The notes under the pieces were generated by a model that was given only the letters and a program-made list of their open reading frames with translations, did no database searches and was not told the DNA's origin. Both the position numbers and the translations under genes were made by a program. From contig CALVUX010000006.1 of the NCBI GenBank assembly GCA_944363715.1, positions 41,783-73,782 of the forward strand: a stretch of 32,000 bases of DNA, given 5' to 3'. Origin of the DNA: an uncultured Bacilli bacterium (GTDB lineage: Bacteria; Bacillota_I; Bacilli_A; RF39; UBA660). This document shows positions 1 through 32,000 of the stretch, one piece after another. Each line of letters starts with the position of its first letter. Position 1 is the first letter of the stretch.

Positions 1-561
1 GATATTGTTTTAGAATTAACAAATGATAAAGAAACTTCTATACTATATATATCAATAGGCAAAGATAGTATTCGCTCTACTATAGAAGGTAATAACTATA
101 AAGAAGAAGCCATTTGGAAAACATTAGATAATGATTACTATACAGACTATCAAAGAAAAGAAACAGATATAAATGCTGGCATTTATAATATCACCACAAC
201 AAAAGAACTACATGGATTTCATAATAATCAAGAAATAGTAACAAGATTAATTTCTGAACAAGATAATTATATAAAAGATAATATAACAAAAAGAATTAAT
301 AGAAAAGGATTCGGAGGAGACAATTACAAAGATACAACTACATATTATAGACAAGAAGGATTTATAATAAGAAAACATAAAAGAAGATATGAAAACAAAA
401 AAATTGGTGAATTATTAAACTACAAAGAGTATCAAATTAGTGAAGATTATAATATATATGATAAATATTTAAATCAAATTGGTCTATATAAAAAATTTGA
501 TGGTAGATTATTTAATTCTTTCTTAAGAGGAAAATGTAATGTAAAAACTCTATATAAATAA
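1..561 (+). CDS. 3' end of a hypothetical protein (5' end outside window)
   Basis: Frame 1 is open from base 1 to TAA at 559-561 (186 codons). It has no internal Met, so it is absent from the ORF track. A stop-free run this long is unlikely by chance in such AT-rich DNA. K/N/Y/D-rich with no recognisable motif. Confidence 0.45.
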   Translation, partial: DIVLELTNDKETSILYISIGKDSIRSTIEGNNYKEEAIWKTLDNDYYTDYQRKETDINAGIYNITTTKELHGFHNNQEIVTRLISEQDNYIKDNITKRINRKGFGGDNYKDTTTYYRQEGFIIRKHKRRYENKKIGELLNYKEYQISEDYNIYDKYLNQIGLYKKFDGRLFNSFLRGKCNVKTLYK

Positions 562-575
562 AGTTGGAGGTAAAA

Positions 576-1199
576 ATGAAAAATATAGAAATCAAAAAAG
601 CTTTAAAAAGACTAATCGCTATGGGAGCACTATCTTTTGTTTTAGTAACAACAGGTTGTTCTAGTAAAGAAAATAATGCTGAGCCAACTAATGAAATAAC
701 AACTGAAGTAGAAAACAATAATGAACAAGATAATGTTGAAAATAAAAATGAAGAACAATTTGATAATTTTACAAGTGAAAGAGAAGAAATTGATAGTTTA
801 ATCTATACAGAAAACTTTGAAAAAGCAGAGGAAGTATGGGGAGATTATTTTATTGATGCCATTGACTTTATATTTTATGGAAAAGAATATAAAGATACCA
901 AATTCGCTGATTTAAATCCTGAAGCACAAGCAAAGTGCGTTGAAGAACTTATCAACATGAAAAATAAAATGGATAAAATAAATCCAAATTGGAAAGAAGA
1001 TTTAAAAAGTATTAAGGGAAGCGCCATAGAAGCATACTATGATATTTTAGAAAAAATTGAACAACTTATCGGAACAGAAAATTATAATAATTTCGGAGAC
1101 TTAATAAACAGTGGAATAGATGGATTAAAAAATGTAGGAAATGATGTAGGAGACTCACTTAACAATTTTTACCAAGGATATAAAAATAACCGTAAATAG
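576..1199 (+). CDS. Putative lipoprotein
   Basis: ATG 576 lies 5 nt after GGAGG (566-570). The N-terminal signal peptide ends in a lipobox-like LVTTGC. The rest is acidic and hydrophilic. Confidence 0.75.
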   Translation: MKNIEIKKALKRLIAMGALSFVLVTTGCSSKENNAEPTNEITTEVENNNEQDNVENKNEEQFDNFTSEREEIDSLIYTENFEKAEEVWGDYFIDAIDFIFYGKEYKDTKFADLNPEAQAKCVEELINMKNKMDKINPNWKEDLKSIKGSAIEAYYDILEKIEQLIGTENYNNFGDLINSGIDGLKNVGNDVGDSLNNFYQGYKNNRK

Positions 1200-1228
1200 T
1201 GAATTATGTAAAGTAATCACTATTTTTT
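1197..1228 (+). terminator. Weak hairpin plus T-run after the lipoprotein gene
   Basis: TAGTGA (1197-1202) pairs with TCACTA (1217-1222) and is followed by TTTTTT (1223-1228). The loop is large, so this is only moderate. Confidence 0.4.
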
Positions 1229-1284
1229 CTTGTCAATTGACATTACTTAGATTATAATGGTTATAAGAGTAAAGGATGATATAT

Positions 1285-2001
1285 ATGGATAAACATGTTA
1301 GAATTATAACTGTAAGTGCTCTTTCCTTACTTGGAATTCTTTGTATTTCATCAGGAGTAATGTATAATTCATTGCAAGCAAATAATGTAGAAGAAAAAGT
1401 ACTAGTTATAGTTGAACAAAAACAAGTAAGTAAAGAAAGCGATATTGACATAAAATTAAAAAATTTAACTATTGAAGTTAACACCCCTTTAAGTGTCAAG
1501 ATAATTGACTATTTAGATAGTGCTGTTTCAGATGAAGTTCTTGCAAATCTAAAGCTTGATACAAGTGGTGTCAATGTTACTGAACCTGGAACATATAATT
1601 ACACAGTAACATATAAAAAGAAAGTTTATCAAGGTATCATTGTTGTAAAAGAAAAAGAAGTAAACACAAATATTTTACAAAGTATAACTTTAAAAACTGT
1701 AAATATAAATGTAGGTACTGCTTTACCAACTGATGTAAGTAACTATGTAATAGAGCCACTTACTGATGATATAAAAGCAACTATACTAATTGATCTTAGC
1801 AAAGTTAATGTAAACAAAGCAGGTAGTTATCAATATACAATTACATACAATAATAGCATTTATACTGGTACTATTGTAGTAACTGAAACACAACCTACTT
1901 TATCTACTGATATAGGAGAAAATACTAATACAAATCCACCACAATCTGAAGAACAAAATCCTCCTACTACAGAAAACGAAAATAATACTCAAACTAATTA
2001 A
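1285..2001 (+). CDS. Membrane-anchored or secreted protein with two ~60-aa internal repeats and a P/T/N/E-rich tail
   Basis: AAAGGA RBS lies 8 nt before ATG 1285. N-terminal hydrophobic segment. Two similar modules end in GTYNYTVTYKKKVYQGIIVVKE and GSYQYTITYNNSIYTGTIVVTE. Confidence 0.7.
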   Translation: MDKHVRIITVSALSLLGILCISSGVMYNSLQANNVEEKVLVIVEQKQVSKESDIDIKLKNLTIEVNTPLSVKIIDYLDSAVSDEVLANLKLDTSGVNVTEPGTYNYTVTYKKKVYQGIIVVKEKEVNTNILQSITLKTVNINVGTALPTDVSNYVIEPLTDDIKATILIDLSKVNVNKAGSYQYTITYNNSIYTGTIVVTETQPTLSTDIGENTNTNPPQSEEQNPPTTENENNTQTN

Positions 2002-2002
2002 A

Positions 2003-2026
2003 ACTTCCACAAAGGGAAGTTTTTTT
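2003..2026 (+). terminator. Rho-independent terminator between convergent genes
   Basis: ACTTCC (2003-2008) pairs with GGAAGT (2015-2020) and is followed by TTTTTT (2021-2026). Confidence 0.6.
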
Positions 2027-2969
2027 ATAACATATTTTTCTTCTTTAAGATAAGAGCAACTATAAGTGATAAAAGTAGTGATAATAATAGTAGTAAAACA
2101 AAAGCATAAGGATTATCAGCAAACTTACCAAAAGTAACGTTCATACCCATAAAAGAGGCTACCATTGTAGGAATAGAAAATACGATTGTAATACCTGCTA
2201 AAAATTTCATAATAGTATTAAGATTATTAGAAATAATAGTAGCAACAGTATCAGTAGTACTAGATAAAATTCCTCTATATAAATCAGCCATCTCTATCGC
2301 CTGGTTATTTTCAATAATTGCATCCTCAAGTAAATCTTCATCTTCTTCATATAACTCTATTACATTACCTTTTAATATCTTATCAAGAACAACTCCATTA
2401 CTCTTTAAAGCTGTAATTATATAAGTCAAACTATTCTCAATAGAAAGTAAATTTAAAAGTTCTTGATTCTTAGTAGCATTTAAAATATTAGATTCAGCTA
2501 CTTCTATTTTATTATCTATTTCTCTTAGCATTTTCAAATAAAGCAGTGCAAGTTTATAAATCATCTGAATAATAAATCTACTTTTCTTATAAGTATAAAA
2601 CTCTTTAACCTTACCTTTAGTAAACTCATCAATAATACTATATTTCTGTAAACAAACTGTCACAATATAATCATTCCTAACAACTAAAATACCTATAGGA
2701 AGTGTTGTAATAGTTTTAATTTTATTCTTAATTTCATAAACAGGCACATCTAAAAGAAGCATCTTAACTCCCTCTTCTTCATCAATACGAGGTTTCTCAT
2801 CATCATCTATTATACTCATAATAAAGTTCTTCTTAATACCAAGAGCATTAACAACTTCATCTATCTCTGCTTCCGTAGGATTAACTAAATTAACCCAACT
2901 ACCTACCTCATAAGTATCTATTCTACTAAATTCTCCACTAGTAACATCTGTATTATATATTTTCAACAT
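2025..2969 (-). CDS. corA: CorA-family Mg2+/Co2+ transporter
   Basis: GMN signature (FMGMNV) sits between two C-terminal TM helices, with a CorA-like soluble N-domain of the right length. Start placed at ATG 2969 (MLKIYN), 8 nt after AGGAG. Confidence 0.85.
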   Translation of the reverse strand: MLKIYNTDVTSGEFSRIDTYEVGSWVNLVNPTEAEIDEVVNALGIKKNFIMSIIDDDEKPRIDEEEGVKMLLLDVPVYEIKNKIKTITTLPIGILVVRNDYIVTVCLQKYSIIDEFTKGKVKEFYTYKKSRFIIQMIYKLALLYLKMLREIDNKIEVAESNILNATKNQELLNLLSIENSLTYIITALKSNGVVLDKILKGNVIELYEEDEDLLEDAIIENNQAIEMADLYRGILSSTTDTVATIISNNLNTIMKFLAGITIVFSIPTMVASFMGMNVTFGKFADNPYAFVLLLLLSLLLSLIVALILKKKNML

Positions 2970-2992
2970 AATCATCACTCCTTTTTATATCA

Positions 2993-4198
2993 TTAACTTT
3001 TCAAAGTATCATTCTTATCTTTAATACTTTCTCTATCATTAGCATTCTTTATCAAAGAAAGATAAAACTCTTCTATATTAGTATCTTTATTCTGAAACAT
3101 CATCTCATCAACAAGTTCATTTTTACTCTTATAGACAATACATCCATTTTCTTCTTTAAATTCATAATTTAACTGCGGATACTTATAAAATAAAGTTGTT
3201 TTATCTTTTATAAAGTCTGCAAATAAGTCATTAATATTAACAAGCTCTCCCTCAATTTCTCTTAAAGGATTATCTAATCTTGTTAAATCATTATTAATAA
3301 CACCCGAAAGGCTTAAAGCATTCTCTTCACTTACTTCAAAGCCTAAACTTCTTAAATAATTAGTCCCAGCACGATAAGAAAAAGCATTCGCTTCTATTTC
3401 ATGAAGATTCTTAACATAGTTTTTATCATTAAAATAGATATCCTGATTATATTCTCTAAGTAACATCTCTTTTAAAGCTAGGATATCATAGATACTACTA
3501 ACTTTACCTTTACTCTCTAAATAAGTTCTATAAGTATGCATCATTTCATGAGGTAAAACATAAAATATTGAAATATCTCCTTTATCATAAAAATTATCCA
3601 TTACTTCTTTATCTAGATAAACATAATAATGAGAAGCTAAACCTTCAACATTCTCTCCTAAATTACGTATATAAAATCTACTATCTTTACTAATCTTTCT
3701 AGTATCAGAAAGAACTAAATGATTAATTACTTTTTCTATTAACTCTTTACTAAGACTATTTTTTCTTAAAACTACATTTCTAAGTATTATATCTCTTAAT
3801 ACGTTATCTATATCTAAGAAGATATCATTACTAAAAATTCCCTCTAAAAGTTTGATATCTAAATCACTATAATCACTAGTACTCTCTAATTCTTTAATAA
3901 TACTATTTGTTTCTTTAGTTAAATCTAATTGTTCTAAAACATGATTAAAGATATCACTACTGTTAGCAAGTTTATATAAGTATAAAGTTATCTCTTTATC
4001 TACATTATCTTTATTTAAATAAGGTATTATAGAAGAAATGTTAAGATAGCTTTCCTTTAACTCTTCATTAAAACTACCACAATATTCACAAGTAAATGTT
4101 TGATAATTATAAGTACCACCACAGCTTGAACAATTAATGTTTTTACAAAAGATATTTATACTATTAATTAAGTTCTCTTTGTAATTCTGATTTAACAT
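2993..4198 (-). CDS. Hypothetical protein with an N-terminal zinc ribbon and an HExxH motif
   Basis: CSSCGG...CEYCGS four-Cys ribbon near the N-terminus. HEMMH mid-protein suggests a zinc metallopeptidase-like fold. GGGAG RBS before ATG 4198. Confidence 0.65.
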   Translation of the reverse strand: MLNQNYKENLINSINIFCKNINCSSCGGTYNYQTFTCEYCGSFNEELKESYLNISSIIPYLNKDNVDKEITLYLYKLANSSDIFNHVLEQLDLTKETNSIIKELESTSDYSDLDIKLLEGIFSNDIFLDIDNVLRDIILRNVVLRKNSLSKELIEKVINHLVLSDTRKISKDSRFYIRNLGENVEGLASHYYVYLDKEVMDNFYDKGDISIFYVLPHEMMHTYRTYLESKGKVSSIYDILALKEMLLREYNQDIYFNDKNYVKNLHEIEANAFSYRAGTNYLRSLGFEVSEENALSLSGVINNDLTRLDNPLREIEGELVNINDLFADFIKDKTTLFYKYPQLNYEFKEENGCIVYKSKNELVDEMMFQNKDTNIEEFYLSLIKNANDRESIKDKNDTLKS

Positions 4199-4319
4199 CT
4201 AATAACTCCCTATATTTTTTTATTTGATATAAAATTAATAATTTCTTCTCTTCATCTTTTTCTTTAACATATAACTGTTCTAGTACTTTAATCTTCTCTT
4301 CTATACTTATATTATTCAT
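4164..4319 (-). CDS. Possible 51-aa small charged protein, translationally coupled to fhs
   Basis: My own translation gives MNNISIEEKIKVLEQLYVKEKDEEKKLLILYQIKKYRELLDVKSELQRELN. Its ATG overlaps the fhs stop as TAATG (4317-4321). It is too short for the ORF track and overlaps the next gene by 35 nt. Confidence 0.25.
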   Translation of the reverse strand: MNNISIEEKIKVLEQLYVKEKDEEKKLLILYQIKKYRELLDVKSELQRELN

Positions 4320-5914
4320 TAAAATAACCCCTTTATCTCCCCATCTACTAAATCTATATTTTCATAATTAGGCTTCTTAGGTAGTCCTGGCATTGTATAA
4401 ATTTTACCAGAAAGTACGGTAATAAAACCTGCTCCTCTATTTATAATTAAATCTCTTACATGAAGTATATTATCTTTAGGATATCCTAATAGTTTAGGAT
4501 TATCACTTATCGAATATTGTGTTTTCGCTACACAAATTGGAAGATAAGATAAGCCTAATTTATCTATAAGTTTTAACTTTTCCTCTGCTACATCACTATA
4601 CTCTACATAATTAGAGTTATAAACAAGCTTATTAAGTTTATTTATTTTATTCTTTATACTATCACTTTTATCAACTAAAGGTTTAAAGTTATTAGATGAT
4701 TCACAAGACTTAATAACTGTCTTAGCAAGGTCTATCGCTCCTTCTCCTCCCTTACTATAAGCATTACTAACTTCACAAGGATAACCTAAATTATTAACAT
4801 AATCTTTTATATAATTAATATCTTCATTACTATCATCATTAAATTTATTAAGACAAACAACTATAGGTACATTATAATTCTTTAAATGATTAAGATGAGC
4901 ATCTATATTACATATGCCCTTTTCTAATGAACCATCACCGTTATATTTCAAAGCTCTAACAGTAACAACTAAAACAATAGTAGAAGGAGTAATAGAAGCG
5001 GTAGGACATACTATATCAAGAAACTTTTCAGCACCTAAATCACTACCAAAACCTGCTTCTGTAATAACATAATCAGATAAACTTCTAGCAAGCTTTATTG
5101 AGGTAATACTACTACAACCATGAGCAATATTAGCGAATGGACCACCATGGATAATAGCAGGTGTTCCTTCTAAAGTCTGTACCAAATTAGGTTTAAAAGC
5201 ATTACTTAACAAAACAGTCAAAGCTCCTTCTAATTTTAAATCATGAACATAAATAGGTTCATCCATACTATTAAAACCAACTATTATCTTAGATAATCTT
5301 TTCTTTAAATCATCTATATCAGTAGCAAGACAAAATAAAGCCATAACCTCACTAGCAGAAGTTATATTAAAGTGATCTATATATTCACCACTCTTACACT
5401 CTAACTTAACATCTCTTAAACTTCTATCATTAACATCTAAACAACGATTAAAAGTTACTTTCTTAATATCTAGACTATTTCCTTGCTCTATATGATTATA
5501 AACAGCCGCACTAATCAAGTTATTAGCAGAAGTTATCGCATGAAAATCTCCTGTAAAATGTAAATTAATATCTTCCATCGGAACAACTTGACTAAAACCT
5601 CCTCCAGTCGCTCCACCTTTAATTCCAAAAACAGGTCCTAAAGAAGGTTCTCTTAAAGCAAGACATACATTTTTATTAAGCTTATTAAAAGCATCTGCAA
5701 GCCCAATACTAACAGTAGTCTTACCTTCTCCATAAGGAGTAGGATTAATTGCCGTTACCAAGATAACTTTACCAGACTTATCTCCCATATCTTTAACAAT
5801 CTTAGCTTTACCCCTCCCATACATTTCTATATCATCTAAAGAAAGATTAAGCTTACTGGCAATTGTCTTAATATCTTTTAGTTTTACACTATGAGCGATT
5901 TCTAAATCAGTCAT
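4319..5914 (-). CDS. fhs: Formate--tetrahydrofolate ligase
   Basis: N-terminus MTDLEIAHSVKLKDIK, nucleotide loop TPYGEGKTT, and length and overall pattern typical of FTHFS. ATG 5914 follows GGAGGTGA. Confidence 0.92.
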   Translation of the reverse strand: MTDLEIAHSVKLKDIKTIASKLNLSLDDIEMYGRGKAKIVKDMGDKSGKVILVTAINPTPYGEGKTTVSIGLADAFNKLNKNVCLALREPSLGPVFGIKGGATGGGFSQVVPMEDINLHFTGDFHAITSANNLISAAVYNHIEQGNSLDIKKVTFNRCLDVNDRSLRDVKLECKSGEYIDHFNITSASEVMALFCLATDIDDLKKRLSKIIVGFNSMDEPIYVHDLKLEGALTVLLSNAFKPNLVQTLEGTPAIIHGGPFANIAHGCSSITSIKLARSLSDYVITEAGFGSDLGAEKFLDIVCPTASITPSTIVLVVTVRALKYNGDGSLEKGICNIDAHLNHLKNYNVPIVVCLNKFNDDSNEDINYIKDYVNNLGYPCEVSNAYSKGGEGAIDLAKTVIKSCESSNNFKPLVDKSDSIKNKINKLNKLVYNSNYVEYSDVAEEKLKLIDKLGLSYLPICVAKTQYSISDNPKLLGYPKDNILHVRDLIINRGAGFITVLSGKIYTMPGLPKKPNYENIDLVDGEIKGLF

Positions 5915-5958
5915 CAAATCACCTCCAAAACTACTCTTATTATATGCTAAAACTAAAG

Positions 5959-5983
5959 AAAAAACTAGTCTAAAATAAGACTA
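5959..5983 (-). terminator. Hairpin plus T-run after tmk
   Basis: TAGTCT (5966-5971) pairs with AGACTA (5978-5983). On the minus strand it is followed by TTTTTT (plus-strand A-run 5959-5964). Confidence 0.5.
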
Positions 5984-6643
5984 ATTAATAATACCCTTTA
6001 CTATAGAATAAATCTCCCTACTTATATCATCAATACTACGCAACTTACCATCACTACTACATTCTATTACTTTAAAGTCATATTTATCTGCAACATATAA
6101 ACTATTATCATAGACTTTATCTAAAAAGACATTATCTTTTTCATTAATATCTCCTTCTACTCCATCAGTATCTCTATTTTTTCTAAGTTCTTTTGCAATA
6201 GATTTATCTAGTTTTAAAAAGATAACTAAATCAGGTTTCTTAAGACCAAGTTTATTATATTCATAATCTGTTATATAGTCTAAAAACTCATCCTTTTTTT
6301 CTCGTTCAAATAAAGATCCTTGATAAATTAGATTAGACGTTGTATATCTATCTAACAAAACTATCTTACCACTATCTAAGGCTTCTTTTAATTCATTATG
6401 ATAAGCACAGAATCTATCAACAGCATAAAAACTACTAATTGCATAAGGACCTATACATTCTCTTTTACCTAAATTACCCTTTAAATATTCCTCAACTAAA
6501 CTTGCTCCTACACTACCATAACTAGGAAAGTGATGATAAACTACTTCCTTTCCAGATTGAACTAATTTATTATATAATTCTTTAACTTGTGTAGTTTTAC
6601 CTACTCCATCACTAACGCCTTCAATTACAATTAATTTTCCCAT
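5981..6643 (-). CDS. tmk: Thymidylate kinase (dTMP kinase family)
   Basis: P-loop EGVSDGVGKTTQ, DRY-type motif LLDRYTTSNLIYQG, ~220 aa. GGAGG RBS upstream of ATG 6643. Confidence 0.8.
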   Translation of the reverse strand: MGKLIVIEGVSDGVGKTTQVKELYNKLVQSGKEVVYHHFPSYGSVGASLVEEYLKGNLGKRECIGPYAISSFYAVDRFCAYHNELKEALDSGKIVLLDRYTTSNLIYQGSLFEREKKDEFLDYITDYEYNKLGLKKPDLVIFLKLDKSIAKELRKNRDTDGVEGDINEKDNVFLDKVYDNSLYVADKYDFKVIECSSDGKLRSIDDISREIYSIVKGIIN

Positions 6644-6855
6644 ATCTTAACCTCCAAGTATATTATAAATGAAAAAAATTGAAATTTATATGAATTTTGT
6701 AAATTCAAAGAAATTTTAACCCGAATTTACTAATTTCACCCCGTGAATTTACAAAATTGGCCCCAAAAAACACCCTCAATTTGCAAAATTCACAATTTGC
6801 AAGTTTTTTTAGTCCATGCTAGAGTAAGCCTCGTTAAGAAAAAAGGAGGAAATTT

Positions 6856-8352
6856 ATGAAAAAAATATTATTATTCTTAACTCTAAGTTTTATTTATTTA
6901 ATAAGTTCTACCACTATTGTAAATGCAAGTGCTGATTCTTTTTATGAAGGGGAGTATATTGATAATATTTATATGGTTAGATATGATAAAAACACAAAAA
7001 CAAAATATTATCAAAAAGCTAGGACTTATAGAAGAACAAGTGATGGAAGACTTGCTTACTGTCTACAACCATTTAAGGTATTTAATCCAAGTGATAACAC
7101 TTATGAAACTGTTGACACACTACCTGAAATAAGTAGTGAGACTCTAGAAAAACTAAGAGATATCATTGGCTTTGGTTATGGTTATTCATCTCACGGGTAT
7201 GATATGAAATGGTATGCTGTAACTCAACTTATGATTTGGCAAACAGTAGAACCAGACTGTGAGTTTTACTTTACTGACACCCTTAATGGTAATAAAATAA
7301 ACATCTATGATGATGAAATAGCAAGAATAAATGAACTAATAACCAATAGTTACAAAGTACCAAGCTTTCACAATCAAACATTTTATGGAATAGTAAATAA
7401 ACCTATCACAATTGAAGATACAAATAATGTCTTATATAACTTTGTTATAAGACCAAATGACATAATAGTAGATGGAAACACTATTACTGTAACTAAAGAT
7501 GCTCCTGGATGCTATGAAACAGAACTTTCAAGAAATTATAAATATACAACACCTGTATTATTCTACTATAATCCTAATAGTCAACATCTAGCAGTTACAG
7601 GAAGTCCTTACAACAAGAGTACAAAAGTTACTTTCTGTTTTAACGAATTAAAATTAAGCATCAAAAAGATTGATAAAGATACAGGAACAACAGAAAGTAT
7701 TGGAGAAGCTTCTTTAAAAGATGCAGTTTTCACTCTTTATAACAAGAACATGGATAAAATTACAGATTTAACTTTAAATGAAAACATGGAAGCATCTATA
7801 TCTAGCAATGATATTGATTTAGACTATGGTACTTACTATCTTAAAGAAACTAAGACAGGAACAGGTTATCTACCTAATGATAAGGTATATGAAATAAACT
7901 TTACAGGAGATAATCCTACTATAGATTTAACTATTGAAAATAAAGTTATAGAAAAAGAAGTAACTATCAAAAAGTTATATGGTGATGGCAAGTTAATGCA
8001 AACAGAACCTAATATTACTTTTGAAATTTATGATAAAGATAATAATCTAGTTAAAAGTATAACAACAAATCAAAATGGAATAGCAAAGATAACTCTACCC
8101 TATGGTCATTACAAAATAGTACAAGTTAATACTACTGAAGGATATACAAAGATTAAACCATTTGAAATATTTATAAGTGCTATAGATAAAGACTATTACT
8201 ATACTATTAATGACTATAAAATACCAAAAGAAGAAACACCTAAAGAAACAATATCAATAGAAGTACCAAATACAAGTACTAAAGATTACAACTACCACTT
8301 ATTAAGTTTAATATTACCTACATATTTAATTGTTAAGAAAAAGTTTAGTTAG
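6856..8352 (+). CDS. Cell-wall-anchored surface adhesin: thioester domain plus two Cna-B/SpaA-like domains
   Basis: Signal peptide (cleavage near VNA/SA). Thioester-domain signatures AYCLQP (Cys) and VTQLMIWQ (Gln). Two prealbumin-like repeats (IKKIDKDTG...GTYYLKETKTGTGY and IKKLYGDG...GHYKIVQVNTTEGY). The C-terminal sorting-signal layout is VPNTST, then a hydrophobic stretch, then KKK. Confidence 0.85.
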   Translation: MKKILLFLTLSFIYLISSTTIVNASADSFYEGEYIDNIYMVRYDKNTKTKYYQKARTYRRTSDGRLAYCLQPFKVFNPSDNTYETVDTLPEISSETLEKLRDIIGFGYGYSSHGYDMKWYAVTQLMIWQTVEPDCEFYFTDTLNGNKINIYDDEIARINELITNSYKVPSFHNQTFYGIVNKPITIEDTNNVLYNFVIRPNDIIVDGNTITVTKDAPGCYETELSRNYKYTTPVLFYYNPNSQHLAVTGSPYNKSTKVTFCFNELKLSIKKIDKDTGTTESIGEASLKDAVFTLYNKNMDKITDLTLNENMEASISSNDIDLDYGTYYLKETKTGTGYLPNDKVYEINFTGDNPTIDLTIENKVIEKEVTIKKLYGDGKLMQTEPNITFEIYDKDNNLVKSITTNQNGIAKITLPYGHYKIVQVNTTEGYTKIKPFEIFISAIDKDYYYTINDYKIPKEETPKETISIEVPNTSTKDYNYHLLSLILPTYLIVKKKFS

Positions 8353-8875
8353 TATATTACTACTAACAGCATACTTAGGTAGTTGTCTATTAATATATAA
8401 TACCGAAACAAACACCAAGAGTATTAAAACTACAAACATAGAAAATAGTACTAATACTGCAAATTATATTAATAATAAAAATATACAAACAGATAATGAA
8501 ATAATTGGTACTTTAACAATAGAAAAGTTAAACTTATCTAAAAGTATTTATAATATTAACAGTTCTCATAATAATGTTGAAGAAAATGTTACTATTTTAA
8601 ATGATGATATAAATCTAATAGTCTTAGCAGCACATTCAGGACCTGGGTACATTGCATTCTTCAATGATTTAGACAAACTAGAGTTAAATGATACTATTAA
8701 TCTAACATATAAAGGTAAAGGCTTAGTATACAAAGTAACAAACATAGAAGAACAAGCTAAAGATGGAACTATAGAAATAAATAAAACTAACAAACAAAGA
8801 TTAATACTAACTACTTGCAGTAAGAAAAATAAAAATAAACAGTTAGTAATAACAACAGAAAAAATAGATGCCTAA
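8330..8875 (+). CDS. Sortase (cysteine transpeptidase)
   Basis: N-terminal TM anchor, catalytic His context LAAHSG and the TLxTC-type motif LILTTCS. The only canonical in-frame start before the TM segment is TTG 8330, which overlaps the adhesin gene by 23 nt. The start is uncertain. Confidence 0.8.
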   Translation: MLRKSLVSILLLTAYLGSCLLIYNTETNTKSIKTTNIENSTNTANYINNKNIQTDNEIIGTLTIEKLNLSKSIYNINSSHNNVEENVTILNDDINLIVLAAHSGPGYIAFFNDLDKLELNDTINLTYKGKGLVYKVTNIEEQAKDGTIEINKTNKQRLILTTCSKKNKNKQLVITTEKIDA

Positions 8876-8880
8876 AACAT

Positions 8881-10980
8881 CTATTTTTTAATTATTAACT
8901 CGTTATCAACTACATCAAAAGTAATAGTCTCCCCATACTTAATAGTACCTTTAACAAGTTCGTGAGCAAGTAGACTTTCAACTGTTTTACTAACTTCACG
9001 TTTCAAAGGTCTTGCACCATAATTAACATCATAACCAGCATCAACTAAATAGTCTTTAGCATTATCAGTTAATTTAATATGAATATCATTATTACTTAAA
9101 CGACTCTCTATATCAGAAATAATCTTATCAAGAATTTGATAAATTACATCTTTAGTAAGAGGTTTAAAGACAATAACTTCATCTATACGGTTAATAAACT
9201 CAGGTCTAAAATGACTTCTTACTTCATCCATTACTTTACTAGTATCACTGTTTAGTATGTATTCACTACCTAAGTTAGATGTCATAATGATAATGGTATT
9301 TTTAAAATCAACAGTTCTACCATTAGAATCAGTTATTCTACCATCATCAAGTATTTGTAATAAAAGATTTAAAACCTCAGGATGAGCTTTCTCAATCTCA
9401 TCGAATAAAACTATACTATAAGGATTACGTCTAACTGCCTCAGTTAATTGTCCACCTTCTTCATATCCAACATATCCTGGAGGAGAACCAATTAAACGAC
9501 TTACACTAAACTTTTCCATATATTCACTCATATCAATACGAACCATATGTTTCTCATCATCAAAAAGTTCATAAGCAAGAGTTCTAGCTACTTCAGTTTT
9601 ACCAACACCAGTAGGACCTAAAAAGATAAATGAACCAATAGGTCTATTAGGATCTTTTATACCACTACGAGACTTAATAATCGCTTCACTTACTAAATGT
9701 AAAGCTTCATCTTGTCCCATAACTCTACTTTTCATACTATTCTCAAGATTAAGAAGTTTCTCTTTCTCACTACTAACTAATTTACTTAAAGGAATATTAG
9801 TCATTTTAGAAATAACACTAGCGATATCTTCTTCAGTAACATTATCACTAAGTAATTTCATTTCATCACGACTCTTTAACTCTTCAAGTTCTTTCTCCAA
9901 CTTAGGAATAGTACCATGTTGTAGTTTAGCAGCAGATTCTAAATCATATCTATTTTCAGCTTGCTCTAACTCAAATCTAGCTTTTTCAATTTCTTTCTTC
10001 TTAGATTGTATCTTATCATTAAGACTTTTCTCTTCTTCCCAAGCCTCTTTATATTCCTTTTCTCTAACTTTTAATTCACCTAGTTCTTTATCTATCTCAT
10101 CTTTACGTTTAAGAGATAACTGGTCTTTCTCTTTCTTAATCGCTTGTCTTTCAATTTCAAGTCTCATAATCTTACGAGTTAAAGAGTCAAGTGCGTTAGG
10201 AACAGAGTCCATTTGAACACGAATAGTCGCACAAGCTTCATCTACTAAATCTATCGCTTTATCTGGTAAATATCTATCAGTAATATAACGATTAGAAAGT
10301 GTTGCAGCGGCGACTAAAGCCTTATCATGAATAGTAACTCCATGATGTATTTCAAACTTTTCTTTAAGACCACGAAGAATAGTAATAGTATCTTCTACAC
10401 TAGGTTCATGAACAATAATCTTTTGAAAACGACGTTCTAAAGCCCCATCTTTCTCTATATATTTACGATACTCATTTAAAGTAGTCGCACCAATAACATG
10501 AATCTCTCCACGAGCAAGCATAGGTTTTAATATGTTAGATGTATCCATCGCTCCTTCCGTATTACCAGTACCTACAATCATATGAATCTCATCAATAAAC
10601 ATAATAATAGAACCTTCGGATTTTTTAACTTCATTTAAAACTTTCTTAAGCCTCTCTTCAAACTCACCACGGTATTTAGCCCCTGCAACAAGGCTTGCCA
10701 TATCAAGTTCCCATATAGTTTTATTTTTAAGACTAGCAGGAACGTCACCACGTTCTATTCTTAGAGCAAGACCTTCTACAATAGCAGTCTTACCAACACC
10801 AGGTTCACCAATTAAAACAGGGTTATTCTTAGTACGACGAGAGAGTACCCTTGTTATACTACGTATCTCTTCATCACGACCAATAACAGGATCAATCTTA
10901 CCAGCTTTAACCGCTTCATTTATATTACGACCATATTTTTCTAATACATTCTCAGTCTCTTCATTTGGATTTTGATACAT
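8881..10980 (-). CDS. clpB: ClpB-type AAA+ disaggregase lacking the N-terminal domain
   Basis: Two AAA+ modules ([15 protein letters not shown] and [11 protein letters not shown]) with a long coiled-coil middle domain between them. The 699 aa start directly before NBD1. AAGGAG RBS before ATG 10980. Confidence 0.92.
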
Positions 10981-11009
10981 AATACATCTCTCCTTTCTTA
11001 CACAAGCAT

Positions 11010-11038
11010 ATTATATAACAGAAATTAGCAGTTGTCAA
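11010..11038 (-). promoter_or_regulatory. Consensus sigma-A promoter of clpB
   Basis: On the minus strand: TTGACA (11033-11038), a 17-nt spacer, then TATAAT (11010-11015). It lies ~30 nt upstream of the clpB RBS. Confidence 0.65.
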
Positions 11039-11051
11039 GTGGGAGTGCTAA
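11025..11051. promoter_or_regulatory. CIRCE element (HrcA operator)
   Basis: TTAGCAGTT-N9-GAGTGCTAA compared with the consensus TTAGCACTC-N9-GAGTGCTAA. The right arm is perfect and the left arm matches 7/9. It overlaps the -35 box of the clpB promoter. Confidence 0.75.
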
Positions 11052-11159
11052 ATATTGCTGAAATATAATCTAGTATGACATAAAGCACACTAGATTATAC
11101 GACCTTCTCAAGACTTTTACTTCAACTCGTTCAAGCCTCTAATTCGCTTTACATAGTCC

Positions 11160-11600
11160 TTACGGACTAGTCACGCTCATCACGAGGCAGAACGAGCCGA
11201 GGCTGTTAACACTACCAAGACCCCAGGAATCGAAGTAGAAAACACCCGCAGCAGTAGTATTAGCATAACCACCGCCGCGCAACAACCATGGGTACTCCTC
11301 ACTTACCATAGTTTGAGAATCATTATACCATCCTCTTGTTTCACTTAATCCATGTCCTAAACATTCACTTCCATTACATGCTGTACTAGGATTATTACTT
11401 GTATACTTGTTATAATACTTTGCTTCTGGCATACTCTCAAATCCACTTGAAGCTACCATATCGTTATAGTTTCCCATAACATACTCCCATGCTCCTCCTG
11501 ACATATCATATACCCCATAGATTGTTCCCGTTGTACTGGCTTCTACTCCTTTTCCTGTCATTCCTTCTTCTGTTCTTATATTATTATCATATTTTCGTCT
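11160..11600 (-). pseudogene. C-terminal fragment of an FGE-sulfatase (CLec-fold) domain protein with a VR-like tail
   Basis: IYGVYDMSGGAWEYV and WLLRGGGY...LGSFCLVMSV match the FGE-sulfatase pattern (GxYDMxGNxWEW ... RGGSW ... GFRxV). The upstream 70 codons of the tracked ORF are junk-like and overlap the XRE gene on the other strand. The 5' limit is approximate, and a short product starting at Met 11561 cannot be excluded. Confidence 0.55.
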
Positions 11601-11661
11601 ATTTCCCCAATGAATTTTATATTGATACCAAAAAATGGAAAAATTAAATTGGTGAAGAAAT

Positions 11662-12108
11662 ATGATTATAAAAAATCTTAGATATACAAGAGAAAACTTA
11701 GGTCTTAAACAAAAAGATTTAACTACTCTTTTTAACGTAACATACTCTACAATATCAGGACGGGAAACAGGTAAAGACACAATACCTCTAAGACAATTAA
11801 TAAAATATGCTAATAAGTATAATTTTAGTCTAGACTATCTATTTGGTTTAACAAGCACTAATAAGTCTTATTTACCCTTAGAAATAGACTTAGAAGTTAT
11901 TTCTAAAAACTTAATTACTATTAGAAAGAAAAATAAAAAGACTCAAGCCCAAATCGCTAAAGTCTTAAATACAAGTTCAGGAGGCTATGCTCATTATGAA
12001 AATTCCAGATATTTAATACCTACTAATTTTATATATAACCTTGCCCTATACTATAAAAATTTCTCAATAGATAAAATCTTAGGAAGAAAAGAAAAAGTAT
12101 ATAAATAA
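11662..12108 (+). CDS. XRE-family regulator with two tandem HTH domains
   Basis: Two HTH_3-like modules (LGLKQKDLTTLFNVTYSTIS and KKTQAQIAKVLNTSSGGYAHYE). GGTGA RBS lies 6 nt before the ATG. Paralogous to 29770-30219. Confidence 0.8.
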   Translation: MIIKNLRYTRENLGLKQKDLTTLFNVTYSTISGRETGKDTIPLRQLIKYANKYNFSLDYLFGLTSTNKSYLPLEIDLEVISKNLITIRKKNKKTQAQIAKVLNTSSGGYAHYENSRYLIPTNFIYNLALYYKNFSIDKILGRKEKVYK

Positions 12109-12119
12109 AACTATATACT

Positions 12120-13394
12120 TTATTCACTAACTACACTTATCGCCGTTTGTAACATAGTATCATTCTCATAAGTTAATGTTTCTCCTTCTTGTAATACAGT
12201 TTCTACTCTATCAGTAGGAACAACTCCCTTATCATTAACCCAATTACCTTTAGGAGTTAACCATTTTTGTACTGTATATTTAATAGTATCTCCACTATTT
12301 AAATCACTAGCAGATTGTACAGTACCTTTTCCATAAGAGTTAATACCTACTATATGAGAACCATAACTCTCTTTAAAAGCACTAGCAAGTATCTCTGAAG
12401 CACTAGCACTCTCATCATTAATAATTACACTAACAGGATAATCTCTATCAACACTCTTCTTAGTACCATAAACTTTCTCTGTTTTATTTTTAGTCTGTAA
12501 TTGATATAATACTTGTTTCTTATTTAAGAATAAACTTAATATATTCTTAACTTCAGATAAATAACCACCAGGATTATCTCTAACATCAATAACTAATCCT
12601 TCTATATTATTCTTCTCTAACTTCTTTAAAATCTTATTAAATTGTTTATAAGAATTACTATTAAATATCTCTATTTTAATATAACCTATTTTTTTATTAT
12701 TACTCGCATATATTTCACTATCTACAACAGGAGTCTCTATAGTATCTTTACTAAGTTCAAAACTAAGTTCTTGTCCATCTCTTGTTACAGTCAATTTAGA
12801 ACTTTTACCACTATCATTACCAGATATCATATTAACTACTTCAGTTAAACTCTTACCATTAATATCAGTATCATTTACTTTAGTAACAATATCTCCAACT
12901 TTTACCCCAGCTTTACTAGCAGGACTATTATCAAAAACATTACCTACACTAACAACCCCATCTTTAAGCATTACTTCTATACCAATACCTTCATAAGTAC
13001 CTGCTAACGCTCCATTAAAATCATCACTAGCTTCCCCACTAAAGTATGTAGCATAAGGATCATCTAAGTAATTAATCATCCCTTGTATTCCAGCATCTAT
13101 AAGTTCTTCTTTATCAACATCTTCATAATAGTTATTAACAATATTATCATAGGTAGAAACCAATTCATTTAACTCATCACTACTAGAAGATGAATCACTA
13201 AACACCACAAAATTAACTATATTACCTAAAAGAAAACCAAACATAATAGCAATTATCATGATAATAATAACTTCAGAAAAATTAAACCCACTTCTTCTTT
13301 CTACTATAATCTCTCTAACATTATTATCCTCTATTTCTTCTTTCACTTCTTCTAGACTCTCTTTATCATTAATATTCTTATTCTTTTTAAACAT
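12120..13394 (-). CDS. Carboxy-terminal processing (S41) peptidase with a PDZ domain
   Basis: N-terminal TM helix, PDZ-like GVKVGDIVTKVNDTDINGKS, and S41 core motifs LVIDVRDNPGG, VIINDESASASEILA and SYGKGTVQ. ATG 13394 follows GGGGTGA. Confidence 0.85.
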   Translation of the reverse strand: MFKKNKNINDKESLEEVKEEIEDNNVREIIVERRSGFNFSEVIIIMIIAIMFGFLLGNIVNFVVFSDSSSSSDELNELVSTYDNIVNNYYEDVDKEELIDAGIQGMINYLDDPYATYFSGEASDDFNGALAGTYEGIGIEVMLKDGVVSVGNVFDNSPASKAGVKVGDIVTKVNDTDINGKSLTEVVNMISGNDSGKSSKLTVTRDGQELSFELSKDTIETPVVDSEIYASNNKKIGYIKIEIFNSNSYKQFNKILKKLEKNNIEGLVIDVRDNPGGYLSEVKNILSLFLNKKQVLYQLQTKNKTEKVYGTKKSVDRDYPVSVIINDESASASEILASAFKESYGSHIVGINSYGKGTVQSASDLNSGDTIKYTVQKWLTPKGNWVNDKGVVPTDRVETVLQEGETLTYENDTMLQTAISVVSE

Positions 13395-13534
13395 TAGTAT
13401 CACCCCACAGTCTTAACATATTAATTTTATCACAAATAAAACAATATCTAAAGAGAAAATAAATTCATTTTTATATCTTTACACTACTATATGTAGAAAC
13501 TATAAAAGAGAGTACAAATATATTACATTTCATA

Positions 13535-13563
13535 TTGACACACCCTATCTGTTATGATACATT
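13535..13563 (+). promoter_or_regulatory. Candidate extended -10 sigma-A promoter
   Basis: TTGACA (13535-13540), 17-nt spacer, TACATT (13558-13563), with TG at -15/-14. It lies ~220 nt upstream of the Rpn-like gene. Confidence 0.4.
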
Positions 13564-13780
13564 ATTGATATAAGAGGCGATGTATAAAAGATGGGGAAAG
13601 GAGGAAAATTTAATATTTTTGAAAAACTATGAATTTTGCAAATTGAGAGAATTATTGATATGAATATTTAAAATTCGTCTAGAGAAAATAATAAATTGAA
13701 GAGTTATTTTTCTTGAATTTTAAAAATTACCTTTTTGCAATCATTTATAGACTATGCTATAACACTTGCAAGGAGGTTTT

Positions 13781-14746
13781 ATGATAAAAAAACGAATTAA
13801 AAATATTCCTAAAAATGTCTCTAACGAAGAAATTAGAGAATATATGATATCTAATAACTTTGTCTATGAAGCAACCCTTGATAGTGTATTTAAATCTATT
13901 ATGGGTGGTTGTCTTTTATATTTAGGAGATATAATATCTAAATTAACTGGTCTTGATAAAGATTTTATTATTAAAAACTTTAAAGAACAAAATGTTGAAC
14001 ATAAAATAGCGAATGCTCTAGAAAGAAAAAAAGTCTCAGATTTTATATTTAAATTACCAGGTTTTATTATTAACTTAGAGTGTAATCGTGGATACTGGGA
14101 TGGCCTAATAGAGAGAAATGATGCTTACTTTGGAAAACTAAAAGGTGAATTATTAAGTAAAGGTGAAGAGTATAGTAAAAAAATAAAAGTAATACAGATT
14201 AATTTTGATATATTTGATAACTTTGAAGAATGCTTAGGAAAAGAAAATATATTTAAATTTTATATGAAGAATAATGAAAATATAATAGAAACAGAAACAA
14301 GTGAAAAGATACATATAGATATGATGAAAAGTTATAACAAATATCTTACTGGAGAAGAGCTAACTAAATTAGACAAAGAATTAGTAATATTAATGTTAGA
14401 TGATTATCTAGAAATAAAAAAATTAGCGGAAGGAGACGATGAATTAATGGAAGGTTGTGCTTTAAGATTATATGAACTAACAGATAATATTGATAATATA
14501 AGACTTTATGATCCTGAGAAAAGAAGAAAGGAAGAAGAAGCTTTAAAGATAGAATATCATAGTAAAATTGCTAAAGAACAAGGAATTGAACAGGGAATTG
14601 AGCAAGGAATTGAACAAGGAATAAAAACAGGTGCTAGTAATGAGAAAAAATCTATTGCTAAGAATCTTCTTAATATAGGTATGCCTATAAAAGATATAGT
14701 TAAAGCGACAGGTCTTTCTAAAAAGCAAATAACAATGTTAATGTAG
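13781..14746 (+). CDS. Rpn/YhgA-like PD-(D/E)XK nuclease (putative transposase_31 family)
   Basis: AAGGAGG RBS before ATG 13781. The length and the C-terminal tail (EQGI repeats followed by AKNLLNIGMPIKDIVKATGLSKKQI) are characteristic of this family as I remember it. Confidence 0.7.
   Translation: MIKKRIKNIPKNVSNEEIREYMISNNFVYEATLDSVFKSIMGGCLLYLGDIISKLTGLDKDFIIKNFKEQNVEHKIANALERKKVSDFIFKLPGFIINLECNRGYWDGLIERNDAYFGKLKGELLSKGEEYSKKIKVIQINFDIFDNFEECLGKENIFKFYMKNNENIIETETSEKIHIDMMKSYNKYLTGEELTKLDKELVILMLDDYLEIKKLAEGDDELMEGCALRLYELTDNIDNIRLYDPEKRRKEEEALKIEYHSKIAKEQGIEQGIEQGIEQGIKTGASNEKKSIAKNLLNIGMPIKDIVKATGLSKKQITMLM
14576..14623 (+). repeat. 4 x 12-nt in-frame tandem repeat (EQGI)x4
   Basis: GAACAAGGAATT / GAACAGGGAATT / GAGCAAGGAATT / GAACAAGGAATA, read directly from the sequence. 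Confidence 0.9.
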
Positions 14747-14761
14747 AAAATAATACAAACA

Positions 14762-14786
14762 AAAACTAGTCTTTATGGCTAGTTTT
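14762..14786. terminator. Bidirectional terminator between convergent genes
   Basis: AAAACTAGTC pairs with GGCTAGTTTT (10-bp stem including one GU pair, 5-nt loop). A-run on the left and T-run on the right. Confidence 0.6.
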
Positions 14787-15276
14787 AACTATTTAAAAAA
14801 CTTGTAATTTCATTAGTATCAGTAATTGTCTCTGTAACTTCTCCATCAGTAAATTTTAGTAAAGTAGTATCTTTAACTTTTAAACTACTAGCATCATCTG
14901 TAACAATATCTCCATCAGTAATATATTTCTTATTCATACCATTAGCAAGATCAACACTATATAGCTTACTATCACTATTATTTAACTGATAAGAACTTAT
15001 TAAAGAACTAATAGTAGAGTATTCATTACTAGAATCATAATATATTACATAATACTCTCCATCACCTTGATTAAATGACTCACCAGCTAATATCTCATCA
15101 TACTGAATAGCATTTTCTGTAATCTTTTGTTCTTCAGTATCTTTACTAAGTATTGCAGTAGTTAAAAAGTACATTCCGACTAACAAAACTATTGCAACTA
15201 CTATAATTATAATAGTTTTCTTAACTTCACTAGGTAACCCCTTTTTATTATTTAAATAATCTTTTTTCATATACAT
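14785..15276 (-). CDS. Membrane-anchored hypothetical protein
   Basis: Single N-terminal TM helix (IIIIVVAIVLLVGMYFLTTAIL) followed by an acidic extracytoplasmic domain. The exact start is uncertain (15276 or 15270). Confidence 0.6.
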   Translation of the reverse strand: MYMKKDYLNNKKGLPSEVKKTIIIIVVAIVLLVGMYFLTTAILSKDTEEQKITENAIQYDEILAGESFNQGDGEYYVIYYDSSNEYSTISSLISSYQLNNSDSKLYSVDLANGMNKKYITDGDIVTDDASSLKVKDTTLLKFTDGEVTETITDTNEITSFLNS

Positions 15277-15328
15277 CAATACCTTTCATTTCATCTCTAA
15301 TAATATCATAAACAAAAGAAAAAATAAA

Positions 15329-16600
15329 CTAATTTTTCAAACATCCAATAGGCACAACATAAACATTATCATCACGCCTATAAGCATAATTACCTGCCGC
15401 TGTAATAACCATTAAAAAAGATGGATTTTTCATTTTACTAGTATCTAACTTATTTTTTAGTTTTATTAAATTACTAGCACCTTCTTCTATTAATTTATCA
15501 CCACCTAATTTTATTTCAATAAGTCCATATGAACCATTTCTTAAATGAATAACTGCATCACATTCTAACGAAGAAGCATCTCTATAATGATATAAATTAC
15601 CATTAATACTCTCTGCATAAACTCTTAAATCTCTAACACAAAGATTTTCAAAAATAAATCCAAATGTATTTAAATCACTAATCAAATCATCTGGCCCTAA
15701 TCCCAAAGCTGCTGTTGCTATAGACGGATCGATAAAATATCTAGTATCAGAAGTCCTAATAGCACTTTTACTTCTTAAATTAGGATTCCAAGCAGGAACT
15801 TCTTCTATAACAAATATTTTTTTTAATGCATTAATATATGAATAAACAGTATCTGCATCTAATGAAAAAGAATCATTATTAATCATATCTTTTTTTAAAG
15901 TTTCAATTGATACTTGACTACCAATATTTCTAGCATAACTTCTCATCAAATTTTTAACTCTTGTAGATTCTCGATTTATACCATCAACTCTTGAAATATC
16001 AGAATTAACTACAGCATCATAATAATCAAAAGCTTGATCCAATGCAATATCTTTATCCATAAATATACTTCTAGGCCATCCTCCTCGACAACACAAGTAA
16101 GCAATATCTTCTAAAGATAATTTATTAATACCATTAACATCCTTAGAATCAAACAAATCTTTAAGACTAATCTCTCCTGTAGATTCTAAAGATTCAAATA
16201 AAGTCATCGGTCTCATTAATAAAAAAGAAAATCTACCAGTTCCTGTATGAGTAATTAAATTTTTATCAGCAGAAAGAGAAGAACCAGTTAAAATAAATTG
16301 TCCTTCATTCTTTCTATGATCAACTTCAAATCTAACTGCATCCCAAAGTTTAGGAGCAATTTGCCACTCATCTATCAGTCTTGGTGTATCACCTTTTAAT
16401 AATAAACTAGGATTAATATCAACGAGCATTAAGTTCTGTTCTTTATTCTCAGGATTTGCCATATATAATATACTTTTAGATATTTGTTCTGCTGTTGTAG
16501 TTTTACCACACCATTTAGGCCCTTCAATCAAAACAGCACCTTTCCCCTTTAATTTTCTTAATAACATTTCATCAACAATTCTTTTCTTATAAGTGTTCAT
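15329..16600 (-). CDS. AAA-type ATP-binding protein (AAA_14 + DUF4143 architecture)
   Basis: Walker A GPKWCGKTT, Walker-B-like PRLIDEWQ. The ~420 aa and the C-terminal pattern are typical of DUF4143 ATPases. Confidence 0.8.
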   Translation of the reverse strand: MNTYKKRIVDEMLLRKLKGKGAVLIEGPKWCGKTTTAEQISKSILYMANPENKEQNLMLVDINPSLLLKGDTPRLIDEWQIAPKLWDAVRFEVDHRKNEGQFILTGSSLSADKNLITHTGTGRFSFLLMRPMTLFESLESTGEISLKDLFDSKDVNGINKLSLEDIAYLCCRGGWPRSIFMDKDIALDQAFDYYDAVVNSDISRVDGINRESTRVKNLMRSYARNIGSQVSIETLKKDMINNDSFSLDADTVYSYINALKKIFVIEEVPAWNPNLRSKSAIRTSDTRYFIDPSIATAALGLGPDDLISDLNTFGFIFENLCVRDLRVYAESINGNLYHYRDASSLECDAVIHLRNGSYGLIEIKLGGDKLIEEGASNLIKLKNKLDTSKMKNPSFLMVITAAGNYAYRRDDNVYVVPIGCLKN

Positions 16601-16790
16601 ATACTCACCCTCTCAATTCAATTTTATCATTATAATATTTTTTTATCAACTCTTTTTCGGTAAAATATAAGATTTTTATTCGGTAATTTGTAGTATTTTT
16701 ATTCAGTAATTTACAATTTATATATAATCAACTCTAATTAAAAATAACTTCTTCATATCTTCTTTTAAAAAAAAATAAACACTTTCGTGC

Positions 16791-17522
16791 TTATTTCATA
16801 GTAGGTAAAACATTTATAGAGTTAGCTACTTCCAAGAGTTCATCTTGATTCATAACATCACTTACTAAATAATAATTAATACCACCACTTGTAAAGTTAA
16901 TAGAATTATCAGAAAGTACTCCCAAGCTATCCATAAACATAGCAGGCTCTCCCATCGTTGGTATAACAGTAAACTCATCCATCGTACTTACAGTCTCTTC
17001 TACAAGTATAAAAGGTTTATCACCACTAAACGTAAGAATAACTCTTTCTCCATCTGTCATACTAACTTTCTCTTCATTAGTAAGCTTAGTTCCTTCAGGA
17101 AGAACCATAGGATATATAGTATCATCAATTGCACTAGTTTCTACTGCCTCTTCTTCTAAATTAATAGTACTCATTATCTCTTCTAAATCAAAATAATTAT
17201 TTTTAAAATTAGGACTAAAATCAATATCTTTTACTTTTAAAGTCATATTAGGAACATCATCACTATCTAAAACTATCGCTTCAGTAAGTTTTAAATCTTC
17301 ATCAAAAGTAACTTTCTGACTAGTTAAATTTCTATTATTAGGATAATTTACATTACTAGTAAAAACATAGTTTTTATCATCTTTTTTAAAAGTTCTCTTA
17401 TCATCATTTTCTAAATCACTTATTATAGACTGTAACAAATAAACTTGAGAATTATTGTAAGGAAAGTCACTTTGAAATTTAAAACTTTTATTCAAACTAG
17501 GTGTTAAAACTATAACACACAA
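16791..17522 (-). pseudogene. 5'-truncated LolA-fold / YdcC-like (DUF4367) gene
   Basis: No signal peptide. The frame opens only ~10 codons upstream of the tracked TTG. The conserved VLTPSLNKSFKFQSD motif, which as I recall sits ~100 aa into B. subtilis YdcC, is at the very N-terminus here. Confidence 0.6.
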
Positions 17523-17545
17523 AAGTTTTAAATTTTTATAGTATC

Positions 17546-18424
17546 TTATATATTATTATTAAATTTATTTTCTATTTTATCTTGCGATTCAATATATTTA
17601 TAGTTTAAGTTATTATTTTTTGTGATTACTGATTCTCCTAGTTTTCTTTCAAGATCATCTCTAGCAACTTTAGCAGTATTACCACCCATTCTTGCTATTT
17701 TTTTATTTTGTTCTAAACCATAAGGCTTATGTTTTTTAGCAAGTTCTCTTGTTGCCGTTTCACCTAGGTCTGTTAAAAGAACTTCTATATCAGACATATT
17801 ATCTCTTAAAGATTCTTTACGAAGTCCTTTAAATGCTTTATATTCACTTGCTTTCATTCCAGACCATTCTTGATAAATTTCATTTGTTAGTATCCCATAT
17901 TCATAATTTTTAGTGATACCGCCATCTTTCCAAACATCAGTTAACCTTTTTCTATCAACAATTCCATCTAACCTATCTTTAATCCATTTATCACTATATC
18001 CTCGTTTTCTATAATAATCTACTGCCCTGTTAATAGCAATTTCAGGATCAAATACCTCATCTATTCTTTCACTACCTAAATTAGCAAGCCAAAGTTTAAA
18101 AGGTTCAGCTTTAGGACTGGGAACAGATTCAATTAATCTCAATATTCCTTTAGTATCTAAAGTGTCAGTTAAATAATTTTTCCCATCTTTTTTTGACTTC
18201 ATTTTGAGTTGGTTAGTATTACTAACCAACTGACTACCTTCTTCGTTTAGTTTATTTTTTAACCATTTCCAATAATTTCTAGATTTTTCGTAATCATTAT
18301 TTGTTAATGCACTAATAACATCAACAACACTAAAATAATATTCTTCTTTTTCATTATCCCAAATACTTCTTATTTCATTACCCTCAAAAAGATTTGATAT
18401 TGTTTCTAATTTGTTTTGACTCAT
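17546..18424 (-). CDS. Bro-N domain protein with a DinD-like C-terminal region
   Basis: The N-terminal pattern FEGNEIRSIWDNEKEEYYFSVVDVISAL...LIESVPSPKAEPFKLWL is Bro-N-like. AAGGAGG RBS. Confidence 0.7.
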   Translation of the reverse strand: MSQNKLETISNLFEGNEIRSIWDNEKEEYYFSVVDVISALTNNDYEKSRNYWKWLKNKLNEEGSQLVSNTNQLKMKSKKDGKNYLTDTLDTKGILRLIESVPSPKAEPFKLWLANLGSERIDEVFDPEIAINRAVDYYRKRGYSDKWIKDRLDGIVDRKRLTDVWKDGGITKNYEYGILTNEIYQEWSGMKASEYKAFKGLRKESLRDNMSDIEVLLTDLGETATRELAKKHKPYGLEQNKKIARMGGNTAKVARDDLERKLGESVITKNNNLNYKYIESQDKIENKFNNNI

Positions 18425-18436
18425 TTATTACCTCCT

Positions 18437-20026
18437 TTAAATTAACTTAAACTTATAATATATATCAATATTTTTTTCTTCATCTATCTCTATTCTATCA
18501 ATTAGTGAACTAATTAATGCACGAGATGGATTTTTCATCTCTAAAAATTCTTTAATTTTATCTAGATAAAAATTATCATTAGTTTCCCCATTATTTTCTA
18601 AATTATATAGAGCTCTTTCATATTCTAGTTTCTTTTTCTTTGATTCATTAATCTCTAGAGTCAAGTTGTTGTAAGTTCTCTTATACATTTCTAAAGTTAT
18701 ATTTCCCTCTAATTTATCATTATAGCAAATATCTATTTTTTTATTAGCATTTTCTATTGCGGTCTCTAATCTAAATATTTCTCCTTTAATACTATCTTTT
18801 TTCTTTTTGATTCTATCATTTGTTTTTAATATACTTTCAAGAGTTTTTTCATCTAAATATTTCTTTGCCATTTTTCGTAAATTATCTAAAACTATATTTT
18901 CTATAATTTGATATTTAATAGAATGAGGTGTGCATACATCTTGTTTTTTTCTTTTAGCCCAATAATTACAATTACCATAAATTCGGCTAACCTCTCCATA
19001 TTTTTTAGTTTGTTGTTTATGTTCTCTAAATCCAATCGTATGCTTACAATCTTTACAATATATTAAACCACGAAGTAAAAGTTTATCAGTTATGCCATTA
19101 CCTTTGCCACGATTTTTATTACTCTTAAACATTTCTTCGGCAAGTTCAAATGTTTCTTTAGCAATTATGGGTTCTACTGCACCAACTGATATAATCCAAT
19201 CATTTTCTTTATTATGAACTCTTTTTTTAGATTTGTAATTAACTTTCCTTTGACGACATTGTGTCAGATTTCCAATATAAGTTGGATTTTTAAGAATATC
19301 ATTAACTGTCCTCGTTGCCCAAACACCATAATGAACATTGTCTTGTCCTAACTTCATATTTTTTTGCATACTAGGTGTTGGTATATGTTCACTTGTTAAA
19401 GTGTCACATATTTTGCTTAAACTATCGCCACTTGTAAACATATCAAATATTCTTCTAACCACATTAGCAGATTCTTCATCAATTTCAAGTTTGTGCTTAT
19501 CTTCTTCATTCTTTTTATAGCCATAAGGAGCGTATGCTCCAACAAATAAACCATTTCGTTTTTTAGTATATAAAGAACTTCGGAGTTTATTTGATATATC
19601 TTTAACATACATATCATTAAAAGCACTTTTAAATACTAACATATCATTTGCTGAACTATCTCTTTTAAAAGTATCTACCCCATCATTAACTGCTACATAT
19701 CTAATGTTATGTTCTGGAAAATATCTTTCTACATAATAACCAAACTCAATATGGTCTCTACCTAATCTTGATGTATCTTTAGTTATAATCATATTTATTT
19801 TCTTTTCTTCGCAGTCTTTAATCATACGATTAAATCCTACTCTATCAAAAGTTGTTCCAGATACACCATCATCTATATATTCATCTACAAATAATAAATC
19901 ATTATCTCTAATATAATTTAAAAGCAAATCTCTTTGTGTAGAGATACTACCACTCTCACCTAACCTTTCATCTTCTCTAGATAATCTTAAATATATTCCT
20001 ACCTTATAGGTTGTGTCTGTTACCAT
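18437..20026 (-). CDS. Large serine recombinase (integrase)
   Basis: Resolvase catalytic domain (YLRLSREDE, SISTQR), recombinase domain, Cys-rich zinc ribbon (CKDCKH...CNYW...C) and a C-terminal coiled coil. 529 aa. Confidence 0.92.
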   Translation of the reverse strand: MVTDTTYKVGIYLRLSREDERLGESGSISTQRDLLLNYIRDNDLLFVDEYIDDGVSGTTFDRVGFNRMIKDCEEKKINMIITKDTSRLGRDHIEFGYYVERYFPEHNIRYVAVNDGVDTFKRDSSANDMLVFKSAFNDMYVKDISNKLRSSLYTKKRNGLFVGAYAPYGYKKNEEDKHKLEIDEESANVVRRIFDMFTSGDSLSKICDTLTSEHIPTPSMQKNMKLGQDNVHYGVWATRTVNDILKNPTYIGNLTQCRQRKVNYKSKKRVHNKENDWIISVGAVEPIIAKETFELAEEMFKSNKNRGKGNGITDKLLLRGLIYCKDCKHTIGFREHKQQTKKYGEVSRIYGNCNYWAKRKKQDVCTPHSIKYQIIENIVLDNLRKMAKKYLDEKTLESILKTNDRIKKKKDSIKGEIFRLETAIENANKKIDICYNDKLEGNITLEMYKRTYNNLTLEINESKKKKLEYERALYNLENNGETNDNFYLDKIKEFLEMKNPSRALISSLIDRIEIDEEKNIDIYYKFKLI

Positions 20027-20038
20027 TTCTACTCCAAT

Positions 20039-20194
20039 CTATAAGTTCGAGATTATATCGGTATTTATTATACCATTATTTTCGTATAAATTAAATTCTT
20101 TATCTAGAAAAGATGCTAAAAAATTACTTATTAATTCATTAAGTGTTATTCCATTTTCATTAAAAATATTATTTACTTTATATTCTTTTTCCAT
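20039..20194 (-). CDS. Possible 51-aa ORF upstream of the recombinase
   Basis: My own translation gives MEKEYKVNNIFNENGITLNELISNFLASFLDKEFNLYENNGIINTDIISNL. It fills the gap upstream of the recombinase on the same strand. No motif recognised. Confidence 0.3.
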   Translation of the reverse strand: MEKEYKVNNIFNENGITLNELISNFLASFLDKEFNLYENNGIINTDIISNL

Positions 20195-20327
20195 AGGGCA
20201 CCTCTATAAATGTATATGCACCTAAATTAATATTATTTTGTATAAGTTTGTCTATCTTCATTAAATACCTCCTTTGTCTAAATTTGCTGTTTTTTCTAAC
20301 ATATTACATTCAATCCTTTCTTCTTTT

Positions 20328-20747
20328 TTATTCAAACTCTTTTAGTAGTTCTTTCATTTCTTTTAATTCTTCTTCGGTTGGTGGAATAGATTCTTCTCTT
20401 TTACCATTCCAAACTTCTACACCATCTGGATCAATTCGTATATGAGGTCCACTTTTACCATTTATTAGTTCATTTTGATTATTAGCAATATCTATTACAG
20501 TAATAAAACTTTGTATGTTATTGTTAGTAATATAAGAATTAAGGTAACCTTTAATAAATACTTTAGTTCCTTTAACAAAAAAATCTTTATAGATCGTATA
20601 AAGATTTCGGTTAATATTTAAACTTGAATATATTTTTCTTTTATCATATTTTAAGGTAGTTAAACCAAACTTGATATAATCTTTATTATTATCTGTCACA
20701 TTATTTATAGTTCCAGATATTATTATCTCATTTAAATCAATTTCCAT
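20328..20747 (-). CDS. Hypothetical protein, possibly an OB-fold SSB-like protein
   Basis: AAAGGAG RBS. The pattern IIISGTI...F.L......I...N....Y..FFVKGTKVFIKGYL plus an acidic tail (EELKEMKELLKEFE) resembles single-stranded DNA-binding proteins. Confidence 0.45.
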   Translation of the reverse strand: MEIDLNEIIISGTINNVTDNNKDYIKFGLTTLKYDKRKIYSSLNINRNLYTIYKDFFVKGTKVFIKGYLNSYITNNNIQSFITVIDIANNQNELINGKSGPHIRIDPDGVEVWNGKREESIPPTEEELKEMKELLKEFE

Positions 20748-20889
20748 TTTTTGCTCCTTTCATTTTAATTTATTTAGTTATTTAAATTATTAAAATAATT
20801 TTAAATTTATATTATTTATTATAATTATTTATTAATATTATTTATTCTGTTAGAAGATTCTTGCTATTATATATAGCAAGATACTGCTA

Positions 20890-21171
20890 CTAACTATAGA
20901 AGATATTTGCTAAATATATTCTTCGTATATTAGGTTCATTTTCTACTTTAATATATTTTTTTCTTTTTAATGAAGTTATGCAACTTGTAATAGTTCTCTT
21001 TGATACTTTCATATGATTACTTAAATACCTATTATTCGCATAACAAAAACCCTCTTGCATAGTTAAAGTAGTGATTAATCCCATTAATAGTTTAGCAGTA
21101 GAAGAAACATCTTCATCTAATAGAACTATCATTGGTACTTGTACATATTTTAAATTACTTATATCTGTCAT
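20890..21171 (-). CDS. Small winged-helix/HTH protein
   Basis: AAAGGAGG RBS. YLSNHMKVSKRTITSCITSLKRKKYI is HTH-like, as seen in replication-module or regulator proteins of mobile elements. Confidence 0.55.
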   Translation of the reverse strand: MTDISNLKYVQVPMIVLLDEDVSSTAKLLMGLITTLTMQEGFCYANNRYLSNHMKVSKRTITSCITSLKRKKYIKVENEPNIRRIYLANIFYS

Positions 21172-21203
21172 ATTATCGTCCTCCTTTCCTTATTTTTTTA
21201 AAC

Positions 21204-21230
21204 AAAAAAACTTGTAAAATATCTTACAAG
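21204..21230 (-). terminator. Rho-independent terminator (minus strand)
   Basis: CTTGTAA (21211-21217) pairs with TTACAAG (21224-21230). On the minus strand it is followed by seven T (plus-strand A-run 21204-21210). Confidence 0.6.
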
Positions 21231-21386
21231 TCATACCGATATAAACTACAAAAAGGCAATACTAACCCAGAGACCTTATTTTAAATCCTGTCTCTAGGAT
21301 TGAAGTATTTTAGTCTTATAGACTAGGTTCTAATATAAATCTACGAACATTTACTGAACCTTTATTTGTTAGCGATTTAATCTTTT

Positions 21387-21704
21387 CTAACAAAACTCGT
21401 ATGTGTATAATCCTCTGCTATATTCAATGAACTTTATATATTTATTATCTTCTAATATTTGTAAGTTCTTTTTGAATCCAACATTTGTTATACTTAAGTG
21501 ATTTTGAACTCTACCTATACTTATGCTTGTGAACTTACTTCTTTGTGATTGTTCTGCACAAAGTATTTTGTATATAAGTTTAGTTTCAAACTTTATATTC
21601 TTGTCTTTCCATATCTTTGGATTAATTAATTCTAGTTGTTTGTTCTTCGACATACATTTGATTTCCTCCCTTCCTGTATTCAATAATTGTTTTATTGTGT
21701 ACAT
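21387..21704 (-). CDS. Hypothetical small protein (possible wHTH)
   Basis: 105-aa ORF divergent from the XRE repressor gene, in the position of a cro/excisionase-like partner. Start uncertain (21704 or the internal Met at MSKNKQ). Confidence 0.5.
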   Translation of the reverse strand: MYTIKQLLNTGREEIKCMSKNKQLELINPKIWKDKNIKFETKLIYKILCAEQSQRSKFTSISIGRVQNHLSITNVGFKKNLQILEDNKYIKFIEYSRGLYTYEFC

Positions 21705-21783
21705 CTGTACTCACTGACAAATTAATCTTAACATAGTAAATACTAACCTGTCAATACTTTTTTATTCATATTTTGCATTTTTG

Positions 21784-21812
21784 TTGACTTTTGTACTCAT
21801 TTGGTGTATGAT
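21784..21812 (+). promoter_or_regulatory. Sigma-A promoter of the XRE repressor gene
   Basis: TTGACT (21784-21789), 17-nt spacer, TATGAT (21807-21812). This places the transcription start after the tracked ATG 21815 and supports ATG 21833 as the start codon. Confidence 0.6.
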
Positions 21813-21832
21813 TAATGTGTGAGGTGAAAAAA

Positions 21833-22333
21833 ATGTCTAGTGATAAAACTATTGGTGAAGTAATTGCCGAAGCTAGAGAAGAAAAAAATCTATCTCAAAG
21901 ACAACTTGCAAAACTTGCTGGAATTAATAGTTCAGGTTTATCTAAAATAGAAGCAGGAGAAAGAGACCCTAGTCCTAAAATATTAAGAAAGATAAGTAAA
22001 TATATTGATGTTAATTATAATGATTTAATGTATAAAATGGGATTAGGTATTGAAGTTAGTCCATTAAATCCTTTTATTAAAGACTATTATTCTAACTTAA
22101 AAGGAAATGAATTAAATGAGGCAGAAATTAATGTTTTAGGTAATAAACAAAATTTAGAAAAATTAGTTTTATCTTGTGAAGAAAAACTAAAAGATAAAAA
22201 CATATTAGAAAGCGAAAAAGATTTATTACTACACACTATTGAAGATACAAATTACCAAATTAATACACAACAAGAAATAATAAACTTAATTCAAAGTTTA
22301 AAAGTAAAGGAGAGAAATAGAAATGCGAAATAG
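21833..22333 (+). CDS. cI-like XRE-family repressor
   Basis: HTH_3 motif LSQRQLAKLAGINSSGLSKIEAGERDPS. GAGGTG RBS before ATG 21833. Divergent arrangement with a small minus-strand gene. Confidence 0.85.
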   Translation: MSSDKTIGEVIAEAREEKNLSQRQLAKLAGINSSGLSKIEAGERDPSPKILRKISKYIDVNYNDLMYKMGLGIEVSPLNPFIKDYYSNLKGNELNEAEINVLGNKQNLEKLVLSCEEKLKDKNILESEKDLLLHTIEDTNYQINTQQEIINLIQSLKVKERNRNAK

Positions 22334-22751
22334 AAAAATATTAAATATTTTAGTTATACTATTATGTATATTTGTTATAGTAAGTTTTGTATTAACACAA
22401 ACTATTGCAACTGAATATTTTAAGAATATGTTTTGGGTTGCTAGTATGTTTCTTATGTGTGGTGTATTATTAGATCTTAATGCGTGGAGCAAATTAGGAT
22501 TAGATGTTGATAAAAACAAATCAAAAACTATTAGGAGAGGTTTTGATGATAGTACAACATTATTAGTTGTTTTTTATGGTAGTTTACTTTTAATAATTGT
22601 ATTTTTTAATCAGTTTAATAACGAAGTAATGAAAAACAACTATGTCATAATCGGATACTTTATTATGACAATAGAATTTGTATTATTTAATTATCTATCA
22701 ATATGGAATGCTAAAAAAGATACTATTAAATTATTAAAGGATAATAAATAA
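22323..22751 (+). CDS. Integral membrane protein (about 4 TM helices)
   Basis: Four hydrophobic segments. AAAGGAG RBS. The start overlaps the stop of the repressor gene. Confidence 0.7.
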   Translation: MRNRKILNILVILLCIFVIVSFVLTQTIATEYFKNMFWVASMFLMCGVLLDLNAWSKLGLDVDKNKSKTIRRGFDDSTTLLVVFYGSLLLIIVFFNQFNNEVMKNNYVIIGYFIMTIEFVLFNYLSIWNAKKDTIKLLKDNK

Positions 22752-22760
22752 TACAAAAAA

Positions 22761-22804
22761 ATAGCCTTTTACCTTTTCGTTAGATTAGGTATTAGGCTAT
22801 TTTT
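22761..22804 (+). terminator. Terminator of the XRE/membrane-protein operon
   Basis: ATAGCCT (22761-22767) pairs with AGGCTAT (22794-22800), with an inner ACCT/AGGT pairing, followed by TTTT. Confidence 0.5.
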
Positions 22805-22809
22805 CATAT

Positions 22810-22871
22810 AAGAATGCGTGGCAAGTTTTGTTGCTTTAGCAATGAAATTGGCGATAGCATTCTTCTTTTTT
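22810..22871 (+). terminator. Second long hairpin plus T-run
   Basis: AAGAATGC (22810-22817) pairs with GCATTCTT (22857-22864), followed by C and TTTTTT (22866-22871). Confidence 0.4.
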
Positions 22872-22897
22872 ATGAAACGTAAGTTGAAATAAAAAAG

Positions 22898-22944
22898 GCA
22901 CTATATTACTACATATCATAAATACATACATAGTAATATAGTGC
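22898..22944. repeat. Perfect 14-bp inverted repeat
   Basis: GCACTATATTACTA (22898-22911) and TAGTAATATAGTGC (22931-22944) with a 19-nt loop, read directly. Confidence 0.85.
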
Positions 22945-22976
22945 TTGACTGGGGTTTCAAAAGGGTTCTCCCTTTG

Positions 22977-23044
22977 CACACTATTCCTAGATGGCTTGTC
23001 CATCTTGGTAGTGTGTTACTATCTTGTCTTAAAGATAGTTTTTT
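22977..23044 (+). other. Compound stem-loop carrying a TAGTGTGTTA motif, followed by a terminator hairpin
   Basis: CACACTA (22977-22983) pairs with TAGTGTG (23009-23015), with an inner AGATGG/CCATCT stem. Then ACTATCTT (23018-23025) pairs with AAGATAGT (23032-23039), followed by TTTTT. Confidence 0.6.
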
Positions 23045-23092
23045 ATGGAATTTTAATTAGATATAGAGATTATTTTATATTTCATAAATTGT

Positions 23093-24673
23093 CTATCTTG
23101 TTTTTCCCTTTGATTCTATATTCATTTCATATGAATATAGTCTGTCTAATTGTTCAGGTGTAATGTGAATCACTTTCCCACCTTTCGGATTAATTCTTTC
23201 TCCACCAAATACTATCCATATTGCATCAAGTGGCATATCTGGCATTGAAGCTTCTCCATCAGTAAATATTATTTTATTTTCTACTCTTCTTGAAAAAGCA
23301 CCTACAGCAACATCAAAATCAGTTCCTCCACCACCTTCAAATCGCATATTTTCTATATCTTCTTCTGTTCTAATTTCATGAAATCCATAAAATTCTGTAT
23401 CAAAACATCCTACTTTTAATTTAGTATGTTGTAATATATTCTTACATTCTCTTAAAAAGTTCTTTAATAATACTTCATTTATTGAACCACTTGTATCAAG
23501 AACAATTTCAGTTTCTGGCATTGGTTGCTCTTCTAAATTAGCAGTAACAACTCCATCTTCTAATGTAGCATTTTTATATGACCAATCTACATCATATTTA
23601 ATTGCTTCTCTCAAAACATATCGCCAATCAACTATTGGTTTTGCAATACCAATATCATTAACTGTTCTAACATCTCTATTTGTTGAAGTTCCTGCTTGTG
23701 ATGCTTGTTTAGAAATTGCTTCTTTTAATTCTTCAAGTTGCTTTTTCTTATCTTCAAGATTTTTCTTAAAAGCATCTTTTTCTCCCATGCTCTCAAGTTC
23801 TTCTTGTTTCTTTTCTAGTTCATTCTTTTCTTTTTCTTTTGTATCTTTTCCTAAAAGTTTATCTAATAAGCTCTCTTTTTTATCAGATTTTTCTTGCTGC
23901 TTTTTGTGCTTTTTAACTGCTTGCTCCCACATACTATGAGTATCATGTCCAACATCTTGCTTTGATTTATCTTCTTCTTGTAAATCTTTTCCAGAGTCAC
24001 CACCGCTTTGTTCTTGGGATTGCTTATCTTGTTCTTGTGAATTTCCACTATTAGAACTATTTTGTTGTTGAGATTGTTGCTGTTCATCTCCACTTTGTCC
24101 TGCTCCACTATCTTGTTTCTGGTCTTCTTGATTTTGGGAATCGCCAGTTTGTTGTTGTGATTGAGATTGTTGTTGACCATTTTCGCCTTGACTACTACCA
24201 CTGCTTTGTTGTTGATTTTGTTGCTGATTACCTTGTTTACTTTGACTATTACCTTGTCCATTTTGTTGTTGTCTTTGTTGTTTTTCTTGTAATAGTTTGT
24301 CATATAACTGTTCAGCATCGTAATTAATAGCTTCTGCCATATCAACACCCCCCAGAGCCATTTTTAATCCGTCTCGTTTTAAAAACTGATTAATAACACC
24401 ATCTGTAGCAATATTCCATAACTCTGGATCTTTGCCTTCACTTCTTAAGATATGATTAAATGCAATATGACATACTTCATGAGCAAATATAAAAGTTTGT
24501 TCTTCAACACTTAAACTTTCTAAATATTTTGGATTATAGTAAATTGTTTCTCCATCTGTACCTGCGGTTAGTATATCTTTGTTTTCTTTATAATCTACAC
24601 TTGCTACTACACTCCCAAAAAAGGGATATTTAACAAGCATTTTTCTTTTTAATGCTGCAATATCATATTTCAT
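23093..24673 (-). CDS. Metallopeptidase-like (DUF2201_N-type) + VWA-domain protein with a long low-complexity linker
   Basis: N-terminal FAHEVCHIAFNH (HExxH). Roughly 200 aa of Q/S/E/K-rich linker. C-terminal VWA-like domain with a MIDAS-type VLDTSGS. GAGG RBS before ATG 24673. Confidence 0.85.
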   Translation of the reverse strand: MKYDIAALKRKMLVKYPFFGSVVASVDYKENKDILTAGTDGETIYYNPKYLESLSVEEQTFIFAHEVCHIAFNHILRSEGKDPELWNIATDGVINQFLKRDGLKMALGGVDMAEAINYDAEQLYDKLLQEKQQRQQQNGQGNSQSKQGNQQQNQQQSSGSSQGENGQQQSQSQQQTGDSQNQEDQKQDSGAGQSGDEQQQSQQQNSSNSGNSQEQDKQSQEQSGGDSGKDLQEEDKSKQDVGHDTHSMWEQAVKKHKKQQEKSDKKESLLDKLLGKDTKEKEKNELEKKQEELESMGEKDAFKKNLEDKKKQLEELKEAISKQASQAGTSTNRDVRTVNDIGIAKPIVDWRYVLREAIKYDVDWSYKNATLEDGVVTANLEEQPMPETEIVLDTSGSINEVLLKNFLRECKNILQHTKLKVGCFDTEFYGFHEIRTEEDIENMRFEGGGGTDFDVAVGAFSRRVENKIIFTDGEASMPDMPLDAIWIVFGGERINPKGGKVIHITPEQLDRLYSYEMNIESKGKTR

Positions 24674-24683
24674 AACTTATACC

Positions 24684-25076
24684 TCAAATTCGTGCAACTA
24701 ATGAGAATATTTCTTCATTTATCTTATCTTTATTTATTTCGTTTGCTGTTACAATTATCACACAACTTTTTGGTAATTCAAATGTAGATATTTTTCTATG
24801 TTCTAACAATTCACAGAATTTTAATTGTTCTTCTTTTGCTATTGCATCAATTTTATCAATCACTAAAATTTTACTTGCATTTGTACTTAATATTTCACTA
24901 AGCCATTTTGGTGGCATAAAATCAGTTCCATCATAATGACCATTTAACTCTTTAACATCAACATTGGCAGGTAATACAACAGCACCATTTATATCTTTAC
25001 CAAATATAAAATCAACTAAAATTGGTGCAACATTTGCTCTTATATATGATAGTAATATTTCTTTCTTATCTCCCAT
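24684..25076 (-). CDS. Small degenerate AAA-like protein (no P-loop)
   Basis: KILVIDKIDAIAKEEQLKFCELLEHRKISTFELPKSCVIIVTAN parallels the Walker-B to sensor-1 region of the upstream ATPase, but no GxxxxGK[ST] motif is present. Its start overlaps the upstream stop as TAATG (25074-25078). Confidence 0.6.
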   Translation of the reverse strand: MGDKKEILLSYIRANVAPILVDFIFGKDINGAVVLPANVDVKELNGHYDGTDFMPPKWLSEILSTNASKILVIDKIDAIAKEEQLKFCELLEHRKISTFELPKSCVIIVTANEINKDKINEEIFSLVARI

Positions 25077-26998
25077 TATCTTCTTATACCTCCTTCTGAC
25101 ATTTCAGCAAGTTTTACTTCTGCAAGTCTTTCTAATTTACTTTCATCGCCATGTGTCCATAAAGCATCAAAAATCGCCCCAAACTCTGCTCCTAATCCTG
25201 TAACAAAACCTCTTACTTTTTCCAAGTTGTTATCATCAACTTGTGATAATCCCATAGTTGTTGCATATCTTTCTGCTGTATTTAATGCTTGTATGTCTCT
25301 TTGGGTATAATTTTCATTTATTACATCATCTAGTGTTATAACTTGTTGATTACAAAATTGTACAAATTCTCTTGTTATATCCTCTCCTACTAATGCTCTT
25401 AACATTTCTGGACTTCCTGTTGCGTATAACATTTTAGAAGCCATTTCCCATTTTCTTGGATCTGCATTAGGTTTTTCACCATCATATTTACTTCTTAATG
25501 TTTCGCCTTTTTTATAAGCAATATATGAATAAATAGCAGGGTGTATATTATGTTCACTTGCCCATTTTAACCAACTTTCAGCAGTTGTTTTAATATAAAC
25601 ATGAGCAAATCTATTAAATAATGGTTCTGCTAATTGATTTGCCGCTAATGAATCTTTCATATCATTTCCTGCTGCAACAATTCTTGCATTATCTGGTAAT
25701 TTCCAAATACCATTAACTTCTCTATCTAATACTATATTAAATGCTATACCTTGAATACTTGGTAGTGCATTTGTAATTTCATCTAAAAATACAATATGAA
25801 ATCTATCTGGCTCTTTTTCGCATTTTTCTTCTAATTTTTTTAACCAACTTGGCTTAACATCAATCATCTCACCTGTTGCTTGATTGTAAACACTTTTACC
25901 ATTTAAACTTTCTGGTGTCGCATTTCTTAGATAAATAATTACACAATCAGGATCTATTTGTTTTACCCTTGCAGATTTACCTTCTGATGAAGGGCCATGC
26001 AAGAATACTGCTATACCACTTTCTATTGCACCCTTAATAATTTCTTCTTCACTAACTTGTCCAAATTTTAAACCATAAGGATTTCTTCTTTTTTCAGCTT
26101 GTTTTCTTTCTTCTTCAAATTGAGTTTTTTCTTCTGGTGTCATATCTTGAATACGAGTAAATGTTGCTGTTTGAGTCAAATCGCGTATCATATATCTATC
26201 AAGATATTCCTTCATTTCTGTTCTACTAAAATCACCTTTATAATTATGATTTCTATCAAGAAATCTTATTCCAGAAACTAACCCTAATTTTGATACTAAT
26301 ATTCCTGTTCTATCATCAATTAACCATTTTACAGGCGATACTTCTACCCAAACATAATCGCCATCTCTATATTTAACACCATTTGAAAGTTTAAATTTAT
26401 TTCCACCAAAATCAGAATTTGCTCTTATACGAATATATCTCTTTCCTTGATATTCATATTCTTCATAAGTTACTGGTTTGAATCCTGTATCATAATCATC
26501 ATATTTTACTGAATCAAATGTATAACTTCTTCCGGTTTTATTCATTCCTCTATTATATTCTGATTCTAATATACTTTGCATTCTTGAATCAGCAGCATAT
26601 TGTGGATATTCTCCATATTCTACTTCTTCAGTTCCGTTGTATCCCCTCACTCTGTTCGGGAAGATTTGAGAAAATATTACAGAAGATTGCAAAGCTGGGC
26701 GAACAACACCATTGCGTGCGTAGCTATATAAGCTGCTCCTATAACCATCCTTATTGACCGCGCGGACATCATTATCGTTATCATCAGATCTAGTCCAAAA
26801 CCAACTAGTTCTGCCTTTTAAAGAACTATCTTCATTAATATTATAATCTGTATCTTCGCATAAATAGCTACCTGTCAATACACATAAATCTGTGATTGCA
26901 GCTTTTGTTCCATACTTTCTTATTACTTCTAATTGAGATTCTTTATTATTACCCCAAATTTGTCCTTCCGACAATAAAGTTAAATCTTGATTATTCAT
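25076..26998 (-). CDS. DGR target protein: N-terminal VR-bearing domain fused to a MoxR/AAA_5-type ATPase
   Basis: Start placed at ATG 26998 (MNNQDL), 8 nt after GGTGA. No signal peptide. The VR encodes VRAVNKDGYRSSLYSYARNGVVRPAL. ATPase motifs: GPSSEGKS (Walker A), IVFLDEI (Walker B), VAAGN (sensor 1) and LFNRF. Confidence 0.85.
   Translation of the reverse strand: MNNQDLTLLSEGQIWGNNKESQLEVIRKYGTKAAITDLCVLTGSYLCEDTDYNINEDSSLKGRTSWFWTRSDDNDNDVRAVNKDGYRSSLYSYARNGVVRPALQSSVIFSQIFPNRVRGYNGTEEVEYGEYPQYAADSRMQSILESEYNRGMNKTGRSYTFDSVKYDDYDTGFKPVTYEEYEYQGKRYIRIRANSDFGGNKFKLSNGVKYRDGDYVWVEVSPVKWLIDDRTGILVSKLGLVSGIRFLDRNHNYKGDFSRTEMKEYLDRYMIRDLTQTATFTRIQDMTPEEKTQFEEERKQAEKRRNPYGLKFGQVSEEEIIKGAIESGIAVFLHGPSSEGKSARVKQIDPDCVIIYLRNATPESLNGKSVYNQATGEMIDVKPSWLKKLEEKCEKEPDRFHIVFLDEITNALPSIQGIAFNIVLDREVNGIWKLPDNARIVAAGNDMKDSLAANQLAEPLFNRFAHVYIKTTAESWLKWASEHNIHPAIYSYIAYKKGETLRSKYDGEKPNADPRKWEMASKMLYATGSPEMLRALVGEDITREFVQFCNQQVITLDDVINENYTQRDIQALNTAERYATTMGLSQVDDNNLEKVRGFVTGLGAEFGAIFDALWTHGDESKLERLAEVKLAEMSEGGIRR
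26689..26768 (-). repeat. DGR variable repeat (VR)
   Basis: 80-nt gapless match to 28293-28372 with 10 mismatches, all opposite template adenines (minus strand). It lies in frame inside the target CDS. Confidence 0.9.
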
Positions 26999-27063
26999 TT
27001 TTATCATCACCACATCTATATTTTACCATATGAAATCATTTTTTCTTACTATTTTTGCGAATT

Positions 27064-28092
27064 TTATATTTTTTTATCTAAATTGGATAATAATTTGTCC
27101 ATACTCTTTTCATTAGAATGTTTTAAATGTGCTTTAAAAGCGTTAATTCTCATACCAACATATTCTTCATCAATTACGGATTTATCTTTAAGTTTTCTTA
27201 TGGTTTTAATATGTTTTCTCATTCTCTGCTTAGATGAAAACCTAAGTTTTCTAATAACCTTACCACTATTTGTTAAAATATGATTAAAACCTAAAAAATC
27301 AATTCCATTATATGCAAGTCCTATTTGTGTTTTTTGATTAAGTTCCAAATCTAATTTTTCAATACAAACTTTATTTATTTTTTCTAAACAATATTGTAAA
27401 TACTTTTTATCACGATGAAGTAGAATAAAATCATCCATATATCTTACGTAACTTTTAATTTGCAATTCTTCTTTGATCAATCTATCAATTCTATCAAGAT
27501 AGTATAAAGCAAACCATTGACTTGATTGATTACCTAATGCTAACCCCCTTTCTAAATTATCAGGTTGTTCGTTTATAATTTTTTTTATAAACCAAAATTC
27601 ATCATCTGTAAAGTCAATCCTTTTTAGATTATTTATTAAAATATTATGGTTAATACTAGGAAAATATTTGCGAATATCACATTTCAAATAATAGACTTTA
27701 TTATCATTATTCTTAAAATATTCTTTTTGCAAAAAATATTTCAATCTATCCATTCCATATTTTGTTCCTTTGCCTTTTCTACAAGCAACATTATCATTTA
27801 TTAGTTTTTTTTCAATCTTTGGAATTAAAACATTATCGCAAAAACATCTTAATACAATTCTATCTCTATATGGAAGAGCTTGTATTAATCTTTCTTTTGG
27901 TTCATATATTATAAATTCCTTATATTTTCCTACTTTATATTTCCTTGATATTATTTCTTTTTGTAATTTATAAATATTCTCTGAAATGTTTACTTCAAAT
28001 CTTATAATTTCACCTTTATGTTGTTTTGATCTTCTACATTTTTTATGTGCATCATATAAGTTTTCAAAGCTAAATATATTTTCTAAATTCAT
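27064..28092 (-). CDS. DGR reverse transcriptase
   Basis: ATG 28092 (MNLENIFSFENL) follows GGTGGTGA. RT motifs include LGNQSSQ (DGR-type [ILV]GxxxSQ) and YMDDFILL (YxDD). At 342 aa it has no maturase or endonuclease extension. It lies immediately 3' of the TR. Confidence 0.92.
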   Translation of the reverse strand: MNLENIFSFENLYDAHKKCRRSKQHKGEIIRFEVNISENIYKLQKEIISRKYKVGKYKEFIIYEPKERLIQALPYRDRIVLRCFCDNVLIPKIEKKLINDNVACRKGKGTKYGMDRLKYFLQKEYFKNNDNKVYYLKCDIRKYFPSINHNILINNLKRIDFTDDEFWFIKKIINEQPDNLERGLALGNQSSQWFALYYLDRIDRLIKEELQIKSYVRYMDDFILLHRDKKYLQYCLEKINKVCIEKLDLELNQKTQIGLAYNGIDFLGFNHILTNSGKVIRKLRFSSKQRMRKHIKTIRKLKDKSVIDEEYVGMRINAFKAHLKHSNEKSMDKLLSNLDKKI

Positions 28093-28292
28093 ATAATCAC
28101 CACCAAAAAAGTGCCCCTTTTTAACCTTCAAAAATACATACATATCGTTGTTGGTGTGAGCACTAAAATCTATCCACCGCACTATTATAGCGGTTAGAAA
28201 AGTAAATAATTCCTTTGCTTTAAAGTACTGATATATTTTACTTAAAATATATTTCTCTGACCTGTTTTTTAGATTTTATAATCTCTTCAAAA

Positions 28293-28372
28293 GCAAATCT
28301 GGGCGAACAACACCATTGCGTTTGTATCTATATTTGTTGTTCCTATTACCATTCTTATTGACCGCGCGGACA
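28293..28372 (-). repeat. DGR template repeat (TR)
   Basis: Intergenic copy between the Avd-like gene and the RT. Read in the VR frame it gives the Asn-rich VRAVNKNGNRNNKYRYKRNGVVRPDL. Confidence 0.9.
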
Positions 28373-28384
28373 AAGACAAAGCCC

Positions 28385-28418
28385 TGCGCCAAAGGCGCAA
28401 AACTAGCAATGCCGCTAG
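28385..28418 (-). other. Two GC-rich hairpins between avd and the TR
   Basis: TGCGCC-AAA-GGCGCA (28385-28399) and CTAGC-N6-GCTAG (28403-28418). They are conspicuous in AT-rich DNA and may be part of the DGR RNA. Confidence 0.5.
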
Positions 28419-28462
28419 AATAAATTATTTACTTAATTAAAAACCTTTCGGTTTAAAATCCT

Positions 28463-29050
28463 TTAATTATTTGTACGACTGTTCCATCTAGAATCGTCGC
28501 TTTTCTTCCATGCAGCTATTAAGTTAATAGATTCACCAATTTGAATAGAGATTTGTTTAAATTGCCTAGATAAAATACAATTTGAATTTTCTGCTACCAT
28601 TGAAATATATCCTAGCATTTTTAACTTTACTATTGCATCCTTTTGATATTCTTCTCTCTTTTTTTTATTATCTAAGCAATCTATTCTTACAAAATTTGCT
28701 TGTAAAAGCAACTCTAATATTTCTAATGATAAATTTTGCATGCGATTAACAAACACCCCTCTATATTTAGCTGGAGATTTTTCAGTAACTGCAATTATAT
28801 AAGCTCCTAATTTTTTTACAACTGTAATAACCATTAAATCATTTGCATTAAATGGAATCTTTTCAATTCTTTCTAATTCACCATCTTTTTCAATATTTTC
28901 TTTTACTTTATTCTTATTAAATTTTTGATTATTTGCTGTTGCCAGAGCTTGTTTTACTGCAACTTTGTCATCAACACTATTTAAATTATCAATAGTATTT
29001 TCTAATGTTTTTGGAACTTTAAGATTGTTGGTTCTACTAACTTGTAACAT
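28463..29050 (-). CDS. avd: Avd-like accessory variability determinant with an N-terminal extension
   Basis: The C-terminal ~125 aa (KSPAKYRGVFVNRMQNLSLEILELLLQAN...KMLGYISMVAE...INLIAAWKKS) fit the four-helix-bundle Avd pattern. The gene sits directly 5' of the TR. Start placed at ATG 29050. Confidence 0.7.
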   Translation of the reverse strand: MLQVSRTNNLKVPKTLENTIDNLNSVDDKVAVKQALATANNQKFNKNKVKENIEKDGELERIEKIPFNANDLMVITVVKKLGAYIIAVTEKSPAKYRGVFVNRMQNLSLEILELLLQANFVRIDCLDNKKKREEYQKDAIVKLKMLGYISMVAENSNCILSRQFKQISIQIGESINLIAAWKKSDDSRWNSRTNN

Positions 29051-29172
29051 CAAATCACGCCCTTTTCTATATAAATATAACTTAATTACAATATAAAGCA
29101 CTTCCATAGTATTAGAAGTGTCTTAAAAAGGTAGATTTAGGTACTGCTAACTACTACTTATATATTTTATTT

Positions 29173-29661
29173 TTAATTGTTTAAAAAATAACTTACAACT
29201 GATAGTTCTAAAACTATCCACAATATTGTTTTTCTAATATTTTTTTCCTCAATCAAATTACTTATACAATATTCTTTTACATATGAAATTTTTACAGGTA
29301 ATTTAATCTTTCTACCATTTATACCAATTATTTTTAAAATCAAATCAGACGCTATACAACTGCCTTCTTCAAAAATAGCCCCATTTTCTTCTTTATTATC
29401 ATAAAAAAATTCAGTTACATCATCAACTAATCTATTATTTTCTCTAAATTTATCTACCTTACTACTTTTCTGTATTTCTTCTAATTTTGCATTAATTAAT
29501 TGTTCTAATACATTTTCTACTTCTTCATTAGATAAGTTATTTAATGAAGAAGTAAGTTCTTCTAAATCATAATAATATTTGATTGAGGTAATAATTTTAA
29601 TTTTGTCATCTAAAATTTCTGATATTTTTTTTACATATTCATTTAAATTTTCTTTTTTCAT
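29173..29661 (-). CDS. Hypothetical protein with a C-terminal hydrophobic segment
   Basis: AAGGAG RBS lies 6 nt before ATG 29661. No motif recognised. Confidence 0.55.
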   Translation of the reverse strand: MKKENLNEYVKKISEILDDKIKIITSIKYYYDLEELTSSLNNLSNEEVENVLEQLINAKLEEIQKSSKVDKFRENNRLVDDVTEFFYDNKEENGAIFEEGSCIASDLILKIIGINGRKIKLPVKISYVKEYCISNLIEEKNIRKTILWIVLELSVVSYFLNN

Positions 29662-29769
29662 ATCTAGCTCCTTTTTCTTTACTTTATTATTATAACATAT
29701 TTTCAACGAATAGCATTCGGTTTTTTAGTTAAATTAATATTTAATGGGAAAATATTATTGGTGATAACT

Positions 29770-30219
29770 ATGTTTGATAATAATATAAGATATTGTAGAG
29801 AAGAATTAGAGATGACACAAGCTGAACTTGGTTATATATTTGGAGTATCAGATTCAGCTGTTCGCTCTTGGGAAACTGCCCATGACTCTATACCATTACC
29901 AAAACTTATTAAATTTTGTAATATGTATGATTATTCATTGGATTTCGTATGTGGTTTAATAAGAAATAATATTAAATATGGGAAATTTACAACTGACAAA
30001 ATTAAAATAAGTAAAAAACTAAAAGAATTAAGAAACAAATTAGGAATTTCCCAACAAAAATTATCTGATGATTGCAAAATTTCACAAACTACTTATAGTG
30101 GTTATGAAACAGGTAACTATTTAATTAACACAACGAATTTATACTATATATGTAAAACCTATAATGTATCAATGGATTGGGTAGTTGGTAGAACGAATAA
30201 TTCTAAAATTAATAGATAA
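29770..30219 (+). CDS. XRE-family regulator with two tandem HTH domains
   Basis: MTQAELGYIFGVSDSAVRSWE and ISQQKLSDDCKISQTTYSGYE modules. GGTGA RBS before ATG 29770. Same architecture as 11662-12108. Confidence 0.8.
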   Translation: MFDNNIRYCREELEMTQAELGYIFGVSDSAVRSWETAHDSIPLPKLIKFCNMYDYSLDFVCGLIRNNIKYGKFTTDKIKISKKLKELRNKLGISQQKLSDDCKISQTTYSGYETGNYLINTTNLYYICKTYNVSMDWVVGRTNNSKINR

Positions 30220-30258
30220 AAAGCGAGAGTATGCTATAAAAATAACATATTCTCGCTT

Positions 30259-30654
30259 TTATAGTATATTTAATGAATAATAATAGTCATATACATTTAA
30301 TTGATTATTAACTTTAATATTAATTTCATTATTATTAAAATCATATTGAAAAATATTAAATAACATTTCAACAGAAAACTTTTGTTTTTCCAATAATGAT
30401 AATTCCATATGCTTTGCTGAAATAAATAGTAGATTATTATATTTAGCAGAGTTGGTGATTAACTTTTTAGAGTTAGGATCAAGTATTAATAATACTTCTT
30501 GAAATAACTTAATAAAATTATCAATATTATAGTTTGGTACAAATCCTAAATTTTCAAATAAATTTATTGCTAATCTAACTTTATCAATACCACTTAACTT
30601 ATCTACCATATTAACTAATGTTATAACATTTTCAGTATTATTACTTAATAACAT
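30259..30654 (-). CDS. Hypothetical protein
   Basis: 131-aa ORF with an AAAGGA RBS. No motif recognised. Confidence 0.5.
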   Translation of the reverse strand: MLLSNNTENVITLVNMVDKLSGIDKVRLAINLFENLGFVPNYNIDNFIKLFQEVLLILDPNSKKLITNSAKYNNLLFISAKHMELSLLEKQKFSVEMLFNIFQYDFNNNEINIKVNNQLNVYDYYYSLNIL

Positions 30655-30830
30655 AATATCATCCTTTCTTTTTTTGTCATTTAAGGCAATTTATTTTAAG
30701 ATACAGATAAGATATTAAGCCTTACATTAAAACTCCAATATAGGCGATTTAATAGGGTTAAATATCTTTTTTTCTGTACTTATATTTATCACTCTAAAAA
30801 GTAAAAAAATCAATACTATTTTTTATCTTT

Positions 30831-32000
30831 TTATCTACTTAAATCAAAGTCATCAGATTTCTCATAATCTTTTTCTAATTCATCTATATCCTTAACTCTT
30901 GTTTTTAAATAATCTGGTGCCTCTATATAATCAAATAATTCATCTTGTTTAGTTGTTCCTCTAGATATTTTAATTACATCATTCATATCAAAATCATTAT
31001 TATCATAATAATCTTTAACTTCAAGAGTTGTTTCGTCTTTTGCCTTTTCATTACCAAATTGTAATATCTTTCTAAAAAATTTTTTAATTGCTTCTAATAT
31101 TGCTTCAATATAGGTTCTTAATTTATTATTTTCATCAGTCAAGGTTTGATTTCTAGTAGTAAGAGATTTAACTTCTTTTTTTAAATTTGTATTTTCTTTT
31201 TCTAGTATTTGATGACTTTTAGTAAATGTTTTTACTTCATTAAATAATTGTTCTATTTTAGGTTGAAATTCTAATACTTTTTTAGTTTCTTTAATAACAT
31301 TATTCATAGATTCAAAGGTTTCGTTTTTAACCTTAATATATTCATTACCAAAAATAGTATTTTTACTAGATTTCATTTTATCATTTAAATCGCTTATGGC
31401 TTGTTCTAAATTTTTATTAATAGTTTCCACTTTATTTTCATAATATCTGGTTGTTTTCTTTAATTCTTTTGTTTTTAAATGTTCTCTACCACTTCCTTTA
31501 ATACCTCTTTCTAAATCAAATCCTTTTTCAGTTAATCGTTCGTGATACTTATCTTGTAATTGAGATAGATGTATTTTATCTTTTATAAATTGCTTTTTTG
31601 ATATTGTCCATCTTTCAGTATTAGTTCTTTTATCTAATTTTTTAACAAGTGGTACTACTACACAATGAATATGTGGTGATTTTTCATCTAAATGAATAGT
31701 CGCGTGAAGTATTTGTTCTTTCTTATAACCTAAATCATTATAAACAAACTCCATACAAGTATTTGCCCACTTCATTAAATGATCATTACTCATATTTTCA
31801 AAGAATTTAGGTGAAGCAGTAAATAATAATTCATCTGCTACACAATTTCTTGATTGATTAAGCATTTGAGTATAACTTCTTTGTCTTTCTTTTCTTTCAG
31901 TTTTTTGTTTTTCATTATGTTGTTTTTCATACTCTTTTGTTATCTCTTTAAATCTTTTAACATATTTATAATTTAATGGTACTAATTCTAAATTTTTATA
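30831..32000 (-). CDS. mob: MOBV-family (Mob_Pre) relaxase, 5' end outside window
   Basis: HLDEKSPHIHCVVVP matches the HxDE...PHxH relaxase motif. Long C-terminal coiled coil. The frame stays open upstream of the tracked Met to base 32000 (...YKNLELVPLNYKYVKRF...). Confidence 0.85.
   Translation of the reverse strand, partial: YKNLELVPLNYKYVKRFKEITKEYEKQHNEKQKTERKERQRSYTQMLNQSRNCVADELLFTASPKFFENMSNDHLMKWANTCMEFVYNDLGYKKEQILHATIHLDEKSPHIHCVVVPLVKKLDKRTNTERWTISKKQFIKDKIHLSQLQDKYHERLTEKGFDLERGIKGSGREHLKTKELKKTTRYYENKVETINKNLEQAISDLNDKMKSSKNTIFGNEYIKVKNETFESMNNVIKETKKVLEFQPKIEQLFNEVKTFTKSHQILEKENTNLKKEVKSLTTRNQTLTDENNKLRTYIEAILEAIKKFFRKILQFGNEKAKDETTLEVKDYYDNNDFDMNDVIKISRGTTKQDELFDYIEAPDYLKTRVKDIDELEKDYEKSDDFDLSR

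What the first reader, a model, noticed from the sequence alone, without database searches (positions are those of the whole stretch)
23093..26998. DGR-diversified cytoplasmic MoxR-type ATPase with a VWA/metallopeptidase partner: candidate hypervariable conflict system
The VR-bearing ORF has no signal peptide or TM segment. Its VR covers about residues 77-103, near the N-terminus rather than the usual C-terminus, in a module resembling the W[FW]xRS...GVRPAL type of Firmicute DGR targets (from memory). Residues ~330-500 form an AAA_5/MoxR-like ATPase (GPSSEGKS, IVFLDEI, AAGN, LFNRF). It is coupled by TAATG to a P-loop-less AAA-like ORF, and 10 nt further on begins a protein that combines an HExxH domain with a MIDAS-containing VWA domain. 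Classic DGR targets are extracellular receptor-binding proteins. Here the diversified domain is wired directly to an intracellular NTPase/vWA/protease-like module. MoxR-vWA couples linked to RT-dependent diversification were predicted as conflict systems by comparative genomics (Kaur et al., eLife 2020, cited from memory), mostly in multicellular bacteria with separate FGS-type sensors. A compact fused version on a mobilizable element of an AT-rich Firmicute may be a distinct, uncharacterised variant. My hypothesis is that the variable domain senses invader (for example phage) components and triggers ATPase-dependent activation of the VWA-metallopeptidase.
Basis: inference. Interest (0 to 1): 0.9.

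Follow-up and report, generated by a model that had tools for sequence, protein, structure and literature searches.

The report
Retroelement-diversified ATPase with protease partner
A gut bacterium's mobile element carries a five-gene cassette in which a mutagenic retroelement rewrites the binding tip of a cytoplasmic ATP-driven motor protein that works with a protease-like partner, probably a recognition machine with changeable specificity whose function nobody has tested.

Summary
On the minus strand lie an Avd-like gene, an 80-nt template repeat (TR), a DGR reverse transcriptase, a 645-aa target, a 130-aa ORF and an HExxH+VWA protein. All 10 TR/VR mismatches sit at TR adenines. A relative with an identical TR has 14 VR differences, and 120 gut-metagenome homologues vary almost only at residues 87-103.

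The target has a roughly 285-aa N-terminal module carrying the VR, then a MoxR-like AAA+ ATPase whose nearest solved fold is NorQ. The 130-aa ORF is a dead AAA core paralogue. The partner is DUF2201_N + DUF2201. None has a signal peptide or TM segment.

New points:
- The target/130-aa/VWA trio is a large family in uncultured gut Bacilli, usually chromosomal, among housekeeping genes and without a DGR.
- Only a minority of loci keep Avd+RT.
- The N-module evolves much faster than the motor and forms tandem paralogue arrays.
- A C-type-lectin fold could not be confirmed.
- There is no PADLOC match and no clear defence-gene neighbourhood.
- The family is almost absent from viral contigs.

Best reading: a variable-specificity intracellular recognition and remodelling or proteolysis machine, probably conflict-related. 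It is a new variant of the known class of DGR-diversified, NTPase-coupled putative sensors. The function is inferred, not shown.

The parts
23094..29231 (-). Whole cassette: the block shared with chromosomal relatives (avd-TR-RT-target-130aa-VWA).
   Evidence: blastn of the window against L001-L006 aligns exactly 23094-27741 and 27984-29231. Those loci lack 27742-27983, which is a deletion inside the RT. The same gene set sits at a different, chromosomal site in them.
28463..29107 (-). Avd-like DGR accessory gene. The longest ORF is 214 aa and the Avd domain covers aa 88-207, so the true start may be internal.
   Evidence: phrog_3206 'Avd protein of DGR' at 1.2e-13. NF033474 (3.6e-5) and Pfam bAvd (1e-4) both score below their curated cut-offs.
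28380..28404 (-). GC-rich stem-loop 8 nt upstream of the TR, possibly part of the DGR RNA.
   Evidence: An 11-bp stem with 6 GC pairs was found by the terminator-like scan. Its function was not tested.
28293..28372 (-). Template repeat (TR), 80 nt with 27 adenines. It encodes VRAVNKNGNRNNKYRYKRNGVVRPDL.
   Evidence: It is identical to the TR of locus L009.
27064..28182 (-). DGR reverse transcriptase. The ORF is 372 aa and the likely start is near Met31.
   Evidence: phrog_1423 at 7e-106 and RVT_1 at 2e-15. LGNQSSQ and YMDD are visible in the translation. The closest deposited phage RT is that of phage nd12, at 42% identity.
25076..27013 (-). Target gene: N-terminal variable module fused to a MoxR-like AAA+ ATPase (645 aa).
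26159..27013 (-). N-terminal recognition module (aa 1-285): a small alpha/beta subdomain carrying the VR, a beta-rich subdomain and a helix.
   Evidence: pLDDT is about 90 in the full-length AF2 model. The module is duplicated at the C-terminus of the roughly 900-aa relatives. Mean pairwise identity across the family is 0.37-0.52, against 0.85 for the ATPase.
26689..26768 (-). Variable repeat (VR), aa 82-108. The last 22 nt (26689-26710), encoding GVVRPAL, act as the IMH.
   Evidence: All 10 mismatches to the TR are at TR adenines. A fixed A-to-C difference at the 3' end is seen in every locus compared. Population entropy peaks at aa 87-103.
25079..26056 (-). AAA+ ATPase core plus helical C-terminal region (aa 320-645).
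   Evidence: phrog_1297 at 2e-47 over aa 324-613. Walker A and B motifs are present. The top Foldseek hits are NorQ chains at E = 2e-7.
24684..25076 (-). 130-aa degenerate AAA+ core paralogue with no Walker A loop and no lid domain.
   Evidence: hhalign of its family against the target's ATPase core gives 97.8% probability and E = 1e-12, with the P-loop region deleted. It is conserved next to the target in most related loci.
23093..24673 (-). Partner protein (526 aa): gluzincin-type HExxH peptidase domain (aa 8-183), a Q/S/E/K-rich low-complexity linker of about 215 aa, and a VWA domain with a MIDAS motif (aa 390-504).
   Evidence: DUF2201_N at 6e-38 and DUF2201 at 1e-13, both above the gathering scores. 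phrog_1314 at 3e-67. HEVCH at residue 65 and DTSGS at 393, plus linker composition. A weak match to selecase MJ1213 around the HExxH motif.

Best explanation
The cassette has two layers. The older layer is a three-gene machine found across uncultured gut Bacilli:
1. A MoxR-like AAA+ ATPase with a fast-evolving N-terminal binding module of about 285 aa.
2. A small, catalytically dead paralogue of the ATPase core.
3. A partner that joins a zinc metallopeptidase domain to a VWA/MIDAS domain through a long disordered linker.

The second layer is a complete DGR (Avd, TR, RT). It rewrites about 26 adenine-templated positions in a roughly 27-residue hairpin-like segment of the binding module.

Proposed mechanism:
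- The ATPase forms a ring that displays several copies of the variable module, as N-domains do in other AAA+ rings.
- The VWA domain docks the peptidase onto the ring, possibly through the dead AAA paralogue. This resembles NorQ/NorD, CbbQ/CbbO and the BchI/BchD pair of Mg-chelatase, where BchD is a dead AAA domain plus linker plus VWA.
- A cytoplasmic ligand captured by the variable module is remodelled using ATP. It is then cleaved, or it triggers cleavage of something else.
- Because the binding site is deliberately hypermutated, the ligand is most likely a changing foreign protein from a phage or other mobile element. The system would therefore be a conflict system with programmable specificity.

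What is shown: the anatomy, the homologies, DGR activity in natural populations, the cytoplasmic character, and the fast evolution of the N-module.

What is inferred: ring assembly, docking, the ligand's identity, the proteolytic outcome and the biological role.
For: DGR complete and active:
- Adenine-only TR/VR mismatches.
- Identical TR but 14 VR differences between the window and L009.
- Entropy peak at aa 87-103 among 120 homologues of 91-98% identity.

Motor:
- phrog_1297 at 2e-47.
- Walker A and B motifs.
- NorQ is the nearest solved fold.
- AAA_5 is hit by 5 of 25 family members.

Dead AAA paralogue: hhalign 97.8% probability, E = 1e-12.

Partner: DUF2201_N and DUF2201 above the Pfam cut-offs, with HExxH and DxSxS motifs.

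Localisation: no TM segment or signal peptide.

The trio is conserved in nearly all of 76 genomic loci.

Signatures of a recognition module:
- The N-module diverges far faster than the motor (0.37-0.52 against 0.85 mean identity).
- Tandem arrays of 2-4 target paralogues share one partner.
- Some proteins carry a second copy of the N-module at the C-terminus.

Mobility: the cassette sits at different chromosomal sites and on this mobilizable element.

Not viral: only 1 locus in 2.9 million viral contigs, and no phage structural genes among 149 neighbours.

Precedent for DGR-diversified, NTPase-coupled cytoplasmic putative sensors: PMC7159879 and PMC10907252, plus CPR targets matching a Midasin-type AAA ATPase domain (PMC5758913).
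Against: - No experiment bears on function.
- The target, the 130-aa ORF and the partner match no PADLOC model.
- Immediate neighbours give no defence-system matches beyond 4 C5-methyltransferases of 149 ORFs and generic HTH/control-protein models. Many relatives sit between housekeeping genes.
- Most relatives have no DGR, and in one common lineage the RT carries a 242-bp deletion. Continued diversification is therefore dispensable.
- Classical MoxR-VWA pairs are maturation chaperones, not immune systems.
- The fold of the VR-bearing subdomain could not be tied to a known ligand-binding fold.
- Ring formation and partner docking were not modelled.
Confidence: 0.5

Rival explanations
1. Housekeeping MoxR-VWA maturation chaperone. 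The trio assembles or repairs a particular host complex, as NorQD, CbbQO or RavA-ViaA do. The N-module binds that client. The DGR is a secondary, often lost passenger that merely tunes binding.
For: The nearest solved fold is NorQ. The trio lies among ribosomal, tRNA-synthetase and DNA-repair genes in several genomes. Most loci lack a DGR. There is no PADLOC match.
Against: - A fixed client does not explain a binding module that averages 37-52% identity while the motor stays at 85%.
- It also does not explain tandem paralogue arrays, different insertion sites in related genomes, carriage on a mobilizable element or recurrent coupling to a hypermutation device down to 50% identity.
- No candidate client gene is conserved next to it.
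Confidence: 0.2
2. Mobile-element weapon rather than host defence. The machine serves the element that carries it, for example by removing host defence proteins or excluding competing elements. This would parallel the MoxR-like ATPase and metallopeptidase-VWA pair of lytic phages.
For: In this window the cassette sits on an integrated mobilizable element. L007 (97% identical) is flanked by a Mob_Pre gene. The homologous pair without the N-module sits next to the helicase and DNA polymerase genes in an N4-like phage. Phage profiles match strongly.
Against: Most relatives are in chromosomes without nearby mobile-element genes. The family with the N-module is nearly absent from viral contigs, and the N-module has no match in deposited phages.
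Confidence: 0.15
3. Virion-assembly chaperone and protease of a cryptic prophage, as proposed for the MoxR plus peptidase-vWA pair of jumbo phages (PMC7824862), or a diversified receptor-binding protein.
For: The phage pair is homologous. The RT is closest to that of gut phage nd12, whose DGR diversifies a DUF6273 receptor-binding protein (PMC10743442). One IMG/VR contig carries the cassette.
Against: No capsid, tail or baseplate genes occur next to any of 76 loci or in the window. There are no secretion signals. The VR domain is covalently joined to an ATPase, which must be cytoplasmic. In the N4-like phage examined, the pair lies in the replication region, not the structural one.
Confidence: 0.05

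Closest known systems
DGR-linked vWA-MoxR-VMAP ternary conflict systems (Kaur et al. 2020, PMC7159879; Dore et al. 2024, PMC10907252)
   Same: A DGR diversifies a ligand-binding domain that is coupled to a MoxR-type AAA+ ATPase, a vWA protein and a peptidase. Some targets are predicted to be cytoplasmic. A role as invader sensor has been proposed.
   Different: - In those systems the variable FGS/CLec domain sits at the C-terminus of the vWA component, and a separate VMAP protein carries the effector.
- Here the variable module is at the N-terminus of the ATPase itself and there is no VMAP.
- The peptidase here is a gluzincin fused to the vWA domain, and a dead AAA paralogue is added.
- The hosts here are small-genome gut Bacilli, not cyanobacteria or Chromatiales.
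[quoted passage not shown] 2017 as cited in PMC10907252; 'Midasin' UVR4 targets in Wu et al. 2018, PMC5758913)
   Same: The DGR variable domain and an AAA-type ATPase lie in one polypeptide, in organisms with reduced genomes.
   Different: As described there, the variable region is C-terminal and no metallopeptidase-VWA partner is reported. The RT lineage differs: here the closest deposited RT is from a gut phage. I did not compare the sequences directly.
Phage MoxR-like ATPase plus metallopeptidase-vWA pair (phrog_1297/phrog_1314; Iyer et al. 2021, PMC7824862)
   Same: The ATPase core and the DUF2201_N+DUF2201 partner are homologous (2e-47 and 3e-67), and the genes are adjacent.
   Different: The phage ATPases are about 350-380 aa, with no N-terminal module, no 130-aa paralogue and no DGR. 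The cassette studied here is cellular.
Tentaclins and other DUF6273 DGR targets of gut phages nd4/nd12 (PMC10743442)
   Same: The RT is the closest deposited phage relative, at 42% identity. The gene order is RT then target. The VR lies towards the 5' end of the target. The VR scaffold has the same WW.R...VR.V..G...GVRP pattern.
   Different: Tentaclins are extracellular phage receptor-binding proteins with Ig-like domains. Similarity to the window protein is confined to about 45 residues and is statistically weak.
Mg-chelatase BchI/BchD, CobS/CobT and NorQ/NorD
   Same: Each pairs an active AAA+ ring of the same broad clade with a VWA/MIDAS partner. BchD combines a dead AAA domain, a charged linker and a VWA domain, which mirrors the 130-aa ORF plus the partner's linker and VWA domain (this parallel rests on established knowledge). 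NorQ is the nearest solved fold.
   Different: Those systems insert metals into fixed clients. They have no hypervariable domain and no peptidase. No sequence-level match to any solved structure was found.

Membership tests
Diversity-generating retroelement | Reverse transcriptase of the DGR type | tested here: met
   phrog_1423 at 7e-106 and RVT_1 at 2e-15. The LGNQSSQ and YMDD motifs are visible in the translation.
Diversity-generating retroelement | TR/VR pair whose differences fall at TR adenines | tested here: met
   80 nt with 10 of 10 mismatches at TR adenines. The same pattern holds in 9 related loci.
Diversity-generating retroelement | Accessory protein (Avd) | tested here: met
   phrog_3206 at 1.2e-13. 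The NCBIfam and Pfam Avd models score below their curated cut-offs.
Diversity-generating retroelement | Evidence of mutagenic homing in nature | tested here: met
   The TR is identical in the window and L009, yet their VRs differ at 14 positions. Protein entropy is concentrated at aa 87-103.
MoxR-class AAA+ ATPase | Walker A, Walker B, sensor-1 Asn and Arg motifs | tested here: met
   GPSSEGKS at residue 340 and IVFLDE at 407. AAGN and LFNRF are visible in the translation. Some relatives have degenerate Walker A motifs.
MoxR-class AAA+ ATPase | Match to the AAA_5/AAA_3 family models above threshold | tested here: inconclusive
   The window protein gets no hit at E<=0.01. Five of 25 family members hit AAA_5, the best at 3e-6. 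There is no sequence match to any solved MoxR protein.
MoxR-class AAA+ ATPase | Fold closest to solved MoxR proteins | tested here: met
   The top Foldseek hits are NorQ chains at E = 2e-7 with target-normalised TM 0.41-0.45. MCM and NtrX follow.
MoxR-class AAA+ ATPase | Adjacent VWA/MIDAS partner | tested here: met
   DUF2201 at 1e-13 with the DTSGS motif. The pairing is conserved in the related loci.
vWA-MoxR-VMAP ternary system (Kaur 2020) | A VMAP component | tested here: not met
   The shared cassette holds only the three non-DGR genes, and none has a VMAP-type Pfam hit.
vWA-MoxR-VMAP ternary system (Kaur 2020) | Variable FGS domain fused to the vWA component | tested here: not met
   The VR lies in the ATPase gene. 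The vWA protein carries a peptidase domain instead.
DUF6273 / C-type-lectin-fold DGR target domain | Pfam DUF6273 above the gathering score | tested here: inconclusive
   The window protein scores 18.3 bits against a cut-off of 23.5, covering only profile positions 112-168. Several relatives carry a precomputed PF19789 hit, and P0221 scores 26.3 bits.
DUF6273 / C-type-lectin-fold DGR target domain | C-type-lectin-like fold with the VR on the surface | tested here: inconclusive
   In the full-length model the VR forms beta strands at pLDDT 80-91. The N-module-only model is poor in the VR, with pLDDT below 50. Foldseek found nothing better than E = 0.07 in PDB or BFVD.
Phage MoxR + metallopeptidase-vWA pair (phrog_1297/1314) | Homology of both proteins | tested here: met
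   2e-47 and 3e-67. tblastn finds matches in 605 phage records.
Phage MoxR + metallopeptidase-vWA pair (phrog_1297/1314) | Encoded in a phage genome | tested here: not met
   221 of the stretches matched in bacterial and archaeal genome contigs encode relatives, against 1 in IMG/VR. No phage structural genes occur among the neighbours.
Known anti-phage defence systems (PADLOC-DB 2.0) | Match of any non-RT component to a defence model | tested here: not met
   The target, the 130-aa ORF and the VWA protein give no hit at E<=0.01.

The most novel reading that the evidence does not exclude
The target/dead-AAA/peptidase-VWA trio is a previously unrecognised, widespread immune system of small-genome gut Bacilli. 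The DGR-equipped version is an anticipatory receptor: a ring-shaped motor displaying several copies of a hypermutable binding site. It captures foreign cytoplasmic proteins and hands them to its own protease. That would make it a compact, clonable 6.1-kb example of programmable intracellular protein recognition in bacteria.
Probability: 0.3. Interest if true: 0.85.

Novelty: new variant of a known kind. Interest (0 to 1): 0.7.

Why it matters
Nearly all experimentally studied DGR targets are extracellular binding proteins. The idea that DGRs also diversify cytoplasmic sensors wired to NTPases rests on comparative genomics of organisms that are hard to manipulate.

This cassette is small: five genes in 6.1 kb. 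It is abundant in human-gut metagenomes and visibly active in nature. It places the variable site directly on the motor protein, next to a protease-like partner. It therefore offers a tractable test of whether hypermutation is used for intracellular recognition.

It also points to a large uncharacterised family (thousands of proteins) in poorly known gut Bacilli. If the mechanism holds, it could serve as a scaffold for evolving ATP-driven binders or degraders.

Tried and rejected
- Near-identical DNA in plasmid and phage collections: none found.
- Sequence searches of the target, and of family profiles, against solved structures: no hit.
- A profile of the N-subdomain hit only repeated PQQ-propeller blades in designed 'Scone' proteins. 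Each stretch was individually insignificant (i-Evalue about 60), so I treat this as a repeat-summing artefact.
- Foldseek with an N-module-only model against PDB and BFVD: nothing better than E = 0.07. That model was poorer than the full-length one, so the CLec question stays open.
- Direct comparison with phage nd12 tentaclin: only a weak 45-residue similarity around the VR.
- BLASTP of the 130-aa ORF against the target was not significant. Profile comparison was needed.
- The promoter scan is uninformative in this AT-rich DNA, with fewer sites than in shuffled sequence.
- The first attempt to scan genomes with a 25-sequence alignment failed for lack of conserved stretches. A closer alignment worked.
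- Phage tail or receptor-binding reading: rejected on context and the ATPase fusion.
- Membership of the VMAP ternary systems: rejected.
- Pfam scan of ten other architectures containing the N-module: uninformative apart from one DUF4116 fusion.

Full report
**1. What is in the sequence**

Six ORFs lie head to tail on the minus strand between 29107 and 23093.

- **Avd-like gene, 29107..28463.** It matches the phage Avd family (phrog_3206, 1.2e-13). It scores below the curated cut-offs of the NCBIfam and Pfam Avd models.
- **Reverse transcriptase, 28182..27064.** phrog_1423 at 7e-106 and RVT_1 at 2e-15. The LGNQSSQ and YMDD motifs are visible in the translation.
- **Template repeat (TR), 28372..28293.** This 80-nt stretch between the two genes recurs at 26768..26689, inside the next gene. 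The copies differ at 10 positions, and every one is an adenine in the upstream copy. That is the defining signature of a DGR template/variable repeat pair. No other copy exists in the window.
- **Target, 27013..25076.** It is 645 aa from the first GTG. This explains why its 'residues 77-103' equals my 82-108.
- **130-aa ORF.** The target's stop overlaps this ORF's start by one base.
- **526-aa ORF.** It starts 10 nt after the 130-aa ORF ends.

**2. The DGR works in nature**

Among 120 homologues of 91-98% identity from gut metagenomes, column entropy averages 1.14 bits in residues 81-100. It is at most 0.27 bits in every other 20-residue block. Up to 13 different residues occur at single positions between 87 and 101.

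At the DNA level, the window and locus L009 have identical TRs, yet their VRs differ at 14 sites. In six loci with an intact RT, 67 of 69 TR/VR mismatches are at TR adenines.

One A-to-C difference at the 3' end is constant in all loci. This is what is expected of the IMH/IMH* boundary, and here it lies within the codons for GVVRPAL.

In a common chromosomal lineage (L001-L006) the RT has lost 242 bp. The TR there has begun to accumulate non-adenine differences, so that copy looks dead.

**3. The three downstream proteins**

*Target.* The full-length AlphaFold model (55-sequence alignment, mean pLDDT 78.7) shows three parts:
- A confidently folded N-terminal module, aa 8-280, with pLDDT about 90.
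- A disordered linker, aa 282-320.
- An alpha/beta ATPase with a helical C-terminal region.

The ATPase half matches phrog_1297 at 2e-47. It keeps Walker A (GPSSEGKS) and Walker B (IVFLDE). Its model's best structural matches are NorQ chains, a MoxR-class ATPase, at E = 2e-7, followed by MCM and NtrX.

Pfam AAA_5 is not reached by the window protein. It is reached by 5 of 25 diverse relatives. 'MoxR-like' is therefore a fair description, but it rests on fold and context more than on family models.

*130-aa ORF.* Profile comparison gives 97.8% probability and E = 1e-12 that it is a paralogue of the same ATPase core. The P-loop region is deleted and there is no lid domain.

*526-aa protein.* It has three parts:
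- DUF2201_N (6e-38), containing HEVCH.
- A Q/S/E/K-rich linker of about 215 aa.
- DUF2201 VWA (1e-13), containing the MIDAS motif DTSGS.

Its HExxH region weakly resembles the minimal gluzincin selecase.

None of the three has a TM-like segment or a signal-peptide-like N-terminus.

**4. The VR-bearing domain**

The window protein matches only the last third of Pfam DUF6273 (profile positions 112-168), and does so below the gathering score. Some relatives pass the threshold.

The direct similarity between the two targets is only about 45 residues around the VR and is weak. Foldseek with an N-module model found no significant neighbour. I therefore leave the CLec fold as unconfirmed.

In the full-length model the VR forms strands at 83-86, 92-95 and 106-109. 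I could not compute exposure because coordinates are not returned.

**5. The wider family changes the picture**

An exhaustive search of 1.84 billion cluster representatives finds 8013 relatives at E<=0.001 and 635 at E<=1e-30. Dozens of these clusters match the full length at 36-60% identity.

A scan of one genome per species gave 221 stretches encoding relatives, of which 76 loci were kept. Almost all come from uncultured gut Bacilli or 'Tenericutes'-labelled MAGs, for example Coprobacillus sp. CAG:605, Clostridium sp. CAG:417, Candidatus Faecisoma and a 1.46-Mb chromosome.

- **Trio conservation.** In nearly every locus with enough sequence, the target is followed by the 130-aa paralogue and the VWA protein. 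The 130-aa gene is missing only in the most distant group.
- **DGR presence.** Avd plus RT are present in only 12 loci, with RT alone or RT fragments in six more. Adenine-biased repeats occur only where an RT is present.
- **DGR history.** DGR-positive and DGR-negative loci are interleaved on a tree of the ATPase domain. The complete five-gene cassette recurs at 50-57% target identity. The association is therefore old or repeated, with many losses.
- **Context without a DGR.** The trio sits between housekeeping genes at different places in different genomes: tyrS | rpsO-pnp, rplQ | ispH-ligA, and FtsX | AMP-binding.
- **Context in this window.** It lies on an integrated mobilizable element with a serine recombinase, Bro-N, HTH regulators and a MobV relaxase, next to ordinary chromosome.

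**6. Signs of a recognition function**

Across 79 family members, mean pairwise identity varies sharply by region:

| Region | Mean pairwise identity |
|---|---|
| First N-subdomain | 0.45 |
| VR segment | 0.37 |
| Beta-rich subdomain | 0.52 |
| ATPase core | 0.85 |
| C-terminal region | 0.73 |

Two to four target paralogues often stand in tandem before a single 130-aa/VWA pair. Forms of about 900 aa carry a second N-module at the C-terminus.

A fast-evolving, duplicable, DGR-targeted module on a conserved motor is what one expects of a specificity determinant facing changing ligands.

**7. What argues for caution**

- The three proteins match no PADLOC model.
- Of 149 immediate neighbours in 60 loci, only four are C5-methyltransferases. 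The remaining PADLOC hits listed are generic HTH or control-protein models.
- Pfam shows a mixture of housekeeping genes with a few integrases and recombinases, and no phage structural proteins.
- The family is nearly absent from IMG/VR, with 1 locus, and the N-module has no match in deposited phages.
- The homologous ATPase and peptidase-VWA pair without an N-module is common in N4-like, rV5-like and jumbo phages. In an N4-like phage it lies beside the helicase and DNA polymerase. Iyer et al. proposed a chaperone-cochaperone role in virion assembly for the jumbo-phage pair (PMC7824862).
- No functional study of DUF2201 proteins turned up.

**8. Mechanism and comparison**

I favour a variable-specificity intracellular machine. 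An AAA+ ring displays several hypervariable N-modules. The VWA/MIDAS domain, possibly with the dead AAA paralogue, docks the gluzincin onto the ring. This is analogous to NorQ/NorD and to BchI/BchD, where BchD is a dead AAA domain plus linker plus VWA (established knowledge). Captured cytoplasmic ligands are remodelled and cleaved, or they trigger cleavage.

The anatomy and the DGR activity are shown. Assembly, ligand and outcome are inferred.

It works like the DGR-linked MoxR-vWA systems of Kaur et al. (PMC7159879) and Dore et al. (PMC10907252). It also resembles the AAA-fused DGR targets of CPR bacteria (PMC5758913). It fails the membership test for the VMAP ternary systems: there is no VMAP, and the variable domain is on the ATPase rather than on the vWA protein.

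In six full-text searches I found no description of this architecture.

**9. Verdict**

- The feature is real and accurately observed.
- It is a new variant of a known kind.
- Interest is 0.7.

It is a compact, abundant and naturally active system. It could make the 'DGR as intracellular sensor diversifier' hypothesis experimentally testable, and it exposes a large uncharacterised protein family in gut Bacilli.

Noticed in passing
window 17546-32000: The right half of the window looks like an integrated mobilizable element. It carries a Bro-N protein, a large serine recombinase (18437-20026), several HTH regulators and a Mob_Pre relaxase (30831-31865). The left 17 kb is ordinary chromosome (CorA, FTHFS, thymidylate kinase, ClpB-like, CtpA-type protease). 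The element's ends and att sites were not mapped.
   Followed up: partly
L001-L006 (chromosomal relatives), equivalent to window 27742-27983: A common gut lineage carries the same cassette between an ABC/FtsX transporter and an AMP-binding gene. Its RT has a 242-bp deletion and its TR is accumulating non-adenine changes, so this DGR is decaying while the trio stays intact.
   Followed up: yes
P0122 and other ~900-aa relatives; L085 10001-12688: Some family members have the N-terminal module duplicated at the C-terminus (N-module, ATPase, N-module). These are followed by a second ordinary target paralogue.
   Followed up: partly
L032, L039, L083: Tandem arrays of up to four target paralogues precede one 130-aa/VWA pair. 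In L039 all four copies have identical VR sequences, which could be a recent duplication or an assembly artefact. L083 also holds a second, more distant ATPase+DUF2201 pair 4 kb downstream.
   Followed up: partly
window 24003-24290: The linker of the VWA protein is encoded by imperfect direct repeats and is about 23% glutamine. Partner length varies among relatives (403-528 aa in the gene calls seen). The linker probably expands and contracts, but linker lengths themselves were not compared.
   Followed up: no
window 28380-28404: A GC-rich 11-bp stem-loop lies just upstream of the TR in otherwise AT-rich DNA. It may be a structural element of the DGR RNA.
   Followed up: no
window 6856-8352: A 498-aa protein has a thioester (TED) domain and SpaA-type prealbumin-fold domains, which suggests a covalent adhesin. 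It is unrelated to the finding.
   Followed up: no
alignment A2: Several relatives have degenerate Walker A motifs (for example GYSSTAKI and GDTVIVRF). Some paralogues of the motor are therefore probably ATPase-dead, especially where targets occur in tandem.
   Followed up: no
L087 (Vibrio phage SBP1, 2314-5056): In this N4-like phage an HNH endonuclease gene lies between the MoxR-like ATPase and the metallopeptidase-VWA gene. This may be why phrog_1314 is labelled 'HNH endonuclease', which looks like a mislabel for the peptidase-VWA family.
   Followed up: partly

Follow-up and report, generated by a model that had tools for sequence, protein, structure and literature searches.

A diversity-generating retroelement and its AAA+ ATPase target operon on a mobilizable element of uncultured gut Bacilli

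Introduction

Two similar repeats in the genome of an uncultured Bacilli bacterium, one inside a gene and the other beside a reverse transcriptase (RT), raise the question of whether they are the variable repeat (VR) and template repeat (TR) of a diversity-generating retroelement (DGR), whether that element has been active recently, and what kind of protein it diversifies. The stretch of 32,000 nucleotides in which they lie is referred to here as the window; its features are collected in Table 1, and related loci are given L numbers.

Results

The two repeats align without gaps over 80 nt at an offset of 1604, as found by a repeat search and base-by-base comparison. Similarity ends sharply on both sides, and there is no third copy within the window. 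The copies differ at ten positions (plus-strand 28298, 28322, 28323, 28327, 28334, 28335, 28337, 28340, 28347 and 28353); at all ten the plus strand reads T in the 28.3-kb copy (A in the coding, minus-strand orientation) and G, C or A in the other. As 27 of the 80 nt in the 28.3-kb copy are T, the hypergeometric chance of 10/10 mismatches falling on T is ~5e-6. The TR and VR translations, VRAVNKNGNRNNKYRYKRNGVVRPDL and VRAVNKDGYRSSLYSYARNGVVRPAL respectively, differ at eight codons, four of which are AAY Asn. The TR begins 90 nt past the stop of the Avd-like gene (28463) and ends 200 nt short of the likely RT start (ATG 28092). An earlier note on this DNA had claimed the gapless pair with its offset and ten mismatches, their restriction to T with G, C or A as replacements, the translations with eight changed codons, the intergenic position of the TR at these distances from its neighbours, and the in-frame VR. 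Self-comparison of the window and the ORF coordinates reproduced each of these, and no mismatch in the window falls at a non-adenine template position. The TR codons AAG, AAA (twice) and AGA are mutable to stop codons, and stop codons do occur inside the VR in two relatives.

Table 1. Features of the DGR, its target operon and the carrier element (positions in the window).
Feature	Position	Strand	Description
Large serine recombinase of carrier element	18437..20026	-	Pfam Resolvase, Recombinase, Zn_ribbon_recom
Metallopeptidase-vWA partner	23093..24673	-	HEVCH zincin motif, DTSGS MIDAS motif, long Q/S/E/K-rich linker
AAA-like protein	24684..25076	-	130 aa, without P-loop; Pfam AAA 0.0035 (sub-threshold)
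Target gene	25076..26998	-	640 aa from ATG 26998 (ORF list)
Stem-loop within target CDS	26642..26662	-	UUCCC-GAACAGAGUGA-GGGGA, ~33 nt 3' of VR
GC-rich 3' end of TR/VR homology	26695..26704	-	GTTCGCCCAG; candidate IMH-like boundary
VR	26689..26768	-	residues 78-103 of target, in frame
DGR reverse transcriptase	27064..28092	-	342 aa from ATG 28092; LGNQSSQ and YMDD
Structured DGR RNA	28171..28462	-	5' flank, TR and spacer with conserved helices
H2 3' arm, H8, A-rich bases	28173..28212	-	H2 3' arm 28200-28212, then stem-loop H8 28173-28198, then A-rich bases
H7 stem in spacer	28231..28252	-	9 bp, tetraloop cap; 9 pairs, 2 compensatory, 100% paired
H5 5' arm	28290..28297	-	UUUGCUUU, pairs with 28214-28221 (AAAGCAAA); 8 pairs
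TR	28293..28372	-	invariant, A-rich (27 A in 80 nt), non-coding
H2 5' arm	28422..28434	-	AAGUAAAUAAUUU, pairs with 28200-28212; 13 pairs
H1 hairpin	28435..28460	-	GAAA tetraloop, just past avd stop; 9 pairs, 3 compensatory, 100% paired
Avd-like accessory gene	28463..29107	-	mechanical ORF, 214 aa
ORF upstream of avd	29173..29706	-	177 aa
Mob_Pre (MobV-type) relaxase	30831..31865	-	same element; Pfam Mob_Pre 6.6e-26

The GC-rich end GTTCGCCCAG is kept in the TR and VR of all loci that carry the DGR, and may serve as the 3' boundary of the VR. The copies split right after it (CAG-A in the TR, CAG-C/T in the VR), with non-A mismatches following in L037, L050 and L070. The 3'-most mismatch in the window pairs a TR A at 28298 with a VR C at 26694, coding for Asp and Ala respectively. 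Among the 13 genomic relatives with a DGR, this mismatch is A>C wherever the trimmed TR/VR alignment covers the site; the listing of downstream sequences gives a VR C in 12/13 and a T in L033, and T is also found in three metagenome loci (L083, L090 and L091). Because the base is nearly constant in relatives and the homology stops right after it, this is probably a boundary or a selected position and not a site of free mutagenesis. The stem-loop inside the target gene was predicted independently by RNAalifold. Its stem variants (CCCC/GGGG, CCUC/GAGG, CCAC/GUGG and CCCU/AGGG) are compensated despite amino acid changes, and the stem is intact in 21/25 copies with a DGR (the four failures being L033 paralogs), in 9/10 loci with RT remnants and in 14/45 loci without an RT. 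Compensated in lineages with the DGR and decayed in those lacking it, it may act in cis as a hairpin or cruciform for retrohoming.

The mechanical ORF of the RT starts at GTG 28182, within RNA helix H8. The top PDB match of the protein was Bordetella bRT (8ub7; 4.3e-37, residues 33-334), with LGNQSSQ aligned to IGSLTSQ of bRT; the next matches, group II intron and retron-type RTs among them, reached ~1e-7 to 1e-8. It also matched PHROG 1423 (7e-106) and Pfam RVT_1. A tblastn search against phages returned 123 records, all below 60% identity, with phage nd12 the best (42.6% identity, 2e-74); the phages listed (nd12, Faecalibacterium phages and Vibrio phage VP585, for example) are known DGR carriers. 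The best NCBIfam match was a sub-threshold group II RT/maturase, and PADLOC recognised the RT alone in the window, via DRT-type RT models. Rfam gave no match to a group II intron or retron RNA. The gene immediately upstream of the TR matches PHROG 3206, 'Avd protein of DGR' (1.2e-13), and falls below the curated cut-offs of Pfam bAvd (1e-4) and NCBIfam DivGenRetAVD (3.6e-5). Conservation of its product among relatives sets in at residue ~12-20, the Avd-like four-helix region spans residues ~88-207, and the gene lies upstream of the TR in 13/13 relatives with a DGR. The DGR-type RT with both motifs and the Avd-like gene 5' of the TR, as described in the earlier note, were recovered by these searches, and the RT proved not to be of the retron or group II type. 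The ORF upstream of avd is kept in the closer DGR-bearing relatives only and is probably outside the DGR core.

RNAalifold and pair counting over 15 distinct relatives revealed 60 conserved pairs in the DGR RNA, with 98.7% of cells paired and 19 pairs showing compensatory changes; 0/500 shuffles reached the observed value, and slid controls were 37-51% paired. The layout agrees with the elements described for Bordetella and 207 other DGRs. H2 (97.9% paired, seven pairs with compensatory changes) encloses the entire TR as a loop, and is the counterpart of the avd:Sp 'cPRT Stop' duplex in Bordetella (Handa et al.). The 5' arm of H5 sits directly 3' of the final TR/VR-homologous base; H5 is 100% paired with two compensatory pairs (UG/CA to CA/UG, four sequences), and corresponds to the Bordetella template:primer duplex. 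It is separated from the 3' arm of H2 by 1 nt here, whereas the Bordetella duplexes are 2 nt apart. By the same analogy, priming would be from A28214 and templating would begin at A28298. H7 is the analogue of the Avd-binding stem-loop; Handa et al. describe tetraloop-capped stems that closely follow the TR and are usually of 9 bp. The 3' arm of H2, with H8 and the A-rich bases that follow, is likewise the analogue of the cPRT-Stop stem-loop with its trailing adenosines.

Across 13 related genomic loci with a DGR, 133/138 TR/VR mismatches fell at TR adenines (A>G 56, A>C 47, A>T 30). Pairs from metagenome loci gave 10/10, 9/9, 13/13, 16/16 and 18/19. L033 has non-A mismatches. The TR stretch of the window is identical in L003 and L090 and carries 1-3 changes in L019, L041 and L086, yet despite these near-identical TRs the VRs of the closest relatives all differ. 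Among 120 homologs that are 91-98% identical, mean entropy was 1.72 bits at the 14 VR codons with a non-synonymous TR-adenine change, against 0.17 bits for the remaining 12 codons of the VR and 0.10 bits beyond it, and 42 distinct VR peptides occurred among 121 sequences. L003 is 97.6% identical to the window over 14.7 kb; the two differ at 14 of 80 nt in the VR (14/14 at TR-adenine positions) and at 14 of 1843 nt in the rest of the target CDS. Since the L003 VR is unlike that of the window only at TR-adenine positions, activity is later than the very recent divergence of the two. The outcome is seen directly, as variation limited to the 13-14 codons that hold TR adenines. The earlier description as 'active or recently active' is borne out by hypervariability limited to TR-adenine codons in >100 near-identical homologs and by the near-isogenic comparison with L003, and the sequences show a genuine, recently active DGR.

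The start of the target was placed at ATG 26998 from relatives with a TAA just upstream. An N-terminal module of ~305 aa, made up of a DUF6273-like VR domain (residues ~1-110) and a beta-rich subdomain, precedes a divergent ATPase of the AAA+ type that makes up the C-terminal half (Walker A GPSSEGKS, Walker B IVFLDE). DUF6273, reported to be C-lec-like and to end with the VR on its C-terminal side (PMC10743442; PMC11792537), scored sub-threshold in the window target (1e-4 to 2e-3) and was matched by 9/32 members of the target family (best E 7e-7). AlphaFold modelled the N-terminal module with a pLDDT of 89 and pTM of 0.86; against the PDB this model had no match better than E=0.14, which leaves the C-type-lectin fold unconfirmed, and against BFVD it had weak matches (E=0.01), of which ranks 2 and 44 were phage proteins with DUF6273. 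Going by its DUF6273 matches, the VR domain is probably C-type-lectin-like. The ATPase matched Pfam AAA_5 and AAA at sub-threshold level only (AAA_5 0.005), had no sequence homolog found in the PDB, and gave a poor structure model. No transmembrane segment or signal peptide is apparent in the target (maximum Kyte-Doolittle hydropathy over 19 residues, 1.13). A diversified N-terminal tip on a cytoplasmic AAA+ ATPase is an unusually rare target architecture. The N-terminal position of the VR, the AAA+ ATPase nature of the target and the probably non-random character of one of the ten differences were overlooked in the earlier reading.

The operon runs along the minus strand in the order avd-like gene, TR, structured spacer, RT, target with VR, small AAA-like gene and metallopeptidase-vWA gene. 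The start of the AAA-like gene overlaps the target stop codon, and it directly follows the target in most loci. The metallopeptidase-vWA gene (Pfam DUF2201_N 6e-38, DUF2201 (VWA-like) 1e-13) follows the target in almost all of the 75 loci, and the ATPase works with this zincin-peptidase/vWA partner. Cassette and operon sit on an integrative mobilizable element found in uncultured gut Bacilli, whose serine recombinase is syntenic in L003 and L053 and whose relaxase is syntenic in L001, L003, L053 and L084; in what is seen of the element there are no virion genes. The target operon is conserved but has often lost the DGR cassette: 13/75 genomic loci keep it, ~10 retain RT fragments only, and in L001 the same mobile element has lost avd, the TR and the RT N-terminus by deletion.

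Discussion

The minus strand from 23.1 to 29.1 kb is very likely a complete DGR with its target operon, a judgement that takes in both the following mechanism and the reading of the target as a sensor. The region 28462-28171 would be transcribed into the DGR RNA. In this RNA, covariation shows three helices: the 13-bp long-range duplex that loops out the TR, the 8-bp duplex of the spacer with the sequence just past the TR 3' end, and the 9-bp tetraloop hairpin. By analogy with Bordetella, these three helices may place the RNA on an RT-Avd complex. The cDNA would then be cis-primed from the spacer, begin at about A28298, and run 5'-ward through the TR with misincorporation opposite adenines. 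It would replace the target VR (26768-26689), guided by the shared end GTTCGCCCAG and probably also by the stem-loop within the coding sequence.

The DGR of Bordetella phage BPP-1 (avd-TR-brt with target mtd; PDB 8ub7 series) shares with the window adenine-specific TR-to-VR transfer, the RT motifs [I/L]GxxxSQ and YMDD (37% of aligned positions similar, 4e-37) and an Avd-type gene immediately 5' of the TR. In both, the spacer RNA has a duplex to the TR 3' end beside a ~13-bp duplex between the two flanks of the TR, as well as a 9-bp stem-loop capped by a tetraloop and a trailing stem-loop with adenosines; both also have a GC-rich 3' end of the VR/TR homology and a stem-loop downstream of the VR. 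However, the target here lies downstream of the RT and has an N-terminal VR, whereas mtd lies upstream of avd and has a C-terminal one; the stem-loop, ~33 nt from the VR, has an 11-nt loop and is within coding sequence; the Avd has a ~70-aa N-terminal extension; what is diversified is a cytoplasmic ATPase and not a tail-fibre protein; and the carrier is an integrative mobilizable element of gut Bacilli.

The closest RTs among phage records belong to gut-phage DGRs with DUF6273 targets (the nd4/nd12 'tentaclins', and Faecalibacterium phages Lelie, Toutatis and Brigit, the latter at ~35% identity). In nd12, whose unannotated avd ORF (between 3065 and 3701) and TR position were read from the sequence, a second target follows the RT as in the window. 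In both groups the N-terminus of the protein holds a DUF6273 (C-lec-like) domain with the VR on its C-terminal edge, and the TR end GTTCGCCC encodes 'VRP'. The tentaclins are virion-associated and carry a C-lec domain of ~270 aa followed by Ig/Fn3 domains, whereas a domain of ~110 aa and a novel beta-rich subdomain are fused to an AAA+ ATPase here. Direct sequence similarity between the targets is marginal (E=0.28), and no phage record spans N-terminal module and ATPase together.

DGR targets that are cellular and cytoplasmic, and that are linked to a MoxR-like/AAA ATPase and to a vWA protein with a peptidase, also occur in NTPase conflict systems, namely the VMAP/MoxR-vWA ternary systems of cyanobacteria and Thiohalocapsa and the CLec-AAA ATPase targets of CPR bacteria. 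Their targets have been read as hypervariable antigen or ligand sensors (PMC7159879; PMC10907252). There, the CLec/FGE domain lies at the C-terminus, usually that of the vWA component or of a STAND NTPase, whereas the variable domain here is N-terminal and on the ATPase itself. Unlike them, the window locus has no VMAP component or effector-associated domains that we found, its hosts are small-genome gut Bacilli and not multicellular bacteria, and its RT groups with gut-phage DGRs.

The ATPase and peptidase-vWA pair could instead be a MoxR-type chaperone/cochaperone for the assembly or processing of a mobile-element or phage-like structure, the variable domain adapting the binding of substrates or host factors; this we consider possible but rather unlikely. 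Both families are common in phages (ATPase to PHROG 1297, 2e-47; peptidase-vWA to PHROG 1314, 3e-67), 718 phage records match the ATPase, many of them from jumbo phages, and PADLOC had no match to the pair. The same peptidase-vWA and MoxR pairing has been described in jumbo phages, with a DUF2201_N metallopeptidase and DUF2201 vWA, and was read as a virion-assembly chaperone system (Iyer et al., 2021; PMC7824862). Although the two-protein core is the same and the ATPases are 29-31% identical, the variable N-terminal module is missing from the phage ATPases, which are not targeted by a DGR. The absence of virion genes also weighs against a chaperone, as does the lack of an obvious gain from a hypermutated substrate-binding tip in assembling a fixed structure. 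The published view of cellular DGRs is one of diversified sensors coupled to MoxR/vWA or AAA ATPases (PMC7159879; PMC10907252), and tandem paralog expansion, seen in L026 and L033, is typical of conflict genes.

That the DGR is a frozen relic in this genome, intact-looking but immobile, with VR changes left from past activity, seems improbable. Cassette loss is common, L001 has the same element in truncated form, and L033 combines non-A mismatches with a broken hairpin, all of which would suit a relic. In the window, however, the RT ORF is unbroken and retains its catalytic motifs, and the TR, every RNA helix and the CDS hairpin are intact too; there are no non-A mismatches across the 80 nt, and the nearly identical L003 has another VR, altered only at TR-adenine positions. 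A gene fragment duplicated by chance or recombination, undergoing AT-biased decay beside an unrelated retron, group II intron or defence RT, has next to no chance of being correct: the genome is very AT-rich and the NCBIfam and PADLOC assignments lean that way, but this reading is refuted by the adenine pattern, repeated in >20 independent loci with substitutions toward G, C and T and not toward A/T, by an RT match to bRT ahead of the next PDB matches by ~29 orders of magnitude together with the Rfam result, by the Avd gene and by the Bordetella-like RNA elements.

DGRs are well known and the mechanism proposed for this recently active one is textbook; the rare part is the target architecture. 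We infer that the ATPase-peptidase machine recognises its ligand or substrate through the surface of the variable domain. By analogy with the NTPase conflict systems, the variable ATPase system would most likely be the sensor within a system of conflict or defence type that the integrative mobilizable element carries.

Adenine-specific divergence of the repeat pair

A repeat search of the window returned a single 80-nt direct repeat, formed by the template repeat (TR) and the variable repeat (VR) at an offset of 1604 and 88% identity (Table). The two copies differ at ten positions, and in a base-by-base comparison every one of these was a T on the plus strand of the 28.3-kb copy, that is, an A on the minus strand; with 27 T in the 80 nt, the hypergeometric probability of all ten mismatches falling on T is ~5e-6. 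The homology stops sharply at both ends, and no further VR-like copy was found on either strand of the 32 kb. The repeat coordinates, offset and mismatch positions given in the earlier note were all reproduced, and its peptide readings, eight changed codons and four AAY codons are correct. Mismatches at non-adenine template positions, which it had named as evidence against a diversity-generating retroelement (DGR), number none among the ten in the window.

A scan of a genome collection gave 75 related loci from uncultured gut Bacilli and ‘Tenericutes’ plus some Clostridia (hosts include UMGS1110, Coprobacillus sp. CAG:605 and Clostridium sp. CAG:417). Thirteen of them keep the full cassette of avd, TR and reverse transcriptase (RT), hereafter DGR+ loci, and about 10 keep RT fragments. 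Across the 13, 133 of 138 TR/VR mismatches lie at TR adenines (A>G 56, A>C 47, A>T 30), and further loci, found in metagenomes by means of the TR-end pattern, have 10/10, 9/9, 13/13, 16/16 and 18/19 of their mismatches there; viral contigs scanned with this pattern yielded nothing. A blastn self-scan found no TR in most relatives, an absence that an A-tolerant sliding scan confirmed and that is therefore not a shortfall of sensitivity.

Homologs of the target number >3000 in public data and abound in the gut metagenomes of humans and animals. Among the 120 closest homologs (91-98% identity), all columns above 1.2 bits fall within residues 87-101 (645-aa numbering). Entropy averages 1.72 bits at the 14 VR codons with a non-synonymous TR-adenine change, 0.17 bits at the other 12 VR codons and 0.10 bits outside the VR, and 121 sequences hold 42 distinct VR peptides. 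Locus L003 is 97.6% identical to the window over 14.7 kb; the VR (80 nt) alone holds 14 differences between the two, each one at a TR-adenine position, and the remaining 1843 nt of the target gene hold just 14. This comparison and the population-level hypervariability are strong indirect evidence, drawn from sequence, of recent DGR activity.

The 3'-most difference (28298/26694) reads ...CCCAG-A in the TR and ...CCCAG-C in the VR (Asp vs Ala). It is A>C in the 13 genomic DGR+ loci wherever the trimmed alignment covers the position, and the downstream listing gave C in 12 of the 13 and T in L033, a locus with tandem operon copies; T also occurs in the related loci L083, L090 and L091. A or G was never seen there, the family-wide motif being RP[A/V], and beyond this position homology decays at once, with a non-A mismatch among the next bases in L037, L050 and L070. 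Because only A>C or A>T occurs and homology decays directly after it, the position appears to be an information-transfer boundary or else strongly selected; free mutagenesis would account for about nine of the ten TR/VR differences.

In-frame stop codons occur in the VRs of two DGR+ relatives (TGA and TAG in L070:8217-8296, TGA in L050:8231-8310), and have their source in the TR codons TAA/AAA. The TRs of the window's lineage, the window's own included (AAG, AAA twice, AGA), are not ‘stop-proof’, unlike TRs with AAY codons only.

Reverse transcriptase, Avd and gene layout

Among solved structures the RT is closest to the Bordetella DGR RT (bRT, PDB 8ub7; 4.3e-37, residues 33-334), with LGNQSSQ aligned to IGSLTSQ of bRT and YMDD conserved. 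The next structures, which include group II intron, retron-type and Cas-associated RTs, match at ~1e-7 to 1e-8, so the DGR-type RT proposed earlier stands, and the retron or group II affiliation that would have spoken against it is not borne out. The RT also matches PHROG 1423 at 7e-106. A tblastn search of 50,697 phage records matched 123, all at <60% identity, and the matches listed are known DGR carriers: phage nd12 is the best (42.6%), followed by Faecalibacterium phages, Vibrio phage VP585 and Bordetella phages. An Rfam search at gathering thresholds returned neither a group II intron nor a retron RNA, nor anything else. With a motif 4 of the form [I/L/V]GxxxSQ, YxDD and bRT as its closest relative, the RT belongs by sequence to the DGR clade.

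The Avd-like gene, also proposed in the earlier note, matches the PHROG family ‘Avd protein of DGR’ at 1.2e-13 and stays below the curated cut-offs of Pfam (bAvd, 23 bits vs 40) and NCBIfam (Avd, 24 vs 80); its place 90 nt 5' of the TR is kept in all DGR+ relatives. The 177-aa ORF was rejected as a DGR accessory gene because distant DGR+ loci do not conserve it. ATG 26998 is the most likely start of the target, since a TAA lies just upstream in several relatives, and 28092 that of the RT, where the bRT alignment begins; the mechanical ORF upstream of it overlaps a conserved RNA helix. A scan for promoters gave fewer matches than in shuffles and, this DNA being AT-rich, carries no information. 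PADLOC recognised nothing in the window except the RT, and megablast of 23-32 kb against plasmid and phage collections gave no match.

Coordinates of the mobile-element context, the DGR and target operon, and the RNA helices (H) in the window
Feature	Position	Strand	Remarks
Mobile-element context	16791-22751 and 29758-31865		large serine recombinase (18437-20026), Bro-N protein, several HTH regulators, Mob_Pre relaxase
177-aa ORF	29706-29173	minus	upstream of avd
Avd-like gene	29107-28463	minus	90-nt gap follows, then TR
TR	28372-28293	minus	200-nt spacer follows, then RT
RT	28092 (ATG) to 27064	minus	
Target	26998 (ATG) to 25076	minus	VR at 26768-26689
130-aa ORF	25076-24684	minus	start codon overlaps stop codon of target
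526-aa peptidase-vWA protein	24673-23093	minus	
H1			hairpin with GAAA tetraloop after avd stop
H2	28434-28422 (5' of TR) with 28212-28200 (spacer)		13-bp duplex; 7 pairs compensatory
H5	28297-28290 (UUUGCUUU) with 28221-28214 (AAAGCAAA)		8-bp duplex, immediately 3' of TR/VR homology and 1 nt from H2
H6			small hairpin
H7	28252-28231		9-bp stem with tetraloop
H8			stem-loop after H2, then A-rich sequence

A structured DGR RNA

RNAalifold was applied to the region from the avd stop to the RT start in nine distinct relatives, and pairs were counted in 15 distinct relatives. The six helices outside the TR comprise 60 pairs, with 98.7% of cells paired and 19 pairs showing compensatory changes; none of 500 shuffles scored as high, and slid partners were only 37-51% paired.

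In the Bordetella ribonucleoprotein, a TR:Sp template:primer duplex lies 2 nt from an avd:Sp ‘cPRT Stop’ duplex, which is followed by a stem-loop and adenosines, and the Avd-binding stem-loop is typically a 9-bp stem with a tetraloop; Handa et al. report similar RNA elements in 207 of 278 Avd-containing DGRs, Bacillota included (bioRxiv 10.1101/2023.10.23.563531). The window's H5, H2, H7 and H8 reproduce this layout of duplexes, stem-loop and Avd-binding hairpin. Covariation and layout mark the four as DGR RNA elements, for which priming and Avd binding are predicted. By analogy, cDNA would be primed from about A28214 with A28298 as the first templated base, which would explain why the TR/VR homology ends exactly there.

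A clade-specific GC-rich hairpin (GCGCC-UUU-GGCGC, 28380-28404, minus strand) lies just 5' of the TR in the loop closed by H2, with a compensatory change (GCACC/GGUGC) in the related locus L053. A scan flagged it as terminator-like, yet it sits within the functional RNA.

We regard it as very probable that the mechanism at work in the window is that of a canonical DGR. As such it is ordinary, its mechanism, parts and RNA layout matching the Bordetella paradigm, and what it contributes is a well-supported case from Bacillota, backed by the comparison of >25 loci.

Candidate cis elements within the coding sequence

The VR encodes residues 78-103 of the 640-aa target and so is not C-terminal, a position that is typical of DGRs and not strictly defining. 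Surveys attribute the C-terminal placement of VRs to the freedom from coding constraints that cis-acting retrohoming elements need (PMC8144416, PMC5758913). C-terminal VRs are probably favoured because these elements can then be intergenic (PMC8144416), and for N-terminal VRs (3 of 372) the IMH is forced to overlap coding sequence (PMC5758913). In the window the GC-rich GTTCGCCCAG, a candidate IMH, is common to TR and VR, with homology ending right after it. A stem-loop with a 5-bp stem (26662-26642; UUCCC-GAACAGAGUGA-GGGGA), also predicted independently by RNAalifold, lies inside the target ORF ~33 nt 3' of the VR.

Across DGR+ lineages this stem appears as CCCC/GGGG, CCUC/GAGG, CCAC/GUGG and CCCU/AGGG, and the compensatory changes alter the encoded residues (Pro/Ser/Thr/Leu; Arg/Ser/Lys). 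Of 25 DGR+ copies, 21 have the stem unbroken; the other four are the L033 paralogs, whose VR likewise has non-A mismatches. Loci with RT remnants keep it in 9 of 10 cases. Among the 45 loci without any RT it is intact in 14, and single uncompensated changes are common there. We read the stem-loop as a putative counterpart of the BPP-1 hairpin/cruciform target element, from which it differs in spacing and loop, held under coding constraint. The VR 3' end also forms a 16-nt inverted repeat with 26653-26668, which was rejected for want of compensating changes in relatives. In this DGR nature provides a clear example of an N-terminal VR, and with a covarying stem-loop inside the ORF the coexistence of cis elements with coding sequence becomes testable.

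The target protein and its operon partners

Residues 1-110 of the target give sub-threshold matches to the C-terminal third of the DUF6273 model, which is matched by 9 of 32 diverse relatives (best E 7e-7). For residues 1-305, AlphaFold gave a confident model (57 aligned sequences; pLDDT 89.3, pTM 0.86) with the element order beta-alpha-alpha-alpha, a beta-hairpin (the VR) and beta, then a beta-rich subdomain. Foldseek found no significant match to this N-terminal model in the PDB (best E 0.14) and only weak, non-significant ones in BFVD, two DUF6273 phage proteins among them. Among gut-phage DGR targets, which include the tentaclins with their N-terminal C-lec domain, DUF6273 is reported to be C-lec-like and to carry the VR at its C-terminal edge (PMC10743442, PMC11792537). 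For the VR domain of the window's target a C-lec fold is probable, although the Foldseek searches did not confirm it. Several candidate similarities were discarded: the second subdomain as a permuted half of DUF6273 has no Pfam support, the sole match of an N-terminal profile to PDB sequences, a hemopexin repeat, is spurious, and MCM matches of the full-length model (TM ~0.13) are meaningless, the ATPase half being poorly modelled (pLDDT 62).

Only six proteins were matched when the first 312 residues of a distant homolog served as query. Stand-alone homologs of ~310 aa without the ATPase (P0122-P0126) indicate that the N-terminal module also occurs as an independent protein.

Residues ~320-613 form a divergent AAA+ ATPase, which matches PHROG 1297 (‘ATPase’) at 2e-47 and Pfam at sub-threshold level only (AAA_5 0.005, AAA 0.011). 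Walker A and B motifs are visible, and identity to jumbo-phage ATPases is 29-31%. Neither phmmer nor profile searches found a homolog of the target among PDB sequences. A cytoplasmic location is presumed, as the protein has no apparent hydrophobic segment.

The 526-aa partner fuses a DUF2201_N metallopeptidase to a DUF2201 VWA-like domain (1e-13) with a DTSGS MIDAS motif. Between its HEVCH zincin and DTSGS vWA domains runs a Q/S/E/K-rich low-complexity linker of ~200 aa, encoded by imperfect direct repeats, especially at 24003-24290. The 130-aa protein is AAA-like, lacks a Walker A motif and could be a degenerate subunit that partners the ATPase; the start/stop overlap of its gene with the target indicates translational coupling.

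Mobile-element context, gain and loss of the cassette

The first 16.6 kb of the window are chromosomal (CorA, formate-THF ligase, Tmk, ClpB-like ATPase, CtpB, pilin with sortase). The SpaA/thioester-domain pilin gene and following sortase at 6856-8875 (plus strand) are unrelated to the DGR. From ~16.8 to 32 kb the window carries the recombinase, Bro-N, HTH regulator and relaxase genes listed in the Table, and identity to L003 begins at 17330. Judged by its sequence, this part is an integrative mobilizable element common to L003 and L053.

The operon of target, 130-aa protein and peptidase-vWA protein is conserved in essentially all 75 loci, the 130-aa gene being missing from a Clostridia-like clade (L062-L075), and often occurs as tandem paralogs (L026, L027, L032, L033 and others). 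Arrays of 4-5 tandem target paralogs span L033:8001-17421 and L026:2726-14480; in L033 four copies have an identical VR stretch, with 4 non-A TR/VR mismatches and the downstream hairpin broken. At L001:6407-7947 the window's mobile element carries a deletion that fuses the Mob relaxase gene to RT codon ~103 and removes two ORFs, the 177-aa ORF, avd and the TR. From this junction L001 is a snapshot of DGR loss. With its many DGR-plus, DGR-remnant and DGR-minus versions, the operon offers a natural experiment on how targeted hypermutation is gained and lost.

Known systems compared and possible function

The operon resembles the VMAP/MoxR-vWA ternary system (Kaur et al., 2020) in its vWA component, and has, where that system has a MoxR-type AAA+ ATPase, a target recognised by PHROG and below threshold by Pfam. 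No VMAP, EAD, caspase or trypsin domain was found among neighbouring ORFs, the third conserved gene encoding only the 130-aa protein, and for want of a VMAP component we do not file the operon as such a system. Nor is the target a tentaclin, since no Ig/Fn3 domains were matched and an ATPase makes up its C-terminal half.

Precedents exist for all of the unusual features: N-terminal VRs in tentaclins and in the work of Wu et al. 2018, CLec-AAA fusions in CPR bacteria in the work of Paul et al. 2017 as cited in PMC10907252, DGR-MoxR-vWA associations (PMC7159879, PMC10907252), and the metallopeptidase-vWA architecture next to MoxR ATPases in jumbo phages (PMC7824862). The rarity lies in the target architecture, and we found no published account of the full combination of a minimal N-terminal DUF6273-like VR domain on the ATPase itself, a peptidase-vWA protein and a gut-Bacilli mobilizable element.

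Phage nd12 (L093, OR777946.1, 3440-6777), the closest phage relative by RT, has a second target after the RT, as in the window. Its avd ORF and TR position were read from the sequence without annotation, and the TR likewise ends in GTTCGCCC (‘VRP’). This suggests a common cassette lineage in which an N-terminal VR domain is fused to different C-terminal domains.

By analogy with known systems, we lean slightly towards the variable domain being the sensor of an ATPase/peptidase conflict module; the main alternative is that the ATPase/peptidase-vWA pair has a chaperone or assembly role. A wider reading, which we put forward only tentatively, makes the element a distinct DGR sub-type: the N-terminus of a MoxR-like ATPase that works with a peptidase-vWA protein would have acquired a minimal DUF6273-like variable domain, and the mobilizable element would thereby gain a programmable module for recognition in the cytoplasm. 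With the VR at the N-terminus, both the IMH-like end and the hairpin would be embedded in coding sequence and would co-evolve with the protein through compensatory non-synonymous changes, and the cassette would be repeatedly gained and lost on an otherwise conserved operon.

That the diversified protein is itself an AAA+ ATPase, paired with a peptidase-vWA protein in gut Bacilli of small genome, extends the theme of a DGR-diversified sensor plus NTPase beyond multicellular bacteria and CPR. If the wider reading is true, a gut-Bacilli element would possess an anticipatory, antibody-like defence or exclusion sensor.
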